Below, one piece after another: positions 1 to 64,000 of a stretch of 64,000 bases of DNA; within the stretch, counting starts at the first letter, position 1; every line of letters starts with the position of its first letter. The translations under genes were made by a program, and so were the position numbers. The stretch comes from Promethearchaeati archaeon SRVP18_Atabeyarchaeia-1. GTDB taxonomy: Archaea; Asgardarchaeota; Atabeyarchaeia; Atabeyarchaeales; Atabeyarchaeaceae. The DNA lies in the NCBI GenBank assembly GCA_037308085.1, contig CP147779.1, forward strand, positions 1,920,001 to 1,984,000. Reading direction: 5' to 3'. The notes under the pieces are model-generated. The model was given only the letters and a program-made list of their open reading frames with translations, made no database searches and had not been told where the DNA came from.

Positions 1-1153
1 CGCATCAATATCCTCAGCGAAGATCTACCTGTACCTATACTTGTCCTCGAGCCAGTGGAGGTACATCGGCGCCCACTACGCCGCCGACAACAGCTGGACT
101 GAGGAGGACATAACGTGGCAGACAAGACCAGATTTCACCGCATCCGCTACCGCCGTGACCTGGGTCTCGACCGGTGCCGGCTGGTTCTCCTGGAGCGTCA
201 CGGCGGACGCCAGGCAGGGGTTCCTCAGCAACCAGAAGAGGGTCTTTAGCGAGTGCTTCAAGGACGAGTACGAGACGAGCGGCGTGCCAACGGTTCCGAG
301 CAACATCCGCAAGATCTTCTACAGCAAGGAGGCTACCGCCTCTAATGGGACCTTGCACCCGTACCTCCAGGTGGCCTACACGCTCAAGGCATTCGCCGTC
401 CTCGTCGCCTCAGGCTGGGACAGGGCGAATAACAAGGGGCGGTACTATAATGATATTATGTTCATGTACGACACGCTGAAAGACAACTACAACTACACGG
501 ATTCCCAGATCTACGTTCTCTACTGCGATGGCTGCATGCCGACCACGGATACCCTCACCCAAGAGGAATACGATCTCACCATCAAGAATCACGAGAACGT
601 GATAGACTTCCCTGCGACCCCAGCAAGCATGCAGTATGTCTTCACCAGCATAGCGGGCGCGTCTGACAGCGAGACCTTCATCTTCGTCTTCATGGCGGGA
701 CACGGCGACCGGAACAATACTCTTGCACACTCCTACTTCTGCGCGTGGGGCGCGGACATCAGCGACCAGGACTTCAACGGGTCAAATTACCTTGGCAAGA
801 TCACATCCTATAGCCTGGAGCTGATCGTCATGGGGCAGTGCTACAGTGGAGGATTCATAAACTGGATCAGTAACAGCAAGAGAGTAATATACGCGGCGTG
901 CAGTTCCAGCGAGACATCTTGGCCGCATGATGGCAACAAGTATGACGAGTTCCTATATTACTTCGTCAGCGCTCTACACGGAGAAACGCCGGACGGCAAA
1001 TCAGTCAATGCAGACAAACCCGAACAAGAACTTACGCCCGGGACCGTCGTGCTATACGAGGTTTACAAATACGCTGACGAAATGGATACTATCGAAACCC
1101 AAAAGAATTATCCCTCTTCGGGTTATCAGATTGACTGGTACACCACGCTGTAG
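1..1153 (+). CDS. 5'-truncated protein: DNRLRE-like domain fused to a C13 (legumain-like, clan CD) cysteine peptidase
   Basis: Frame is open from base 2 (ASISSAKIYLYLY...). WTEEDITW...FYSKEA...PYLQV resembles DNRLRE. FAVLVASG...YYND, MAGHG (catalytic His) and GQCYSGG (catalytic Cys) fit C13. Confidence 0.75.
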   Translation, partial: ASISSAKIYLYLYLSSSQWRYIGAHYAADNSWTEEDITWQTRPDFTASATAVTWVSTGAGWFSWSVTADARQGFLSNQKRVFSECFKDEYETSGVPTVPSNIRKIFYSKEATASNGTLHPYLQVAYTLKAFAVLVASGWDRANNKGRYYNDIMFMYDTLKDNYNYTDSQIYVLYCDGCMPTTDTLTQEEYDLTIKNHENVIDFPATPASMQYVFTSIAGASDSETFIFVFMAGHGDRNNTLAHSYFCAWGADISDQDFNGSNYLGKITSYSLELIVMGQCYSGGFINWISNSKRVIYAACSSSETSWPHDGNKYDEFLYYFVSALHGETPDGKSVNADKPEQELTPGTVVLYEVYKYADEMDTIETQKNYPSSGYQIDWYTTL

Positions 1154-1451
1154 CCTACTCGGGGGCGGAGACGACTGTCGGCAGCGTCGATTGCGAGAAA
1201 AGATCCATACCTCTATCTCGCCATGCTTGAAGTGAAACATGATGCTGGCCACTGTGTATCCGGTCCGGGTGGGTTTCTAGATGGCCGTTGCTCCAAGCGA
1301 TTCCTGGTCTGAGTAGAGCTGCCTGAGGGGACTGCTGGGCTCTACGTGTGGAAGTGATACTCAATCGTCCAAAATCTCTCCTGTGGAAAATCGTTAAATG
1401 ACCGATCATACTCATTTCTGGTCATTGCTGTGCCGGGCGGGTGTAAAGAAT

Positions 1452-2399
1452 ATGAGGTCAGAAAGAAAGAATCTGCTTGTTGTCTTTCTCTTGCTGGGAA
1501 TCGTCTGCGGATGCTTGGTGGCCGCTGTGCCCACCGCCTCCGCTCTGGCGTCTCCCACCTACAATCTCGAAGTCAGTGTAGGTGACTATGCTACATACAA
1601 CGTCGATCAGCAGAACTTGACATCTTTTGGGCATCTGGATTTTCGCCAAGGTGACAGAATGCGAGTTTACCTAGCGGAAAAGTATGTGATCCGAATATCT
1701 GACAAGTTGAACAATGAGATCCTCGGCTACGAAATGCCCCGCTTAGATATATACGTCAACGATACATGGTCAGGGTGGGACTCAGGCCACTTGCAGGACA
1801 TCTTTAAGCTTTCCGAGGTTTTCTACGGCATTACTCCGGGCCCCTTCTTCTTCCCTGTGGGCCCGGGAAGACTTTGGAATGCTATTGAAGACTACTTTCC
1901 GCCGCTACAGGTCACTGCTTCCGGCAACCAGCTCACCCTAGTCTACGAGAACTTCGCCCACTGGGACCAAGATGGTGGCGCGACCAACTACTGGTACGAA
2001 TGTACGAAGGTATTGATTGATGCCGGCACTGGCGTGGCGCTCAGGCTCGAATACTCGAAGGATGTCAACGGCGACGTGGAGTCGGTCGTCCTTTCCCTGG
2101 TCGAGACCAATATCTCATCTCTTCCGGTACTTGCCGTGCTTCTCCAGTACTGGTACATCGTGTTCCCACCGATCCTAGTCTTGTCGGCTGTGCTTGTATA
2201 CGCGTCGAGGAGTAGGAGCAGGGTCAGGGGGCATAGGAAGGAGGAGATCTTGGGCAGGCTCAGCGACGAGAAGCTCCTCAAGCTGGCGAGGACCGTGCTT
2301 GGGGAGAAGGCGGGCGCGAGAATGGGGAGAGCGAACCTGGTGGAGACGGTGAAGAACTCCCTCAGCCTCGAAGAGATCAAGAGAAGAATCCGCGACTAG
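1452..2399 (+). CDS. Membrane-anchored surface protein with a short basic helical C-terminal cytoplasmic domain
   Basis: Signal peptide MRSERKNLLVVFLLLG...ASA, TM segment YWYIVFPPILVLSAVLVYA, then a charged helical tail. Confidence 0.7.
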   Translation: MRSERKNLLVVFLLLGIVCGCLVAAVPTASALASPTYNLEVSVGDYATYNVDQQNLTSFGHLDFRQGDRMRVYLAEKYVIRISDKLNNEILGYEMPRLDIYVNDTWSGWDSGHLQDIFKLSEVFYGITPGPFFFPVGPGRLWNAIEDYFPPLQVTASGNQLTLVYENFAHWDQDGGATNYWYECTKVLIDAGTGVALRLEYSKDVNGDVESVVLSLVETNISSLPVLAVLLQYWYIVFPPILVLSAVLVYASRSRSRVRGHRKEEILGRLSDEKLLKLARTVLGEKAGARMGRANLVETVKNSLSLEEIKRRIRD

Positions 2400-2788
2400 A
2401 CGACCATTGGGTCCGCAGAAACGTGAACAACCAGAACCCCACAATACACCTAGCGGGTGCTAGTAGAACCAAGAAGAAGAGGGTTGAGGCTTTTAGAACC
2501 TAACACGTTGAAAGCCAAGTATTATTAGTAGCTTCATAAAAAAAGAGGGTAGTTGGCATTTTACTGTTCACAGTTTCGCACACCAAAAAAGCATTTGCCT
2601 TAGCGAAATGTTAACGGAAAACGGCGCTTCCGATAATTGAATCGGCTTGAGGTTTCCAAGCTTCACTCGTTGCGGCCTTACGGAGCTCTTTGGAATCGCA
2701 GCCTCCTATTCCCTAGGCGATTCCCCCAAGGTAGGTGAAACCTTAAATAGCGTTGGTCTAAGCTTTCAGTGTTGAGGAGAAGGTCACT

Positions 2789-3313
2789 TTGAACGAGAAA
2801 ATCGAGGATGTCGTACTAGTAACTCAGGCTGATCTCTTGAGGGAATTGGCCAATTTTGAGAAGGAATTGAAGCAGAAACTTTCAAGCCTGCAGATAGATG
2901 TTGAGGACGCATTGGAACTGTATCTTGCAAAGCGGGATGAGATCGAAGATCTCATAGAGCATGGCAGAAGGCTAAACGGCAAGTACCGGGTAAAGCTCTT
3001 TGATGAATCTCTTGAAGGGCTCCGTGAAGTCGGGGCTGGAGTCATACAGAAAGCTCGACTCGATCTTCCCAGATTGAAGGATCAAGAGCTGCTGGCTGAG
3101 TGCTCAAAGGATCTGCATGACATAAGCAAGGAAGCGGGAGGCGTTTTAAGCGGTCTGACTCGGTCACTGGGCAAGGTGGGAAGTGGAAGTAAGGAGGCAG
3201 GGCTCCAGGCCTCATATCTTCAGGCAATGACCAAGCTGTTGGCGGTTCTGGCTAGGCAGAATCAAGTGGTCATCAACATTCTCCAGGTAATCAAGGCCCA
3301 GGCTGAAACCTAG
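2789..3313 (+). CDS. Hypothetical all-helical/coiled-coil protein
   Basis: 174-aa ORF with GAGGAAGG RBS and upstream CCTTAAATA TATA-like box; L/E/K-rich heptads. Confidence 0.65.
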   Translation: MNEKIEDVVLVTQADLLRELANFEKELKQKLSSLQIDVEDALELYLAKRDEIEDLIEHGRRLNGKYRVKLFDESLEGLREVGAGVIQKARLDLPRLKDQELLAECSKDLHDISKEAGGVLSGLTRSLGKVGSGSKEAGLQASYLQAMTKLLAVLARQNQVVINILQVIKAQAET

Positions 3314-3410
3314 TTACCCAATCTCGCGTGCATATGGGTTGCCGCTGGCAGCATATCAACTATGCGGGAATTCCGACAAGAGGTTCCATGTTCCAGGGGA
3401 CGACCCTGCT

Positions 3411-4043
3411 CTAGGGCTCCTCACCCACGGTGACGTGTCTCTTCAGTCTTCCCAGAAAGCAGTAGTGGTTGGTAGAGTCGACCCAAATGCGTTCAATGAT
3501 GAAGTTGCTGAATTCCTTCCTCAATGAAGCTTTGTTGAAGAGGTAGTGGATTAGACCCTTATCTGGTCCTCCAGTTGGGACAACCGTGCTTGGCGCAATT
3601 TTCTTATGCGTTCTTTGGCTGGATTTCAGGACCGTCACGAAGAGCAACCCTGAGGGTCTCAGCACCCTCTCCACTTCTTTGATGAGTTTTCGGATGTTCG
3701 CAATCACTGAGTGATGCATGACTTGCACGCTGACTATGGCATCGAAGAAATCGTCGGGGTAAGGAAGCCTGTCGTAGATGTTTCCTATCCTCAGATCGGC
3801 CTTGAGAGCTTTTTCCTCTAGCCAGGATCTCGTGAGGCGCAGCCCTTCTTGGGCAATGTCAATTCCCTGCACTTCGAAACCTTTCGCAGCAAGATACACC
3901 GTGTGCCTCCCGGATCCAAACCCCAAGTCCAGGATTCTTCTTACTCCATGTTTCTTGAAGAAGTCTGAAATCTTCGGAATGTCTTCTTGGACTTCGGTGA
4001 ATATCTTCCCCTCTCTTTTGAATGCTTCATTCCATTTTTGCAT
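3411..4043 (-). CDS. Class I SAM-dependent methyltransferase
   Basis: ILDLGFGSGRH motif I, GIDIA, LPYPDDFFDAI, RVLRPSGLL. Confidence 0.9.
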   Translation of the reverse strand: MQKWNEAFKREGKIFTEVQEDIPKISDFFKKHGVRRILDLGFGSGRHTVYLAAKGFEVQGIDIAQEGLRLTRSWLEEKALKADLRIGNIYDRLPYPDDFFDAIVSVQVMHHSVIANIRKLIKEVERVLRPSGLLFVTVLKSSQRTHKKIAPSTVVPTGGPDKGLIHYLFNKASLRKEFSNFIIERIWVDSTNHYCFLGRLKRHVTVGEEP

Positions 4044-4158
4044 GGTAGGAGAGACCTCCAGAGAGTTGCGAGCAAGAGACTCTGGCCCTCGACCGTGGGA
4101 TCCTATAGACGCGACTGGCGACGCCTCACTTGGGTCTTGAGCCTGAAACCAGGTCAAG

Positions 4159-4782
4159 TCATCCCCATTTTTCCAGAAACTTCTCTGCCTTCTTTCTCGT
4201 GGCGGGGCGAGCGTTCTTAAGCTCTGACCTAACGAAATCAAGAACCTTCTTCTTATCTCTCAGACTGCCAAAATACTGGTCGAAGGTTGATATTAGGTGC
4301 CCCTTGAGGACATTCTTGCATTCCGATCCGTGGTGAGTCTGGTCTATACCAAGTAGTTTACTCGTAATTCTGGTCTGCAATTGTGGCTTTGATTTGGCGA
4401 TGTTCGCCGACGCGCCCACCAAGTTCGCAGCGGTGATCATGCTTTCATCATCAAGCAGCTCGTAGAGCCTGTCAAAGATGGGCTCGATCTTGTTTTCGGA
4501 ATCAACCCTCGCGAGGTGCCCCAAGATGAAAACCGCATCTGACTTGAGAAAAGTGTTTCCGCTGCTAAGCATGCTGGCAAAGAAGTCCCATTTTGGGTAG
4601 AGTGTCTGAGGGCTCAGCTCTCCAATAATCCTAAGCACTTTGGCACAACCGTACTTCATCCTTGCCTTGTCGGACGAAAGACCTTTGACTACCTCGGCGA
4701 GTGTATCCTGATCCTTCAATGCCCTGTCAGCTATCCCTTCAAAGTCAGAACCCTTCTTCTCCAGTTCAGACAACAAGTCCAA
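4159..4782 (-). CDS. HEAT-repeat-like protein
   Basis: Repeated amphipathic helix pairs (GLSSDKARMKYGCAKVL, LLDDESMITAAN); TTG start inferred. Confidence 0.65.
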   Translation of the reverse strand: MDLLSELEKKGSDFEGIADRALKDQDTLAEVVKGLSSDKARMKYGCAKVLRIIGELSPQTLYPKWDFFASMLSSGNTFLKSDAVFILGHLARVDSENKIEPIFDRLYELLDDESMITAANLVGASANIAKSKPQLQTRITSKLLGIDQTHHGSECKNVLKGHLISTFDQYFGSLRDKKKVLDFVRSELKNARPATRKKAEKFLEKWG

Positions 4783-5118
4783 GTTATCACGCTCCGCTTC
4801 CGGCTGAGGAGTAGCCCCTAGGATTTTCGCAGGCTGGAGACTGCGCTGTCTCACAGCCCTATTTCGTCTATTTTCTGTTGTATAGCCTTTTTTGTCATCT
4901 TGCTCCGTAGCCGGTCCATGTGCCTTAATCTTGCCGTTGATTGGGGTGCCGGTGGTCCCATACTTTCTGCCTTGTCTCAACGTATATGTCTCCGACCTAT
5001 TTATCCGATTCCCGAACGATGCCGTAGTCCTCCGCGAAATCATGGGCGGGGTCAAGAAACGCTTAACTCCTGTCAGAGCTTAAGTGATCAATGGGATGCT
5101 GGGTCAGGGTGGGTGCCA

Positions 5119-6045
5119 ATGGAGATTCTGACGTACAGAGATCTCGAATCGAAGGCAGAGATGTTGCCACTCATGGATAGCGCCTTTGATTGGGCTGTCC
5201 ACCCAAAAGGGTTCAAAAAGATGATTGACTCAGATTCAAGGCTAAAGAATGGTCCAGTCGGCTTCTGCGCTGTCGAAAATAATCTCCTAGTTGCCTTTGT
5301 CGGCGTAATGGATCTTAACACCCGCACTCTGGACGGAGGCGTAGAGCATGTCGGAGGGCTGTGGGGGGTTGCTACGCTGCCAACGCATGCAGGAAAAGGA
5401 ATCTCCATGAACTTGATGACAAGGGCGCACCAGTACTTTAGGGAGAAGGGCTACCGCTTCTCCTTCTTGTGCACTAGTCGATATCTTGTCGCGTACGCCA
5501 TGTACCGGAAACTCGGTTACACAGATCTGATAGACTGGCTCGGCGCATACAAGGTTCTTGAGCCGACCAAGACGGGAACTTCTCCGAAGAGAAGGGCGGC
5601 TGGATTTGACTTCAGCAAGCTTCTTAGGATTCATGCCAACTGCTTCGCCGGCAGGTCGGGATTCGTGCTGCGAGACAGAGGTTTCCTAAAGTACGAGAAG
5701 TGGAGCCTAGAAATCGCCGACAAGGAGTGCATTATTGACGGGAATAGTTATGTTATCTTCAAGAACACCGGGACAAAGTATAGAGGAGTAATGATTAGGG
5801 AACTTGTAGCACGGGACGCCGAGGCTACTGGCAACCTGCTCGACCTTATGGAGGCAAGAGCAGAGGGATATGTCTACGACAAGTTCGTTATTGACGAGAC
5901 GCTTCTCAACGTCTATAAGCTGAGGGGATATACGATCCAAGATAGAAGCTACAAGGTGGTTATGGCGAAGCCCCTTGCCGATGACGCATCAAGCAGACAA
6001 ACATATGGCCCGAAGTTTTCCATGACGAGCCTGGACTTGTTCTAG
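5119..6045 (+). CDS. GNAT (Eis-like) acetyltransferase
   Basis: VGGLWGVATLPTHAGKGI acetyl-CoA motif and MYRKLGY. Confidence 0.85.
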   Translation: MEILTYRDLESKAEMLPLMDSAFDWAVHPKGFKKMIDSDSRLKNGPVGFCAVENNLLVAFVGVMDLNTRTLDGGVEHVGGLWGVATLPTHAGKGISMNLMTRAHQYFREKGYRFSFLCTSRYLVAYAMYRKLGYTDLIDWLGAYKVLEPTKTGTSPKRRAAGFDFSKLLRIHANCFAGRSGFVLRDRGFLKYEKWSLEIADKECIIDGNSYVIFKNTGTKYRGVMIRELVARDAEATGNLLDLMEARAEGYVYDKFVIDETLLNVYKLRGYTIQDRSYKVVMAKPLADDASSRQTYGPKFSMTSLDLF

Positions 6046-6169
6046 AAGTCGATTGCGAGCGCGCCGCGAGCAGCTCCAAGAACATGAATGCCACCATATG
6101 AAAACGATTACCCTAAATAGCGGGAAAAGTATTATACTGGACTCAAAAGAGGAGTGAGGACTGGTCATA

Positions 6170-6757
6170 GTGTGGTGTCCTAATTGTGGAGGTTGGATCT
6201 GGTTTGGCCCGAGCGTCGGTGAGGAGATAGTCTGCAAACACTGCGGTGCAACCTTGGCCCGCAGATTCAGCCTTAGCGGGATATTCGGTGAAATTGAGGT
6301 TGTCGGAGACACTGGTCTAGATAGCGATTATAAACCCCTCTACGCCGATCGCGACAGGGATGACGCAGTAAGCGCTTGGAAGGAGAAACACCGGGCGTTG
6401 GAGCCCCAAGTGAGAGGAGGCATCGAAGAGCGGCGCTGCAGCAACTGCAACAGTGTCATCGCGATTCCAGACGCCATGTTCTGCCCCAACTGTGGCGCAA
6501 GCTTGCAGGCGCGCGCAAAAGGCGCAGCCACAGCAACCAAAGAGGTGAAGACAGCTCCGTCAAAGCGCACATCTCCGAAGGGGCAGGAGCTAGAAGACTG
6601 CACGGTATGCGGTCTCGAGCTTAAACCAAGCGATGATGTTGTTTGGTGCCCTCACTGCGGCAGATTGGCACACAGAAACCACCTTACCGAGTGGGTCCGA
6701 ACAAAGAAGTCGTGTCCATCCTGCGGGGAAAGCCTAGACGAAAACTACTATAGATAA
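6170..6757 (+). CDS. Double zinc-ribbon protein with a C-terminal RING-type finger
   Basis: CPNC/CKHC and CSNC/CPNC ribbons; C-terminal CTVC-x12-CPHC-x4-H-x2-H-LTEW-x6-CPSC. Confidence 0.8.
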   Translation: MWCPNCGGWIWFGPSVGEEIVCKHCGATLARRFSLSGIFGEIEVVGDTGLDSDYKPLYADRDRDDAVSAWKEKHRALEPQVRGGIEERRCSNCNSVIAIPDAMFCPNCGASLQARAKGAATATKEVKTAPSKRTSPKGQELEDCTVCGLELKPSDDVVWCPHCGRLAHRNHLTEWVRTKKSCPSCGESLDENYYR

Positions 6758-6987
6758 TGAGCTGGGGTGGATCCTGCGCTCCCGGAACGGTCCTATCTAA
6801 GCCGCTAGCAGAGCCTACGAACTATTTCTGCAAATAAATATCTTTGCGCATCAGTTGGCTCGTTTATCGTCAATTGGTTTTTCTGGGGCTTAATATAGCG
6901 TGACTTCGTAAGTACATGTTGACGAGGATTAGGCACATCATGTGAGTGCAGGAAGCAGGCAAGCGACTTACTTGAGGGCTGAGAAGA

Positions 6988-8697
6988 TTGCAGTTCACGT
7001 TCGAAGCCGAGCTCGCCGCGCTATCAAGCGGCGACAGAAGCGGGCTCGATGACCTCATGGCGAGGTACTGCTCCGCGAAGAGGATAGCCTACAACAGGTT
7101 GCTGGAGGGGAGAAGCGTAAACGAGGTGACGCACCTGCTTCTTGGGTACGGCTCCCTCCACCTGAACTGGAGGTACGCGGAGCACTCAGCCCGGGACGCC
7201 CAGGCAGCGATCGAGAGCCAGAGGAACCTGCTGCCACTATACCTGGGCAGCGTGCAGGACAGAATATGGCGCGTCGAGGAGCTTATGGGGAAGGCGAAGT
7301 CGCTTGGCAAGAGGGTGAGACTCGGCAAGCTTCTCGCGAGGCTCAGGAAGAGGGCAGAGTTCTACCGGAAACATATCCACGATGGAACGGTACCGAAGAC
7401 GATCTTCGGGGGCAGGAGGAGCTTCACCGCCCTGGCAAGGGGTAGCATCAGCAGCCATGAGTGGAGGGAGGCGAGGAGCAACCAGGTCTACTCGATAGGC
7501 CAGGCGAACCAGAAGGGAAACGCCAACATGAGAATCGTGAAGGAGGGGAGAGCGTTAGCGGTCCGCTTCCCAGAGAATATGGATAGAGCAAGGACCGGAA
7601 AGGGTGGAAGAGTGTTCAGGGTGGCGAGCAGCGTCAAGGAGTTCCAGCTCATGGTTCCCAGCAAGTTCCTGGAGTACCTTGCGCCTTTCCAGGGTGGCGG
7701 GGCATATTCGGTTCGCTTCACGAGGCGCGGGGGAAGGTATTTCGCAGATGTGAGCTTCGAGGTTGAGCAGCCACCGCGACCGAAGGAAGCGCCGCTGAGG
7801 GTGTGCTCGGTGGACCAGAACCCAGGGGGATTCCCCGCCACAATCACCTCCCGGGACGGCAACCTGGTAGCCCACAGGTTCCTGAGGGAGGACAGGCTGA
7901 TATACGCCTCCCAGGGGAAGAGAGACTCGCTGGTCGGGGCGCTGGTGAGCAGCATAATGGAGTTCGCCGAGGACTGGGACACGCACTCATTCGCGATAGA
8001 GGACCTGGACCTGGAGACCCACAAGGATTTCGGGAGGAGGGTGAACAGGGTCGTGCACGCCTTCGTGAGGAGGAAGTTCACGGAGAACCTTCTGAGCAGG
8101 TGCTGGAAGAAGCGGTACCCGGTCTCCACCGTCAACCCGGCGTACACGTCGAAGCTCGGCGCCGCGAAGTACTCGTGGAGGCTCGGGTTATCGGTCCACG
8201 AGGCAGCCGCGTACGTGATTGAGAGAAGGTTCTACGGGTACGGTGAGAAGCTGGAGAAGCCATTACCCATTTCCTTCAGGAGAGGCAGGATGCCGAGGGT
8301 CAGGGTGCCCGTGCGTTACGTGTGGGCGTCCCTCTACGGCCGCGCTCACCCGGGGGACCCCTACAGGGCGCCACCTGGAAGGAAAGGCAGTAGGGGCTTG
8401 AAGCTGGGCGGGCCTGGTCGAGCCGACTTCACAGGTCACCCCGCTTGCAGAGAACGAGGACAGGGCACACCTCTGAAGGGTAATGATGGGGTGCGAAAGG
8501 GCGGGGAGCCCGGTGAGAATCCGGGGGCTACCGGCAATGGGGTTAAGCCGGCGCCTGGAAGACCGGGTGGGAAAGTAGCTGCTACGTCATCAAGTGTCAA
8601 TCGATACTTAATGATAGGCAGAAAACCAACCCTTAATGCGTCTGACACCCTCAACTGCGTTTGCCGCGTAGTCATCTGCTCCCATTGCCCTCGCTAG
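6988..8697 (+). CDS. tnpB: Long TnpB-related RuvC protein lacking the zinc ribbon (HxAAAxVI type); the last ~110 codons probably overlap a structured RNA and the next gene
   Basis: RuvC-I VCSVDQN, RuvC-II FAIEDL, VNPAYTSK followed directly by SVHEAAAYVIERR. Confidence 0.8.
   Translation: MQFTFEAELAALSSGDRSGLDDLMARYCSAKRIAYNRLLEGRSVNEVTHLLLGYGSLHLNWRYAEHSARDAQAAIESQRNLLPLYLGSVQDRIWRVEELMGKAKSLGKRVRLGKLLARLRKRAEFYRKHIHDGTVPKTIFGGRRSFTALARGSISSHEWREARSNQVYSIGQANQKGNANMRIVKEGRALAVRFPENMDRARTGKGGRVFRVASSVKEFQLMVPSKFLEYLAPFQGGGAYSVRFTRRGGRYFADVSFEVEQPPRPKEAPLRVCSVDQNPGGFPATITSRDGNLVAHRFLREDRLIYASQGKRDSLVGALVSSIMEFAEDWDTHSFAIEDLDLETHKDFGRRVNRVVHAFVRRKFTENLLSRCWKKRYPVSTVNPAYTSKLGAAKYSWRLGLSVHEAAAYVIERRFYGYGEKLEKPLPISFRRGRMPRVRVPVRYVWASLYGRAHPGDPYRAPPGRKGSRGLKLGGPGRADFTGHPACRERGQGTPLKGNDGVRKGGEPGENPGATGNGVKPAPGRPGGKVAATSSSVNRYLMIGRKPTLNASDTLNCVCRVVICSHCPR
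8367..8600 (+). ncRNA. Putative omegaRNA-like structured RNA at the 3' end of the long TnpB gene (boundaries approximate)
   Basis: Consecutive hairpins CCCGG-tgagaat-CCGGG (8509-8525), CCGGC-n11-GCCGG (8531-8551), GCCTGG-aaga-CCGGGT (8553-8568); the peptide over this stretch is low-complexity G/P/R. Confidence 0.5.
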
Positions 8698-9243
8698 CTC
8701 CATGTTCAAAGGTGCCCCACCTACAATTATCTTAACCTTGTCGCGAAGGCCCGCGTCCCTGAGAGCTTTGTCGACAAGGGATATCTCCTTCACGCTCGTC
8801 GTGAGAAGGGCACTCAGGGCTACCAGCGTAGCGCCCGACTCTTTAACTGCTTGGACTATCCTTTCTCCATCGCAGTCCGTTCCCAGATCAACAATCCTGA
8901 ATCCAGTCGACATCAACATCGAAATCAGTATGTTCTTTCCAATGTCGTGGTTGTCTCCTTTCACAGTCGCGACAACGACTGTCCCGTTGCCTCCCGTCTC
9001 GCCTGACTTGATGTGCGGCGTTAGCGCGGCTATTGCTTCTTTCATCGCCTCGCCAGCCGAGATAAGTTCAACAAGGAAATACTCCATTTCCTCATATAGG
9101 CGCCCAACTTCATTCATGCCTTTTGAGAGGGCTGCCAAGATGTCCTGTGGATCTGCGCCCGCGTCAAGTTCTTTCTGAACAGCGCCACCAATTTGGTCAA
9201 CGTCTAGTTCAACGAGCATCTTGGTTATTGATTCCAGGGTCAC
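8608..9243 (-). CDS. Corrinoid (B12-binding) protein, MtbC/MttC-like
   Basis: B12 cap domain, TVKGDNHDIGKN (DxHxxG), SALLTTS, IIVGGAP; AGGAGGAGG RBS before GTG at 9243. Confidence 0.92.
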   Translation of the reverse strand: MTLESITKMLVELDVDQIGGAVQKELDAGADPQDILAALSKGMNEVGRLYEEMEYFLVELISAGEAMKEAIAALTPHIKSGETGGNGTVVVATVKGDNHDIGKNILISMLMSTGFRIVDLGTDCDGERIVQAVKESGATLVALSALLTTSVKEISLVDKALRDAGLRDKVKIIVGGAPLNMELARAMGADDYAANAVEGVRRIKGWFSAYH

Positions 9244-9279
9244 GCTTTGCCTCCTCCTATGCTGTGGAGTGCTATAGAG

Positions 9280-9309
9280 TCTCTGCAATGCGCGCAGACA
9301 TTGTAGAGA
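9280..9309. promoter_or_regulatory. Inverted repeat (11-bp arms, one mismatch) in the divergent corrinoid/glycosidase intergenic region; candidate operator
   Basis: TCTCTGCAATG-cgcgcaga-CATTGTAGAGA, just downstream of a minus-strand GGTTAATAAG TATA-like box. Confidence 0.45.
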
Positions 9310-9509
9310 AATGGCAAATCTTATTAACCTGCTGAAAGCTAACACAGCAAAATAGTTTCGTTTGAGCAACATGAACGAAAACTTGACAGGAGACAAAGAA
9401 GGTATAGTCAAAACTTATCTTTCAGACATCCGCATGCTACACCTCCAGATTCTAACAGTAGAGGTTTCATCTCTGACACAGATATCAGCACAAGAGAAGT
9501 GAAGCCATC

Positions 9510-12239
9510 ATGAAAGGCGCGAAACCATTCGGCTCAGGATACTTCGGTAAGTGGATTAAGGACGAATTCGATCTCCCGGCATATCAATACACCTGCAAGC
9601 AGATTAGCGATCCTAAAGCAGTCACCCTGATGAATGAAACTTGGCGCCTCAAAACGGATCACGTTCATCAAGTTGGGAATGACAGACTCGTCGCCGTAGC
9701 ATCAAACTACGGGCATGTACAGGTACGCCAAGACGAGGGCAGCCCCAAGTTTCTAAATGACTATGATGCAGAGCACATGCAATTTGCTGGAGGATTCGGT
9801 TACCTAACCGATGGAACGAAGGTTCTAAGCACTTTCTATTCGGGACGTGAAGAGAGATTCGACCGCATATTTGGAACAGGGTATTATAGGAAGACCGTAA
9901 AAGGGCACGACTTGATGGCAGACCAGATCATCTTCGCCCCGTTCGGCGACGATCCTCTGCTCATCTCCCAAGTTACAGTCAAGAACGAGCGGGATACGCC
10001 CGCTGATCTCAGATGGATTGAGTACTGGGGTTGTCAGATCTACCAGTTCTCTTACAAGTCAACGATGATGTCTTTGGCTACAAAACGACCCCCTATGGAG
10101 TCCCGCCGAAGGCTTGGCAGACGGTTCGAACACAACATCAGCGTGATTGAGAAGAATCACGGTCTGCTCGACGCGAAGCGTTTCAAGGGTTATGACCCGG
10201 GTGACGAGCAGGCTTGGAAACTTGTCAACCAGTACTTGGCTACCCCAGCTGGAAAAGCTCTCACGGGCGGAGCTGTCGAGTCTCCCGTTAGGGAAGCATC
10301 AATCGAGGATTTGTCTCCTCCGCCAGTCTTCCTTGTGTCCCTTGACGCGCCCTTCGATGGCTTCACCACTGATGCCTCGTCTTTCTTTGGAAAAGGCGGT
10401 GCACAGCACCCCGATGGACTGCAGAAGCCTCTCCTTGAGCGCTCTGTCGCACCTAATGCAGAGAAGGGATTGTTTATAGAACGTAAGCTGCCCTTGAATC
10501 CGGGACGAAGCAAGACGATGTACTTCGCTTTCGGCTATCAGCCCCAGGGAGTCGAGCTTCGACCTCTTCTGCTCAAGTACGAGCACGAGCTTCCAAACCT
10601 GCTCGCTCACTCGAGCGGACAATGGAAGGGCAACCTAGTCCAACTTGAACTGGATGATGAACCTTGGGTTAATCGCGAACTAACGTGGCACCATTATTAC
10701 CTTAGAAGCAACCTGACTTTTGACAGCTTCTTCAAAGAGCACATTCTGTCCCAAGGCCACGTCTACCAGTACATCATCGGGTTCCAGGGGGCTATGCGCG
10801 ATCCCCTACAGCATGCCCTACCATTCATCTACAGTGAGCCATGGATCGTAAAAACTATCATCAAATACACCCTGAAGACGGTGACGCCAGAAGGCAGAAT
10901 CCCGTACGGGATAGTCGGAAGCGGAATGTACATGCCCGCGCCATTTCGCCCCAGTGATCAGGAACTGTGGCTGCTCTGGCTCGCAAGTGAATACGTCCTA
11001 GCTACGCGAGACCTTGAGTTCCTAAAGGAGCAGATTGGAACCTATCCCTTGTACGGTCCAAAATCACAGCTAACACGAGTCGGAGACTTGTTGCGCCTCT
11101 GCTACCGACACTTGGTGGAGCACATTGGGACCGGAAAACATGGTTTGCTGCACCTAAGTAATGGTGACTGGAACGACGCCGTAGTCGCAGGCTATGTCCC
11201 ACAGAAGCAGCGCGACGCCGTCTCACAGGCTGGAGGAGAGGCGCTGGACTTCAAGGCGAGCTACAGCCAAGTTGGAGAAAGCGTGTTGAACGCGGCAATG
11301 GCAGGATACGTCCTAGATATCTACGCTAGACTACTGAGCTACGCTGGAGACAAAGAATTGGCCGCAGATGCAAGGAAGCGCGCTCAAGGTCAGCGCGAAG
11401 CCGTTCGCTCTCAGTGGACTGGGAAGTGGTTCAGGCGAGCATGGCTCACAGAAGAAATTGAGTGGATTGGCGTGGACGAAATGTGGCTTGAGCCTCAGCC
11501 CTGGTCCATCATCAGCGGGGCAGCTGACCCAAACCAAGCAAAAACCCTTCAACAGTCAATTCATGACAGTGTTCGGAAACCGTCAAAACTAGGAGCGACA
11601 ATACTCAGTAAGCCTACTAAAGCGATGGCGGGAGCTCCAGGAACTGGAACAAATGCAGGTATATGGCCCTCGATTAATGGTGTCCTCGTATGGGCGTTAT
11701 CACTCACAGACCCTCAGCAGGCGTGGGACGAATGGAAGAAGAACACACTTGCAATGCATGCCGAAGCGTACCCTGATGTGTGGTACGGCATCTGGAGCGG
11801 ACCAGACGTGTACAACTCCGAACACTCGAAGGCCCCAGGCCAAGTCGATGTGGAGCTTCTGGGCGTGAAATGGACTGACTTCCCCGTGATGAACATGCAC
11901 CCACATGCATGGCCACTCTACTCGATCACAAAGTTCGTGGGAGCGGAGTTCACGGAGCGCGGTGTCGATCTCTCGCCTGTCATTCCGAAAGACAAATTCA
12001 GATTCTCCTCCCCTCTTCTCGACTTCGAGAAAACGAAAGAGGGTTACTCGGGCAAGTATGCACCTAAGGCGGCAGGCAAATGGAGAATAGCTCTCCGACT
12101 CGACCAGAAGGAACTCCAGCGCATCTCTGTGGTGGAGATCAACGGCAGAAGTGAAAAGCCTGTTCGTGAGGCCGACCGAATCATCCTCCAAGGGGATAGT
12201 ACATCTGACAAGCCGCTAAGGTGGGTTCTGAAGTATTGA
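9510..12239 (+). CDS. GH94-like glycoside phosphorylase/hydrolase, (alpha/alpha)6 barrel
   Basis: 909 aa; RDPLQHAL, SDQELWLL, GTGKHGLL, GDWND, GESVLNA, WLEPQPWSII, NAGIW. Confidence 0.8.
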   Translation: MKGAKPFGSGYFGKWIKDEFDLPAYQYTCKQISDPKAVTLMNETWRLKTDHVHQVGNDRLVAVASNYGHVQVRQDEGSPKFLNDYDAEHMQFAGGFGYLTDGTKVLSTFYSGREERFDRIFGTGYYRKTVKGHDLMADQIIFAPFGDDPLLISQVTVKNERDTPADLRWIEYWGCQIYQFSYKSTMMSLATKRPPMESRRRLGRRFEHNISVIEKNHGLLDAKRFKGYDPGDEQAWKLVNQYLATPAGKALTGGAVESPVREASIEDLSPPPVFLVSLDAPFDGFTTDASSFFGKGGAQHPDGLQKPLLERSVAPNAEKGLFIERKLPLNPGRSKTMYFAFGYQPQGVELRPLLLKYEHELPNLLAHSSGQWKGNLVQLELDDEPWVNRELTWHHYYLRSNLTFDSFFKEHILSQGHVYQYIIGFQGAMRDPLQHALPFIYSEPWIVKTIIKYTLKTVTPEGRIPYGIVGSGMYMPAPFRPSDQELWLLWLASEYVLATRDLEFLKEQIGTYPLYGPKSQLTRVGDLLRLCYRHLVEHIGTGKHGLLHLSNGDWNDAVVAGYVPQKQRDAVSQAGGEALDFKASYSQVGESVLNAAMAGYVLDIYARLLSYAGDKELAADARKRAQGQREAVRSQWTGKWFRRAWLTEEIEWIGVDEMWLEPQPWSIISGAADPNQAKTLQQSIHDSVRKPSKLGATILSKPTKAMAGAPGTGTNAGIWPSINGVLVWALSLTDPQQAWDEWKKNTLAMHAEAYPDVWYGIWSGPDVYNSEHSKAPGQVDVELLGVKWTDFPVMNMHPHAWPLYSITKFVGAEFTERGVDLSPVIPKDKFRFSSPLLDFEKTKEGYSGKYAPKAAGKWRIALRLDQKELQRISVVEINGRSEKPVREADRIILQGDSTSDKPLRWVLKY

Positions 12240-13279
12240 ATTCGCGGGATCTCACACTATCGGCTATTGAAGGGACGCCTGAGAAGGTCCCGTTCAATCC
12301 CTTCATAATGCATCTTGCGGCAACAATTGAAGGGATCAACTACAGTCAAGTCTACTGTCGCGATGCCGAAGCACTTGTAGAGGCGCACATGAGCTGTGCG
12401 AAAACCTTTGGGATCGACCATGTCAACGTCTCCACAGACGCCTACAGGGAAGCCAGTGCCTGGGGTGTCGAGGTCGATTTCTCTGGTCATACTCCAGTCC
12501 CTTCAAAAACCCTTAGGTTTGAAAGCTTCGACTCGCTGGAAACGCCTGACCTCAGCGTTAACGAACGAGTCCAGAACCGCGTCCAGGCTGTGAAACTGCT
12601 CAACATCAAAGTGGGTCGCGAGCAGTGTATCGTCGGATGGATAGAAGCACCATTCGCGGAGATCTGCTGCCTCTTCGGGCTAATGGAGGTACTTAAGCTC
12701 GGATGGAAACCAGATTGGAAGAATTGGGTAAAAGCGCTGATGGAGCGGGTCTTGCCGGTTCAGCTTGAGTTCGCCAAGATGCAGATCGAAGCAGGCGCAG
12801 ACATCATTGGGGCGGGCGACTCCGCCGTCTCCCAAATAGGTCCCAAGAGATACGAGGAGGCTTGCCTTGAGAAGACCCAAGAGCTCTTCAGGTCAATCGG
12901 AAGGCAGGTGCCCGTCTTGTACCACGTCTGCGGCGATACCTCTGCTCTGGATAAGGAGGGACGCGACATGCTGAAGCTCCTCTCAAGATCTGGGGCCTCC
13001 ATCTTGGATATCGATTATCAAGTCAATATGGCTGTAGCGAAGAGCAAGATTGGCAACCAGATATGTCTTCGAGGAAACACTAACACCAGCCTCCTCGGAA
13101 ACCGCCTATACGGGTCCGAGGATGTCGCCCGTGAAGTCACCCAGACAATTGAAGCGGGGAAGCCAGACGGCAGGTACATGTTTGGAGCTGGGTGCGAATG
13201 GCCCTGGGAGCCACTCGACGTGGCAGCAAGAAACCTAGGCATCGCAAAGACGCTCAACGATAGGCTGGGGGTCTACTGA
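12236..13279 (+). CDS. Uroporphyrinogen decarboxylase-fold methyltransferase (MtaA/CmuA-like)
   Basis: EASAWG, GWIEAPF, QIEAGADII, LYHVCGD (Zn HxC), GAGCE; TTG start overlaps the upstream stop. Confidence 0.85.
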   Translation: MNSRDLTLSAIEGTPEKVPFNPFIMHLAATIEGINYSQVYCRDAEALVEAHMSCAKTFGIDHVNVSTDAYREASAWGVEVDFSGHTPVPSKTLRFESFDSLETPDLSVNERVQNRVQAVKLLNIKVGREQCIVGWIEAPFAEICCLFGLMEVLKLGWKPDWKNWVKALMERVLPVQLEFAKMQIEAGADIIGAGDSAVSQIGPKRYEEACLEKTQELFRSIGRQVPVLYHVCGDTSALDKEGRDMLKLLSRSGASILDIDYQVNMAVAKSKIGNQICLRGNTNTSLLGNRLYGSEDVAREVTQTIEAGKPDGRYMFGAGCEWPWEPLDVAARNLGIAKTLNDRLGVY

Positions 13280-14455
13280 ATGAATCCGAGACAGAGGGTT
13301 ATAGCGGCACTGAACCATGAAGAACCAGACATGGTTCCGATCGACCTCGGCGGAAACCAGTCCGGCATTCACATGAAAGCCTACAAGAATCTACTCAACT
13401 ACCTCGATATTGAGGACAACGACATTAGGTATAGTGACTTCATCCAGCAACTCGCATATCCATGCGAAGAGTTACTGCAACGCCTCGACGTGGACATAAG
13501 GTGGCTGCGGACACCATCATCACTCATCCCCGAGCGCTTCACACCACAAGCAGAGGGAAAGTACCAAGGGGTATTCGATCAGTTTGGAGTATTCTGGGGT
13601 GACAGCGCTGAAAAAGACGTTGAAGATATTCTATTCTATGACCCATGCATCCATCCACTGAGCGACGCAACCACCGTCCAAGAGATAGTGCAGTACGACT
13701 GGCCAGACGGGACTGACAAGTCGCCGCTCGATGGACTCCGCGAAAATGCTAAGAAGCTAAGGGAAACCACCAAGTATGCTATCGCCGCACCTCCCCTGGG
13801 ATGCATCTACGAATACACGACCTTTCTCTTTGGCTTCGAGAAAGCCCTTCGGTTCCTGCGAATGAGGCCAGAGCTCATCGTCGCAGCAATGGAGGAGCTT
13901 GAGAGATACTGGACCGACTACGCCACAACATACCTGAATGAAGTAAAGTTTGGAGACGAGCATTACGTCGACATAGTCGCCGTCAACGGAGACCTAGCTG
14001 CGCAGACTGGCCCAATCATGAATGTGGACAACATCTACTCGCGAATCATCAAGCCAATAGAACGCAGGTTCGCGAAGAAGATACACGAGCTCGCCCAGGT
14101 CAAAGTCAACTACCATTGCTGTGGATCAGTAGCGCGTTTCATCCCCCACTTCGCCGAGATCGGATATGACGCAGTGAACCCGGTACAGGTTGCAGCATAT
14201 GATATGGAACCATGCAGTCTGAAGGAGCGTTTCGGGAAGATTATCTCGTTCTGGGGTGGATTGTGCGACACACAACATACACTCCCCTTCGGCTCCCCCG
14301 AGCAGGTCCGCAGCGAAGTACTCCACAACATGGCGTGCTTGAGGCCGGGCGGAGGATACGTCGCGTCGAACATCCACAACGTAACCGCAGAGGTGCCACC
14401 CCTGAACGTGGTCGCAATGTTTGACGCCAGCAGGGAATTCAGGCGCCACCAGTGA
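13280..14455 (+). CDS. Second URO-D-family corrinoid methyltransferase-like protein
   Basis: MNPRQRVIAALNHEEPDMVPIDLGG, YHCCGS, NPVQ, FWGG..DTQHTLPFG, PGGGY...HN; starts immediately after the previous stop. Confidence 0.85.
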   Translation: MNPRQRVIAALNHEEPDMVPIDLGGNQSGIHMKAYKNLLNYLDIEDNDIRYSDFIQQLAYPCEELLQRLDVDIRWLRTPSSLIPERFTPQAEGKYQGVFDQFGVFWGDSAEKDVEDILFYDPCIHPLSDATTVQEIVQYDWPDGTDKSPLDGLRENAKKLRETTKYAIAAPPLGCIYEYTTFLFGFEKALRFLRMRPELIVAAMEELERYWTDYATTYLNEVKFGDEHYVDIVAVNGDLAAQTGPIMNVDNIYSRIIKPIERRFAKKIHELAQVKVNYHCCGSVARFIPHFAEIGYDAVNPVQVAAYDMEPCSLKERFGKIISFWGGLCDTQHTLPFGSPEQVRSEVLHNMACLRPGGGYVASNIHNVTAEVPPLNVVAMFDASREFRRHQ

Positions 14456-14534
14456 GCGAGGTCTACGTCGCCTCGGAGGACCTTCTTTCTTCAGATGCAC
14501 TGATGCGTCGGTCAGCCCGTCAAGGAGAACCAAG

Positions 14535-16709
14535 CTAAGGAGATACCTCGACCCAGATCGGCCCTGCGTAGGCAATTCGCCCGTTAGCTCCGACGACGCG
14601 TATCAAGTAGAAATCCGCCCCACCTGTATTCAGCTTGCTCGGATCTATTGGGTTATCGCTGTAGATGTTTATGTAGTATTTTCCGTCTATCTGGACGCAG
14701 TTCTGTACCCCGTACGATGTGCCTGCTACTGGCGCAGTGTCGATTAGTGTTATGTTCGCCACTGGGGTACTTATCGGGATGCGCGCTGTAAGGTTGCCGT
14801 TCTTGAAGACTTCTATGTTGGCGTTCCAGTCTGGAGTCCAGTTGGGCGTAACGTGTGCTGCCCCCGGGCGCTTGTTTGCGGCAGGTGCGCCGTCCTGCGC
14901 AACAACAATCGTTATCTCTCGTGCGGTGGAGGCGCTTGTCACCTTGAGGGTGGAACCGTCTCCTACTCGCGTGCCGTTGATGGTGAAGTCGATGAACGGT
15001 CGCCCGTAGTCCGACGACGCGAAGATTCTCTGGTTCTCCAAGCCATCGAAGACCGAATTCCGGGTGAGGTTGATCGCGTAGACTGCCGTGATCCCGCTTG
15101 GGTAGGGCATGGAGATCCGGTTGGGCCAAGTTGTCCAGGGTCGCTGGTGCCCTATGTAGGCATCTGTGTGAGCCAGCGAGTGTCCTGGGTGCCCGTCGTG
15201 GTTGTCGCCTGAAGCGTATAACGTCATCCTGTAGCCCATCTTGAATGCATCCATGATGCACGTTCCAGGTGTATACAGGGGCGGCGGATCTCCACAGGGG
15301 TTGTAGTCGAGGGGATCGCGTTGCTCGAAAAGGGACTCACCATGGACTGACGTGACCTCGGCGATCTTCACGTACTTCGGGTTGATGTACGTCCAGTCCT
15401 GTATGTAGCCCAACTTCGTGGTGTGGTGGGGTAGCGCCAGTGCGCGACACCCGGTTGAGTTTGTGAAGGCGTCGAGGAGACTCCACAGCCCTTGGGTCGT
15501 GGGGATCGTCATATACGAGATGATGGGATTATCGGGTAGACTGTCCCCGCTGAAGATGCATGTATAGTGGCCCGTGCTCGTCTGAGTCCACTCGACTCCC
15601 TGAAGTGCAACGAAGCTTCCAGGGTCGTATGCGGCGTTGGTGGCCCCCTCCGAGTGAGCCAAGGCACCAAGCTCAAACTGCATAGTTTCTCCGTGATCCG
15701 TCAACGCGCAGTAGTCTAGGCAAGCCACATACCTCGCGTAATAGTAATGGTGCTCGGGTGATCCTGTTCCATCGGAGAGCCCCGAGTGACCGTGGAAATC
15801 CCCCCAATAGATCTTGGGATCCACGCTTGAGAAGCTTCCAACTATGATGGGGTTGCTCCAGTAGGTGTTCATGGTGACTGTGTCATTAACCAGAATGTAG
15901 TGGACGCCCGGGGTGTCTATCTTAGCTGTGAAAACGTGGAGTCCGTTGTCTCTGCCATCACGAATATCATAAGCCATGTCGTTGCCGTATGCCTGCCCGC
16001 TGAAGGTGTATGTTTCCGGGAGGCTGGCGCCTACCGATGGGAGTGGACTAAATGTCGTCAGATTATACGACTTGATGGAGAAAGCTACGGTGCCCGCGTA
16101 GACTGCGCTTAGCCTCTCGTAGGGATCCCACGCCTCAACACTCAAGGGAAAACTGGTGCCGGCGTTTACGGTTGTGGGCGCGTGAACCCAGAGCAGGCGG
16201 GGGTTGTTGTCAAACATGACTCCAAGGTTAATGCTTGCACTCCACCAGAGCGCTGTCGGCACCAGGACTATGGTCAGAACGGCTGCAACCTTGGCGTACT
16301 TGGGCATCTTCCTGGCAATCCCGTTCACCCTATCCGTTATGCTTGGCTTCTGCAGGCTTCGCCTCTGCCAGAGCCTCCAAGAGCCAAAAAGCACAATGTA
16401 GACGATTAGCGTGCTCGGCCCCATTATCATTGACAGCAGGTTGGCCGAGATATTCGAGCCGACTGCGGGGTCGCTGAAGACGTTAATGATTACTGTGGTG
16501 ATACCGGCGGTCCACGCCAAAACAACTCCGCTGAGCCTCCACGTGGGATTCCTGAAGAGAAGAAAATAGGATGCACCTATTGCCAGGCCGATGTAGCTCT
16601 GAAAGAAGAAGGTCGTCGTGTAGAACCCGTATACAAGGATAACCAAGCGAACAAGAAACAACACTCTGCGTCTTGGGTCCCGCTTGGTTGCCTTTGGCTT
16701 GGACGGCAA
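14535..16709 (-). CDS. Membrane-anchored DUF3604/PHP-fold metallohydrolase, paralogue 1
   Basis: N-terminal TM helices; YWGDFHGHSGLSDG, LTDH, GVEWT, PHH, SGDNHDGHPG. Confidence 0.8.
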   Translation of the reverse strand: MPSKPKATKRDPRRRVLFLVRLVILVYGFYTTTFFFQSYIGLAIGASYFLLFRNPTWRLSGVVLAWTAGITTVIINVFSDPAVGSNISANLLSMIMGPSTLIVYIVLFGSWRLWQRRSLQKPSITDRVNGIARKMPKYAKVAAVLTIVLVPTALWWSASINLGVMFDNNPRLLWVHAPTTVNAGTSFPLSVEAWDPYERLSAVYAGTVAFSIKSYNLTTFSPLPSVGASLPETYTFSGQAYGNDMAYDIRDGRDNGLHVFTAKIDTPGVHYILVNDTVTMNTYWSNPIIVGSFSSVDPKIYWGDFHGHSGLSDGTGSPEHHYYYARYVACLDYCALTDHGETMQFELGALAHSEGATNAAYDPGSFVALQGVEWTQTSTGHYTCIFSGDSLPDNPIISYMTIPTTQGLWSLLDAFTNSTGCRALALPHHTTKLGYIQDWTYINPKYVKIAEVTSVHGESLFEQRDPLDYNPCGDPPPLYTPGTCIMDAFKMGYRMTLYASGDNHDGHPGHSLAHTDAYIGHQRPWTTWPNRISMPYPSGITAVYAINLTRNSVFDGLENQRIFASSDYGRPFIDFTINGTRVGDGSTLKVTSASTAREITIVVAQDGAPAANKRPGAAHVTPNWTPDWNANIEVFKNGNLTARIPISTPVANITLIDTAPVAGTSYGVQNCVQIDGKYYINIYSDNPIDPSKLNTGGADFYLIRVVGANGRIAYAGPIWVEVSP

Positions 16710-16786
16710 TGCCTACAGTCCTCCGAGGCTCGGCTCGGTCTCAAATCGAGCTTGATTTCTCCTTGTTACTATCTCTTAACCTTTTC

Positions 16787-16886
16787 GTCAGTTACCCGCC
16801 GCTTAAGCTTGTGGGCTTGCAACTCGGGGTTGTCTGGCGCGGCCTTTCAAACCCTTCACCTTGCCAAACGCGCCTACTGACGGAGG
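16787..16886 (-). mobile_element. Orphan 100-bp right end (partial omegaRNA) of the family at 28236-29581 and 38700-40045
   Basis: Near-identical to 38700-38799 and ends ...GGTAACTGAC; no tnpB or left end attached. Confidence 0.9.
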
Positions 16887-17150
16887 GATTCGAGCATTGT
16901 GATCGAGTCAGGGAAGGAGGGCTTTGAGATTGAAGGGCAATAAGTCTATCCTCAAAGTCGAGGGTCTTTGGCAATCCTATGGTAGATGTAATAGTTCACA
17001 GGAATGCATTCCTAGAAAGCGTTATTAAGTGGTGTAAGTGGATGTGTCACGGCATGTTGTTAAGCGTGAGTGGGTGTGGCATCGAAGATGGGAAAGAAGA
17101 GTGTGGTGGAAAAGTATGGGGAAATGCAAAGGCGCCGCGGCAGATGGAGG

Positions 17151-17492
17151 ATGCATGTTGCGAGGAGGCTTGCAACAATAACTGCGCTGGTGATCGGCAC
17201 ACTGTTCATTGAATTGCTTATACTAGGCTTCTCGACGGACAAGGCATTGTGGCAGAACGCTCTCGTCTGGGGTGGAATGCTCTGGATAGGTATCGGGGCG
17301 CTTGTCGGAGGAGGTTTTGCCGATACGACAATGGTTGGGAGGATGAATCCAGCCGCCTCTCCAATTACTGGGGAGGCGCTGGCTCGTGACAGGTTGAATG
17401 AACGCGACAAACAATTAAGTGCTATGCTGACGATGATGGCGGTTGGCGCGGTTCTGTTACTGCTGGGCATAATCCTAGGCTTTGTACTCTGA
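17151..17492 (+). CDS. Small 3-TM membrane protein
   Basis: Three hydrophobic segments. Confidence 0.6.
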   Translation: MHVARRLATITALVIGTLFIELLILGFSTDKALWQNALVWGGMLWIGIGALVGGGFADTTMVGRMNPAASPITGEALARDRLNERDKQLSAMLTMMAVGAVLLLLGIILGFVL

Positions 17493-17872
17493 GCTACCTT
17501 CAACTTGCTGCCGATAGATGCCTAAGCTTACGCATGACTCTAGGTGAACAGCATTTTCCTGTTTTTCACTATGCACTCCGAAAATGCTACTGTGGCTTGA
17601 AGAGGTGTCGGTGCGTCTTGTAGAATCCTTGCGTGCGTCTGTAGATTATTGCCTATTTACTGAGCTGAGTTCCAAACTCGCTCGAAGGATTTGCTCTACA
17701 AAGGCGGTTTCCTATTCTGCCAAGGGTGCATTTTTCGTGAGCTCTCCATGCTCTGAGAACGCCTAAGCCATCGTGGTGGTTTCCGATAATCTGGAGCCCA
17801 ATGGGGAGACCCTTTGATGTGAAGCCGATTGGTATAGAGGCGGCTGGCTGCCCAGTGAGGTTGAATGGGTAG

Positions 17873-18184
17873 GTGGAAGGTATTTCGGTGAACTATGATC
17901 AGATAATAACCGCTGAAGGGAAGAAGAGGGGGTTACTAGGAGAGCTTGGTGTTTCAACAAGAACAAACATCTACAGGTTCAAGGATATGGCAAACGATGA
18001 TGTTGATCAGATTGCCAATGTGACTGTAAGAAGGAAGGATAAAGTTAAAGGACAACAAGCCATGAGTCCGTCGAGAACCAGTGCATTTGATGAACTCAAG
18101 AAACTCGCTGAACTGAGAACTATGGGAGCCATAACTGAAGAGCAATTCCAAGAGAAAAAAAGCAAGTTGATGGAACGGATATAG
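17873..18184 (+). CDS. SHOCT-domain protein, possibly 5'-degraded
   Basis: [28 protein letters not shown] matches the SHOCT consensus. Confidence 0.65.
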
Positions 18185-18309
18185 AGAAATTGATGTATGC
18201 CTACTAATAGTTAGTAGAGGGCAGGTAGGGCAGAAGGGCTTGTTTTGAAGGCGATAGGCACCCTTAAATATGTGTACGGCTGAACCTCAAAACTGAGGTG
18301 CGGGGAACC

Positions 18310-18687
18310 ATGCAATACTGCACAAAGTGCGGGAACGCTATAGAAGAAGGAGAGGAGTTCTGCTCGCGGTGCGGCCAGCCCGTGAAGGGAGGACCGGTCA
18401 CGGCAAAAGGAGAACCGGCTCAACGAACAACGCGGTCAGCGGCTCCGCAGTCAGGGGGATCAAGCTCCGCAGCAATTGCCCTCGGAATCGTAGGCATCAT
18501 AATAGGCTTTCTCTTCATCCCGCTGATCGGGATCATTCTAGGAATTATCGCCATTGCGCTTGGAGCATCAGCATCCGGCCAAGGCGACGAGAACGGAAGC
18601 GCAGGAGTAGTCCTCGGCGTATTGGCGTTGTTTCTCTCGATCATGGGATGGGTATTGGCCATCGTAGTGCTCTCGTCGATGTGGTGA
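18310..18687 (+). CDS. Zinc-ribbon plus DUF4190-like membrane protein
   Basis: YCTKCG...FCSRCG; AIALGIVG...AGVVLGVL; CCTTAAATA TATA upstream. Confidence 0.8.
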   Translation: MQYCTKCGNAIEEGEEFCSRCGQPVKGGPVTAKGEPAQRTTRSAAPQSGGSSSAAIALGIVGIIIGFLFIPLIGIILGIIAIALGASASGQGDENGSAGVVLGVLALFLSIMGWVLAIVVLSSMW

Positions 18688-18862
18688 CCAGCGTTGGGCC
18701 GCCGCTTGGATGCAAGGCTTGGATGCAAGTGGACACAGGGGCATGGACCGATCCTGTGACAAGCGGATATTTCTCCCAGTTCCTGATAGATGTCCATGTT
18801 TTTCGCAAGGCGGGAAACTCGCCGAACTAGCCTTATATTCTATGCATTTGTGAAGAGTAAGC

Positions 18863-19378
18863 ATGACTGAAATAGGCAGAGAAGTTGAAATCTCCCTAAA
18901 GACCAGTTACGGCAACAAGTGGAGGGAAGGGTTACTGGTGCACCTCCTCATCGGACTGGGAAGAAGCATCATAGGAAGAAGCCAAACCCATGGCAGACTG
19001 TGTCAAGAGCCAACTTACCAGGATGAGCACGTCGAGGAAGACGGCGAGGGGATCAGAGAACTTCACGAGAACCCGCTCGGATACATCCGGCAAATGAACG
19101 AGAAGGTCGCGGGGGAACTCGAGAGACAAATCTACAGCATCCGCACAGGTCCTATCAAGCATGAATCAGCCTGCGCTTACCCAGATTTCGGAGAGCTACT
19201 GGAAGCAATAGGCGTCCAAGCCAAGCTCAGGCTCGAAGGGAAAGGAGAAGAGGGGTTGACAGATCTCCTTGAAGCCGTGATACAGGCATCTTGGGAAGAG
19301 GCTCCTCTCGCCCTGAGGGAGGACACTTTCAGAATCATAAGGCTAGTCGGCTTCTTCTCGACAGCCGTCGACCAATAG
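18863..19378 (+). CDS. Hypothetical protein
   Basis: 171-aa ORF with CCTTATATT about 30 bp upstream; no recognised motif. Confidence 0.5.
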   Translation: MTEIGREVEISLKTSYGNKWREGLLVHLLIGLGRSIIGRSQTHGRLCQEPTYQDEHVEEDGEGIRELHENPLGYIRQMNEKVAGELERQIYSIRTGPIKHESACAYPDFGELLEAIGVQAKLRLEGKGEEGLTDLLEAVIQASWEEAPLALREDTFRIIRLVGFFSTAVDQ

Positions 19379-19553
19379 GCCCGAAGTATCTGAGCCACCA
19401 GCCACCCTCCGCGCAGCTGAAGCCCGGACATGTATCTGTCTTCGACTGCGCGCTTACCCGCCAGGATTGTAGCTCACTTGCCAAGTCCAAAGATTTAATA
19501 GCTCATAAGAGAGTCCCTCGAATGATGTCCGGGATTAGACACTTCTAGCCCAA

Positions 19554-20297
19554 GTGATAGAGTTGGCCTCGGGGAAAATTGCGTTTATAGCTGGGGGAGG
19601 AAAACACGGCTCGGGTGCATTAAGGTACTTTTTGAAGCAGCCGGACTGGAAGACAATCGTTTGCGATGAGAGCAGCGGGTGCGAGGCGTCCGCATTCACG
19701 AAATCACAGCTCAAGTTTGAGGAAATGGGGGACAGCACTCAAATTGCGAGCCCAACACTAATAGTAGGCAACGCTGTGGGCGTCGCTCTCCGGTTTCTAG
19801 CGGAAGGGGTTGTCCCCAGAACAGTCATTCCCTGTGTTCCGTTTCACTTTGCAGCCAAAGTTCTGACAGGTTACTTAACTGGTAAAGGACTTAAAGTGCA
19901 GCCTGATTTCGAGCATCTCAAACGAGCATTCGGGGAAGCGCAGCTTGGTGGCGCTGAGTATAGGCTGGACTCGGGCAACGCCTTGGCTGTGGCAAGCAAG
20001 ATGCCTTTCGACCGGCTTTGCGCTCCAGGATGCAGGCAACCGAAGCTATGTCCTATGACAAGAAGAAGACTGGCTAGCCCAATGTACGAGCTGATTGAGG
20101 AGACATTGAATCGCGCCGGCGTCGACATTGTGAAGGTGCTTAGAAGCCGCCTGATCGCCTCAAACGTCGGTGGCTTCCAAGGGGAAGAGCTCAAAAGAAC
20201 TTTGGATCTCTGCGTCGAATCGGAGCCATGCACCATAGCACTGGCAACGTCGTGCAGCTGCCACGCGGCTGCAAACCTTTTCAGGATCGAAGGCTAG
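19554..20297 (+). CDS. Rossmann-like NAD(P)-binding protein with a Cys-rich C-terminal domain
   Basis: IAFIAGGGKHG; C-x3-C-x5-CP and ATSCSCH. Confidence 0.65.
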   Translation: MIELASGKIAFIAGGGKHGSGALRYFLKQPDWKTIVCDESSGCEASAFTKSQLKFEEMGDSTQIASPTLIVGNAVGVALRFLAEGVVPRTVIPCVPFHFAAKVLTGYLTGKGLKVQPDFEHLKRAFGEAQLGGAEYRLDSGNALAVASKMPFDRLCAPGCRQPKLCPMTRRRLASPMYELIEETLNRAGVDIVKVLRSRLIASNVGGFQGEELKRTLDLCVESEPCTIALATSCSCHAAANLFRIEG

Positions 20298-20420
20298 CCT
20301 GCCAAAGGATAGGAGGAGAATCTTCAAGGTGGCTTGGATTCTCGGCGGTGGCAGCACACGGCTGGGGCAAGAGAGAAAAGCCAGTGACTGGCTTATGAGG
20401 ATTGAACGAGAGGAAAGGGC

Positions 20421-20669
20421 ATGAAGTCGAGTAGTTACGTTAGAGGCATCTTTGCCAAGCTTCTGGCAATCATCTTGGTTGTCGTGGGTCTGGTTCTATT
20501 CTTCTATTCAGAGGACATTTCTCAGCAGAACGGGGCGCCGATTGAACTCTACTGGATTGTGTCGTGGATCCTTTTCATTGCGGGTATAATCATGTTTGCA
20601 GCAGCTGTGGTCATGCAGAGAAGAGCGGTACAGCGATTGAAAAGAGAAACTAGTAATATTCGCGTGTAG
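20421..20669 (+). CDS. Small 2-TM membrane protein
   Basis: Two hydrophobic helices; GAGG RBS. Confidence 0.6.
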   Translation: MKSSSYVRGIFAKLLAIILVVVGLVLFFYSEDISQQNGAPIELYWIVSWILFIAGIIMFAAAVVMQRRAVQRLKRETSNIRV

Positions 20670-20718
20670 AGCTTCTCCTTGGAAACCACTAACATCGCTT
20701 TGGCGTGCGCTTCTTCCT

Positions 20719-21423
20719 CTATGCCTGCGTGTCCTTCAGATAACTTCCGTAAAACCTCAAGGTTCTATCCCAAGCGTCTTTGGCAGCGTCAGGTCTATAG
20801 TTCTCTCGAGTGTTATTGAAGAAGGCATGCGGAGCCCCGGGATAGACCTTCACATCGAAGATCTTTCCATACTTCGTCAGAGTCTGCTTCAGGAGGCTGA
20901 TGTCGGACTCTGATATGCCATAGTCGGCCCCAGCATAATTGCCGAGAATCGGACACTGGACATTCTTCACCAAATCTATGGGGGATGGGTTCCTCCCATA
21001 GAAAACGACGGCGGCTGCAAGCTCGGCGTTGTGGCAGGCAAGCAGAATTGAGAGTCCTCCGCCCATGCAGAATCCTATGCTACCTATACGCTTAGGATTC
21101 ACAGAATCAAGGGTCTTGAGGTAATTGAATCCCCCAGTCAAGTCTCCCAGTATCTTCTCTTCGGAGAACCTCTGGCGCATTCTCATTCCGTCTTCTAGCT
21201 TTGAGACATGCTCACCTTCAAACAAGTCGACTGCCAGCGCAACGTAACCCTGCGCGCCAAGACTACTGGAAACGTCCTTGATGTGATCAACGAGACCCCA
21301 TATTTCATGAATAACGATTACGGCGGGATACTTAGCAGGCACCTTTGGCTTCACAAGGAAGCCCAGAGTTTTCCTCTTGCTGCTTCCGCCGGGAAACTCC
21401 ACCATAGAAGACAAGACTTCCAA
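20719..21423 (-). CDS. Dienelactone hydrolase family protein
   Basis: VIHEIWG, IGFCMGG nucleophile motif, YPGAPHAF. Confidence 0.92.
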   Translation of the reverse strand: MEVLSSMVEFPGGSSKRKTLGFLVKPKVPAKYPAVIVIHEIWGLVDHIKDVSSSLGAQGYVALAVDLFEGEHVSKLEDGMRMRQRFSEEKILGDLTGGFNYLKTLDSVNPKRIGSIGFCMGGGLSILLACHNAELAAAVVFYGRNPSPIDLVKNVQCPILGNYAGADYGISESDISLLKQTLTKYGKIFDVKVYPGAPHAFFNNTRENYRPDAAKDAWDRTLRFYGSYLKDTQA

Positions 21424-21483
21424 ATTGGACCAGATCCCCGCTGCAGAGGCTCTTCAAACTATGCCCTCATAACTATTCCTTGA

Positions 21484-21942
21484 TTGCCTGAAAAGACTAA
21501 AATAGGTTTCCAATGGATCACTTCATTCCCGAGAAGTAAGAGGAGCAGGAGAGCTTTGTCAGAAGTTGCCCAGCTTAAGGCTCGCATTGACGACGCAGCG
21601 ATGGACATTGAGAGAAGCTACGAGAACAGCTTAAAGTCCGTACGAGAGGCGAAAGAGAAGATAAATGACTTGGAGCTAAGCATCAGTCAGAAAGAACACT
21701 TGTCCCGCAAAGACTCACAAGCGCTGAGTTCCGCGATAGATAACCTTAACGAACTCACAGACTCCCTGATCCTAAGAAGCGGAAGAGTAGAGCAGGAGTA
21801 TGAGAGGCTGGAACAAGAATGCAGGACTCATATGCCTCAACCTGCTGGAATGGATAACTTGAGGGTTGTGTGCGGCAAGACGAGGGAGCTTGCAATGAAT
21901 CTGCTCTGTTTTTCACTGGCGCACTTCAAGCGAAAAGCATAG
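21484..21942 (+). CDS. Hypothetical coiled-coil protein
   Basis: Heptad-rich ORF; start uncertain. Confidence 0.5.
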   Translation: MPEKTKIGFQWITSFPRSKRSRRALSEVAQLKARIDDAAMDIERSYENSLKSVREAKEKINDLELSISQKEHLSRKDSQALSSAIDNLNELTDSLILRSGRVEQEYERLEQECRTHMPQPAGMDNLRVVCGKTRELAMNLLCFSLAHFKRKA

Positions 21943-22305
21943 CAGCCTCACTTCTTCGTGTTACTTCTTAGTCTACTTAACTCAGCTTTTCTCATCTTCT
22001 TCTTCAATGCTCTGGGCATCGCCCTTGCTCTCTCGCTTTCCCTTGCCTCCATGTCGACCATTCTACGGACCTCGAACGATTGTTCTGCCAAATCCAACTG
22101 CAGATACAACACAATACTACTATTTTTCTCTTCCTTCATATTACTAACCGATGAAAGACTGGTATGATCCGGATTGAAAGGGTATTCTGGAAAAGCTGGT
22201 AGGAGTCCTTGGAAAACTAAGCTCAATGCGGAGCTGGCGATTTACAGCCAAGTGTTTAATGAAGTGGATGCAAAGTCACGGCCGTAGTGAGAAGATGAAA
22301 AGTAA

Positions 22306-22518
22306 GTGGCGATCCATCCTCTAACCATCACCGTCATCTATTCCGAGGTCGAGATAGTTGTTGGATACTGTATCGTGCGCGCAATCAGAAGGATAAAGAA
22401 CCCGTTTATGCAACTCGCTATTTTGGTTGTCTCTGTTGTTGCTCTCCGGTATTTCCTGGTGAATATTCTGTTGCCGCGACTGGGTTTGCCAGCCTCGTTG
22501 GATTCGGAGCAAAGTTGA
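22306..22518 (+). CDS. Small membrane protein
   Basis: 70 aa with two hydrophobic stretches. Confidence 0.4.
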   Translation: MAIHPLTITVIYSEVEIVVGYCIVRAIRRIKNPFMQLAILVVSVVALRYFLVNILLPRLGLPASLDSEQS

Positions 22519-22555
22519 GATACTACATGAAGAATGCTGGTGGAGGAGATCTGAT

Positions 22556-23101
22556 ATGAGTAATTGCCCTAAGTGTGGTAGAGTAGTTGAAGATCTTGAC
22601 GTCTTCTGCAAATACTGTGGCGCGCGGTTAGTCGAAGTAACTGTTCCAGTCTTGGCGCCGTTGGCTCCCCCAGATGACCTGATCAAGGGTGTCATAGTCA
22701 GGAGGCTTGACGGCATCAAGAACAGAGATGAAACGGCCGTGAGAAGCATAATTGATGCGGGTAGGTACTCGAAATTTGATGATTGGCCTCCGTGGGGTAG
22801 ACAGGACGCGGAAACAGGCCTCAAAAATGAGTTCGGGGCATTCCAAGTCCTGAAGAACTACAATTATGATCTCACGAACTTCAAATTAGATGTGATGGGA
22901 GATGTGGCTGTCGCTACCTTTCAGTTTCACTATACAGGAGAAATGAGAAGTCAATCCTTCGACGTCAGCTCCAGAGTCACCACCATCTTGCTGAAGGAGG
23001 TTGCCGAATGGAAGATAATTCATGAGCATTACTCCAGAATGGGGGAAGGACAGACAGGTGGTGCAGGGCAACAGCAGAAGCGCCGACGCCGTTGGTTCTA
23101 G
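22556..23101 (+). CDS. Zinc-ribbon plus SnoaL/NTF2-like domain protein
   Basis: CPKCG...FCKYCG; GDVAVATF...WKIIHEHYS; GGAGG RBS. Confidence 0.85.
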   Translation: MSNCPKCGRVVEDLDVFCKYCGARLVEVTVPVLAPLAPPDDLIKGVIVRRLDGIKNRDETAVRSIIDAGRYSKFDDWPPWGRQDAETGLKNEFGAFQVLKNYNYDLTNFKLDVMGDVAVATFQFHYTGEMRSQSFDVSSRVTTILLKEVAEWKIIHEHYSRMGEGQTGGAGQQQKRRRRWF

Positions 23102-23331
23102 CACCAGAGCGACCGATCGAACGTAAGGCTCTGCCCCCGCTTCGAGCGCCCCTCCTGTAGAATGGTTGAATGATTCGTCTCGCTACATTAGGATCATCGT
23201 GTGCGACCATGGTTTGCCCTTCTGGAAACGAATATAAGAAACCGTACAATACTTGGTATCGTCATGAAAGAAACCCTCAACGGTATGAGAAAGAGAGACA
23301 GGGAAGATCTCAGGGAAGGTGAATTGGGAAA

Positions 23332-23673
23332 ATGTTTGATAAGCCGTTCAGTGTAGCCGTCATGGTTACCGATGCAGCCAAGGCGGCAAAATGGTTTGAG
23401 GAGAAGCTAGGATTCGAGACTTCGGTCAAGGGACACTGGGTCACAGCGTGGCCCAAGGGAAGCCAATGGAAACTCCACCTCTGCCAAGGAAAACCGGAGC
23501 CAGGAAATACTGGGATCGGTTTCTATTCGCAGGATGTTGAGAAGACGGTGGCAGAAATGAAGAAAGGAGGAGTCAAATTCACCCGAGACGTCACAAAAGG
23601 TGGCGGGGGCGCCACGGCCATGTTCGAGGATCCTGACGGCAACATCTTCTGGCTGAGACAGGGCGAACCATAG
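23332..23673 (+). CDS. VOC/glyoxalase family protein
   Basis: VAVMVTD..KAAKWFEEKLGF; FEDPDGN. Confidence 0.9.
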   Translation: MFDKPFSVAVMVTDAAKAAKWFEEKLGFETSVKGHWVTAWPKGSQWKLHLCQGKPEPGNTGIGFYSQDVEKTVAEMKKGGVKFTRDVTKGGGGATAMFEDPDGNIFWLRQGEP

Positions 23674-23890
23674 ATCCTGGTGTGCAGAAACGCAGTCAGC
23701 GCTGGTCGTCGGATGTGCGCTGCATTGTGGGCGCAAAATCTGGAACAGCTGCAAGCCTGCAGAAAGGGCCCGCTACATTTCCACCTCAGCATTAATGTAT
23801 TTCCACCATACCATTGGTCTTGCCGAAAAGGGCTGCCCAGCGCCGAGAGGTCCAGGATAGAAAAGCAGAACATAAGAGGCGAAAAGAGAA

Positions 23891-24046
23891 ATGGCAACCG
23901 CAAATGCACCTGATGAAGAGGAAAGGAAACTTCGGAAGAAAGAATTAAAGAAGAAGAGGAAGGCGGAAAACTGGAAAAGAAAAAGCCAGCAGCACGGCGC
24001 TGGAAAGATATCCAAGCAGAGCGCACAAGGGAGGTTGATGGAATAA
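23891..24046 (+). CDS. Small Lys/Arg-rich protein (51 aa), below the ORF-track cutoff
   Basis: MATANAPDEEERKLRKKELKKKRKAENWKRKSQQHGAGK...; stop lies 3 bp before the next start. Confidence 0.45.
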   Translation: MATANAPDEEERKLRKKELKKKRKAENWKRKSQQHGAGKISKQSAQGRLME

Positions 24047-24049
24047 GAA

Positions 24050-24325
24050 ATGAACATGAATTCAAAGAACATGGACATGACCGAAGCGAGATCGCCGAGA
24101 ACGTATGGCGTTCTTGGAATCCTGAGCGCTATTCTAAGTATACTGTTGCTTCCTGAGGTATTCGGTTCGGCTGCGATAATCCTGGGAGCGTATCAAATGA
24201 GAAAAGATCCGGACATTTCATTTGGGATGACAGTCGTGGTTCTCGGGATAATATGTATGTTGGCAGGAATATATTATACGGCCTATCCCCTGCTGATTAT
24301 GTTCTTCCCAGGGTTCGGGTTCTAG
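24050..24325 (+). CDS. Small membrane protein (DUF4190-like)
   Basis: YGVLGILSAILS..PEVFGSAAIILG...VVLGII. Confidence 0.7.
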   Translation: MNMNSKNMDMTEARSPRTYGVLGILSAILSILLLPEVFGSAAIILGAYQMRKDPDISFGMTVVVLGIICMLAGIYYTAYPLLIMFFPGFGF

Positions 24326-24485
24326 AGCTTTGCAACTCTCTTTGTCTGAGATGCTTCGCAAACCGGGCGGGGCAGGAAGATTGTGCCACACTTTGGGGTT
24401 GGTTTCCGCTGTGCTGGACTATGTGGTGGGATATTCCACCCGGGATTGTACAAACTCTGGGTCGAGAAGAGCTCTCCTCAGTCGC

Positions 24486-24857
24486 TCAGGCTATTGCATA
24501 AATCGTAATTATCTCGACAACCTGCCCCCACATATGAAAAGAGAGCATATTATGGAGTATTCGCGCCTCAAAGAACACTCTTAAGCCGTCGACTTGGAAC
24601 TCCTTGCGCAGCGCAGCACTGGGATCATAGTGATTTCCGTCGTCCGCAACTATTCCATAGAATCCCCCTTCAAAGCTGAGGAATCTAACTGTTCCTGTTC
24701 CAGACACAATGTCGCCCGAAGTCGTTCCTCGTGGGGCAGTCGCATTTGCGATGCTGGTGGCAGTTACTGCGATCGCTCCCGCCATTGTGAATGCGGTTAA
24801 AGCAAGCGTGGCAAAGCACAGCACTCTTTGTCGCGAGGGTATTCCATCCATCATCAT
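24486..24857 (-). CDS. Secreted small beta-barrel protein
   Basis: N-terminal hydrophobic helix; GTVRFLSFEGGFYGIVADDG..YDP. Confidence 0.7.
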   Translation of the reverse strand: MMMDGIPSRQRVLCFATLALTAFTMAGAIAVTATSIANATAPRGTTSGDIVSGTGTVRFLSFEGGFYGIVADDGNHYDPSAALRKEFQVDGLRVFFEARILHNMLSFHMWGQVVEIITIYAIA

Positions 24858-24940
24858 ACTAAACTCCTTGCCATGCATTGGGTTTCCAGGGTCCCAGGAT
24901 ATCCCTGACACCGATAGTATAAGCGTCCCGGACAACTTAA

Positions 24941-25182
24941 GGGTTTCAGCCTACGTGGTTATAGATGGGTATGCGCCGGCGTACCTGTCGCATTCCACGT
25001 AGGTTCTTGGGCTTCACCGCATCATGCATGTGCCTCACGGATTTATCGGGGACACTCTGCTCCGTGCCGTCAGGGCGTACCCGCCCCCAAGTTAAGACTG
25101 GATGCTTGCACCCCACCACCTCTCCTCGTGGGGAACGCCCTCCATCCTCAGGTACAGGCTGACTTTGGCGCTGAGCTACCTA
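24941..25182 (-). mobile_element. Orphan 3' end (omegaRNA region plus right end) of the IS607-type element at 49419-51296
   Basis: Aligns by eye to about 51056-51296 and terminates at the same TGAAACCC. Confidence 0.85.
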
Positions 25183-25395
25183 ATGATTGGGGGAGTTGCC
25201 AGCCGTCTCGCCTAGTTGATAACTTCACAATCACAGGAATTCTTATACGGTGCCATTATGCTTCTCATATCGATAATTCGGAGGGTGCACTGCTCTGTTT
25301 CCCGCGCTCTGGTGGTCAAACAGTAGCTAGTGGTCAAGACTGACGAGGTTGGAACAATACGGAGGAGTCGATCTCTGAGGGTTGGTGACTTTGGT

Positions 25396-25932
25396 ATGAG
25401 TTCGATCGTTCAGGTTAGGGTTAAGCGTATTTACGGGAATTGTAGCGGTTGCAGGAGATGCGAGATCGCCTGTGCGCTTTCTCACGAAGGGAGAACTTGG
25501 CCTGAAGCGTCGAGAGTAAGGGTCTTCATGTCCGTGCCAGGAGTTGAGATCCCTCACCTCTGCTTCCAGTGTGAGGATTACCCATGTGTCCAAGCGTGCC
25601 CAGTGGAGGCGCTGACCGTGAACAGCCGAACTGGAGCTGTGAAGGTCGACATTTCAAAGTGTAGCGCATGTGGTCAATGCATTGATGCTTGCCCAGGGCG
25701 CGTCCCGCATATGCATCCGGAGAAGAACCACATAGTCATCTGCGACCTGTGTGGCGGAAAGCCCAAATGCGCCGAAGCATGCCAAGAAGGCAGGTGGAAC
25801 GCCTTGGAGACTGTCCCAAGAGACAAGAAGGTTTCCTACAAAGCTTTGGCAAAGACGCCAGACCAGCTCACACGCGAAGTAGCCAGGCAGGTCCTAGGGG
25901 AAGACATAGCCAGGGAGGTTCTGGAAGAATGA
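25396..25932 (+). CDS. Polyferredoxin (multi-[4Fe-4S]) subunit partnering the AOR
   Basis: CSGCRRCEIAC, CFQCEDYPCVQACP, CSACGQCIDACP, CDLCGGKPKCAEAC; overlaps the AOR start (ATGA). Confidence 0.92.
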   Translation: MSSIVQVRVKRIYGNCSGCRRCEIACALSHEGRTWPEASRVRVFMSVPGVEIPHLCFQCEDYPCVQACPVEALTVNSRTGAVKVDISKCSACGQCIDACPGRVPHMHPEKNHIVICDLCGGKPKCAEACQEGRWNALETVPRDKKVSYKALAKTPDQLTREVARQVLGEDIAREVLEE

Positions 25933-27779
25933 GAGGTTACGCAGGAAAATACCTGGAAATAGACCTATCAAGTGGAAGCAGCAAGGAAGCAAAGTTTCCA
26001 GACGAAGTTCTGAAAGACTACGTCGGCGGAAGAGGGCTAGCCACGAAGATACTGTGGGATAGGCTTGGGAGAAAATGGGAGACAGTAGATCCATTCGGAG
26101 CAGAGAACATGATGCTTGTCATGACGGGCCCCCTGACCGGGTACATCCCTGGAACGAAAGTCTGCATCGCCGGAAAATCACCTCAAAGCAACGGGGTGAT
26201 AGGGTCAACCGTCGCAGGCGAGTTCGGAGTAGAGCTAAAATGCGCCGGATATGATGGCCTGATAATAGCTGGGAAAGCCGAGAAGCCAAGCTACATATTC
26301 ATATGCGACAACCACGTCGAAATCAAGGATGCCTCGCCAATATGGGGCAAAAAGGGAAGAGAAACCTACCGCTATCTGGTTGAGAAGTCAGTTGAAGACA
26401 TCAAGGCAATTAGGACAAACCACGGAGAAGTGAAGGAGCCCGCGATTCTCTATGCAGGACCAGCTGGAGAAAACAGGACCAGGGTCGCGGCGGTAATCTC
26501 AAAGTACGCGCACGCGGCCGGTTACGGCGGATACGGCGGAGTCATGGGATCCAAAAACCTGAAAGCAATAACCGCCAAGGGCTTCGGACCACTGCCAGAC
26601 GTTGAAGACAAGAAAACAGTGCAGCAAACGTACAGGGAATTCTCCAAAAGAAACTTCCAAATGGAGGGATGGAGGCGCTATGGTACTGGAGGAGGAGGCT
26701 ACACCACCGGAGCAGTGGATAGCTCAGAGCCAGTCAGAAACTGGCAGGAAGAATGGCACGACGAGAAAACCTACACGCGCGAAGAGTTCGATAAGCACTG
26801 GGTCAAGAAGTACTGGGGCGACTTCGGCTGCCCAGTCACATGCTTGAAACTTGCTGTACTAAAAGCCGGCAGATTCAAAGGAGCAGTGTGCGACAATCCA
26901 GACTATGAACTTGAAGCATTCCTAGGGGCAAACCTCGGAATATTCGACCCAGAACAGAACATCTACCTGTCATACCTAATCAATGAACTCGGTCTGTGCG
27001 GAATCCAAGGCGGATCAGCCCTCGGATTCGCGGCGAACCTCTACGAAAAAGGAATACTGACCAAGAAAGACCTTGACGGAATAGACCTCACCTGGGGAAA
27101 CGTCAAAGCCTTCGAAACCCTAGCAGAGAAAATAGCCACAAGGCAAGGGATCGGAGACACACTAGCCGAAGGTGTCTACAGAGCAGCCCTAAAACTCAGC
27201 AAATTGAAAGGCACGGATCTAATGAAATACGCCGTCCACTCGAAGGGTGTATCCATAGGGGCACATGGAATAAGAAGCGGGAAAGACTTCCTTACAAAGA
27301 ACATCAGCTACGCATGCTCAGTGCAAGGCGGAGACCACACATCTGCAACCAACCTGCCTCTTGACGACAGTGAGCTGTCCACCATCTTCGCTGATTCAGC
27401 AACCTACTGCTTCTTCACGACCTTCGGAATCGAAGACACAGAGCTATTCAAATTATACGAGGCAATAACCGGATGGAAGCTACCGGCCCAGGAATGGTAC
27501 AGTACAAAGGCTCTAAGGATACTGACCCTGCAGAGAACCATGCTGCTTCTGGGTGGGCCAGACGCGAAATGGAGACCAAGACTTGACGACGATAACCCAC
27601 CGAGATTCTGGGAACCGCTGCCATCAGGACCATACAAAGGAAAGAAGCTGAACAGAAAGAAGTTTGAGAGGGACAGGCTGGAATACTATGGCGCAGTCGG
27701 CTGGGACGAGAACGGGGTACCGACGCCTGAAACATTGAGAAGACTGGGCTTACAAGACTTGGGAGCGAAGCTCAAATAG
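25929..27779 (+). CDS. Tungsten aldehyde:ferredoxin oxidoreductase family, WOR5-like
   Basis: YVGGRGL, ELKCAGYDG, HAAGYGGYGGVMGSKNLKA, PDYE, GWDENGVP; resembles Pyrococcus WOR5 as recalled. Confidence 0.9.
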   Translation: MRGYAGKYLEIDLSSGSSKEAKFPDEVLKDYVGGRGLATKILWDRLGRKWETVDPFGAENMMLVMTGPLTGYIPGTKVCIAGKSPQSNGVIGSTVAGEFGVELKCAGYDGLIIAGKAEKPSYIFICDNHVEIKDASPIWGKKGRETYRYLVEKSVEDIKAIRTNHGEVKEPAILYAGPAGENRTRVAAVISKYAHAAGYGGYGGVMGSKNLKAITAKGFGPLPDVEDKKTVQQTYREFSKRNFQMEGWRRYGTGGGGYTTGAVDSSEPVRNWQEEWHDEKTYTREEFDKHWVKKYWGDFGCPVTCLKLAVLKAGRFKGAVCDNPDYELEAFLGANLGIFDPEQNIYLSYLINELGLCGIQGGSALGFAANLYEKGILTKKDLDGIDLTWGNVKAFETLAEKIATRQGIGDTLAEGVYRAALKLSKLKGTDLMKYAVHSKGVSIGAHGIRSGKDFLTKNISYACSVQGGDHTSATNLPLDDSELSTIFADSATYCFFTTFGIEDTELFKLYEAITGWKLPAQEWYSTKALRILTLQRTMLLLGGPDAKWRPRLDDDNPPRFWEPLPSGPYKGKKLNRKKFERDRLEYYGAVGWDENGVPTPETLRRLGLQDLGAKLK

Positions 27780-28097
27780 CCAAGTCTCGTCTCCCTTGAC
27801 TCATGTCACCTGACCGCCTGGGAAGAATGGGAAACGTGATTCCTCCCACGGGGAATATTGAGACTTCGGCCTTATCAACTCAGATAGTCTTCTTGCCCCG
27901 ATAGGCTGCTCGATAGCCCTCTTGATTTCTTTCTCCTCATCCGGCACCCGGGATGCAGACCTTGGCGCGGCAAACTTCAGAACCTACCACCCGTGCGGTA
28001 GGTCAAATCCTAGTCACCCCCCCACCGAAGGGAACCTCGAATCGCGCCATTCAGTGACCACCAACATGCTTTCCGATCAGATCAGTGAATTGAAGTT

Positions 28098-28235
28098 TCA
28101 TGGGAGTGGAAGCTCCTTATCGAGTTCCACGAAGTCCTTCCTGCCCTTCCTGACCTGCTCGAACCACCATGAGTCAGCCTTCGCTAGCTCCTTAGCCTTC
28201 TTGACTATCTTCTCGGCATGTTCGGGCGGGATCAC
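28098..28235 (-). pseudogene. C-terminal fragment of an RraA/HMG-aldolase-like gene cut off by the IS left end
   Basis: VIPPEHAEKIVKKAKELAKAD...VRKG starts exactly at the IS target tetranucleotide; no N-terminal part is seen. Confidence 0.5.
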
Positions 28236-29581
28236 AGTAGTCTTTGCGAGGAAGCCCACGCCCTTCAGGGGTGGGAGGAATCGCAGCGGCATGCCAGTTG
28301 TGAGCCTTAAATACCACCCACCCTGACGTCCTGTAGGGATACCATGAGAAAGTGCCTGCCCCTAAACCTCCTAAAGCCAACGGGGAAGAAGAGAAGAATC
28401 CTCAGGAAGACGTACGCCACGTACCTGGGAATTGTGAGGGAGGCGCTCTGCAGCCTTGGCGGCGCCAAGAGCAGGGCTCAACTCCACAACAAGACCTACA
28501 CGAGGCTCAGGGCGGAGCACAATATAGCATCCCAACTCGTGATTGAGGCAACAAGCCACGCGTGGAGCGCAGGGAAAACCGCGAGCAGAGGCGTGGAGGG
28601 GTGCATCGTCCGCTTCGACTCGCGCCTCTTCAGCTTCAGGCAAACCGAGAGAGGAAACCCTGTCCTAGCTCTGAGGACCAGCGCCGAGAGGATCGGCCTG
28701 CCGCTTTGTAGGGACGGCGCCTACCAGCGCCTCCAGGCACACCTCTTCCAAGGGTGGAAGCTGACCAGCATCATTATGAAGAGGAGCATGAGGTTCCTCG
28801 TCGTCCTCTCCAAGGAGATGCCCGCGTCTCAGGTGAGGCGCAACTGGCTGGGAGTGGATGTGAACAGCCCGAGGATCGCCACCTCTACCACAGGCCCAGA
28901 CTGCAGCGTCCTGAAGCAAGCCTACTACGGGATGGAGGTCGCCACAAGGCAGTTCAACTTCGAGAAGAGGCGTGCAGCACTCCAGCAGCTCAGGGACACC
29001 TCATCGAGAAGCAAGGCCGGACTAAAGCTTAAACGCCTCGCCAGGAGTCAGAGAAACTACGTGCGCACCAGCATCTGGCTCGTCGCCAACCAGATAGTGC
29101 AACAGGCAGAAGCACTCGGCGCAAACATCGCCATCGAGAAGCTGAGCCACCTCAGGAAGAGGCGGGGCGAGTGGAGCGCAGCGAGCCGCAGAAAGGTGAA
29201 CCGCACCCCCTACGGCTTCCTCAGACACGCCCTAAGACACGTAGCTGAGAGACGTGGTGTGCTGCTGGTTGAGGTTGATCCCAGGTACACGTCTCAGATG
29301 TGCCCCTACTGCGGGTACACGAGCAAGGCGAACTGGGTAGGCTACTCCTACTTCAAGTGCAGAGCATGTGGCTATGAGGCGAACCGAGACCGCGTTGCGA
29401 GCCTCAACATCGCCCTCAGGGCGGCCCAAACACAAGACACGTCCAGAGCCCACGAGATGGGCCAGTTTCCTGGGGGGAGCGCCTCCGTCAGTAGGCGCGT
29501 TTGGCAAGGTGAAGGGTTTGAAAGGCCGCGCCAGACAACCCCGAGTTGCAAGCCCACAAGCTTCAGCGGTGGGTAACTGAC
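28236..29581 (+). mobile_element. tnpB-only IS200/IS605 (IS1341-type) element, copy 1 (1346 bp); target TCAC, right end TGAC
   Basis: Homology with copy 2 starts at TCAC|AGTAGTC; LE hairpin GAAG-CCCAC..GTGGG; RE CAAG-CCCAC..GTGGG-TAACTGAC. Confidence 0.93.
28344..29576 (+). CDS. tnpB: TnpB RNA-guided nuclease (410 aa)
   Basis: LGVDVN, IAIEKL, CPYC/CRAC, NRDRVASLNI. Confidence 0.95.
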   Translation: MRKCLPLNLLKPTGKKRRILRKTYATYLGIVREALCSLGGAKSRAQLHNKTYTRLRAEHNIASQLVIEATSHAWSAGKTASRGVEGCIVRFDSRLFSFRQTERGNPVLALRTSAERIGLPLCRDGAYQRLQAHLFQGWKLTSIIMKRSMRFLVVLSKEMPASQVRRNWLGVDVNSPRIATSTTGPDCSVLKQAYYGMEVATRQFNFEKRRAALQQLRDTSSRSKAGLKLKRLARSQRNYVRTSIWLVANQIVQQAEALGANIAIEKLSHLRKRRGEWSAASRRKVNRTPYGFLRHALRHVAERRGVLLVEVDPRYTSQMCPYCGYTSKANWVGYSYFKCRACGYEANRDRVASLNIALRAAQTQDTSRAHEMGQFPGGSASVSRRVWQGEGFERPRQTTPSCKPTSFSGG

Positions 29582-29629
29582 TCGCCAGCTTATATATCAC
29601 GCTTGGGTATTGAGTAGCGGTGAAAACTA

Positions 29630-30145
29630 ATGGCTGACGAGGCTCGAATCGAAAGGAAGGCGGAGAACTCTGAGGAATCCGTCTTCAAGACAATAAGCAG
29701 CCCGAAGAGGAGAGACATCATACGCCTACTGGGCGAAAACACGGAGGCAACTTTTACCGAGATCAAGCACTCAACAGGGGAAGACAGCCCCTCCCTCTCC
29801 TACCATCTGAGTACGCTCGAGAAACTCGTTGAGCAAAGGGAAGGAAGGTACGCGCTATCTGAGCTGGGCCAGGAGGTATACAAACTTATGAACGAGATAA
29901 TTGCATCGACGTCAGGAACATCAATGATTGGATCTGCAAGGAAGGCAGTCGCAGCCATGATAATCGCCAACGCCATTCTCTGGGCGGCGGCGATATTATC
30001 CGTATCGGTATTTGAGGGGAGGCTGAGCATGATGACGCTCTACAGCTTCTCGGCACTCTGGTTTGTAAGCAACATTGCGCTTTACTCAATATCGAAGAAG
30101 CTGGAATGGAGTGGCACAAGCAAGGTTCACGATTCACAGGGGTAA
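29630..30145 (+). CDS. ArsR-like winged-HTH regulator with two C-terminal TM helices
   Basis: VFKTISSPKRRDII...LSYHL...Y.LSELG, then two hydrophobic helices; CTTATATA upstream. Confidence 0.8.
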   Translation: MADEARIERKAENSEESVFKTISSPKRRDIIRLLGENTEATFTEIKHSTGEDSPSLSYHLSTLEKLVEQREGRYALSELGQEVYKLMNEIIASTSGTSMIGSARKAVAAMIIANAILWAAAILSVSVFEGRLSMMTLYSFSALWFVSNIALYSISKKLEWSGTSKVHDSQG

Positions 30146-30170
30146 TAGAAGCACATGTACCGTCCACCAC

Positions 30171-30818
30171 TCATTTTTCTCTCTGCAATATATAGGGCAG
30201 CACGCTCCTCAAGTCCTTCCCCCTAATCGCGATATCTGCTTTCTGTTTCACCTGGTCATCGCTTGTGTTGAAGGCAATACTGATCCCTGCCTCTTCGAAC
30301 AGGGGGATATCGAATCTACTGTCTCCTATTACCGCACAGTGGTCGGCGCTTGTCCCGCGCTCGGAAGCGAGTCGCCTGAAGACGTCAACCTTCCCCAGCA
30401 AGGGGACAACTTCCTCACCCTCGCCTGTCAATACTCCATTTTCGTCGGCAACCAAGCCATTGGCTAGCGAGCAGTCTATCCCAAGCTTCTTCTGGAGGCG
30501 ATCCGCAAGAATGGATATTCCAGCACTGATTATGGCAGTATAGCACCCAGCCCTCTTGAGCTTGGCTACCGTGGCCTTCGCTCCCCTCGTTATTCGAACA
30601 CCATCAAGGACCCTTTCAATTTCGCTGATGTGGACTCGCCCCCAGCGCCGAATATCTCTCCGCATCAGCTCTCCAAAATCAATTTCACCCGCCAGGTACC
30701 TACTGAGGTTGTCGTTCCTACCAACCTTGAATGCACTATGAACGCAACCCCAACTGCTATCATTGTCAACTAGTACGCCGTCCATATCAAAGACCACGAT
30801 TTCGACACGGCCTCTCAA
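30171..30818 (-). CDS. HAD-IB phosphatase (phosphoserine phosphatase-like)
   Basis: FDMDGVL, IISAG, K, IGDSRFD. Confidence 0.88.
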   Translation of the reverse strand: MRGRVEIVVFDMDGVLVDNDSSWGCVHSAFKVGRNDNLSRYLAGEIDFGELMRRDIRRWGRVHISEIERVLDGVRITRGAKATVAKLKRAGCYTAIISAGISILADRLQKKLGIDCSLANGLVADENGVLTGEGEEVVPLLGKVDVFRRLASERGTSADHCAVIGDSRFDIPLFEEAGISIAFNTSDDQVKQKADIAIRGKDLRSVLPYILQREK

Positions 30819-30926
30819 TTGAAAACACCAGTTGCACTCTGTTCAAGACTTATCGACGGATTAGCCACGGGTAGGACAAACGCTCAGTCAGACCCTGGGC
30901 ACACGAGACGCACCCGGATCAGATTG

Positions 30927-32537
30927 CTAACTATTACTGGTTCCGTGGAGCCAGCTTCTGGATTTCTTTGAGATTACTGCTTTATCAGGGTTTATTCCAT
31001 GCCAACTTATCTCATACCCCAGCTGGCTGAGGAGGGCTTGAGGGCTCCTTATTCCAATTTCCTCTATTAGTTTCGACGCCGCGAATAGAGTCACAGCTCC
31101 GTTCGCTAGGAGAGTTTCGAACCTTTCGTCGATTTCCTTTAGCAGACTTTCTGAGACTAACTGGTCGCCGACCTTGACGTAGCCTGTGTGGGGTCTCTCC
31201 TCAATATCCTTCATTAGGGCTTCAACTGGAACATCCATTTGGCGAGAAAGATCCTTCAAATCAACCACATCCCCTTCAAGTTTCAACTCGATTTCCGAAA
31301 CCTTCTTGAGCTGCTTCGAGAAGACGTCAAATTCGATCTTCTTCAAGCGGTCCAGAATCGGTTTCAACGCGACGCTCTTGTCGAAGAACACAACGTCAAC
31401 GGGCAAACCTGACAGTTTTCTTGAGGCGCCAAGCTTCTTGTCTACAGCAATAATCATGTTGGGCACCGAGAGCTGCCTTATCTTCTGGATTTTCCTTTCA
31501 AGGTATTCCTTCGTCCAGAATCCGACTATTTCAAGATAGACTTTTACGCCGTCCTTCTCAAGGCTGAAGTCAGGTATCATCACTGTCCCAATACTCGTCA
31601 CAAGAGGTTCTGGTTCCCTTTGGATCTTCCAACCGGACCCGAATGCCACAAAGTCTCTCCAAAACTTTTCCTCGATCGCGCTGTCAAACGTTCGGATTGG
31701 TTCGACGGCGTGCTCACTCGGTGCCTCAATTTGGCCCTTGATTTCTCTGCAGTCTAGTTCAAACCCGTAGATCCGGGGAAACCCCTCTCTTCGCCTCAAT
31801 ATATCTGCCCTAATCTTCCAGTACTCACTCTCAAGTATTACCGGCAAGAGTTTGGCGATGGAGGTGCCGTACTTCTCGGTCATCTTCATTAGGGCCATTG
31901 GCCCCTCCACGGTTATCTCGTAGTCGTCTGCTCCCAGGTACTCAACGAAGTACATGAGCCCGAGCCGCTTGATGCTTCTGAAGATGTTCTTGAAGCTCCC
32001 CCTCCTGACAGTAAACTCCACCCTAACCGCTTTGAATAGTAATGTCTGCGTCAAGCCCAGATTATAGTATCTTATTAAAGCGCCATCGTCCACGGGATAG
32101 AATTGCCTAAGCTTGAGGTTCTCATCGAAGTCAGACCACAGTGACTTTTCAAGATCTTGAGTTGTGGTTCCGAGCTCCTTGGCCGCCCTACCCATAATCT
32201 CAGCCCTTTTCTCTCGGCTTGTGGGAAGGCCGAGATTGGCGGCCAGAGTGAAGACCAGCCTCCTTGCCGGTCTCGGGTCAACTGGGCTGCTCGCCTCGAA
32301 GACGCATCTCCGCATCAGGAGGGTTCCTAGCCCTCGTATCAGCCTGTAATCATAGTGGCCTTCGTTTTCTAGTTTTTCCAGCTCCCCGTATATCTCTTCC
32401 TTGTTTTGTCCTATCGCATTCTCAAATGTCCCCGAAAGTCTTCTGGCAAGGTTGAGAGTCTCATGCGTGAGAGGAGCGTATCTCGGTCTTATCTTGCCCC
32501 TCACGAACGTCGTGATCAAGAGATTATTGGGGAGCAT
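30927..32537 (-). CDS. bax1: Bax1 (DUF790) endonuclease
   Basis: YNLGLTQTLL, FDSAIEEKF, IPDF, EIVGFWTKEYL; overlaps xpb. Confidence 0.92.
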   Translation of the reverse strand: MLPNNLLITTFVRGKIRPRYAPLTHETLNLARRLSGTFENAIGQNKEEIYGELEKLENEGHYDYRLIRGLGTLLMRRCVFEASSPVDPRPARRLVFTLAANLGLPTSREKRAEIMGRAAKELGTTTQDLEKSLWSDFDENLKLRQFYPVDDGALIRYYNLGLTQTLLFKAVRVEFTVRRGSFKNIFRSIKRLGLMYFVEYLGADDYEITVEGPMALMKMTEKYGTSIAKLLPVILESEYWKIRADILRRREGFPRIYGFELDCREIKGQIEAPSEHAVEPIRTFDSAIEEKFWRDFVAFGSGWKIQREPEPLVTSIGTVMIPDFSLEKDGVKVYLEIVGFWTKEYLERKIQKIRQLSVPNMIIAVDKKLGASRKLSGLPVDVVFFDKSVALKPILDRLKKIEFDVFSKQLKKVSEIELKLEGDVVDLKDLSRQMDVPVEALMKDIEERPHTGYVKVGDQLVSESLLKEIDERFETLLANGAVTLFAASKLIEEIGIRSPQALLSQLGYEISWHGINPDKAVISKKSRSWLHGTSNS

Positions 32538-33891
32538 CGTGCTTCTCCTCCACCAAATTCCTCTTCCTTCTCCAGCTCATCCACGTCTCAGAGGTCTTCT
32601 TTGAGACGACCTCTATCAGTTTGGCCTTCTTCCCTTCCCTTTTTCTGAGGATTCTTCCCAGGCGTTGAATGAACTCTCTTGAGGAGCCCGTTCCGCTCAG
32701 GATGACGGCCCTCGTGGCGTCGGGGACATCGACTCCTTCGTCCAGGACTCTTGACGTGACTACTGCTTTGTATTTGCCTTCCCTAAAAGTGTCAAGTATC
32801 TCCGTCCTTTCGTCCTTCGGAGTCAAGTACGTGATACATGGGACCAGGAATTCGGCGGAGATCATGTGGACCAGCTTATTGTGGGCAGTGAACACTATTG
32901 TGGGCTCGTTAGGATTCCTGGACAGGATTTCTCGGAGAGCAGAGATCTTTGACTTCGAGTTAAGGGCTATTCCAAGAGCTCTATTCCTCGCTATGAGGGC
33001 TTTCCTTGCGCTTGGATCCTTGTTGGTCATCATGATGAACCTCGTGAAGTCGGTCGGTGAACTCATAGGTATGCCCTTCAGCTCCACGTAATCCCTGAAG
33101 ACCTTGTAGAGTCTTTGATACTCAGCCTCCTCTTCAGGCGCCAGGTCGACGGAAACTTTTTCAGTCTCGAATGGAGAAAGGTGTGTCCCCACGAGATCGC
33201 GCACACCTAATTCGAATACCTTCCCCCCGACGAGACGAGGAAGATCCGTATGCAACCCATCTTCCCGCTCGTAAGTTGCAGTTAATCCAAGCCTGCAGGG
33301 ACAGGCGAACACCTCAGCAATGTGGGAGTAACCAGTACTGGGCAAATGGTGCACCTCATCAAAAATAACCAGGCCAAACCTGTTCCCCAGTTCCTCCCCC
33401 CTGATATAGGCAGAGTCGTACGTCGATACAGTCAAGGCTTCTAGCCTATATTCTCCTCCTCCGTAAACGCCAACCTGCACAGCGAACTCCTTCTCCAGAT
33501 ACCTGCGCCATTGCTCCACGAGATCCAAAGTTGGAACAACGACTATCGTCGGCGTGTCAAGGTGCGCTATTGCTGCAACGCCAATCGCAGTCTTTCCCGC
33601 CCCTGTAGGCAGCACTATGACTCCTCTTGCCCCAACCTTAAGCCAAGCGTCTAGGGCATCCCTCTGGTAGGATCTCAGCTCGAGCTTACACTCAAGGTGC
33701 GGACACGGTAAAAGGTCCATGACCTTGTCAACGTAAGGTATCCGACTTCTCTTCAGATATTCGGCTATGTCAGCATAATCCACAGCCAGCGCCTTAGAAG
33801 AGTGAGAACGTGGATCGAACGTGGATTTAGGAACCCTATAATCACCGCTCACAACAATGATGCCTCTATCATACTGCAGATTCACGGCCAA
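32524..33891 (-). CDS. xpb: XPB/Rad25 SF2 helicase
   Basis: LRSYQ, LPTGAGKT, DEVHH, LGLTAT, DEGVDVP, QRLGR; start inferred. Confidence 0.93.
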   Translation of the reverse strand: MAVNLQYDRGIIVVSGDYRVPKSTFDPRSHSSKALAVDYADIAEYLKRSRIPYVDKVMDLLPCPHLECKLELRSYQRDALDAWLKVGARGVIVLPTGAGKTAIGVAAIAHLDTPTIVVVPTLDLVEQWRRYLEKEFAVQVGVYGGGEYRLEALTVSTYDSAYIRGEELGNRFGLVIFDEVHHLPSTGYSHIAEVFACPCRLGLTATYEREDGLHTDLPRLVGGKVFELGVRDLVGTHLSPFETEKVSVDLAPEEEAEYQRLYKVFRDYVELKGIPMSSPTDFTRFIMMTNKDPSARKALIARNRALGIALNSKSKISALREILSRNPNEPTIVFTAHNKLVHMISAEFLVPCITYLTPKDERTEILDTFREGKYKAVVTSRVLDEGVDVPDATRAVILSGTGSSREFIQRLGRILRKREGKKAKLIEVVSKKTSETWMSWRRKRNLVEEKHDAPQ

Positions 33892-34272
33892 CTCGTGCTC
33901 ACCCAATCCGACAATCCAAAACGCTTGCCCGACTGTGCATCCCGGCGGCGTGCGCCTCAAGTGAAACCTAAGAAGTTCGGCAGTACTTAAGCGTTCCATT
34001 TGAAACGCCGACCCGAATAGTTCGCTGACGCGGCCTTCCGCATTCCGCGGTATACCTCTTCGGAGCAAGCGTGAGTCCCGCTGGGAAATGGGCGAATGTG
34101 GAGTGCTCAAAGACCCTTTCTTCTGCTTCCTTCGAGGGTACTTCCGATGGCTGGCTTTGTCTCAGGTAGCCTATCCTTTGGGGCGAGACAGGAGAGGCGC
34201 GCTATCAGGTTTTTAAGGAGGCGGATAGCTAGAAGTAATGACAGAAGGGAACAGAATAGATTGGTGGAGCAA

Positions 34273-34770
34273 ATGGATCGAGAGCAAATTCTCGCACAGC
34301 TCCGAGAAAATGGGCCAAGGCTTAACCGGGAATATGGCGTTTCGCTGATAGTCCTATTCGGGTCAGTAGCATCAGGTTACTCAGCCAAGGGAATGAACCT
34401 ATCAAGCGATATCGACATAGCGATCTACTTGTCAGCTGGCAAACAAGATGGGCGAAGGAGTGACAGACTCGGTTCCAAACTTGATGACTACCTATTCGAT
34501 GCACATTTGTTGCTCATAGGGGAGTTCACAGACCTTCTTCGCACAGACTCGGTTGACGTTGTCTTGATAAACGAGTCCCCTGCTGCGCTCAAATATGAGA
34601 TCTTCACCAAGGGCATCCTTGCATACCAGGGAAACGAGACAGAGTACGAAGACCAGTATCTAGCCGCGACCGAGGAATACTATGACCTTATGCCGATGCT
34701 TCAGGACAAGCTCAAGGAAGCCCAGGAATACCTGTCAGAAGGACGAAGCGGAGGAACCCCAACTTGGTGA
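34273..34770 (+). CDS. mntA: MntA-like minimal nucleotidyltransferase (antitoxin)
   Basis: LFGS...SDIDIA (14-residue spacer), VDVVLIN, LKYEI. Confidence 0.85.
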   Translation: MDREQILAQLRENGPRLNREYGVSLIVLFGSVASGYSAKGMNLSSDIDIAIYLSAGKQDGRRSDRLGSKLDDYLFDAHLLLIGEFTDLLRTDSVDVVLINESPAALKYEIFTKGILAYQGNETEYEDQYLAATEEYYDLMPMLQDKLKEAQEYLSEGRSGGTPTW

Positions 34771-35192
34771 GCAATCCATCTGTTGAAGAACGAACCAAGC
34801 TCGTCGCCGATTACCTTCGCAAGCTGGAGTTAATCGCCAACAAGAGCCAAACCGAGTTCCTCGGTGATCCATTCATTTCAGACGCCGCGGAGAGAAACCT
34901 GCAGCTCACAATCGAGGCGGTAGCTGATTTAGGCAACTTCATAATTAGGAGAAAGGGTTTTGAAACTCCGCAATCCTATCAAGACATCTTTAGAATCCTA
35001 TGCGAGAACGGTGTTGTTCCGATATCAATGAAAGAAAACCTTGTGCAAATGGCAAGATTCAGAAACCTTCTCGTTCATGGATACGCGAGAATAGACAAGA
35101 GGAGAATATACACCATCACTAAGACCAATCTCAATCAGCTGAAGGATGTTGCATCGAGGCTGAGCCAAACCGCCATGGCGCTTAACAAGTGA
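34764..35192 (+). CDS. hepT: HepT-like (DUF86) HEPN RNase toxin
   Basis: AAERNLQ; FRNLLVHGY matches Rx4HxY. Confidence 0.9.
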   Translation: MVSNPSVEERTKLVADYLRKLELIANKSQTEFLGDPFISDAAERNLQLTIEAVADLGNFIIRRKGFETPQSYQDIFRILCENGVVPISMKENLVQMARFRNLLVHGYARIDKRRIYTITKTNLNQLKDVASRLSQTAMALNK

Positions 35193-35325
35193 CCTTGTCA
35201 TGTAACCTCTTCCCACGGCTTGCCAGTGGGCCTTCCGTTTCGTTCGCCCTGTGTTCGCGCGTCGTTGCGCTACTCCTCTGAATTTTAGGGGCTGACAGAG
35301 GGAACAGCGGGCCACTGTTCGTGCT

Positions 35326-35796
35326 TCATGAAGATTCCTCGCATGGAGACCCCTCAACTTGTTGAGGGGAGGAAATGCGATCCTTTCTTGGTCTCCCAAC
35401 AGTCCGCTGCCTTTGCTCCTGAACGTAGCGCCTGACGGTATCCTCGGAGACATATCCGACCGTACCGATGTAGTAGCTGGGACTCCAGATGTGGCCATGC
35501 TGGAACATCGTGCGCAGTGCCGAGTGCCTCTCGAAAAGAACCTTGGCTGTCGTACCCTTCAAGACCTTCACTATTCCGGTAGGAGACTCACTTGGTGGTG
35601 CCTCGATGAAGAGGTGAATATGGTCCGGCATCACCTCCATGGACTTTATGCTCCATTCGCGGGCCTCAGCTATTGAGCATAATGAGGTTCGCAAGGTTCT
35701 CAGCACGGACCCGGGCAGACTCTTCCTGTACTTAGGGCACCACACAATGTGGTAGGCGACCTCCCAGACGGCGGATGTGCCTCGGTGCACCTGCAC
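35326..35796 (-). CDS. tnpA: IS200-family Y1 HUH transposase
   Basis: YHIVWCPKYRK, PDHIHL, WSPSYY, VRRYVQEQ. Confidence 0.95.
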   Translation of the reverse strand: MQVHRGTSAVWEVAYHIVWCPKYRKSLPGSVLRTLRTSLCSIAEAREWSIKSMEVMPDHIHLFIEAPPSESPTGIVKVLKGTTAKVLFERHSALRTMFQHGHIWSPSYYIGTVGYVSEDTVRRYVQEQRQRTVGRPRKDRISSPQQVEGSPCEESS

Positions 35797-35819
35797 GTTA
35801 CCATACCTCCGCAAGAGAA

Positions 35820-35841
35820 ATATATACCATATGGTATATAT
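35820..35841. promoter_or_regulatory. Perfect 22-bp palindrome between divergent tnpA and tnpB (back-to-back TATA-like boxes)
   Basis: ATATATACCATATGGTATATAT is its own reverse complement. Confidence 0.7.
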
Positions 35842-35849
35842 ATCCCTTT

Positions 35850-36875
35850 ATGCTGCGAACCATCACCGTCAAGCTGGAAGATAACCAAGCCGTTACGAAC
35901 ACCGTTAGATGTTTCAACGAGTGCTGCAACTTCTTTCGCAGGGTCGGCTTTGACAGCAAGACATACTCGAAGTGGGTGCTTCAGGCGCTGGGCTACAGGG
36001 AAGCAAGGAGAAGGTGGCCTTGCCTTCAGTCGTCACTCGTTCAAGGGGCGCGCGACTGCGCTTGTGATATGCTGAGGCACGAGGAGCTTAGGGGACTCCC
36101 GTTCAAGAAGCCTTGGTCAAGTGCACGCTTCAATCAGCGGACATTCAAGGCATACCTGGACAGTGCTTGTCTATCACTCGCAACAGTCAATGGCCGACAG
36201 AGGATACCCATTAGGATCCCTGAATACTTCCTAGTCTACTCTGGTGGCGGAATCGTGTCCCTTCGCATTAGGCTAAGTAAGGGTGCACTCTGCGCAGATC
36301 TCGTGATCGAGCTGCCCGCTGCTGCTATTCCGAATAAGGTACGGAACGGACCACCCGTGGTGCTTGGCGTTGATAGAGGAATAACTAATGCTGCAGTCTC
36401 CTCCAACGGAGCATTCTTCAATTCAAGGGCGATCAGAAGGGTTCGTGGCAGGTATGCGTATCTGCGTGGGAGGTTGCAGGCCGCAGGCACCCGCTCGGCG
36501 AGGCGCCACCTCAGGCGACTGTCGGGGCGGGAGAGACGGTTCCAAGCCGACACCAACCACTGCATCGCTAAGCAGATTGCCGCCATGGACTACGATGTCC
36601 TGGCGCTCGAGGAGTTGGGGATAAGGAGAAGGAAGCCACAGGGGCCAAGGTTCAACCGGATGCTCGGGGGCTGGGCATACGCTAAACTCGGAGCCTTCCT
36701 CAAGTACAAATGTGAGGATAAGGGGAAGAGAGTTGTGCTCGTTCCGCCTGAGAACACCAGCCGCACATGCTCTCGTTGTGGAGCGTTCGGAAGGCGGCAT
36801 GGCAGCACGTTCAGTTGCCCGTCGTGTGGCATTGTCCTGAACGCTGACTTGAACGCTGCGCGAAACATCGCCTAG
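35850..36875 (+). CDS. tnpB: Compact TnpB (341 aa)
   Basis: LGVDRG, LALEEL, CSRC/CPSC, NADLNAARNI. Confidence 0.95.
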   Translation: MLRTITVKLEDNQAVTNTVRCFNECCNFFRRVGFDSKTYSKWVLQALGYREARRRWPCLQSSLVQGARDCACDMLRHEELRGLPFKKPWSSARFNQRTFKAYLDSACLSLATVNGRQRIPIRIPEYFLVYSGGGIVSLRIRLSKGALCADLVIELPAAAIPNKVRNGPPVVLGVDRGITNAAVSSNGAFFNSRAIRRVRGRYAYLRGRLQAAGTRSARRHLRRLSGRERRFQADTNHCIAKQIAAMDYDVLALEELGIRRRKPQGPRFNRMLGGWAYAKLGAFLKYKCEDKGKRVVLVPPENTSRTCSRCGAFGRRHGSTFSCPSCGIVLNADLNAARNIA

Positions 36876-37119
36876 CGGGGCATAACCCTGCTGAGCTGGC
36901 TGACCGTCAACCAGCCAATCGTAGCGGGCGATGATGCGAAACATGCGGGAACGGTCGCAGAGTCCAGCTGCAAGCCCCCTGTTTCAACAGGGGGTAGTTG
37001 ACTTATGAAGGAGCGTCCTCAATAGTAGTACCACTTGAGTATCCTGCTCCATGTAGCGCAGGCGGTGGTCGGAGACGTCTAGGCTTCAGGGAATACCAGA
37101 GAGAAAGAATCGGAGAAAA

Positions 37120-37437
37120 GTGACACTAGAATCAGCTCTAATCTTGATTGTAAAGCAACTGCGAGAAATGGGCGCTTTGAGAATCATTCTCTTCGGGTCA
37201 CTCGCGACCGGCGAAGTTGACGTTAACAGCGACATAGATATTCTTGTGGTTATGCCCGAAACCAAGAACGGGAAGGAATGGTCGAGACTCGTCTACGACT
37301 GTGTTGAAAGAGGCGCCGCCTCAGATATCGTCGTCTTCAACAGAAAAGAGTTTGAGACGGAACTTCTAATTAACAGCTTTCTAAGACGGATAATAGACAC
37401 GGGTAGGGTTGTCTATGAAAAGGCCAGCCAAAGATGA
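37120..37437 (+). CDS. Minimal nucleotidyltransferase
   Basis: LFGSLATGEVDVNSDIDIL (GSx10DxD). Confidence 0.9.
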   Translation: MTLESALILIVKQLREMGALRIILFGSLATGEVDVNSDIDILVVMPETKNGKEWSRLVYDCVERGAASDIVVFNRKEFETELLINSFLRRIIDTGRVVYEKASQR

Positions 37438-37831
37438 ATCCATAAGATGGCTCACACAGGCGGAAGACGAATTCGTGGACGCCGATGATCTTAGGAAAAG
37501 GGGAAGATTCTACCTTGCTCTATTCCACTTCCAACAAGCTGCTGAGAAAGCTGTGAAGGCGTACCTCTACCTGAAGACGAAGTCAATCGAAGTCTTCTAC
37601 ACAGAGTCCTTGGACGACCTTCTCAAGATGGCTGTCGAGGCAGACAAGAGCTTCGCCAGAATTGAGCAGGCAAAGAAGCTGGACAGGTACTACTTCCCCA
37701 CCCGCTACCCAAGTGGACTACCGGGAGGAGTTCCCTCAAGATACTTCGATGATCCAAAGGAAGCGGAGGAAGCGATGCTACTCGCCAAAGAGGTTATTGA
37801 CCTCGTCAAGAAAGAGTTAAAGGAGAGATAG
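37415..37831 (+). CDS. HEPN domain protein
   Basis: WLTQAEDE, FHFQQAAEKAVKA, YFPTRYP; overlaps the MNT gene. Confidence 0.9.
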   Translation: MKRPAKDESIRWLTQAEDEFVDADDLRKRGRFYLALFHFQQAAEKAVKAYLYLKTKSIEVFYTESLDDLLKMAVEADKSFARIEQAKKLDRYYFPTRYPSGLPGGVPSRYFDDPKEAEEAMLLAKEVIDLVKKELKER

Positions 37832-38002
37832 GGCCAGATTTTTGCCGTATGCCTCTTCATGTAGCATCAAGCAAGGTTGGCTATCACCGCGGGGGGGTTG
37901 TATCGAATTGACTTGGAGCGGCCTGCGCTTCGACGGTTGCGCGAATGTCACGCCAAGCTACATGAGAGCTGAGCCAAGTCCACACGTGGCTTTCCGATTT
38001 CC

Positions 38003-38545
38003 CTATTTGCCTGCCTTCCGGACCATTTTCATGACTTCTCTCATGAATGCGGGCAGGTCGCCGGGATACCTTGACGTTACCAGGTTGCCGTCGACGACGA
38101 CCTCTCTGTCCTCGTAGATTCCTCCAGCCTGCTTGATCTCGTCCGGCACCTTGTCTCCCCAGAAACTGGTGGCGTGTCTCCCCTTGATCACCCCAGCTGA
38201 AATAAGCGTGTACGGGCCGTGGCAGATTGCTCCGACAGGTTTGTCTGCTTCAAAGAATGCTTTTGCCACGCTTCTTGCTTTGGGGCTATTCCTCACTGTG
38301 GTCGGCGCTCCCTTTGGCGTTCCTCCCGGCAAAATTAGTAGGTCATAGTCTTTGGGATCAACTTCCTCAAAGGTCTTCTCTACCTTCAGCTGGTAGCCGT
38401 GCTCGCCACTTATGACACCCTTCCCGGGCGCTGCTACGTGAACTTGTGCTCCCTCCTCGAGCAGACGGTAGTAGGGGTAGAAGACTTCCATATCCTCAAA
38501 TTCGTCTGCGGTGAGAATTACGGCCGTTATCTTTTTTCCTACCAT
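38003..38545 (-). CDS. pfpI: PfpI/DJ-1 family (type 1 glutamine amidotransferase fold) protein
   Basis: FEDMEVFYPYYRL, LPGG, AICHGP, VVDGNLVTSR. Confidence 0.93.
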   Translation of the reverse strand: MVGKKITAVILTADEFEDMEVFYPYYRLLEEGAQVHVAAPGKGVISGEHGYQLKVEKTFEEVDPKDYDLLILPGGTPKGAPTTVRNSPKARSVAKAFFEADKPVGAICHGPYTLISAGVIKGRHATSFWGDKVPDEIKQAGGIYEDREVVVDGNLVTSRYPGDLPAFMREVMKMVRKAGK

Positions 38546-38699
38546 ACTCTCCGGTCGCCTCCATCAAGCTCAGTCAGGACCTTGCACACCTTTGGCTTCA
38601 TGACGGGGATTTCCATCCTTATTGCATACAACGCCAGTGCACATAGGTACACGATGTAACATGAACGTGACCAATGCCGTATGAGGCTTTCTATTCTTT

Positions 38700-40045
38700 G
38701 TCAGTTACCCACTGCTGAAGCTTGTGGGCTTGCAACTCGGGGTTGTCTGGCGCGGCCTTTCAAACCCTTCACCTTGCCAAACGCGCCTACTGACGGAGGC
38801 GCTCCCCTCAGGAAACTGGCCCATCTTGTAGGTGCTGGATGTGTCTTGCGTTTGGGCCGCCCTGAGGGCGATGTTGAGGCTCGCAGCGCGGTCACGGTTC
38901 GCCTCATAGCCACACGCTCTACACTTGAAGTAGGAGTACCCACGCCAGTTCGCCTTACTCGTGTACGCACAGTAGGGGCACATCTGAGACGTGTACCTGG
39001 GATCAATCTCAACCAGCAGCACTCCCTGTCTCTCAGCTATGTGTCTGAGGGCGTGTCTGAGGAAGCCGTAGGGGGTGCGGTTCACCTTCCTGCGGCTCGC
39101 TGCGCTCCACTCGCCCCGCCTCTTCCTGAGGTGGCTCAGCTTCTCGATGGCGATGCTAGCGCCGCGTGCTTCTGCCTGCTGCACGATCTGGTTGGCGACG
39201 AGCCAGATGCTCGTCCGCGTATAGTTCCTCTGCCTCTTGCCAAGGCGCTTAAGCTTTAGCCCGGCCTTGCTCCTCGACGAGGTGTCCCTGAGCTGCTGGA
39301 GTGCTGCACGCCTCTTCTCGAAGTTGAACTGCCTTGTGGAGACTTCCTCCCCATAGTAGGTCTGCTTCAGGACGCCAACGCCTGGACCTACTGTGGAGGT
39401 GGCGATCCTGGGGCTGTTCACATCCACCCCCAGCCAGTTGCGCCTCACCTGAGACGCGGGCATCTCCTTAGAGAGGGCGGCGAGGAACCTCAATCCCCTC
39501 TTCATAATGATGCTGGTCAGCTTCCAGCCTTGGGAGAGGTGTGCTTGGAGGCGCTGGTAGGCGCCATCCCTGCTGAGCGGCAGGCCTATCCTCTCGGCGC
39601 TTGTCCTCAGAGCGAGGACAGGGTTTCCTCTCTTGGTCTGCTTGAAGCTGAAGAGGCGCGAGTCGAAGCGGACGATGCACCCCTCCACGCCCCTGCTCGC
39701 GGTCTTCCTTATGCTCCACGCGTGGCTTGTTGCCTCAATCACGAGTTGGGATGCTATATTGTGCTCCGCCCTGAGCCTCGCGTAGGTCTTTCTGTGGAGC
39801 TGGCCTCTGCTCTTGGCGCCGCCAAGGCTGCAGAGCACACCCCTCACCATCTCCAAGTACGTGGCATACGTCTTCCTGAGGATTCTTCTCTTCTTCCCCG
39901 TTGGTTCCAAGAGGTTTAGAGGCAGGCACTTATTCATAGTATCCCTAGAGGATGTTAGGGTGCAAGGTATTTAAGGCGCCCAACCGGCATGCCGCTGCGA
40001 TTCCTCCCACCCCTGAAGGACGTGGGCTTCCTAACAACGACTACT
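38700..40045 (-). mobile_element. tnpB-only IS1341-type element, copy 2 (1346 bp)
   Basis: Same ends and length as copy 1; preceded by TCAC on the minus strand. Confidence 0.93.
38705..39937 (-). CDS. tnpB: TnpB (410 aa), close paralogue of 28344-29576
   Basis: Intact D/E/D motifs and zinc ribbon. Confidence 0.95.
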   Translation of the reverse strand: MNKCLPLNLLEPTGKKRRILRKTYATYLEMVRGVLCSLGGAKSRGQLHRKTYARLRAEHNIASQLVIEATSHAWSIRKTASRGVEGCIVRFDSRLFSFKQTKRGNPVLALRTSAERIGLPLSRDGAYQRLQAHLSQGWKLTSIIMKRGLRFLAALSKEMPASQVRRNWLGVDVNSPRIATSTVGPGVGVLKQTYYGEEVSTRQFNFEKRRAALQQLRDTSSRSKAGLKLKRLGKRQRNYTRTSIWLVANQIVQQAEARGASIAIEKLSHLRKRRGEWSAASRRKVNRTPYGFLRHALRHIAERQGVLLVEIDPRYTSQMCPYCAYTSKANWRGYSYFKCRACGYEANRDRAASLNIALRAAQTQDTSSTYKMGQFPEGSASVSRRVWQGEGFERPRQTTPSCKPTSFSSG

Positions 40046-40099
40046 GTGAAGTATTGATCTAGGCATCATACTCCGTTGCACTCGGAATACTTTCAAGGC

Positions 40100-42058
40100 T
40101 CAGTGGGTTTGAGCGGTTTCGCTTTCGAGATATTTCCTGTTATATTCTATTACCCTGCTCGTTTTCTCCCCCGACAATTCGTACAATTCGTAGAAAATTC
40201 GATTCACTTCTACTGCTAACTCCCCGATTTTCGAGGGCTTTTGAATTTCCTCGACTAGCTTACATACATTCTCAACTGTCTCTCTTCGTTCGTCTGGGAC
40301 AGGTATGACGGATAGGAAGCTTGGCAGAAAATGGAAATAGCCATCTCCGATCTGAATCCCTTTCCAGATGATGGCGTAGACAAACGAGAAAACATCGGAG
40401 TTAAGGAGACCAGTATAGTAATAGGTTCTCTTTACTCCTTCTTCTCTGCTTTTGACGAATGCAATTGGGAATACGTCCTTTGTCACCCACTCTCCGCTCT
40501 CGTCACAGTAGGCCAACATTCTCTTCGCGTGCTGGCAGAATATTATCTTGGTCCTCTTGAATATCGAAATTGGCGGCAGCGGGTTCCCGAGCTTTCCTAG
40601 GGTAGCATTGTCGTAGTTTATGTAATAGCCAACCCACTCAACCTTGTAGGCGCCAATCTCATTCTTGTGAGCATGGCTTTTGCCGCCGAGATACTTGAAT
40701 TTGTTGTTGCCAGTGATGGTTTCTGAAACGTATTGCTCGCGCATTCCCTTAGAGTGAAATGATACAGTAGTCCGGAACTGCAGAAACTCACCCAACCTAT
40801 GATTGAACCGCTCAAGTATTTGGAAGAATATTTCTTTGTCCAATCCGTTTTCAAAGCAGTAGAAAGGCAACGTTCCCCCAAGAACTCTATATTTGTCTTG
40901 CTCGACATTTACGAACTGGTATTTGTCATGTTCGAAATCATCCTTGCTCTCGATATTACAGACGACCCGACTATACCCGGTCGGCTTTTCCTTTTTCACC
41001 GTGAATAGAATTGGGTATACATCTGTTCCCTCAAAGTAGCCTAGGTTGGAGATGTCACAGATCTCAACTATCTTGTGCCCGTCAAGTATCTTTTTTCTGG
41101 TGCTGTATGCGTAATTGGCAACGAGAAACTTGTCTGGAAGTACGAAACCCAGGTAACCGCCATTGTTGAGTATCTGCAATCCCAGATCAATGAAGCATAC
41201 GTAAATGTCAAACGCACCTTTGGCGATATTTGGGAAATTTCGTCTGCACAGGAGCTTGTCTTTCTTCGGTAGCCTTTTCGCTTCGACGTAGGGTGGATTG
41301 CCAATAACGAGATCGAATTTGCGGGTCCGCAGTGGATTCTCCTCGCTTTGCAGAGTCAGAGCGTTCATGCAAAAGACGTTGAAGGAGATGGACAGATTCT
41401 TCTCTTTGCCCACTGACCTTATCCATATTGGAGAAGTTGACACAAGCAAATTCAACCTTGTCAAACTGCAGGCAAACTCATCTACATCAATTCCGTATAT
41501 CTGGTTCCTTATTTTTTCAAGAAGCCCCTTCGCCCCTAAGTTACCTGTTTTTTCAAGTATCCTCTTAACGCTTGCAGAAAGGAAGACGCCTGCCCCGCAG
41601 GCCAGATCGACTATTTTCGCGTCTTTTGCCGCTACTCCGAATTCCACGGAATCCAATATGTGTTTGACGAGTGTAGGAGGCGTATAGAACCTGCCTAGTA
41701 CCTTCTTGAGCTCTGTATTGATCAGTTTCTCATAAACTGATGACACGATATCAATGCTCTCGGTGCCGCTATATTCGTGCAGGTGCGCCTCAAGCATTTC
41801 GGGATGAGAATCTGCCAGTGCCTTAAAATGTGACTTCGTTCCTATTTGAGACTCTATTAGGCAATCTATCTGCTTCATGAACTTCTTGCCAACTTTGCCA
41901 GCAAGATAAGCCCTAACTATATGAGCATAGAAGACGACAATTGCCTCTTCCGCCGCCAAGCCATATTCACTTCTGATCGAGTTTATTGACGCTACTATAC
42001 CTGCGCTCTCCAAGCCTTTGGTCCCGCCGCGGGTTTCTGTCTTTTGTTCCAGCGTCAT
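40100..42058 (-). CDS. Gamma-class N6-adenine DNA methyltransferase (TaqI/Eco57I-like) with C-terminal target-recognition region
   Basis: RFYTP, DLACGAGVFL, YGIDVD, IGNPPY, GLLNS. Confidence 0.9.
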   Translation of the reverse strand: MTLEQKTETRGGTKGLESAGIVASINSIRSEYGLAAEEAIVVFYAHIVRAYLAGKVGKKFMKQIDCLIESQIGTKSHFKALADSHPEMLEAHLHEYSGTESIDIVSSVYEKLINTELKKVLGRFYTPPTLVKHILDSVEFGVAAKDAKIVDLACGAGVFLSASVKRILEKTGNLGAKGLLEKIRNQIYGIDVDEFACSLTRLNLLVSTSPIWIRSVGKEKNLSISFNVFCMNALTLQSEENPLRTRKFDLVIGNPPYVEAKRLPKKDKLLCRRNFPNIAKGAFDIYVCFIDLGLQILNNGGYLGFVLPDKFLVANYAYSTRKKILDGHKIVEICDISNLGYFEGTDVYPILFTVKKEKPTGYSRVVCNIESKDDFEHDKYQFVNVEQDKYRVLGGTLPFYCFENGLDKEIFFQILERFNHRLGEFLQFRTTVSFHSKGMREQYVSETITGNNKFKYLGGKSHAHKNEIGAYKVEWVGYYINYDNATLGKLGNPLPPISIFKRTKIIFCQHAKRMLAYCDESGEWVTKDVFPIAFVKSREEGVKRTYYYTGLLNSDVFSFVYAIIWKGIQIGDGYFHFLPSFLSVIPVPDERRETVENVCKLVEEIQKPSKIGELAVEVNRIFYELYELSGEKTSRVIEYNRKYLESETAQTH

Positions 42059-42157
42059 AGCTTGGCACGCCCGAGTCTCGATTGGATTCCATGGATGCGT
42101 CTCTCTATTTACCCGTTTGCCACGTCCTCAAACTTGTCTGCAGCTAGGATAACTGCT

Positions 42158-42490
42158 GTGAGCTACCAACCCCTTGAAGGGTGTTGGCTTCCGAGCTTGC
42201 AGGCTACTGTTTCTCTTGCCTGTTCATCCTCGGTTTGTTGGGCTGGCTCATCTGCAGCCCTTCGACCCGCGGCTTTAGCCAAATAAGGCAGGCCGATGTT
42301 CAATGCAGCGTTGTAGTCAGCGTTGAAAGTCATGCTACAATGACGGCCGAAGAGGGTTGATTGATTCATGCGAAGAGTGTGTCTTGAGCGACATTTCCCG
42401 CATGTCTTGGATGTCCACCGTTCATCAACCACAGCTGTCGACAGTCCTCTCTCCGCGGGTTTCTTGCTCAATCCCCTTCTAACTTGGATC
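42158..42490 (-). mobile_element. Degenerate tnpB 3' end with omegaRNA region and right end (TCAC)
   Basis: VDERWTSKTCGKC...FNADYNAALNI; RE GAAG-CCAACAC..GGTTGG-TAGCTCAC, same RE family as the mini-element at 51905. Confidence 0.85.
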
Positions 42491-42536
42491 CAAGTGGGGC
42501 GACAAAAAACCACATCACCGATTGCACGCACATCGT

Positions 42537-42580
42537 GTAAACAGTTATGGTGCTTCGCACCCTTAAAAGAACGATGAAAA
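42537..42580 (+). repeat. ~44-bp dispersed repeat, copy 1 (copy 2 at 45901-45944)
   Basis: GTAAACAGTTATGGTGCTTCGCACCCTTAAAAGAACGATGAAAA vs GTAAACGGCGTGATGCTTCGCATCCTTAAAAGAACTCATGAAAA. Confidence 0.7.
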
Positions 42581-42698
42581 AGAGAGCTTTGGTTGGTTGA
42601 GCGACCACAAAAAGTTTTTCATGGCAAAAAGTGGGAAAAGTCAGGTAATTAGTCGGTAGCGTAGTCGAAGAATTTAGGCTTCGTTCCTAGAACTTCTG

Positions 42699-44618
42699 TC
42701 AACTAAGTAGTATTGAAAGTATCTCTTTTAGTGGGGCGGTTGCCACGCAAACATAGGAGTCTGCCGCACCATAATAGAGGTAAACTGTATTACCGCTTAT
42801 TGTATTACCGCTTACTACGGCACCGCATGGGAAAACTACGTTTCTAACGTAGCCCTCCTTTTCATAGCTTGCAACTGGTTCTAGGAGTGCGCTTGGCGTT
42901 CTTGCGATAATGTTTTCTGGGTTTTCTAAATCTAATAGGATGGCGCCAACCCTATACGTGTTATCGTGTGAAACGCCATGGTAGAAAACGAGCCAACCTG
43001 AGGACGTTTTTATTGGAGGCCCTGCGAGGCCTACTTTCTTCCCATCCCACATCCCTATTCTTGGCCCCAAAAGTTCAAAGTTTAACAGCTTGTCAGGTTC
43101 CACATAGTCGAGAGAATGAATGTAGTCGTAGACAATGTTTACGCTTCCTGCTCTATGGATAAACATGTACTTGCCGCCAATTTTCTCGGGGATTATGCAA
43201 GCATCTTTATCGTCTGTATTTGGGGGTGAGATTACTCGGGGCGTAGACCATTTCCACTCTCGATTAAGAAAATCCTTTACATTTATGGATGTGAGGGCAA
43301 CCTTTGGTGGATTCACGTTGTCGTAGGCTGTATAAAACATGTGAATCTTATCGTCTATCCTCACGACGCGTGGGTCTTCACATCCTGAGTGGCCTGGGGT
43401 CTGCTTAGACTCAAAATCTTCGCGCGGAACGTATATGGGCCCATCTAGCCGCTCATCAATTTTGAAGCCATCTTTGCTAACTGCAAGACCGATTGTTGAT
43501 GTTTTATCGCGTGATAGGGCCCTGTAAAGGATGTATATTTCCCCCTCGAGCTCTATGACGGCGGGGTTGAGAGTTGCTACGCTCTCCCAGTCATGTCCAG
43601 GGTTAGGCTTTATGATTGGGTTGTGGGGCCATCTGTTAAAAACAGGTCTCGTTTTCCATTTCAGGATTTCAGTTATCTCCCTCAATTTGATCGTCGCGAG
43701 GCAACAAGTCATATCCGCTGCGCCATAGAAAAGTTTTACATCCTCCCCCTCTAAAATCGCTGATGTGGGAAAAACAACTCTTGGCACATGCCCATACCAT
43801 TCATAAAACTCTTCAGCAACCAGTAATGGGGAATCTGTCTTAGCGATGACCTTCTTTGGGTTATCTGAATCTAGTAGCAAAGCCTCCACACCGAAGACTC
43901 TATTTTCAGGATTAGGAGAGAAATAGTTTTGGATGTAAGAGTAGACGGCCAGCCAGCCCCCAGCCACCTTGACTGGTGGCGCACCAACCTCTATGTTATC
44001 TTGAGCCTCTCTTCTAGGGTCGGGGGTCAATACATGGTCCTTCAATTCCTTGTACCACTTCCCCATCTCGTCGTACCATAATGCAGGTTCATCTCCAAGC
44101 TGTGCGATTCCTATGTAGGTGGGAGGCCTATCCGTATTAACCGTTAAAACTGCTGTAAGCTTTCCACCAATTCTTTCAGGGAAAAGCGCCATAGCCTTCG
44201 CGTTGAAGGGTGTTACTAAATACTTCCCCTCAATCTTTTCTAGATCTCTGCTTACCGCCACCCCCACCCTTATACCTTCCGCGGCTGGGGGATGCGTAGA
44301 TATGGCGGTGTAAAAAATGTAGTATTGTCCATCAATATAGGTTACTCTTGGGTCTTCACATCCAAATTTCTCCCATTCCTCAATAGGAGAGATGAATCTT
44401 TCCCTATCGTGGAAAAGCAGTGCGTCTTTGCTTTTCGCTATGCCTATCGAACTGAAGCTTGTCCCCTGTTTCTTTAAAAGGTCAGAGGAAGAGACAGCAC
44501 GGTAAAGCATGTAATAGAATTTCTTCCTCTTGACTACACAAGGATTAAAAACGGCGAACGCTTCCCACGCATGCTCCCTGATGGGATACAAGATAGGATT
44601 ATGACTACACCTTCCCAT
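42699..44618 (-). CDS. Tandem two-domain GH130-like glycosidase/phosphorylase
   Basis: Each half has (F/L)NP, LYRA, GCEDPRV, (R/N)VVFP, YYGAAD-like motifs. Confidence 0.9.
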   Translation of the reverse strand: MGRCSHNPILYPIREHAWEAFAVFNPCVVKRKKFYYMLYRAVSSSDLLKKQGTSFSSIGIAKSKDALLFHDRERFISPIEEWEKFGCEDPRVTYIDGQYYIFYTAISTHPPAAEGIRVGVAVSRDLEKIEGKYLVTPFNAKAMALFPERIGGKLTAVLTVNTDRPPTYIGIAQLGDEPALWYDEMGKWYKELKDHVLTPDPRREAQDNIEVGAPPVKVAGGWLAVYSYIQNYFSPNPENRVFGVEALLLDSDNPKKVIAKTDSPLLVAEEFYEWYGHVPRVVFPTSAILEGEDVKLFYGAADMTCCLATIKLREITEILKWKTRPVFNRWPHNPIIKPNPGHDWESVATLNPAVIELEGEIYILYRALSRDKTSTIGLAVSKDGFKIDERLDGPIYVPREDFESKQTPGHSGCEDPRVVRIDDKIHMFYTAYDNVNPPKVALTSINVKDFLNREWKWSTPRVISPPNTDDKDACIIPEKIGGKYMFIHRAGSVNIVYDYIHSLDYVEPDKLLNFELLGPRIGMWDGKKVGLAGPPIKTSSGWLVFYHGVSHDNTYRVGAILLDLENPENIIARTPSALLEPVASYEKEGYVRNVVFPCGAVVSGNTISGNTVYLYYGAADSYVCVATAPLKEILSILLS

Positions 44619-44755
44619 CTCTTAAGACAACCTCCTACCCCGTCAATTACTTGCTCTTATGTTTCTAAGCTTTTCTGTTGTTATCCTGGCAGTTCGCCTG
44701 GCGCCGCCTGTCATAGGATTTTTTGTTCTAGCGCATGCGCAAACTTACGCAGGAT

Positions 44756-45900
44756 CTGACATACTCCCACGGCTAAAGCCTGTGGGGTTCTGAGGCCGTT
44801 GTCGTCCGCAACGTTGCCTCTTGGGGCGTATCAGTGCTGCCCTCCGGCATATCTCTGTCTATGCCGGATTGAGAGACACCTATCTGGCGCAACGCCGCTA
44901 TGTTGAACGACGCGTTGACGTCTGCGTTCTCAACGTGCCCGCATGATGGGCACTTGAAGTGCTTGCCGTTCCTGTGGCCCATGTGACCGCACCTTGAACA
45001 CGTCTGAGACGTGTAGGCTGGTTCAACATAGGCAACGGCTACTCCTCGCAGCTTGGCCTTATACTCCACAAATCTCTGCAGCTGGTAGAAGGACCAACTG
45101 TTCAAGGAATACCTGAACGACTTAGCATGCCTACGGCTTCCGCGGATGCCCTCCAGCCGTTCGAGCTTAATGCCTCTGCCAAGTGATGCAGCTAGGTCAA
45201 CAATCTTCCTGCTAACCTTGTGATTGAGGTCTCTGACGATCCGGCTCTCTCTATTCTTGATCCGCTTAAGCGCTTTGTACCTTCCCCGCTTCTGAAGCTT
45301 CCGCCGGATGTTCATATACTTCCTATGGACATGCTGAGCCCGTTTTCCGAGCTTCCACACCTTGCCCGTCCCGGGATCAGATGCCACAGCAACGTGGCCG
45401 GTGGTGTTGAGGTCAACGCCTACATATCCGCTCGGCTCTACGGGTTCCTCTTCCTTAATGGAGATGGAGACGTAGGCGTACTCGCTGTCTACCTCCACCT
45501 GGCCGATCTTCTCAAAGCTGGGGAAGTGCTGGCATGCCAAGGCGAGCTTCAGGCAGGGGATGGTTATGGTCTGCTTCTCCTTGTCCGCCTTGATGCCTTG
45601 CCCTGGCACGGTGAGGTTGACGTTCCTGATCTTCCTGATTTTCTGGTTTTTGCCGTATTTTCTTAGTATCTGGTTTGCTATGCTGGACTTGAGGCCTATG
45701 TGCTTGACGTCCTTTGAGGAGAAGGTTCGGTGCCTGACCGCGAAGTCTGCTACCTGCCTCGCTTTCCCCAGTCCCTCGGAGAAGTCTCTGCCATGCTTGA
45801 CCTTGTAGGTTAGCAGCATACTCCCATCTAAGGCTTGGCCATATTTATATTCGCCATTCATCCCACCCCTAAAGGGCGTGGGCTTTCTGGCTGCTCTCTT
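44756..45900 (-). mobile_element. tnpB-only IS605-family element; target TTTAC, right end TCAG
   Basis: TTTAC|AAGAGAGCAGCCAGAAAG-CCCAC..GTGGG left end; GAAC-CCCAC..GTGGG-AGTATGTCAG right end. Confidence 0.9.
44773..45819 (-). CDS. tnpB: Compact TnpB (348 aa)
   Basis: VGVDLN, IKLERL, CSRC/CPSC, NADVNASFNI. Confidence 0.95.
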   Translation of the reverse strand: MLLTYKVKHGRDFSEGLGKARQVADFAVRHRTFSSKDVKHIGLKSSIANQILRKYGKNQKIRKIRNVNLTVPGQGIKADKEKQTITIPCLKLALACQHFPSFEKIGQVEVDSEYAYVSISIKEEEPVEPSGYVGVDLNTTGHVAVASDPGTGKVWKLGKRAQHVHRKYMNIRRKLQKRGRYKALKRIKNRESRIVRDLNHKVSRKIVDLAASLGRGIKLERLEGIRGSRRHAKSFRYSLNSWSFYQLQRFVEYKAKLRGVAVAYVEPAYTSQTCSRCGHMGHRNGKHFKCPSCGHVENADVNASFNIAALRQIGVSQSGIDRDMPEGSTDTPQEATLRTTTASEPHRL

Positions 45901-46103
45901 GTAAACGGCGTGATGCTTCGCATCCTTAAAAGAACTCATGAAAACGCGGAGGTTTGCCACATCGTGGTAAACCTCTAATGAACCCAAAAGATGTCTGCAT
46001 AGTTGTTACGTGGCGCCAAAAAGACTTGGAGTTTCATGGTCTGAATGGTCAAAAATAGTTAAAAGGCGCGCGCACCTTCTTAGGAACAGTGGTTTTGGAA
46101 ACC

Positions 46104-47174
46104 ATGTTGGTTAAGTTCTCTGATAATCCGATAATTGCTCCCAGCGAAGACCAGTATTGGGAGAGGTATCAAACCTTTAATTCAGGAGCTATTCTGTTGG
46201 ATGATAAAATCCATCTGGTCTATAGGGCTATTGGTGTTGACGGGATTTCTCGGTTTGGATACGCTGTTTCTAGTGATGGGTTTAGGGTAGATGAAAGACT
46301 CCCGCATCCTATCTATGAGCGAAGGGGTTGCTCGCTTTCCGCGTACCTATCTGCTTCTGGCGGAGGTTTTGGCGGTTGTGAAGACCCGAGACTGGTAAAG
46401 ATTGAAGAGTTAAACAGTATTTACGCGACGTATAATGCTTTCGGCGAAGGATTGAGGGTGGGGATAACCTCTATTCGTGTGGATGACTTCCTCGACAGAA
46501 AATGGAGCTGGAAAGAAGAAAGATTGATCTCTCCACCGGGAGAAGTCAGCAAGAACTTTGCAATCTTCCCAGAGAAGGTCAAAGGGAAATATGCAATCCT
46601 GCAAAGCATATCCCCGAACATTTCAATCACATACCTAGATAGTCTTGACCTTGAAGAAGGGAAGTACATAAGAAGTTGGCATGAAGATGGACTTCCCCCT
46701 GCTGAAGGGGGATGGGAAACATCAGTAAAAAGCCCCGGACCGCCACCATTAAAGACAGAGAGGGGCTGGCTCCTCTTTTACCACGGAGTGGATGAAGGGA
46801 AGTATAAAATAGGTGCCACGCTTTTAGACCTTAAGAACCCGGAAAATGTGCTGTGTACATCAAAGCAGCCAGTTATCGAACCAGACCAAGAATATGAGAA
46901 CAGCGGATTCAAACCAGGAATAGTCTACACCTGTGGTGCTGTAATAAAGGATAAAACACTCCTCGTGTACTATGGTGGAGCCGATACCTGCACGTGCGTA
47001 GCCTACGCATGGCTCGATGAATTTTTAGACGCATTAGAAGAAAAAGGAAAACCGAAACTTGAACCTCCAGCAATCGAAGGGCATGAACTCATTAAAAAGG
47101 AAAAGCAGAAAATTGAGGCCCCAGCAAAGAAAGGACATAGATTCTTTAGAAGAAAAAGGAAAGCCGAAAATTGA
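46104..47174 (+). CDS. Single-domain GH130-like glycosidase
   Basis: TFNSGA, VYRA, GCEDPRL, KNFAIFP, FYHGV, YYGGAD. Confidence 0.9.
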   Translation: MLVKFSDNPIIAPSEDQYWERYQTFNSGAILLDDKIHLVYRAIGVDGISRFGYAVSSDGFRVDERLPHPIYERRGCSLSAYLSASGGGFGGCEDPRLVKIEELNSIYATYNAFGEGLRVGITSIRVDDFLDRKWSWKEERLISPPGEVSKNFAIFPEKVKGKYAILQSISPNISITYLDSLDLEEGKYIRSWHEDGLPPAEGGWETSVKSPGPPPLKTERGWLLFYHGVDEGKYKIGATLLDLKNPENVLCTSKQPVIEPDQEYENSGFKPGIVYTCGAVIKDKTLLVYYGGADTCTCVAYAWLDEFLDALEEKGKPKLEPPAIEGHELIKKEKQKIEAPAKKGHRFFRRKRKAEN

Positions 47175-47196
47175 GGCTCCAGCAATCGGAGGACAC
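47034..47196 (+). repeat. Three degenerate ~55-bp tandem units at the 3' end of the GH130 gene
   Basis: Units encode LEEKGKPKLEPPAIEGH, KKEKQKIEAPAKKGH and, in a shifted frame, LEEKGKPKIEAPAIGGH. Confidence 0.7.
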
Positions 47197-47370
47197 GATG
47201 ACCACGCTGGGATAGCAGAAGAATCCGAGCATTGAAGCCATGACTACTAGGAAGCGTGTTCACCATTCAATCCATGTTTTGCACAGAAACAAAGGTTGCT
47301 CGTAGAAAAGCGGCGCATTGTTAAGCAATCTGACTTGACGGACGGACGGTTGGTATGAATTGTGATGAGC

Positions 47371-47859
47371 TCATTCTTGTTTGTAGGATGACCCTCTTAT
47401 CTTCCCTAGAAAGACATTCAACTTTCTGTAATAACCCTTCGTGCCGATCTCTCCCTTCTTTAGGTCTAAGATTGCTGCCGGCGCCTTCCTAGTGAGGGAT
47501 TCCATCGCGCCAAAGACCTTCGACGCCTCAGAACTCGCCTTCGTACAGAAAAACGCAACCTTCCGGATGGTTCTCCCGTGCTTAACCAAGAAAGCCCGCA
47601 CAGGACTAGACAGGCGCCCCGCCCACACAGGCGTCCCGACAATAACAATATCAAAATGCTTCATCTTAGCTGCAACTGGGTTAATTTTAGCAGGCTTCTG
47701 TCGGTAAGCCTGATACCCCGATCGCATAAACCCAAAGAAACCCTTGCGGCCTTTGGGTTCCGTGATTTCCTCGATTTCACAGTGCAATCGATCTGCAATA
47801 GCTTGCGCGACCCTGCGGGTAGTTCCATCCCGTGAAAAGAATACTACAAGTGCATTCAC
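47371..47859 (-). CDS. Flavodoxin-like protein
   Basis: VFFSRDGTTRRVA, VGTPVWAG, VAFFCT. Confidence 0.9.
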   Translation of the reverse strand: MNALVVFFSRDGTTRRVAQAIADRLHCEIEEITEPKGRKGFFGFMRSGYQAYRQKPAKINPVAAKMKHFDIVIVGTPVWAGRLSSPVRAFLVKHGRTIRKVAFFCTKASSEASKVFGAMESLTRKAPAAILDLKKGEIGTKGYYRKLNVFLGKIRGSSYKQE

Positions 47860-47944
47860 GATGAATCACTGGCAAACACTATTCACGTCTTCCTATATGA
47901 GAATTCACATGAGACTTTTGTTAACCTGCATCACAAAACCCGAT

Positions 47945-48489
47945 TCACGTCGATCGAATCTTCTTGTCGGGGATACTGTAGGTGTTGCCGTACTGCTTCA
48001 GGGGGATTGACCTGACTTCGCTCTTGAATCTAAGCCTGCCCGCCTTGTGTCCGTTTGCCTTGAGGTTGGCTAGTCCCTTCATGTTGTCGAGGGTTCGGGT
48101 GATTATGCTCTGCTTCATCTGTGAGGATAGGTGGGATATTCTGCGTGTCTCGAAGTGGTCTTTGACCTTGACTGGGACCTCCTGTATCTCCTTGTAGTCA
48201 AGCGCAGCTGCGCCGCCCCGGGATATGAGGAAGTTGTATAGCCACTTGGCTTCCAGGAAGAGCAGCGCAAAATGCTCCCTCGTGGCGCGGCTTAGGTGTG
48301 AGTGGTCGAGCTTCACATGGTACGCCTTGCAGGCTTGGCTCCTCCGCTTCTCCCGGGTGGCCCTCAGGGAGGCTCTGATGGTCTCGCTCTTCAGCATACC
48401 TCTCTCCACGTACCAACCAGGTACGTGCCTCAATATAAGTGCACCATTCATCCCACCCCAAAAGGGCATGGGCATTCTGGCTCGACTTG
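47945..48489 (-). mobile_element. 3'-truncated IS605-family element: left end plus N-terminal third of tnpB (ORF from 48397)
   Basis: TTTAC|CAAGTCGAGCCAGAATG-CCCAT..GTGGG; LFLEAKWLYN...GRLRFKS...LKQYG, then stops before RuvC. Confidence 0.85.
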
Positions 48490-48590
48490 GTAAAAGGACG
48501 TTGGAACCTTTAGGTAACCACCAGTGATAACCATAAGTAACTGGGGCACCTGACTGTTGACACTCTTGCTCGCGCTATGCTGAGCGCTCG

Positions 48591-48935
48591 TTACGATCCT
48601 ATTTCCTCAAGCTTGTCTATGAACTTGCTGTACCAGCAGTTGAACTCTTCGTTGGACGCGACATGTAGTTCTATGGGTGCGTCTATAGTAGAGTAGATCT
48701 TTGCTTCGACCTCATATACTTGGTCCCGAGTCACACCATCAACTACGATGAGAATATCTATGTCGCTCATCGCTGTCTGTCTGCCCTTTGTGACTGAGCC
48801 AAACACGTAAACTCTGGAGCCTGTCAAGAACGTGTCTACGATGCGCTTAACCTTCCGCGCCACTTCCTTATAATTCTTGATCTGGTTCAATGCCTTGGTT
48901 CCTGATTCCACGAGCAGCTCAAATCCTTTCGACAA
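48591..48935 (-). CDS. Minimal nucleotidyltransferase
   Basis: VFGSVTKGRQTAMSDIDIL. Confidence 0.9.
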   Translation of the reverse strand: MSKGFELLVESGTKALNQIKNYKEVARKVKRIVDTFLTGSRVYVFGSVTKGRQTAMSDIDILIVVDGVTRDQVYEVEAKIYSTIDAPIELHVASNEEFNCWYSKFIDKLEEIGS

Positions 48936-49305
48936 TGGGTTTGAACACCTCTTTCACGAATTTCAGCATGCTCTTGACTTCGCTCCCCTCGTAGCGTCTG
49001 GGCAAATACCTGGCGCCAATGTACGCGTCCTCAACCTTAGTTAGATACAGCATGTTTTCGGAGTCGTCTAGGAAGTCTTTGAGCGCTGGTGCGATCACCG
49101 TAAGTTCACGCAAAAGTCTTATGACCGAGTGGATCATAGGATAGGTGCCGGCCTTGATTAGCAGCTTATACTTAAGCATAAGCTGGCAGTATTGCTCAAT
49201 GTTGAAAGCAGCCAAGTCTAGGACACCTTCTCCGACCAGCTTCTCGGCATTCTTCAAAAAAGCTTCAGCCCTTTCCTTGAAGAGCTCAGCATCTTCAAAA
49301 GACAT
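48919..49305 (-). CDS. HEPN domain protein
   Basis: AAFNIEQ, YPMIHS, AYIGARY. Confidence 0.88.
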   Translation of the reverse strand: MSFEDAELFKERAEAFLKNAEKLVGEGVLDLAAFNIEQYCQLMLKYKLLIKAGTYPMIHSVIRLLRELTVIAPALKDFLDDSENMLYLTKVEDAYIGARYLPRRYEGSEVKSMLKFVKEVFKPIVERI

Positions 49306-49453
49306 GGCAATTACGACCTATCAGAATTCTCAACATTCCACGCTAGCGCCATACTTGCTTATCTATTCTATCCATTCCAACGACACATTTCGCCTCTCTA
49401 AACAGTTCCAGTCAATGTGGGTTTACATAGGTATATGTCATACAAGTTTACGT

Positions 49454-50049
49454 ATGCCTGAAAGACTTTACACTCCAAGAGAAACCTGTATTCTCCTAGG
49501 CGTGCATCCTAGGACAGTTCAGAAGTGGGACAAAGAGGGGAAAATAAGGGTTGCCAGGACACCGGGTAGAAGAAGAAGGATACCAGAATCAGAGATAAGG
49601 ACGCTACAAGGCGAAACGGGATCAGGGTCTCGATCGGGTACGCTAGGGTGTCGTCACGAGATCAGTCGGACGACCTGGAACACGGGGTAGAGTATACAAA
49701 GTCTAAAGGCGCAAGCAAAGCGATAAGGGACATGGACAGCAGGCCCAATGAGAAGAGGAGAGGCTACACAAAACTAGGAAAAGTGCTTTCTAACGAGGTG
49801 GGGAAGGTCACAGTGACACACGCAGACAGGCTCACAAGATTCGGATTCGAAACATTAGAGCAGGTGTTTCAAGCACATGGCGCCGAAATCGATGTGCTGA
49901 ACGAGGCTAACCTGAAGACGCCGCAACAGGAACTGGTGGAAGCCCTTATTGCGATAATATCGTGCTTCTCAGGCAAACCCTAGGGTCTCAGGAGCCGCAA
50001 GTACAAGGAGGTTGTTGAAAGCGCTAAGAACCTATTCACTCAGTCATAA
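49454..50049 (+). pseudogene. tnpA: IS607 serine transposase, frameshifted near 49620 with an in-frame TAG at 49981
   Basis: LGVHPRTVQKWDKEGKI...RRRIPESEI, then in another frame IGYARVSS...DRLTRFGF...ELVEAL...FSGKP*GLRS. Confidence 0.88.
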
Positions 50050-51286
50050 CCAAGGCGAAGCACTCAGCGGCCTAATGGCTGCCTACAATAACATTCTCAA
50101 CGCCATGCTGCAGTGCACCTGGAGGACGACAGAGTGGAGGAAGCACCAGATCAAGGGCAAGAAGCAGCACAGGCTCTACCCTATCTACAGGAAGGACAAC
50201 GCCTTCAGACGGGAGTTGAGAGACAGGTGCCTGGAAGAGTGGTGCTATGCCGCGCACTGGGTTGACTCCGCCTTGAAGACCGCCTTCAGCATCATGGCTT
50301 CCTGGAAGAGGAACTATGACAAGGGTGAGAGGAAGCGGACGTGCCCACATGCGGGGAGGCTCTTCCTGCGGGCCAAGCAGACCCTCCTCAAGCTTGAAGG
50401 CGAGAAGCTGAGGGTCACCATGAAGCCGCATGAGTTCGTTTACATCGACTTGTCCAGGCGCTACTTCAAGCTGCCTGACAGCGTGTCCTCCGCGGGCATA
50501 GGTGAACCCATCATCACGCGCGACAGGATACACTTGCCCATCCATGTTCCAGAAGAGCAGGAGAAGAGGCTGGCTGAGAGGGTGGCGTGGGACTCGAATA
50601 TGCTTAGCATGGATGGGTACAGCCCTGAGACTGGCTGGGTGAAGATTGATACGAGGAGGCTCGCCTCCGTCCACATTTCGTCCTTCGAGAAGAGGCGCAG
50701 CGTGCAGAGGAAGGCCTCCAAGTCGAAGCGAGCGAAGAGAACTCTCACAAAATACCGGAGGAGGGAGAGGCACCGCGCCAGGAAGCACCAGGTGGAAATA
50801 GCGAGAGTGATGCGATCCCTATCAGACGAAAACGGCTTCGAGGAGCTGCGCAAGGAGAGGCTCTACTCCAAGTCGAGGGTGTGGAACAGGCGGGTGGCGA
50901 GGACGGACTGGCGCGGAATAAGGAGGCTCGCAGGAGGCGTTGAGGTGCCTCCGCAGTTCACTTCGAAGACGTGCTCCAGATGCGGGTGCGTAAACAAAGA
51001 CCTAAGAGGAGGAGTAGCGGTCTTCGAGTGCAAGAACTGTGGGCTGCGGATTGATAGGCAGCTCAACGCAGCCATCAACCTCTACCTGAGGATGGAGGGC
51101 GTTCCCCACGAGGAGAAGCGGTGGGATGCAAGCATCCTGCCTTCCTTAGTGGGTGGGTACGCCCTGACGGGGGCGGAGCGGAGGGGTGCCGATGAACTCG
51201 TGAGGCGCCTACATGATGCGGTGAAGCCCCAGATCTACGTGGCATACGACAGGTACGCTGACGCATACCTACCTACGCCTACATAG
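50012..51286 (+). CDS. tnpB: IS607-associated TnpB with Gln at the RuvC-III Asp position
   Basis: VAWDSN, NGFEEL, CSRC/CKNC, IDRQLNAAINL. Confidence 0.9.
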   Translation: MLKALRTYSLSHNQGEALSGLMAAYNNILNAMLQCTWRTTEWRKHQIKGKKQHRLYPIYRKDNAFRRELRDRCLEEWCYAAHWVDSALKTAFSIMASWKRNYDKGERKRTCPHAGRLFLRAKQTLLKLEGEKLRVTMKPHEFVYIDLSRRYFKLPDSVSSAGIGEPIITRDRIHLPIHVPEEQEKRLAERVAWDSNMLSMDGYSPETGWVKIDTRRLASVHISSFEKRRSVQRKASKSKRAKRTLTKYRRRERHRARKHQVEIARVMRSLSDENGFEELRKERLYSKSRVWNRRVARTDWRGIRRLAGGVEVPPQFTSKTCSRCGCVNKDLRGGVAVFECKNCGLRIDRQLNAAINLYLRMEGVPHEEKRWDASILPSLVGGYALTGAERRGADELVRRLHDAVKPQIYVAYDRYADAYLPTPT

Positions 51287-51541
51287 GTTGAAACCCGTGT
51301 TTTACTATTGAGGCCTGAAATCTTGCGTCTCAATTACTCTGAATCCCCCAGCGCCAAAGGGCCGAGATTTTTAGAGTGGTGAGCCTCGACCGCAGCATGA
51401 AACCAAAAGAGGATAGATCCTTTAGAAGACCTGAACACACTTTCATCTTCATGTTTCTTCTGTCGTCCTCACATTCTTATCCTCGTTCAAGTATTGGCGC
51501 CTCTAGAAAAGTGAGACAAGGTATTAAGCTCTGGGGGATCT

Positions 51542-51787
51542 TTGATGCTCCCCACACTAGAGTACGGGGCGTTCTAGCCGCGACTCTTGTAGCGTCGGGG
51601 TGCTTGGTAGGCCTGGGTACTTCGGGCTCTTCGCCAATGAGCCGGTCGTAGCGCTTCGCGAGACTCCGCTTATGGGTGTGGCGGATGTTGGCTGCAAGCC
51701 ATTCAGCTCGTTGGGTGGCGGTTGACTGAATGAACCGAAAGTCAAGTATGAGGGGGAGGTAGTCCCTAGTAGCGGGGGGACTCGTAG
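51542..51787 (+). ncRNA. Candidate structured leader RNA, copy A
   Basis: 246 nt, colinear without indels to 54645-54890; multiple shared hairpins; downstream of AAGGTATTAAG. Confidence 0.5.
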
Positions 51788-52272
51788 CTGAAGCCGACTG
51801 GGCCAAGAGTTTTCGTGGTGGCAGCGCTCATTTTGATAGCCGCTGGGGGCATCGCCACCTATTACTTGCTCCCCAGACCTCCACGTGTATCGTCAATCAT
51901 TGTAGTGAGCTACCAACGCCTTGAAGGGTGTTGGCTTCTTGGTTCATGGACCGAGCTTGCCTCGGCGTGTCGGGCACTGTTCGGGCACCTCGGGGGCGCT
52001 GGGGTAGCGGCTTCGATCTCCGCAGGCGTAGATTCGGCACGCACCGTACCTATGCCGAGACAGGTACATCTTTATGTATTTAAACCCGCCATTCATCCCA
52101 CCCCTGAAGGGCGTGGGCATTCTGGCCCACGTTTGTAAAGTCAGTCAGTTTTGACGGTGCTGCCCACGGAAACGACTGGGCTGAGGGCATGGCATATGAC
52201 GAGACGAACCACCTGCTACTCGTCTCTGGATGCATCACAGTTGCAGGTCAAGGCAAGGGCATCTTCCTCTAG
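51788..52272 (+). pseudogene. Truncated paralogue of the beta-propeller gene, interrupted by a 230-bp mini-IS
   Basis: Removing 51905-52134 gives ...SIIVVKSVSFDGAAHGNDWA...GKGIFL*, matching the intact copy's NVVKSISFDGGAGGNDWA. Confidence 0.9.
51905..52134 (-). mobile_element. Non-coding mini IS605 (PATE-like): left end, TATA, omegaRNA-like region and right end, no tnpB
   Basis: TTTAC|AAACGTGGGCCAGAATG-CCCAC hairpin, TTTAAATA, ...GAAG-CCAACAC..CGTTGG-TAGCTCAC; no target duplication. Confidence 0.92.
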
Positions 52273-52337
52273 GTAAGATGGCCATAGGTGTGCATATCTA
52301 CCCCTCCTCGCGCACTTCTGCTCGAGGATTAAGACTG

Positions 52338-54539
52338 CTACGGGGACACCTCAACCCATATTGGCCCCGCATATGCGGTTCGACCATTATCTCCAACTAC
52401 CCGTAGCAGGTAAAAGTCTGCTCCAGAAGTGTTTAGCGTGTTTGCATCTATTGGGTTGTCGCTGTAGCCGTTTATGTAGTATTTTCCATCCACCTGAACG
52501 CAGTTCCCCACGCCGTAAGATGTTCCCGTAATGGGAGTAGCGTCAATTAGCGTTACGTTTGCCAAAGGTGTACTTATTGGGATTCGGACTAGGAGGTTGC
52601 CGTTTTTGAAGATCTCGACATTAGCCCCCCAGTCAGGCACCCAGTTAGGCGTTACTGATGCTGCTTGAGGGCGCTTATTAGCTGCAGGTGCCCCATCCTG
52701 CGCAATCACGACGCTTATCTGTCGTGCGGTCGAGGCGTTAGCCACTTTCAGCGTGGAGCCATCACCGACGCGCGTCCCATTGATCGTGAAACTGATGAAA
52801 GGTCGCCCATAGTCGGAGGAAGCGAAGATCCTCTGGTTCTCCAATCCAGTGAAGACTGAATCTCGCGTGAGGTTCAACGCGTACACCGCCGTTATCCCGC
52901 TAGGGTAGGGCATGCCGCCGCGAATATTCCAAGTCGTCCAAGGCCGCTGGTGACCAATATAGGCGTTTGTGTGGCTCAGTGAGTGGCCTGGGTGACCGTC
53001 ATGGTTATCGCCTGAGGCGTACACCGTCATTCTGTACCCCATCTTGAAGGCGTCCATGACGCAGCTCCCAGGAGTGTACGCGGGTGGCGGATCGACGCAG
53101 CCCCTGTAGTTAAGGGGATCGCGCTGCTCAAAGAGGCACTCGCCGTGAACAGATGTGACTTCCACGATCTTCACGTACTTCGGATTAATGTAAGTCCAAT
53201 CCTCCATATACTCCTCCTCTGTTGTGTGATGAGGCATCGCTAGCGCCTGGCAGCCAGTGGCATTAGTGAAGGCATCGAGAACGTTCCAAAGATCCTGAGT
53301 TGTAGGCAAAGTCATGTAGGAGATGACTGGATTCCTTGGCAAACTGTTACCACTGAATAAGCAGACGTAATGTCCTGTGCTCGTCTGGGTCCACTCAACC
53401 CCTTGGAGCGCAACGAAGCTACCAGGATCGTAGACCAAGTTGGTCACCCACTCGGAGTGATCCATAGCCCCAACCAGAGCCCCAAACCCAAGATTCATGA
53501 CCTCCCCGTGATCCGTCAGAGCACAATAATCAAGGCAAGCAACGTACCTCGCATAATAGTAGTTGTGTTCCGCCGATCCGCTTCCGTCGGAGAGCTCTGA
53601 GTGGCTGTGGATGTCGCCCCAATAGATCATTGGATCCGCACTTGAAAGGTTCTCGACGATAATAGGGTTGCTCCAATACGTGTTCTGTGTAACAGAGTCA
53701 TTGACCAATAGATAATGAATGCCTGGAGTATCTATCCTCGCAGTGAAGACATGGAGCCCGTTATCTCTTCCATCGCGGATCTCATAGGCCATGTCGCTGC
53801 CAAAATCCTGCCCAGTAAAGGTGTAGGCGCTCGGCAAGCCTGCATTGACCGAAGAGAGCAGCTCGAATGTCGTAAGATTATACGACGTCACCGAGAACTG
53901 AACTGTGCCCTTGTAGACCGCACTCAGGCGCTCATATGGATCCCATGCCTCAACTGCCACACTAAAATTCGAACCAGAGTTTACTGTTGTGGGCGCATGA
54001 ATCCACAGCAGCCGAGGATCATTGTCAAAGGCTACTCCGAGGTCCACGCTCACACTGCACCAGAGAATCGTCGGAACGAGGACGAGTAAAATCGCAAGGG
54101 AAACCTTTGCATACTTCGGCATCCGTTTAGTGAATCCATCGTACTGCACTAACCACGTTGACCTACGGGTCCTCTTTCTGCTCCGGATCCTCCACACCGC
54201 GAACACAACTGCATATGCAATCATAGTGCCTGGTCCAATGGCGATGGAGAAATACGACGTCGAATAACTGGGACCCCCAAATACGCTGAGGGTATTGAGA
54301 TACGACATAGTATTCAAGATCAAGGTACTTACGCCAGAGGTCCAAGCCAAGACAAGCCCATGGAACCTCCACGCGGAATTCCTAAAGAGAACAAAGTAAA
54401 GGATACCTATTACCAACCCGATGAAGCTGAAGAAGAAAGAAGCCGTCCAATATACACCAAAGACAAAGACCACTAGGCGGAGTACCCTCAACGCGCTTCT
54501 TGAGAAATGATAACTGTGTCTTGGCGGGCGGGTTGCCAA
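52338..54539 (-). CDS. Membrane-anchored DUF3604/PHP-fold metallohydrolase, paralogue 2
   Basis: YWGDIHSHSELSDG and other motifs; colinear with 14535-16709, same AYAGPIWVEVSP terminus. Confidence 0.8.
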   Translation of the reverse strand: MATRPPRHSYHFSRSALRVLRLVVFVFGVYWTASFFFSFIGLVIGILYFVLFRNSAWRFHGLVLAWTSGVSTLILNTMSYLNTLSVFGGPSYSTSYFSIAIGPGTMIAYAVVFAVWRIRSRKRTRRSTWLVQYDGFTKRMPKYAKVSLAILLVLVPTILWCSVSVDLGVAFDNDPRLLWIHAPTTVNSGSNFSVAVEAWDPYERLSAVYKGTVQFSVTSYNLTTFELLSSVNAGLPSAYTFTGQDFGSDMAYEIRDGRDNGLHVFTARIDTPGIHYLLVNDSVTQNTYWSNPIIVENLSSADPMIYWGDIHSHSELSDGSGSAEHNYYYARYVACLDYCALTDHGEVMNLGFGALVGAMDHSEWVTNLVYDPGSFVALQGVEWTQTSTGHYVCLFSGNSLPRNPVISYMTLPTTQDLWNVLDAFTNATGCQALAMPHHTTEEEYMEDWTYINPKYVKIVEVTSVHGECLFEQRDPLNYRGCVDPPPAYTPGSCVMDAFKMGYRMTVYASGDNHDGHPGHSLSHTNAYIGHQRPWTTWNIRGGMPYPSGITAVYALNLTRDSVFTGLENQRIFASSDYGRPFISFTINGTRVGDGSTLKVANASTARQISVVIAQDGAPAANKRPQAASVTPNWVPDWGANVEIFKNGNLLVRIPISTPLANVTLIDATPITGTSYGVGNCVQVDGKYYINGYSDNPIDANTLNTSGADFYLLRVVGDNGRTAYAGPIWVEVSP

Positions 54540-54644
54540 GGATTACAGACTCCAATCTCACCAGGTCCTGTAACTTGGCTTCTCTCTCGGTCCTTACTAT
54601 TAATCCTTTCGAAAAGAGAAACAAGGTATTAAGCTCGCGCATAT

Positions 54645-54890
54645 TTGATGCTCCCCGCACTAAGGTGCGAGGCCTTCTCGCCGCGATTCTTGTAACATCA
54701 GAGTGCTTGGCAGGTCTGGGCACCTCAGGCTCTTCGTCAATGAGCCAATCGTAGCGCCAGACGAAGCTTCGCTTACGGGCGCAGCGGAGGTTTACTCAAA
54801 GCCATCCAGCTCATCGGGTGGTACTTGGCTAAATGAACCGAAAGCCAGATATGAGCGGGAGGTAATCCCTAGTAGCGGGGGGACTCGCAG
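54645..54890 (+). ncRNA. Candidate structured leader RNA, copy B
   Basis: Colinear with copy A; includes a compensatory A-T to G-C pair (TTGACT/AGTCAA vs TTGGCT/AGCCAG). Confidence 0.5.
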
Positions 54891-56114
54891 CTGAAACCGG
54901 CTGGGCTAAGAGTTGTCGCGGTGGCAGCACTCATTTTTATAGTCGCTGGGGGCATCGCTACCTATTACTTGCTCCCCAGGCCTCCGCGGGTACCGTTAGT
55001 CAATGTGGTCAAGTCTATCAGTTTTGACGGTGGTGCCGGGGGAAACGACTGGGCTGTGGGCATGTTCTACGACGAGACGAACCACCTGCTGTTCGTCTCC
55101 GGGTGCATCACGGTTCCGGGTCAAGGGAAGGACATCTTCCTCGCTAAGTATGACGAGGACCTCAATCAGATCAAGAACACAACCTTCCAAGGCGCAGGGC
55201 AAAATGACGATGTTGGATATGTCCTGACGCTTGGAGATCCCGGGATGCTATATGTCATCGGATACGTCAACGTAACGAATCATAGGAATGACATCTGGAT
55301 CGCCAAATACAATTATGACCTGGTAGTCCAGAAGTATACGCTGATCGACGGCAAAGCACACGGGACTGATGATGGCTACGGAATAATCTACCGCGCCGGG
55401 TATCTCTACGTCGCAGGCACTGTGACGGAGCCTGATGGAGGCTACAACCTCTTCGTCGCCAAGTATGACACAGATCTAAACCAGATCAAGAATTATACAT
55501 TCAATGGCGCCGGAGACGGCACGGATAAGGCCAGGTTCCTCACCTTCGGCCCAGACGGTACCCTCTACGTGAGTGGATCCATCTGCCAACCCGATACAGG
55601 GGTCGACATCTGGCTCGGTCATTTCACAACGGATCTTGATCTGCTCGATGAGGCCGTAGTCCCTGGACCTATGCCTGGCGCTGAAGACAAAGGCTTCGGG
55701 CTTGCCTTCGACTCGCTGGGGAACCTTTACACCGTAGGCATGAAAACAGAGTCTGGTCAAGGAACCAACTTATGGCTAGGGAAATTCGACTCGGATCTGA
55801 ATCTCCTGGACAACGTCACCTTCGACGGGCCGGCTCACGGAGAAGACGTCGCCTATGACTTTGTCATGCTAAGCGACAACGTCCTGCTAGTAGCCGGAGT
55901 CTACAGCGAGACGCTAGGGGGGCCAAACGCATACCTTGCCGAATACACGAGTGACTTCCGCATAATCACATCCTACACCAAGGATGGCTCGGCGCATGAC
56001 TACGACGTTGCCTACGGCCCTATATGGGGACCCGGCGGCGACATCTACGTGTCCGGATTCTTGACTGAGGTTTCTGAAGGGCAGAACGGATGGCTTACAC
56101 GGATAAGAGTGTAG
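54891..56114 (+). CDS. Membrane-anchored beta-propeller repeat protein (about 7 repeats, SBBP-like); probable CTG start
   Basis: Repeated DI(W/F)xAKYD.DLN....T.DG.....D.GY units. CTG AA(A/G) CCG is conserved in both copies after GGGGGG and gives MKPAGLRVVAVAALIF. Confidence 0.8.
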   Translation: MKPAGLRVVAVAALIFIVAGGIATYYLLPRPPRVPLVNVVKSISFDGGAGGNDWAVGMFYDETNHLLFVSGCITVPGQGKDIFLAKYDEDLNQIKNTTFQGAGQNDDVGYVLTLGDPGMLYVIGYVNVTNHRNDIWIAKYNYDLVVQKYTLIDGKAHGTDDGYGIIYRAGYLYVAGTVTEPDGGYNLFVAKYDTDLNQIKNYTFNGAGDGTDKARFLTFGPDGTLYVSGSICQPDTGVDIWLGHFTTDLDLLDEAVVPGPMPGAEDKGFGLAFDSLGNLYTVGMKTESGQGTNLWLGKFDSDLNLLDNVTFDGPAHGEDVAYDFVMLSDNVLLVAGVYSETLGGPNAYLAEYTSDFRIITSYTKDGSAHDYDVAYGPIWGPGGDIYVSGFLTEVSEGQNGWLTRIRV

Positions 56115-56415
56115 ACGGACCCGCTTGTCGTACTGCTGAGAAGGAAATATGCACATTCGCACTCGCAATAAGCGTCCCATAGTGATCTCGCATCGTTGCG
56201 ATAGATGTCTACGCGATATTTCCCAATAGTATAATTTCGTGCGACTGTCGCAAAACTCTTCGGACTAACCGGGGTGATTGCGGCAAGGTATAAATGCCAT
56301 CGCAAACTTACGTGTTTTTCACGCGGAAGTCAGTCGGATTTCAGACGACTCAAAGGAGGGGGCTACATAAGTAGATCCCTACCAAAAGAGTTGTTCCGCA
56401 CTGGGGGGACCCGTA

Positions 56416-59202
56416 ATGACTAATGATGGAACTGTTTCGAAGAGGTTGTCATCATATGATTTCTCGAATGTGACCAGCAGTATTCTCAATCTTCCCCCTG
56501 TTCTGTCTGAAGACCAGGGAGAAGCCGCGCTGTCGAAGTCCAGATACACTAGAGTAATCGCGGGCGCAGGGGCTGGAAAAACAGAAACGTTGGCTAGACG
56601 GATAGCCTGCCTACTCTTGGTAGAAGGAGTCGAACCGAGACGCGTCGTTGCCTTCACTTTCACCGAGAAAGCCGCCCGGAGCATGAAAAGTCGAATCTAT
56701 CACACGGTGGAGAAACTCGCTGGGTCCGGGGCCACTGCAAATCTCGGCGAAATGTATATTGGAACGATCCACGGGTATGCCAAACGAATACTAGAAGATC
56801 ACTTCGGATATGGTAACTATGGCGTTCTGGACGAGGGCAAAGAAGTTGCATTCCTCATGAGGCATGGATGGAACATACATTCACACCTATACGCAGGTAA
56901 CTATGCGGAGAGTTGTCGGATTTTCCTGCGAACGGTAAACATGGTCTGGGACGAGATGCTTGACGAAGGGCAAGTTGAGCAAAGAGCGCCGCCTTTCTTC
57001 AGGAGGATGAAGCGCTATGAGGATCTACTCAAGGTCCACAGACAGCTCACTTTTGGCAGAATGATCCATGAAGCGGTATTGAACCTGAGAAGCAACCCAG
57101 ACAAACTTGGACATGTTAGGCATGTCATCATAGACGAATACCAAGACATAAACAGAGCCCAATGGGAACTCATAAACCTGGTAGGTCAAAACAGTTCAGT
57201 ATTCATTGTGGGAGACCCAAGGCAGAGCATCTATCAGTGGAGAGGATCTGATGAGGAGTTCTTTGAGAAATTCGCTAAGGATTTCCCAAAGGTGAAAACC
57301 GTAACTCTCACGGAAAATCGAAGGAGCGCCAAGAGAATCGTGAGGAACGCCAATTGCTTTGCAGATAGTTTTGAGAAAAGAGCATATGAACATATGGAGC
57401 CAACAAGAAAGGATGACGGGTTCATCGGATTAGCGAGCCTTGAGACCCCTGACGACGAGGCGAAATGGATTGCAGACCAGATAGAGGACTTGATAAAGAA
57501 AAAAAGCCTGAAGTTCTCAGACATAGGTGTTCTGACGAGAAGCGTCAGCACCTCAGCAGGGCCGCTTATTCACGAACTAAAGAAGCGGAAAGTGCCCTAC
57601 ATCGTGGGGGGCAAGGTCGGTCTCTTCAAAAGAGATGAAGCACGCGCGCTTGGGATGATTTTCTCTTGGTTCTGGGAGGACGGGTTTTGGACTGACGATC
57701 CATACAGAAGAGATGAGAGCATATCTGGAAATGCGCTTTTGAGTGCAGCGCTGAAGTGCTGGGATTCCGCGCATCAGCATGGACACCCCACCAGCGCAGA
57801 AATCAAGTTGAGACGAATCAAAGGAGATCTGAACTCTGAGAAGTCCTTCTACCGAAACTTCACCAAGATCTACTATGACATCCTCAACGCGCTTGGATAT
57901 GAAAAGTTGGATTACGCGAACACAAATGATGCAACCGTCATGGCAAATCTTGGTCGATTTAACGTTCTACTGACAGACTATGAATTCGCAAATCGGATCG
58001 GGGGAAGAAGACCTGAATGGGCTCACGACCTGAAAGGGCTATTCTGGTTCATCAACAGCTACGCTCTACTCGCTTATGAGGAACAGCCTTCGGATGACAT
58101 ACGGGGAGTGGATGCAGTCCAAATCATGACTATTCACCAAGCGAAAGGTCTTGAGTGGCCGATAGTCTTCTTGTTTGCGAACGTAACGAGGAGATTCCCA
58201 CCCAGCCGCATGGGAAGACCTCAGGAGTGGTGTGACGTACCGAGAGAAATGTTTGATGCGAAGAGGTATGAGGGCGGTCTCGAAGATGAAAGAAGGCTCT
58301 TTTACGTTGCAGTAACGAGATCAAAAGATGCCCTAGTAATCAGCCACTTCAGGAGAATAAGCAACAACATAAGCAGAAGCATGCTCATCGACAGTCTCGA
58401 CAAGGACGCCCTGACGGAACTAAGTGACAAACAGAGACTCCCTGAACTTGCCATTCACGCAAATTCACAGCCAGACGAAATCCAGACTTTCACCGCTGAA
58501 GAGGTCATCACTTTCAGCATATGCCCGCACATGTACCTCTTAAGAGATATCTGGGGATACCAACCAGAACTCAGGCAGGCAATAGGATTCGGTAATGGTC
58601 TCCATTATTGCCTCCGAAGAGCAGGCGAACTTATCAAGAACGAAGGCTACAGCCCAATAGAAGCAGCTGAAAAAGCAGTCAAGGAAGACTTTCATATGCC
58701 TTTCGTCGGAGGCGAAGTACTCGAAAACTTTAGAAAAAGCGCGGGAAAGATGCTCCGCAGATTCGCAGAGAAATACGGCGACGATCTCAAGCGGATCGAG
58801 GAAGTAGAATACAGAATCGAGTATCCAATAAAGAGCCCTACAAATGCAGCGACGATTATGGGCAAGGTGGATGTGATTCTGAGAGATGGGGGTTCCATGG
58901 AGGTTAGAGACTACAAGACCTCCGCGAAAGTTAGGACATCCGAAGAGATCTCTACTCAGGTCACCTTATACGCCGCTGGTCTCAAGAGCGTGGGCAGACC
59001 TGTAACAAGCGGATCTGTTGCCTACCTAAAGGAAGGAGACGTGAAGACGGTTGATGTTAGCGACCCTGCCCTAAGTAACGCAAAGGGGGAGGCTGGCAGG
59101 ACCATTGAGAGCATCATGAAGCGGCAATTCGCGCCTGCTCCCGGAAAGAACTGCAGTCGATGCGATCAAGCCCCAATATGCAGATGGCGGTCTAGTCACT
59201 AA
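56416..59202 (+). CDS. UvrD/PcrA-family SF1 helicase fused to a C-terminal PD-(D/E)XK nuclease with a 4-Cys (Fe-S) motif
   Basis: AGAGAGKT, DEYQD, GDPRQSIYQWRG, TIHQAKGLEW, ERRLFYVAVTR; ICPH...GKVD...DYKT...CSRC-x5-C. Confidence 0.92.
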   Translation: MTNDGTVSKRLSSYDFSNVTSSILNLPPVLSEDQGEAALSKSRYTRVIAGAGAGKTETLARRIACLLLVEGVEPRRVVAFTFTEKAARSMKSRIYHTVEKLAGSGATANLGEMYIGTIHGYAKRILEDHFGYGNYGVLDEGKEVAFLMRHGWNIHSHLYAGNYAESCRIFLRTVNMVWDEMLDEGQVEQRAPPFFRRMKRYEDLLKVHRQLTFGRMIHEAVLNLRSNPDKLGHVRHVIIDEYQDINRAQWELINLVGQNSSVFIVGDPRQSIYQWRGSDEEFFEKFAKDFPKVKTVTLTENRRSAKRIVRNANCFADSFEKRAYEHMEPTRKDDGFIGLASLETPDDEAKWIADQIEDLIKKKSLKFSDIGVLTRSVSTSAGPLIHELKKRKVPYIVGGKVGLFKRDEARALGMIFSWFWEDGFWTDDPYRRDESISGNALLSAALKCWDSAHQHGHPTSAEIKLRRIKGDLNSEKSFYRNFTKIYYDILNALGYEKLDYANTNDATVMANLGRFNVLLTDYEFANRIGGRRPEWAHDLKGLFWFINSYALLAYEEQPSDDIRGVDAVQIMTIHQAKGLEWPIVFLFANVTRRFPPSRMGRPQEWCDVPREMFDAKRYEGGLEDERRLFYVAVTRSKDALVISHFRRISNNISRSMLIDSLDKDALTELSDKQRLPELAIHANSQPDEIQTFTAEEVITFSICPHMYLLRDIWGYQPELRQAIGFGNGLHYCLRRAGELIKNEGYSPIEAAEKAVKEDFHMPFVGGEVLENFRKSAGKMLRRFAEKYGDDLKRIEEVEYRIEYPIKSPTNAATIMGKVDVILRDGGSMEVRDYKTSAKVRTSEEISTQVTLYAAGLKSVGRPVTSGSVAYLKEGDVKTVDVSDPALSNAKGEAGRTIESIMKRQFAPAPGKNCSRCDQAPICRWRSSH

Positions 59203-59266
59203 GCAAAGAACGAGGCAGTTGTAGTCGAAGTCGAGAGTTCAACCAAAAAGACCAGAGAGTGGAGAT

Positions 59267-59659
59267 ATGACTGAGTCAGCGATTGAGAGGCTAAGACTGG
59301 ACATTATTTCAGCGCTTGGTGGGTGCTGTGTCAAGTGTGGCTTTCATGATCCAAGAGCACTCCAAATCGATCACATTAATGGTGGCGGCAGAAGAGAATA
59401 CTTACGCTTCGGGGGCAGTTCACACAGATACTTGAAGCACATAAGAGATCAGATTGAAAAAGGTTCCAAGAAATATCAGATCTTATGCGCCAACGACAAT
59501 ATGATCAAGCGAGAAGTGAACAAAAAATGTGAAGGCGCGGGTCGTAGAGCTTCAGCAACTCGCAAGCGCAATCTCGAGAGGCACAGAGATGCAGGTCTAA
59601 AAGCGGCAGACACAAGAATACGCAACCTGGAGAGAACTGGAGAACAAAATGAGGCATAG
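59267..59659 (+). CDS. Small HNH-like protein with a basic repeated C-terminal tail
   Basis: CVKC...LQIDHING...QILCANDN; AGRRASATRKRNLER / AGLKAADTRIRNLER. Confidence 0.75.
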   Translation: MTESAIERLRLDIISALGGCCVKCGFHDPRALQIDHINGGGRREYLRFGGSSHRYLKHIRDQIEKGSKKYQILCANDNMIKREVNKKCEGAGRRASATRKRNLERHRDAGLKAADTRIRNLERTGEQNEA

Positions 59660-59867
59660 GAGCATCATGAAACTGAAAGCTGAGCTGTTAACGTTATGGC
59701 CTTATTACATTAATTCTTTATGCCAGAAGATGATGAAGGTGAGTCCATGAATGTAAAACTCTCAACCAGAAGCGGGCTCATGAGAAATTCGGGCGGGCGT
59801 CAACGATACTCTTCCGAGAATCAACATAATCCTGCGCGTATGTAATAGGTTGTCAGATGGATGTTGC

Positions 59868-60770
59868 CTATCTGGGCTTGCGGATATTCTTCACCTTGTC
59901 TTGAAGCCCAGCTCTCAAATGCTTTGCGTCATCCCTAAGAATCGTCTCGAAGTTTGCTTTGTCTCCGAAGAGTGAGGATTGATCAATATTCAGTTTTTTC
60001 TTAACTACGTCCAGAAGTTCCAGGTCAATCTCGTATCCTACGCATCTTCTGCCCAGTTCGAGGGCCACCTTCAAGGTCGTTCCCGAGCCCATAAAGGGGT
60101 CCAAAACAACCTCGTTCTTGTAGGAGAAGAGTTTGATTAACCTACGCGGGATCTCGTCTGGGTAAGCTGCTATCCCCTTCTCCAATCGGTTGCTGATGGG
60201 GAGCACATTCGTGATATTCCAGACGCTCAGATACCACTTGCCTTTCTGATAGGCCTCGAGATCGATCTTCGATTCCTCCTTGGCCTCGCTTGGGATCTTA
60301 TCGTAGTCGAAGTCTCCATTCTGGAAGATAAGAATCGACTCTTGGAGGTTGTCCGGGTAGTAATACATGGGATAAGGATGCTGCAGCAAGACCCCGCTTC
60401 TTCTGCTTATCCTGATATAGCCTTCAGGCTTAACCCAAGTAATCCTGTCTCTATACTTAAATCCCTCTTCGACGAATATCTTTGTTATGTCCGCAACCAC
60501 GGGGAACTTCTTGCCATCTATCAACGTATCGTCAACAACGAAAGCACCAATTCTCCCCTCAGCAAGCACCCTCTCAAGTTCCTCGGCCATTTTGCGGATA
60601 ATGCCCAGAAACTCGTCGTAGCTCTTGAAGAGGTCGGGGTAGTCAAAGGGAGCATTGAAGTAAGGCGGAGAAGTGACAACTAGATGTACGCTCTTGTCTT
60701 CTAGTTCCTGCATGTTTTGGCAGTCGCCAAAGACTATCTTGTTTATCCATTTGCCAGCCATTCCAGACAT
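59868..60770 (-). CDS. Beta-class N4-cytosine/N6-adenine DNA methyltransferase
   Basis: VTSPPY precedes VLDPFMGSGTT; GYEID. Confidence 0.92.
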   Translation of the reverse strand: MSGMAGKWINKIVFGDCQNMQELEDKSVHLVVTSPPYFNAPFDYPDLFKSYDEFLGIIRKMAEELERVLAEGRIGAFVVDDTLIDGKKFPVVADITKIFVEEGFKYRDRITWVKPEGYIRISRRSGVLLQHPYPMYYYPDNLQESILIFQNGDFDYDKIPSEAKEESKIDLEAYQKGKWYLSVWNITNVLPISNRLEKGIAAYPDEIPRRLIKLFSYKNEVVLDPFMGSGTTLKVALELGRRCVGYEIDLELLDVVKKKLNIDQSSLFGDKANFETILRDDAKHLRAGLQDKVKNIRKPR

Positions 60771-60934
60771 TCTCTCCTCTCAGCTAACCGTCATGGTGAT
60801 GGACATTACATTGTGATTATTAGCTTTGTAGGCTTTTAACTTTCCATCTAGGGCCGTCTGGCGTCAAAATCGCGTAATCATGCAGGAAAAATACTGCATC
60901 TGTCTGGGCAGCAGGTCCGCGAAGGTCCGAATCG

Positions 60935-61870
60935 CTATGGCGTCGAGTAGACTTCTACGACGGCGCGACCGACCGTAGTGAAGGTTCTGGCCGGAACCAC
61001 AAAATAGTTCTCGTACCTGTCATCCACTAGTACTATTCCTTTCGCCTTGCTCGGTTTCCCGCGGAGGCTGGTGGTCATCTTTTCTTGGGCGATCTTCAAC
61101 GCAATCTGTGGTCTTCGCACTTCGAACCCTTGTTGAGCAGTTGTATGGATGAAGCCAAGCTTCAGGATTGGGTTCATCTTCTCAAGATACGGAGGCTGAT
61201 TCCTGAACATAAGAGATGGAATCGTACCGGCAACACCGTTTGACAGCAGGAAGTCCCGTGCATAGACGAATTCCCCTATACTGAATTTGTACGAGTTAAT
61301 GGGAACCCTGACGTAGAACATCTGCTCTCTCTGTGCCTGCTTTGACTCACTCAGGAAGGGGATGCCTTCGAAGTCCTTTTCTGGCAGAGAAAGGACATTC
61401 CCCAATCGGGAAAGCAAATCTCTGCAGTCGCCTATGGCAAAGACAGGAATGCACCAGTTTGAGTAGAGCCTGCCAAATGCAGCCATTGTCGAATACTCAA
61501 GATGATATTGCTCCTGACCATCGACTTGAGGGCAAATCCGGAACTCGAGACTGTCATCATCTATCAAAGAAACCTTCACACGAGGCTTCTCTGATACTAT
61601 TATAGGTTCCGTCTCTCTATCAGTGGCCTGCCATCCGAGCGCTTCAACCGTCTTTCCAAAGTAGCGGGGGCTGATCACATACTTCCTTCTTCTCTCCTGT
61701 TCTCTGGTAGTGCTCTCGCAGTTATCGGAATAGATTATCGGCATTGTTTTCCTTTCAAAGCCACCCTTTCCGAAGCCCATTTCCTTGAGATGAGTATAAA
61801 GATCATCATCCCAAGCGAAGTATATCTGAAGCGTGTCCAAAACATAGGAACCGATATGAACTGAAGCCAT
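60935..61870 (-). CDS. Uncharacterised 311-aa protein
   Basis: Long clean ORF with GGAGG RBS; no motif recognised. Confidence 0.75.
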   Translation of the reverse strand: MASVHIGSYVLDTLQIYFAWDDDLYTHLKEMGFGKGGFERKTMPIIYSDNCESTTREQERRRKYVISPRYFGKTVEALGWQATDRETEPIIVSEKPRVKVSLIDDDSLEFRICPQVDGQEQYHLEYSTMAAFGRLYSNWCIPVFAIGDCRDLLSRLGNVLSLPEKDFEGIPFLSESKQAQREQMFYVRVPINSYKFSIGEFVYARDFLLSNGVAGTIPSLMFRNQPPYLEKMNPILKLGFIHTTAQQGFEVRRPQIALKIAQEKMTTSLRGKPSKAKGIVLVDDRYENYFVVPARTFTTVGRAVVEVYSTP

Positions 61871-62086
61871 CAACCATCATCCTCCGATCCTGGACTCCGC
61901 CAGACAATGAAGGAGATAAAAGCTATAGTTCTTTCGCATGCGCCTGCGTCCCTGAATTATCCGAACTCAGTGACCCAGAATAAGGCATGAGGACCTCTTT
62001 CTAAGCTCTCGCAGATTTGGGAATATCGCAAATACCCCGCAAAGTATAAAATCGGCAACATGCATCTAGTGGCTGGGGACACGACC

Positions 62087-63121
62087 ATGGTTGGGGAGAT
62101 TGGAGATCTAAACCGACTTGTACTGCATCCTTCTTTCAACGAGACTATCGATGAGATAAATAAGCTTGGCATCTGCATACCGAGTCATCCGATCGCGGAA
62201 GAGATGGATTTTAACTCATACCTATTTCCTCCCCAAAACGGCAAGCTAGTCACGAATATTGAAGAGCCAAGAAGCTTCGACCTGGACGCAGGAGGAGGAC
62301 AGGATCTGCTGAAGGAAGGGATTCCGATCTGTGCATATGATGAGTCAATGAGTAAGTTCTCCAGCTTGGAGGGAACCGCTTTTGTTGTGTCTCATTCACT
62401 GGTGATCCACCGGAAAGATGACTACGTCCCATCTTGCTACCTTACGCTCAACTTCTATACTCGCTCAAAGACCTTTACGGAGAACTCAAAACTTCTAAAA
62501 TACTCTGACAATCCGGAGCAGAGCTCTAAACTCGACTATGTTAGAGACAGAACAGAATTGCTGCTAAGAAGTGCGCCAAGCAATTCGATAGTGTTTATCG
62601 ATGGCGTCCTAATCGGGGGACAGCTTAGCAGTTACACCATCAGAATGAACGAGGAGCTGCTCAGAAGGAACATAATTCCTATCTTCTTCGTAAAGAACAG
62701 TGCAAGCAATCTGGTCACCGATCACATTGATGGACTTGTGGGAAGATACAATTCTGATATGCACTGGGCATATACGTCGCTGAAGCCTGGGCAGAGGACA
62801 AGCTTCTTCCAGTACCAGGATGCGAGGAATACTGCCAATGCAAAGCTATTCTGTTATCTCAAGGCTTTCGAGATTAGTCCGCAGAGAGTCGAGTTCCACG
62901 TAAGTACCTTTAAGAAGTATGGAAAAAAGATGAGTGCTCTCATGGACCTGGCATACTATCTCATGCTTGTTCAGGGTGACCTATCCAATCCGCAAATAAG
63001 GCCAATTGCGGTTGCGGAGAAGTATGCTAGGGAAACCCTGAGGTTAGTCGACCTTGACAAACTAATGAGGAGACTGGGAATAACATCTACCGTAAATCAA
63101 GAAAGGTTTGGATGGAGTTAA
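62087..63121 (+). CDS. nurA: NurA-family nuclease (RNase H/PIWI-like fold)
   Basis: ICAYDES, VFIDGVL, FFVKNS, RPIAVAEKYA; immediately upstream of the HerA gene. Confidence 0.75.
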   Translation: MVGEIGDLNRLVLHPSFNETIDEINKLGICIPSHPIAEEMDFNSYLFPPQNGKLVTNIEEPRSFDLDAGGGQDLLKEGIPICAYDESMSKFSSLEGTAFVVSHSLVIHRKDDYVPSCYLTLNFYTRSKTFTENSKLLKYSDNPEQSSKLDYVRDRTELLLRSAPSNSIVFIDGVLIGGQLSSYTIRMNEELLRRNIIPIFFVKNSASNLVTDHIDGLVGRYNSDMHWAYTSLKPGQRTSFFQYQDARNTANAKLFCYLKAFEISPQRVEFHVSTFKKYGKKMSALMDLAYYLMLVQGDLSNPQIRPIAVAEKYARETLRLVDLDKLMRRLGITSTVNQERFGWS

Positions 63122-63123
63122 GA

Positions 63124-64000
63124 ATGTCATGGATTGTAATAACTGAAGACAAAGGCAAGATTATGCTTGTCTCCAAGAGCAATCAGGATGACGCGGTCAA
63201 GGGGATACTGCACAGGGGATCATATCTAACCGTTGAAGATGGAGAAAAGAAATTCATCCTGAGGGTTGAGGACAGTTCTCAATTCAACCCATACTCGCCT
63301 TCCCCCATGGTAGTTGACATGGATCTGTCCCCACTCCTGCAAGATCAGAAATGTCAAAATGTAGTCTATGCGACCAAGATAGTAGAACATCCAGATCGTG
63401 ACGACGGAAGAAGCAGTTTCATAAGGCCGCAATTGCTGGCAAGAGTATCCAATCAGTCCGAAATCGACGCCGCCTTCGGTAACAATGAAGGAATTCCTGT
63501 CTTCCCAGCGACGACATTGGCAAGAAGCTGCAAACATCTGCGCGACGACAAAGGTAAACTCGTTCAAGTGAAGATACCGGAGGACGTGTTCTTCTACCAG
63601 ATGCTAGTGACAGGGAGTACGGGCTCAGGCAAGACAGTTGCAATGAAATACATGGCACAGTACTTTGTGGAAGAACTGAAACTGAACGGACGCGGGCCCG
63701 GAGCAGTACTTGCAGTGAACGTGAAAGAAGAGGACATGCTAACCATGGATAGGCCCAGTGAGTCTGGTAGCTCAGAAGTTATGAACGAATGGTCCGATCT
63801 TCATGTCAGTCCCCACGGAGTTGAGACTTTTAGAACCTATTATCCTGGCAACTTGACTCCGCGATACTCGAAGGCAGTTGACCTCGGTAAGTGTGAGAAG
63901 ATAACTCTTGAGACAGATCACATTGATCCCGAAACTCTTACCGGATTGATACAGAACATTACTGAATTGGGTGCCGATCAGCTACCCGCGATCTTTAGAT
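63124..64000 (+). CDS. herA: HerA/DUF87-family ATPase, 3'-truncated by the window
   Basis: Manual translation MSWIVITEDKGK...; N-terminal HAS-barrel-like region and MLVTGSTGSGKT Walker A; frame open to the window end. Confidence 0.8.
   Translation, partial: MSWIVITEDKGKIMLVSKSNQDDAVKGILHRGSYLTVEDGEKKFILRVEDSSQFNPYSPSPMVVDMDLSPLLQDQKCQNVVYATKIVEHPDRDDGRSSFIRPQLLARVSNQSEIDAAFGNNEGIPVFPATTLARSCKHLRDDKGKLVQVKIPEDVFFYQMLVTGSTGSGKTVAMKYMAQYFVEELKLNGRGPGAVLAVNVKEEDMLTMDRPSESGSSEVMNEWSDLHVSPHGVETFRTYYPGNLTPRYSKAVDLGKCEKITLETDHIDPETLTGLIQNITELGADQLPAIFR

Follow-up and report, generated by a model that had tools for sequence, protein, structure and literature searches.

A GH94-like gene linked to corrinoid methyl-transfer genes in Asgard archaea: a candidate unit for the demethylation of methylated glycosides

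Results

Gene organization of the locus

We analyzed a 64,000-nt stretch of DNA, termed the window, from the closed 2.81-Mb genome of Promethearchaeati archaeon SRVP18_Atabeyarchaeia-1 (CP147779.1, positions 1,920,001-1,984,000). The locus comprises four genes (Table 1), in which a reverse-strand gene for a corrinoid protein diverges from a forward-strand operon encoding a GH94-like enzyme and two UroD-superfamily proteins, termed T1 and T2. The listed open reading frame of the corrinoid protein runs from 8608 to 9411 and opens at TTG 9411; however, the start is most likely GTG 9243, since GGAGG lies 7 nt upstream and the resulting product agrees with the orthologues in its N-terminus and in length (209-211 residues). 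The T1 gene has two possible starts against the stop of the GH94-like gene, GTG 12221 with a 19-nt overlap and TTG 12236 with a TTGA overlap. The latter is more likely, as its 347-residue product fits the MNSRD N-terminus of the orthologues. The ATG of T2 immediately follows the stop codon of T1 (13277-13279). This layout indicates that the GH94-like, T1 and T2 genes are translationally coupled, and it bears out the first-pass annotation, which had described an overlap of the first two genes, an abutting second UroD-family gene and a divergent corrinoid protein.

Table 1. Features of the locus, in window coordinates
Feature	Position	Strand	Basis
Corrinoid carrier protein, MtaC/MtbC type	8608..9243	-	211 aa; Pfam B12-binding_2 (2e-15) and B12-binding (2e-21)
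Divergent intergenic region, both promoters presumed inside	9244..9509		266 bp; from gene coordinates
Predicted GH94-fold glycoside-cleaving enzyme	9510..12239	+	909 aa; Pfam PF17167 (1e-20) and PF06165 (4e-10)
T1, MtaA-like UroD-superfamily methyltransferase, candidate MT2 (methyl-Co(III):thiol)	12221..13279	+	PF01208 1e-43
T2, divergent UroD-superfamily protein, candidate MT1 (substrate:Co(I) methyltransferase)	13280..14455	+	391 aa; PF01208 1.5e-14, confined to the C-terminal half

The GH94-like enzyme keeps the fold and lacks the canonical phosphate site

The structure model of the GH94-like enzyme (pLDDT 72, pTM 0.80) displays the full four-domain GH94 architecture, consisting of an N-terminal β-sandwich, a linker, an (α/α)6 barrel and a C-terminal β domain. 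Structural similarity search using Foldseek gave cellobiose phosphorylases as the top matches, with E-values of 1e-27 to 1e-25, TM-scores of 0.58-0.65 over the full length and a sequence identity of ~16%. No N-terminal leader is evident in the sequence. The published Atabeyarchaeia annotation also assigns the gene to GH94; the GH94 row in the supplement of PMC11291895 closes with three zeros, taken here as transcript counts in columns of uncertain meaning and, on that reading, weighed against the pathway proposed below.

We aligned the family to CgCBP, for which the catalytic Asp490, Trp488, the -1 subsite residues Arg367/Asp368 and the phosphate-binding residues Arg351, His666, Thr731 and Gly732 have been defined (PMC5501786). 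The catalytic aspartate D556 and W554, both within the motif GDWND (residues 552-556), are invariant in 121/121 family members, and the -1 subsite is retained as D431 (121/121) and R430 (120/121). On these residues, the enzyme is predicted to be catalytically intact. By contrast, all four canonical phosphate-binding residues are absent, being replaced in 119-120 of the 121 members: Arg351 by S414 (119/121; the least certain of the four in alignment), His666 by S721 (120/121), Thr731 by M796 (107/121, with Leu in the rest) and Gly732 by H797 (120/121). An invariant H-P-H motif occupies the replaced site. The name "glycoside phosphorylase" given by the first-pass annotation is therefore unsupported, and the enzyme probably acts by hydrolysis or through a remodeled anion site instead of canonical phosphorolysis. 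The same replacements argue against a pathway in which phosphorolysis by a true GH94 phosphorylase frees O-methyl sugars or methyl glycosides, the aliphatic methyl ether then passing its methyl to cobalamin; we regard this pathway as rather doubtful.

The corrinoid protein and T1 resemble known methyl-transfer components

The corrinoid protein possesses the MtaC/MtbC/MttC-type architecture, with a B12-binding_2 cap and a Rossmann B12-binding domain that carries the DxHxxG motif (D97-N-H99-D-I-G102), of which D97, H99 and G102 are invariant among 18 sequences. Its closest PDB matches are 4jgi and 7xcn, each with an E-value of 1e-36. The score against the curated subfamily TIGR02370 (164 bits) is below the cut-off of 215, indicating a clade related to but distinct from this subfamily.

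The clade profile of T1 has MtaA (PDB 4ay7) as its top PDB match, with an E-value of 1e-27. Residues His235, Cys237 and Cys325 align with the HxC...C zinc ligands of MtaA (HiCG, GC), and 14/14 sequences carry them unchanged. His-Cys-Cys coordination characterizes S-methyltransferases, whereas O-demethylases lack one or both cysteines (PMC10418091). The NCBIfam scores of T1 against PRK06252, mtaA_cmuA and MtaA_Meth are 81, 79 and 74 bits, under cut-offs of 244, 235 and 400, respectively. Since the curated cut-offs lie at 235-600 bits and T1 reaches 74-81, it is not an MtaA/MtbA orthologue. Moreover, a search for the ComA route of coenzyme M synthesis gave no match to ComA (PF02679) in the closed genome, so the acceptor of T1 is probably a thiol other than coenzyme M.

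T2 is a divergent UroD protein with predicted docking to the corrinoid protein

The AF2 model of T2 (pLDDT 91) retrieved MtaA first in Foldseek (E-value 2e-13, TM-scores of 0.64-0.73), followed by URO-D and then MetE. Against the PDB, the clade profile of T2 matches only MtaA (2e-7) and, over the C-terminal 58 residues, CdmB (PDB 9rui, 6e-4), which represented the MtoB/CdmB branch in this comparison. Both T2 and another UroD type, T3, are remote from that branch (E-values of 6e-4 and 1e-5, respectively). H279 and C281 of T2 are invariant and keep the HxC zinc motif; the distal, third cysteine of MtaA is missing, with Ile at this position followed by a conserved His. This zinc site departs from His-Cys-Cys, in line with the rule for O-demethylases (PMC10418091).

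The predicted complex of T2 with the corrinoid protein scored 0.80, compared to 0.00 for the best of three controls. Of 80 solved complexes, 58 reach the mark applied to such scores, as do 2 of 110 mismatched pairs. The contacts agreed by at least 98% between runs, with a partner pLDDT of at least 93. The predicted interface includes the DxHxxG loop (residues 98, 101 and 104) and the conserved loop 241-248 of T2; the model sets T2 against the B12 face of its partner and, as a prediction, supports binding.

The linkage of GH94-like and UroD genes is conserved

We collected 80 species-level loci, picked by the GH94-like gene alone, and counted a UroD gene if it lay within 3 kb. Such a gene is present at 40/80 loci: 33/40 in Asgard archaea, 7/10 in bacteria other than Acidobacteriota and 0/30 in Acidobacteriota. 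The chance expectation, calculated from the seven UroD genes of the Atabeyarchaeia-1 genome, is about 1.8%, and the linkage is thus more than chance. As a specificity control, a paralogous GH94 clade has no UroD or corrinoid gene nearby at any of 18 loci. T2 is the UroD type found most frequently beside the GH94-like gene. The linkage spans two domains of life, with genes that are co-directional, convergent, divergent or fused, the last in a Chloroflexia genome in which a single protein combines GH94-like, URO-D and SCP2 parts. These counts support the gene set as a conserved functional unit; a lack of conserved linkage, named beforehand as the result that would speak against a coupled pathway, was not what we found. 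The 30 Acidobacteriota loci show that the GH94-like enzyme can also work without a UroD partner.

The corrinoid gene holds a fixed position, divergent from the GH94-like gene, at 14/40 Asgard loci; it is absent within 10 kb at about 17 Loki-type loci and at the fusion. This absence raises an alternative, in which the UroD-fold proteins transfer no methyl groups and act corrinoid-free on a sugar-derived substrate, for example as decarboxylases or MetE-like zinc enzymes, next to an unrelated corrinoid gene. A cobalamin-independent MetE-like gene at nine Acidobacteriota loci and the structural matches of T2 to URO-D and MetE would fit it as well. We nevertheless consider it improbable: MtaA and CdmB, both corrinoid methyltransferases, are the best matches of the T2 and T1 profiles, the HxC zinc motif is retained, and T2 covers the B12 face of its partner in the predicted complex. 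In addition to the fixed divergent position, genomes with just the pair or the fusion encode stand-alone corrinoid proteins elsewhere, and a TrmB+MEDS regulator lies directly 3' of T2 at four Thor-type loci.

Neighboring genes and genome context

The conserved neighbors of the GH94-like loci are genes for carbohydrate uptake and processing, including an MFS_2 glycoside transporter at 19 loci and a sulfatase at 16; GNAT, HAD, ROK, SIS and sugar transporter genes occur at others. No aromatic-ring catabolism gene is linked among these loci. This context would fit O-methyl sugars as substrates, and the sulfatase, GNAT and transporter genes of the Loki type would suit decorated algal or animal glycans. 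Aerobes demethylate 6-O-methyl-galactose by a P450 (PMC6292453), a precedent that makes an anoxic counterpart plausible, and the 30 UroD-free Acidobacteriota loci fit an oxygen-sensitive step replaced by other enzymes. On the other hand, no corrinoid enzyme is known to split aliphatic methyl ethers of sugars, and a polar sugar donor leaves unexplained the SCP2 domains (lipid or hydrophobic-ligand type) that are fused to or lie beside the partner genes.

These SCP2 domains would suit a different donor. They occur as fusions with the partner UroD at Chloroflexota loci, form part of the triple fusion, and in the Atabeyarchaeia-1 genome a stand-alone SCP2 gene lies 3' of a second, paralogous GH94-like gene. 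The imported compounds could be phenolic or other hydrophobic glycosides, for instance methoxylated aryl β-glucosides of the lignin or lignan type, from which the GH94-like enzyme removes the sugar before the aglycone is O-demethylated as in Mto, Odm and Mtv. Aryl methyl ethers are the substrates of every characterized UroD-type O-demethylase, mtoABC homologues have been reported in Lokiarchaeota and Helarchaeota (PMC8359953), and the wetland soil habitat is rich in plant phenolics (PMC11291895). However, T2 and T3 are only distantly related to the CdmB/MtoB branch, the neighbors are sugar-type sulfatases, kinases and isomerases with no linked aromatic catabolism, and the paralogue has its SCP2 neighbor in the two Atabeyarchaeia genomes only. 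We judge phenolic or other hydrophobic glycosides a doubtful answer. The superfamily also handles haloalkanes, as seen for CdmB.

The window itself contains no gene for a transporter, a RACo/RamA activator or a pterin methyltransferase, which agrees with the earlier remark that a RACE/RamA activator is lacking there. The closed genome encodes one complete RACo, its sole copy (C1:2791252-2793201, ~0.86 Mb from the locus), together with three MtrH genes and CdhC elsewhere; the missing activator is thus not a gap.

Discussion

Proposed pathway

We lean towards the view that the locus is a catabolic unit, in which cleavage of imported methylated β-glycosides is coupled to cobalamin-dependent methyl removal. 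The gene anatomy, the conserved linkage and the residue patterns are shown above, whereas what each enzyme does, which way methyl groups flow and what the substrate is are inferred. The GH94-fold enzyme would cleave the glycosidic bond via the acid Asp556 and the -1 sugar pocket. T2, as MT1, would bring the product that carries the methyl group to the Co(I) of the corrinoid protein, yielding CH3-Co(III). T1, as MT2 with its His-Cys-Cys zinc site, would then hand the methyl group on to a thiol; another option is that one of the three MtrH-type enzymes transfers it to a pterin and into the Wood-Ljungdahl pathway. Oxidized Co(II) would be re-reduced by the single RACo encoded elsewhere. Of the methyl-sugar demethylation pathway proposed in the first-pass annotation, the methyl-transfer half is supported insofar as the parts resemble a corrinoid system (the DxHxxG motif, the MtaA-like His-Cys-Cys site of T1 and the predicted docking of T2), whereas the phosphorylase is unsupported.

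For the methyl donor, an O-methyl group on the sugar is a tentative proposal and a hydrophobic or aromatic aglycone bearing a methoxy group a questionable one; methoxylated aglycones and O-methyl sugars or methyl glycosides appear about as likely as each other. Other donors, such as S-methyl compounds, are very unlikely. 

The flow could also be reversed and biosynthetic, with methyl groups from the Wood-Ljungdahl pathway passing through the corrinoid protein to a glycoside built by the GH94-like enzyme through reverse phosphorolysis, but this we find hardly credible. GH94 enzymes are able to work synthetically, which speaks for such a flow, yet the transfer of a methyl group from methyl-cobalamin to an aliphatic hydroxyl is unfavorable chemistry. 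The phosphate site is lost, and the importers, sulfatases, kinases and isomerases found at these loci argue for catabolism. In favor of the reversed flow, methyl transfer by corrinoid systems can reportedly run backwards in vitro (PMC7783988).

All characterized UroD-type O-demethylases use aryl methyl ethers, and in the literature we found no corrinoid enzyme for the demethylation of aliphatic sugar ethers and no description of a gene set combining GH94-like and corrinoid methyl-transfer genes. The catabolic unit may, speculatively, represent the first oxygen-free, cobalamin-dependent O-demethylation of aliphatic sugar methyl ethers, in which a new UroD clade coupled to a non-phosphorolytic GH94-fold enzyme would feed glycan methyls into the acetogenic C1 metabolism of Asgard archaea and anaerobic Chloroflexota. 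If so, the P450 demethylation of 6-O-methyl-galactose would have an anoxic counterpart.

Comparison with known systems

The GH94-like enzyme shares with GH94 phosphorylases of cellobiose, chitobiose, cellodextrin and cellobionic acid the four-domain architecture, the DWND aspartate and the -1 Arg-Asp pair and Trp. It differs in its low identity (~16%), a Ser/Ser/Met/His phosphate site, changed +1 subsite residues and an operon shared with methyltransferases. Compared to the methylcobamide:coenzyme M methyltransferases MtaA and MtbA, T1 has the same fold, best profile match and His-Cys-Cys ligands, but is far under the orthology cut-offs and is encoded in a genome with no ComA gene found.

Like MtoABCD of Methermicoccus and Archaeoglobus and the Odm, Vdm and Mtv systems of acetogens, the gene set combines an MT1 candidate of the UroD superfamily with a small DxHxxG corrinoid protein and a second methyltransferase; the genome also encodes an ATP-dependent activator of the RACo type, and at related loci an MFS transporter adjoins. 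By contrast, the MT2 within the cluster is an MtaA-like His-Cys-Cys protein and not MtrH- or MtvA-like, the activator and MtrH genes are unlinked, and T2 is remote from MtoB/CdmB. Translational coupling to a GH94-fold enzyme, or fusion in one bacterium, is undescribed for such systems.

Type 1 mlp clusters (Kountz and Balskus, PMC10418091) similarly have several UroD paralogues and a corrinoid protein without an in-cluster pterin methyltransferase. Mlps, however, are almost invariably His-Cys-Cys proteins tied to sulfur/selenium metabolism and a RACE gene, whereas the conserved partner here is a glycosidase. A Type 1 mlp cluster unites two or more His-Cys-Cys Mlps with a corrinoid protein and a RACE gene, and the present gene set does not fit this definition, as T1 is the sole His-Cys-Cys protein and the RACE gene is unlinked, with RACo ~0.86 Mb away.

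Finally, the P450 system that demethylates 6-O-methyl-D-galactose in aerobic marine bacteria (PMC6292453) also lies in carbohydrate-utilization loci, and both systems would strip a methyl group that blocks the use of a glycan sugar. The P450 route is an oxygen-dependent oxidation by unrelated proteins, whereas the route proposed here would be an oxygen-free methyl transfer.

Organization of the four-gene set

In the closed Asgard genome (2,808,651 bp; window at C1:1920001-1984000), the four genes are as the first-pass annotation had described them: a corrinoid protein gene diverges from an operon formed by a GH94-like gene and two genes of the UroD family, termed T1 (MtaA-like) and T2 (divergent). 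Two starts were refined from the sequence. The GTG at 9243 is most likely that of the corrinoid gene, because a GGAGG lies 7 nt upstream and the resulting N-terminus matches those of the orthologues; the TTG at 12236 is most likely that of T1, because its TTGA overlaps the stop of the GH94-like gene and the orthologues begin with MNSRD. The ATG of T2 immediately follows the T1 stop. The closest named relative of the GH94-like gene belongs to Ca. Atabeyarchaeum deiterrae (77% identity), and a cytoplasmic 'GH94' gene (number 1898) appears under 'Atabeya_1' in the PMC11291895 supplement.

Scanning the window for Rfam families and tRNAs gave no matches. A TnpB-like ORF, whose matches to the TnpB family are all weak, shares 90 nt with the 3' end of the corrinoid gene and occupies the position of a third UroD gene (T3) in Thor-type loci. 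Five further TnpB/Cas12f-like ORFs in 64 kb represent an unusually high density; one of them lies between two genes of GH130 (beta-mannoside phosphorylase family), one of which is a single 639-aa ORF with two GH130 stretches. The window also holds two paralogous DUF3604/CehA-McbA metallohydrolases of the PHP type. The one convergent with T2 was rejected as a member of the system, as a homology search found it at 2 loci only.

Coordinates of the features discussed (window positions unless a contig or locus is named)
Feature	Position	Strand	Length
TnpB-like ORF	6988-8697	+	569 aa
Corrinoid protein gene	8608-9243	-	211 aa
GH94-like gene	9510-12239	+	
T1 (start)	12236	+	
T2 (start)	13280	+	
DUF3604 metallohydrolase	14535-16709	-	724 aa
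TnpB/Cas12f-like ORF	28344-29576		
XPB helicase and Bax1 (DUF790) partner	30927-34110	-	
TnpB/Cas12f-like ORF	35775-36875		
TnpB/Cas12f-like ORF	38705-39937		
Eco57I/TaqI-type DNA methyltransferase	40100-42058	-	
GH130 gene	42699-44618	-	
TnpB/Cas12f-like ORF	44773-45987		
GH130 gene	46089-47174	+	
TnpB/Cas12f-like ORF	50012-51286		
DUF3604 metallohydrolase	52338-54539	-	733 aa
NurA-like nuclease	62060-63121	+	
T3-type UroD gene (L085, C1:1409001-1427000)	C1:1417786-1419003		
UroD and corrinoid pair (L086, C1:1838001-1854000)	C1:1845654-1847463		
Second GH94-like gene (L087, C1:2280001-2299000)	C1:2287939-2290665		909 aa
dTDP-glucose-4,6-dehydratase-like gene (L088)	C1:2795302-2797455		
MetE-like gene, example	L062:13600-14685		~362 aa

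Conserved linkage between GH94-like and UroD genes

A scan with a GH94-like profile, taking one genome per species, yielded 80 loci, whose ORFs were called and searched with profiles of the window proteins. The linkage is conserved, with a UroD gene within 3 kb at 33 of the 40 Asgard loci and at 7 of the 10 loci from bacteria other than Acidobacteriota (Chloroflexota, Thermodesulfobacteriota, one Syntrophomonadaceae bin and one Actinomycetes bin among them), against ~1.8% expected from the seven UroD genes of this genome. A corrinoid gene lies within 4.5 kb at 14 and 2 of these loci, respectively. The 30 acidobacterial loci have neither. The second GH94 clade, which includes the paralogue in this genome, served as a control and has no nearby UroD or corrinoid gene at any of 18 loci. 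The survey and this control together rule out chance adjacency.

The arrangement itself varies by lineage. The genes overlap and are co-directional in Thor, Hermod, Hel and Atabey-type loci; Loki-type loci have just one UroD gene, which is convergent and lies 20-40 bp downstream; Anaerolineales loci have three and lack a corrinoid gene; and one Chloroflexia protein of ~1450 aa fuses GH94-like, URO-D and SCP2 domains. This variation argues for a linkage maintained by selection rather than by inherited gene order. The GH94-like family was found in 28 of 85 Asgard genera (111 of 400 genomes). A search of longer proteins, which counts as weak evidence, found no fusion of T2 to a B12 domain or to other domains.

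Replaced phosphate-site residues in the GH94-like enzyme

Similarity of the 909-aa GH94-like protein to the solved GH94 enzymes is weak (E 1e-11 with the single sequence, 5e-23 with the profile), and its predicted structure resembles the cellobiose phosphorylases over the whole length (TM 0.58-0.65, 16% identity). Residues were compared by profile alignment to the wild-type chain of Cellvibrio gilvus cellobiose phosphorylase, using the residue list from PMC5501786. D556 and W554, within an invariant GDWND, are the counterparts of the catalytic Asp490 and Trp488, and R430/D431, kept in 120-121 of 121 members, are those of Arg367/Asp368 in the -1 subsite. At the phosphate site, Arg351 is replaced by Ser in 119 of 121 members, His666 by Ser in 120 of 121, and Thr731/Gly732 by Met/His within an invariant H-P-H. 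The label 'phosphorylase' given in the first-pass annotation is thus unsupported, and a canonical phosphorylase is rejected on these replaced residues. As the catalytic and -1 residues are kept and the phosphate site is gone, the enzyme looks competent for glycosidic bond cleavage without being a canonical phosphorylase; hydrolysis and a rebuilt anion site are both possible mechanisms. The AlphaFold2 model has low confidence precisely in the active-site loops (552-587, 691-722 and 748-795), so it was given no weight in choosing between hydrolase and phosphorylase. Protein atlas look-ups of the GH94-like protein and T2 returned family names only.

The UroD clades and the corrinoid protein

Distinct clades were resolved in a tree of every UroD-family ORF in the loci and in this genome. 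T1 is nearest to MtaA (profile E 1e-27), and in 14 of 14 sequences the three zinc ligands of MtaA are conserved as His235, Cys237 and Cys325. T2 keeps His279 and Cys281 and lacks the distal Cys, and T3, which sits on the far side of the corrinoid gene in Thor-type loci, has His-Asp-His at the zinc positions. A His-Cys-Cys set marks the S-methyltransferases of the UroD superfamily, whereas one or both Cys are replaced in its O-demethylases (PMC10418091). Against the PDB, the T2 profile matched MtaA and CdmB alone, and that of T3 matched MtaA, CdmB and then one weak URO-D entry (E 1e-3); the predicted fold of T2 (pLDDT 91) also has MtaA as its first match. The haem-synthesis enzyme HemE is ruled out for T1 and T2 by the preference of the profiles for MtaA/CdmB and by the HxC zinc motif. 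The HemE name is already in use for two further URO-D paralogues in the genome.

The corrinoid protein possesses a B12-binding_2 cap, a Rossmann domain and the DxHxxG motif, and matches, at E 1e-36 each, PDB 4jgi (deposited as uncharacterised) and 7xcn, a trimethylamine corrinoid protein. We take 4jgi to be the corrinoid component of a putative O-demethylase from Desulfitobacterium hafniense. The predicted complex of T2 with the corrinoid protein scored 0.80, and the highest score among three controls was 0.00; of solved complexes, 58 of 80 attain the mark used, as do 2 of 110 mismatched pairs. Contact agreement between runs was at least 98%, with partner pLDDT of at least 93. The modelled interface includes the DxHxxG loop and other B12-face loops of the carrier and the conserved 241-248 loop of T2. 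As a prediction, the model supports binding of the two proteins.

Two other loci of this genome carry related genes. The T3-type gene at L085 is arranged divergently with another corrinoid gene, whose identity to that of the window is 61%, and DUF166 and a PFL-like glycyl-radical enzyme adjoin this pair. The UroD and corrinoid pair at L086, a further candidate methyl-transfer set, adjoins two large SBP_bac_5 solute-binding proteins. At L088, an intein-splicing domain splits the dTDP-glucose-4,6-dehydratase-like gene.

The first-pass annotation had pointed to the missing activator in the window. One complete RACo-type gene, encoding an ATP-dependent corrinoid activator with Fer2, linker, middle and ASKHA domains, lies elsewhere in the genome, and its absence from the window is therefore no gap in the pathway. 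The genome also encodes three MtrH-family genes and CdhC; ComA was not found in it. Where a genome has only the pair or the fusion, stand-alone corrinoid proteins (209-236 aa) are nevertheless encoded in it.

Neighbouring genes and the methyl donor

Clustering of all flanking ORFs identified an MFS_2 glycoside-type transporter at 19 loci, a sulfatase with an SGSH_C domain at 16 (immediately upstream in Loki-type loci), an FAD/NAD oxidoreductase at 15, a GNAT protein at 10 and a HAD protein at 7; a TrmB+MEDS regulator directly follows T2 in four Thor-type loci. The acidobacterial neighbours are a ROK kinase, SIS, SDR, a sugar transporter and a PTE-family protein. From this content, the surveyed loci read as carbohydrate-utilisation loci. 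Nine acidobacterial loci without UroD carry, 0.9-6.9 kb away from the GH94-like gene, a MetE-like (Meth_synt_2) gene, which may be a cobalamin-independent stand-in; MetE and UroD belong to one fold superfamily.

The carbohydrate genes among these neighbours favour a methyl group borne on the sugar. A methoxylated hydrophobic aglycone is favoured instead by the chemistry of all known UroD-type O-demethylases and by the SCP2 domains, which recur in UroD-SCP2 fusions of Chloroflexota and in the triple fusion. The superfamily also handles haloalkanes, as in CdmB, and many of its clades have no known substrate. Downstream of the GH94-like paralogue, at a distance of 40 bp, lies a stand-alone SCP2 gene in convergent orientation; SCP2 was rejected as a general partner of that clade, this adjacency being limited to the two Atabeyarchaeia genomes.

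A candidate catabolic unit and its relation to known systems

On the most economical reading, to which we give somewhat better than even chances, the genes form a catabolic unit that cleaves an imported glycoside and demethylates that same compound by the corrinoid-dependent route. T2 would then act as substrate-specific MT1, with the corrinoid protein carrying the methyl group and T1 as the thiol-directed MT2. UroD genes occur near the GH94-like gene in Asgard archaea and non-acidobacterial bacteria, both taken to be mostly anaerobes, and never in Acidobacteriota. We infer from this pattern that the corrinoid step may be the oxygen-sensitive answer to a task that is handled by other means in other organisms.

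Sediments and wetland soils are rich in methylated sugars and methoxylated plant glycosides. To our knowledge, the sole sugar demethylation described so far depends on oxygen. A glycosidase-corrinoid module, if true, would add a new class of methyl donor to anaerobic methylotrophy and acetogenesis, and would place Asgard archaea in concrete competition with methanogens for methyl groups. The analysis also defines a GH94 subfamily without a phosphate site and two uncharacterised UroD clades at risk of being misread as HemE.

The literature searched on GH94 with corrinoid, UroD, Asgard, methylated sugars and cobalamin-dependent sugar demethylation does not describe this pairing. The Atabeyarchaeia paper (PMC11291895) discusses MttB, MtbC and MtrH systems and gives the window gene only as a GH94 of unknown substrate. 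New here are the missing phosphate site, the differing zinc ligands of T1, T2 and T3, the paralogue control and the taxon pattern, together with the SCP2 and MEDS links, the docking test and the inventory of unlinked pathway parts.

Follow-up and report, generated by a model that had tools for sequence, protein, structure and literature searches.

A restriction-modification-type gene pair beside a five-gene NurA-HerA cassette: a probable two-module anti-invader island in an Asgard archaeon

The locus described here is probably an anti-invader island of two modules, keyed to methylation, in which a restriction-modification (R-M) pair stands next to a five-gene NurA-HerA cassette within a low-GC accessory island. 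What is new is the variant of the cassette that is docked to a restriction pair, together with a 311-aa protein whose fold has no clear solved relative.

Layout of the island

The locus lies at the end of the window, by which we mean the whole stretch of 64,000 nucleotides analyzed, and continues past it; the GC content drops from ~0.54 to ~0.47 across 56-68 kb. The ORF list of the window showed four genes at the positions claimed by an earlier note on this DNA, a methylase and a 311-aa gene on the minus strand and NurA and HerA on the plus strand. Together with Pfam and a reading of the sequence, it also bore out the ~215-bp divergent spacer with TATA-like boxes that the note had described. 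The features are as follows, where a position past the window end is the coordinate in locus L002 plus 56000.

56416..59659, plus strand: UvrD helicase fused to a PD-(D/E)XK/Cas4-like nuclease, 928 aa, then a 130-aa Cys-rich protein (Pfam)
59868..60770, minus strand: beta-class DNA methyltransferase of the N6_N4 family, 300 aa (Pfam PF01555, E 1e-42)
60935..61870, minus strand: 311-aa protein, probable restriction endonuclease (PADLOC REase_II match)
61871..62086, no strand: divergent promoter region of ~215 bp that separates the methylase/311-aa pair from the NurA operon; each strand has TATA-like boxes
62087..63121, plus strand: NurA-family nuclease, 344 aa, first cassette gene (Pfam NurA, 29 bits against a cut-off of 21, E 8.9e-7)
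63112..64000 and on to 64686 past the window, plus strand: HerA-family hexameric ATPase/translocase, 524 aa (Pfam HerA_C, E 2.9e-7)
64664-64792, past the window end: acidic micro-ORF of 42 aa (15 D/E and 8 K/R), TAG stop
64793-66856, past the window end: hook-less Rad50/SMC-like ABC ATPase, frame open for 687 codons
66857-67762, past the window end: double winged-helix protein, 301 aa (AF2 pLDDT 77.6)

The spacer contains AGTATAAAAT ~35 bp upstream of the ATG of NurA; its opposite strand has a box of the TTTTAT type. The UvrD-nuclease and the 130-aa Cys-rich protein are island context and lie outside both modules; a homologue of the former adjoins a 311-aa homologue in locus L014.

The methylase and the 311-aa protein

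The methylase would be the modifying partner in a Type II-like R-M pair. It matched the PADLOC model MTase_II (PDLC03353, E 5.7e-74), and both motif IV (SPPY, residues 34-37) and motif I (DPFMGSGTT, near residue 225) are intact. The neighboring ORF (60935-61873, minus strand) encodes 312 aa from a TTG or 311 aa from the ATG at 61870. A Pfam search of this protein gave no match. It did match the Type II restriction-enzyme model of PADLOC, REase_II, with an E value of 9.5e-9 that is modest at 33 bits, and this match may itself rest on genomic context. On the strength of the match, we prefer to read the 311-aa protein as the nuclease of the pair rather than as a specificity factor of HerA-NurA, the role given to it in the earlier note; it is most likely the endonuclease. 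The motifs WDDD, DN, EKP, YHxEY and QRE are invariant in the family. When its structure was predicted, the fold was confidently modelled and beta-rich and had no clear solved relative, nor was a recognizable nuclease fold or motif found in it. The only restriction enzymes among its weak structural matches were PabI and CcoLI, of the R.PabI/R.CcoLI family of restriction glycosylases.

The 311-aa family was found at 12 loci among 185,579 species genomes. An orthologous methylase adjoins the 311-aa homologue at 10 of these 12 loci and on the viral contig L118, the other two being cut by contig ends; every homologue with room for a neighbor has such an orthologue beside it (58-64% identity), with a D12 methylase fusion taking its place in L014. 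The distribution is sporadic, spanning Bathyarchaeota, Nitrososphaerales, Methanomethylicia and one Dormibacterota bacterium, and tandem as well as divergent orientations occur. The pair thus resembles Type II R-M systems in its strict pairing, variable orientation and presence in distant taxa, as well as in the REase_II match and in the decay of 311-aa copies while methylases persist (two frameshifted copies were seen beside intact methylases). The pair was present at no fewer than 11 further loci, mostly without NurA-HerA. These sequence data show that the methylase and 311-aa genes are a self-contained, independent restriction-modification-type pair.

The five-gene NurA-HerA cassette

A tightly coupled operon of five genes opens with NurA and HerA. 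The order NurA, HerA, micro-ORF, ATPase, winged-helix protein was conserved over 77 non-redundant metagenome loci: NurA is followed by HerA in 74 of the 77, a micro-ORF counterpart was seen in 27 of 42 loci, and the ATPase and winged-helix genes were present in 51 and 41 loci, respectively. In the window cassette, all five core genes stand in this order, with frames overlapping or abutting. The NurA start at ATG 62087, giving 344 aa, agrees with the orthologues (an alternative ATG at 62060 would give 353 aa), and the HerA start overlaps the NurA stop by 10 nt. HerA has the Walker A motif GSTGSGKT and the Walker B motif LIIIDEVHE, and its closest solved chain is Sulfolobus HerA (4d2i, E 1.2e-6). 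No CxxC was found in the ATPase, which is thus hook-less, and its profile matches to Rad50, AAA_23 and LmuB were all weak. The same holds for the matches of the winged-helix protein to MukF/JetA/LmuC and to ORC/MarR winged helices.

The window NurA-HerA is a rare, horizontally spread accessory module, distinct from the housekeeping pair. Among 301 genomes of the phylum, cassette-type NurA was found in 3 (~1% of Asgard genomes), and it is absent from a genome of the same genus and from one of the same family. At least 596 NurA homologues with 50-66% identity were found over many archaeal phyla, including Asgard, Methanoperedens, Thermoplasmata, Nitrososphaeria, Nanoarchaeia and Methanomethylicia genomes. 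The earlier note was right in setting this pair apart from the housekeeping one: a better-scoring canonical NurA (73 bits) and a HAS-barrel HerA are encoded at C1:778-781 kb, flanked by the genes for CTP synthase and RIO kinase, and a third NurA-HerA pair is located at 2.10 Mb. Its observation that mre11 and rad50 are missing also extends past the window, as neither an Mre11 (metallophosphatase) gene nor a hook-bearing Rad50 was found downstream of herA.

In Sulfolobus, Pyrococcus and Thermococcus, HerA-NurA with Mre11-Rad50 forms the machinery of DNA-end resection (PMC3326311, PMC5715905). The cassette resembles it in that a NurA nuclease and a HerA ATPase are encoded by overlapping genes near a Rad50/SMC-like coiled-coil ABC ATPase, but differs from it in lacking Mre11 and a Zn hook, in having the micro-protein, the double winged-helix protein and a linkage to DNA methylases, and in being rare and horizontally spread while the canonical pair of the genome lies elsewhere. 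Identity with the canonical herA-mre11-rad50-nurA operon was rejected for the lack of a linked Mre11, the ATPase without CxxC, the narrow occurrence (3 of the 301 genomes) and the better-scoring pair elsewhere in the genome.

We also compared the cassette with known defence systems; no description of it was found in PADLOC, NCBIfam or the literature searched. In combining a short SMC/Rad50-like ATPase with a nuclease effector and a small winged-helix protein, the cassette is reminiscent of Lamassu (LmuACB) and Wadjet (JetABCD), although the matches stayed below significance (weak LmuB profiles, with MukF, JetA and LmuC heading the non-significant Foldseek list of the winged-helix protein). Unlike in those systems, the effector here is HerA-NurA and a methylase, absent from Lamassu and Wadjet, is attached. 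Sir2-HerA and DUF4297-HerA are mobile HerA defence pairs (PMC11472057, PMC11291478) in which, as in the cassette, an effector is coupled to a HerA-family hexameric ATPase. The cassette, in contrast, has neither a Sir2 nor a DUF4297 effector, and its HerA is only distantly related, matching the PADLOC HerA models at E 4e-7 or worse except for the 'type III coevolved' model (8e-16). The MADS system of Pseudomonas aeruginosa, encoded by a multi-gene operon, tells self from non-self by m6A methylation, and MAD6, MAD7 and MAD8 are mandatory in its authors' model (10.1101/2023.03.30.534895, PMC13662399). Both contain ATPase-nuclease modules, and the window HerA matched the mad8 model (E 6e-16), but this match is generic, as an unrelated DUF853 protein scored equally well. 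The mad6 and mad7 models had no match at E <= 0.01 among the cassette and pair proteins, where mad8 (HerA) and weakly mad2 (methylase) were the only hits, and MADS has nothing that corresponds to NurA, the winged-helix protein or the micro-protein; with no match to the mandatory MAD6 and MAD7, membership in MADS was rejected. The TdpABC defence of An et al. 2025, a system cited in PMC12914056 and PMC13223576, reportedly couples a DNA-modification gene to an ATPase and nuclease restriction arm, with phosphorothioation in place of methylation. No Tdp chain appeared among the matches of the PDB sequence search, and no phosphorothioation-type gene was noticed among the ORFs scanned.

A methylase is a frequent companion of the cassette. 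A D12 (Dam-family) methylase with intact DPPY lies downstream of the operon in 20 loci and upstream in 6. A methylase is the next gene in 22 of the 29 loci with visible downstream sequence, and the immediate neighbor on either side in 13 of 18 loci with both flanks visible. Its absence from the other 5 of the 18 suggests that methylation may not be obligatory. The outer neighbors of the D12 methylases are unrelated genes with no restriction endonuclease among them; from its sequence, the cassette's own Dam-family methylase thus appears usually solitary and active, without a classical restriction enzyme. What fills the methylase slot can change: the sister cassettes L063 and L069 (NurA tree, SH-aLRT 100) carry methylases of different classes, and L086 has a complete EcoO109I-type R-M system in this position. 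The window cassette and that of Methanosuratincola (L010) are without the D12 methylase, and in the window the N6_N4 methylase with its probable restriction endonuclease takes the neighboring position. Since the cassette elsewhere mostly has its own methylase, the locus is better regarded as a two-module island than as a single four-gene machine. The linkage to methylation proposed in the earlier note holds strongly for relatives of the cassette, but the pair that adjoins it here travels independently.

Possible coupling of the two modules

We propose that the cassette is a modification-keyed anti-invader system, in which the ATPase and winged-helix proteins would recognize foreign, unmodified or broken DNA and pass it to HerA-NurA for processive degradation. 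In the window genome, where the cassette is without a methylase of its own, the neighboring R-M pair may supply both the self-mark and the first cut, and the cassette would then destroy the restricted DNA. A bolder version, which we put forward tentatively, is that the cassette constitutes a new class of modification-dependent restriction built from parts of double-strand-break repair, with a modular modification slot that accepts a solitary Dam-type methylase, a methylase of another class or a complete Type II R-M system. Combined with an R-M system, it would be an archaeal counterpart of RecBCD acting after the cut, and the 311-aa protein would found a restriction-enzyme fold without a solved relative.

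The neighborhood of the modules bears on this coupling in both directions. An identical seven-gene layout is present in Methanosuratincola (L010), with a 365-bp spacer between the divergent units, and on the metagenome contig L029 a member of the 311-aa family (hhalign 99.25%), a methylase orthologue and NurA-HerA are all co-directional. With L014, where a family member stands beside another HerA-type pair, and the window itself, a HerA-type module neighbors the 311-aa family in 4 of 15 loci, which is far above chance, so that some coupling remains plausible. The remaining 11 of the 15 loci have no HerA-type gene within 8-10 kb, and the adjacency could thus reflect clustering in defence islands or co-transfer. 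It is rather unlikely, in our view, that two unrelated defence systems merely lie side by side in a defence island, with the R-M pair acting alone, the cassette acting alone or inert, and no functional coupling. Consistent with such independence, the cassette occurs without the pair in 74 of the 77 metagenome loci, the genes upstream of it are otherwise unconserved, and the cassettes of the window, L010 and L029 were not monophyletic in a quick NurA tree that places L010 on a very long branch. Both modules are rare, yet they are immediate neighbors in three independent cases, with L014 as a fourth case beside a different HerA-type pair. In addition, every cassette abutting an R-M pair is without the usual Dam methylase where flanks are visible, and L086 holds a different R-M system in the same slot.

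The window cassette could, less probably, be a decaying and no longer functional remnant, with both its methylase and the ATPase start codon lost. There is no D12 methylase or remnant of one near it, the only D12 gene of the genome being 1.38 Mb away and 28% identical, and TAG ACG TTT CAG ATC AAG stands where the ATPase orthologues have a start codon, with the Walker A motif (GRNDQGKST) preceding the first canonical ATG at 64922. These two features suggest that the cassette may be partly disabled. Against decay, all five reading frames are intact in the window genome, the ATPase frame still encodes Walker A, a GTGH signature-like motif and Walker B, and NurA and HerA retain the invariant residues of their families, in NurA the acidic and His columns.

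It appears improbable that the cassette serves a mobile element as a spare set for DNA repair or replicon maintenance, in which Rad50-like, HerA and NurA proteins process ends and the adjacent methylases are the element's orphan or anti-restriction methylases, and not as an immune system. In favor of this reading, the parts have homologues in the end-resection machinery of archaea; one cassette lies on what appears to be a circular replicon of ~109 kb, which the assembly contains as a four-fold concatemer, and a second cassette was found on an IMG/VR contig. However, no integrase or replication gene was conserved with the cassette across the loci compared, the flanks differ between loci and contain typical defence genes (helicase-nucleases, PLD-helicase, HNH, SbcCD and a Type IIG enzyme), and the genome already has a canonical NurA-HerA while Mre11 is missing here.

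The single four-gene system of the earlier note, with the 311-aa protein as a dedicated specificity factor or nuclease of HerA-NurA, is the least probable reading: a common divergent promoter region, the repeated layout in L010 and the 311-aa relatives beside HerA-type genes in L029 and L014 speak for it, but the pair mostly travels without NurA-HerA (which is present at only one of the 10 genome loci and L118 that carry the pair), and the conserved NurA-HerA unit has three further genes, past the window, and no 311-aa gene in 74 of 77 loci. The co-occurrence on which that proposal depended was found in L010 and L029 and not in most cassette loci.

If the cassette of the proposed two-module island is a defence system, it would add a widespread member to the few immune systems that are known chiefly from archaea, and one in which DNA-repair machinery (HerA-NurA and a Rad50-like ATPase) is reused for immunity under the control of methylation. 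The 311-aa protein, with its conserved methylase partner and a predicted fold unmatched among solved structures, could be a useful new enzyme if it cleaves DNA. The restriction-docked variant suggests a division of labor, in which the restriction enzyme cuts first and HerA-NurA finishes, and this could explain how restricted DNA is disposed of in archaea, which lack RecBCD.

Gene layout at the window end and its surroundings

The ORF listing and Pfam searches bore out the four genes that an earlier note had placed at the window end, a methyltransferase (MTase) gene and a 311-aa gene on one strand and the NurA and HerA genes on the other, together with the divergent spacer of ~215 bp between them, in which TATA-like boxes were found on both strands. 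The window is taken from a single-contig genome of 2.81 Mb, and reading this genome on past the window end gave the following layout.

Genes at the window end and beyond (window coordinates)
59868-60770, minus strand: MTase gene, 300 aa (Pfam N6_N4_Mtase, E 1e-42)
60935-61870/61873, minus strand: 311/312-aa gene (no Pfam match)
62060/62087-63121, plus strand: NurA-like gene (Pfam NurA, 29 bits, cut-off 21)
From 63112, past the window end, plus strand: HerA-like gene, complete at 524 aa (Pfam HerA_C and AAA-type matches)
64664-64792, beyond the window: 42-aa acidic ORF, overlapping the herA stop
64793-66856, beyond the window: coiled-coil ABC ATPase gene of the Rad50/SMC kind (687 codons open)
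66857-67762, beyond the window: 301-aa gene, abutting the ATPase gene

Since the last five genes, hereafter the cassette, overlap or abut, they form a tight operon, which is trailed by a small membrane-protein gene and then by a dif-like repeat, here in its first copy. No Mre11 gene was found after herA, so that the absence of mre11 noted within the window holds downstream too, where the micro-ORF, the ATPase gene and the 301-aa gene follow. The nearest solved chain to the window's HerA was Sulfolobus HerA 4d2i.

The ATPase carries Walker A (GRNDQGKST), GTGH and Walker B (ILLFDE) motifs, and a CxxC hook is absent from it. All of its family matches were weak (NCBIfam Rad50, E 6.7e-5; in orthologues AAA_23/AAA_27 and LmuB, E 9e-8). 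We observed no ATG, GTG or TTG where the orthologues' ATPase starts (MI[EK]YDY), at 8790-8925 of the extended locus L002 (window 64790-64925). The region reads TAG ACG TTT CAG ATC AAG TAC, in frame with the TAG stop of the micro-ORF, and Walker A lies 30 codons ahead of the first ATG in a frame of 687 codons that is otherwise intact. Read-through, non-canonical re-initiation and recent loss of the start codon are possible explanations.

The reading of the cassette as the housekeeping NurA-HerA pair was ruled out by a separate canonical pair and by the rarity of the cassette-type NurA. The host genome has three NurA loci; the top-scoring NurA (73 bits) adjoins a HAS-barrel/DUF87 HerA at 778-781 kb, with CTP synthase on one side and RIO kinase on the other, showing that the pair in the window is not the only one, as the earlier note had allowed it might be. 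At E <= 1e-40, the window's NurA subfamily was present in 3 of 301 same-phylum genomes, and no member was found in the one same-genus or the one same-family genome. The third pair lies at 2.10 Mb on the minus strand (G000:C1:2102158-2105159; L105 6158-9159) and comprises a 398-aa NurA and a 629-aa HerA-like protein, with two adjoining ORFs of 337 and 401 aa that lack a Pfam match; its architecture is neither that of the canonical pair nor that of the cassette.

GC content is ~0.47 over 56-68 kb, as compared with ~0.54 to the left, and synteny with G012, a genome of the same family, covers the DUF3604 gene (87% identity) and ends at ~54.6 kb. Within this stretch, window 56416-59659 encodes two proteins in succession. 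In the first, a stand-alone protein, a UvrD helicase is joined to a PD-(D/E)XK/Cas4-like nuclease, the C-terminus having a Cys cluster; the second, 130 aa long, is Cys-rich and lacks a family match. On the right, a 23-nt dif-like site occurs in three same-direction copies (L002 12395, 14335 and 16398; window 68395 onward), the first starting 33 bp past the membrane-protein gene. No copy was found anywhere within the window; the two gene groups are therefore not flanked by the site on the left, and the cassette stands at the left edge of the dif-like array. About 15 kb downstream, just ahead of a TnpB-like ORF, we also noticed a 49-codon fragment that shares 78% identity with the N-terminal part of the window MTase (G000:C1:1995247-1995390; L002 19247-19390). 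A second MTase/311-aa pair may have left it behind, or it may be a rearrangement scar.

The NurA-HerA cassette across metagenomes

The window's NurA had 596 homologues at 50-66% identity (best match, 66%), in hosts including Methanoperedens, Nanoarchaeia, Thaumarchaeota, Hodarchaeota, Heimdallarchaeota, Methanococcoides and Thermoplasmata; its family profile gave no match among PDB sequences. Of the 80 metagenome loci that were analysed for the cassette, 77 were non-redundant, and all ORFs were clustered. Exactly five recurrent families in a fixed order emerged from the 77 loci, namely NurA (77 loci), HerA (72), the ATPase (51), the 301-aa double winged-helix family (41) and a fifth family (26), counts that rest on short metagenome contigs and on related loci that are not independent. 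Between HerA and the ATPase, an acidic micro-ORF of 27-58 aa is conserved.

The fifth family consists of D12-class adenine methyltransferases of the Dam family (PF02086, E 4.5e-40; TIGR00571), and all copies retain DPPY. In 20 loci this MTase gene comes after the operon, and in 6 it stands immediately before NurA. The Methanococcoides methylutens MM1 locus around MCMEM_1940 is one example of a Dam-type cassette. An MTase was the next gene in 22 of the 29 loci with visible downstream sequence, and lay on either side in 13 of the 18 with both flanks visible, a fourteenth of these having a Type IIG Eco57I/MmeI-like enzyme 1.7 kb off. ORF clustering detected nothing further conserved upstream or downstream of the cassette. 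No restriction enzyme was found outward of the Dam-type MTase, where the genes are unrelated; the other neighbours of the cassette are of kinds typical for islands and include a PLD-helicase, a DUF2779/Cas4-like protein, NERD-UvrD, HNH, SbcCD and a CARF-wHTH protein.

Four of the loci (L016, L017, L018 and L051) are 21-kb stretches of one 406,522-bp contig, JGI1356J14229_10000009, which are base-for-base identical and 108,817 bp apart, so the contig resembles a four-fold concatemer, the unit of which would be a circular replicon of ~109 kb with the cassette. This cassette has two winged-helix paralogues and no adjoining methylase.

The 311-aa protein and its methylase

In PADLOC, residues 6-210 of the 311-aa protein matched a model of Type II restriction enzymes (PDLC03542, E 9.5e-9). 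Its family comprises >167 unnamed homologues, the nearest at 61-68% identity, with invariant WDDD, DN, EKP, YHxEY and QRE motifs; neither longer nor fused forms turned up. When one genome per species was scanned, the family was located in 12 loci, in Bathyarchaeota, Nitrososphaerales, Methanomethylicia and a Dormibacterota bacterium. An orthologue of the window MTase (58-63% identity) directly adjoins the 311-aa homologue, in tandem or divergently, in 10 of the 12, and the remaining 2 end at contig ends. The nearest locus with readable context is a viral contig, L118 (66% and 64% identity), which carries this pair alone. In two loci (L009 and L013) the 311-aa gene has a stop or frameshift and the MTase is intact; loss of the nuclease gene while the MTase persists is the usual decay route of restriction systems.

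The AF2 model of the 311-aa protein was of high confidence (pLDDT 91.8, pTM 0.91) and had no Foldseek match to solved structures at E <= 0.001. Sequence and profile searches found no relative in PDB, no informative neighbour came from the ESM Atlas, and there were no plasmid matches for this protein or for NurA. An internal duplication, suggested by the order of secondary-structure elements in the model, was rejected, as hhalign of the two halves gave a probability of 0.1%. We interpret the pair as a Type II-like restriction-modification (R-M) system, of which the 311-aa protein is probably the nuclease, with a predicted fold that matches no solved structure.

Docking of the probable R-M pair to the cassette

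In place of the Dam-type MTase, the cassette of the window has the R-M pair abutting it; the only D12 gene in the host genome is 1.38 Mb off and 28% identical. An open frame of 1254 codons that includes a HerA/DUF87 domain is ~7 kb away from this D12 gene (G000:C1:600255-601028 and 608235-608972), and the two may represent another methylase-plus-HerA arrangement.

A Candidatus Methanosuratincola petrocarbonis locus, L010, has the same seven-gene layout as the window (identities: NurA 38%, HerA 40%, MTase 63%, 311-aa protein 43%). In the metagenome locus L029, NurA-HerA are directly preceded, on the same strand, by genes for a divergent full-length protein of the 311-aa family (hhalign 99.25%, E 5.7e-20), an HhH-GPD protein and an MTase orthologue (61%). 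The HhH-GPD protein, of base-excision type, is encoded between the other two (L029 2205-2921), and the invariant WDDD is replaced in this copy of the 311-aa family. Another metagenome cassette, L086, has an N6_N4 MTase and an EcoO109I-family restriction enzyme (E 1.3e-76) in the slot after the operon.

In Hermodarchaeota (L014 2165-7922, JBHLLE010000113.1), a 311-aa homologue (63%) follows a 678-aa fusion protein, in which a 390-aa N-terminal region without an assigned family is joined to a D12 MTase 50% identical to the cassette-type Dam. The 311-aa gene is divergent from a DUF87 HerA-like ATPase gene (697 aa) with a 395-aa partner, in which NurA likeness was not detectable; this locus may be another methylase-linked HerA system. 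A UvrD-PD-(D/E)XK protein alongside is homologous to that at window 56416-59659. The remaining eleven loci of the 311-aa family had no HerA-type gene nearby.

Linkage of the MTase and the 311-aa gene to NurA-HerA elsewhere was thus found in L010 and L029, the remaining loci having mostly the pair alone; the proposal of the earlier note that the four genes constitute a single defence unit was not borne out. A quick NurA tree did not group the cassettes of the window, L010 and L029, L010 being on a very long branch, and placed L063, a cassette with an N6_N4 MTase, as sister to L069, a cassette with a D12 MTase (100% support). These placements indicate that the methylase slot has been refilled several times. 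Because both modules are rare, the three or four independent adjacencies are not due to chance; function, co-transfer or island clustering may be the cause.

We infer a mechanism in which the methylase would mark host DNA, the Rad50-like ATPase, winged-helix protein and micro-protein would recognise unmarked or broken foreign DNA, and HerA-NurA would then degrade it processively; in the window's genome, initial cleavage would fall to the 311-aa enzyme. The HerA-NurA repair complex degrades processively from DNA ends (PMC3326311, PMC5715905). MADS provides a precedent for modification combined with ATPase-nuclease arms (PMC13662399), and TdpABC, whose existence at least is noted in PMC12914056 and PMC13223576, reportedly has the same combination.

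PADLOC 2.0, NCBIfam 20.0 and Pfam contain no model for the winged-helix protein, the NurA (apart from the Pfam NurA domain) or the cassette as a system, and no description of a NurA-HerA-SMC-methylase system was found in the literature searched. The window contributes the cassette variant docked to an R-M pair, the recurrence of this docking and the 311-aa family.
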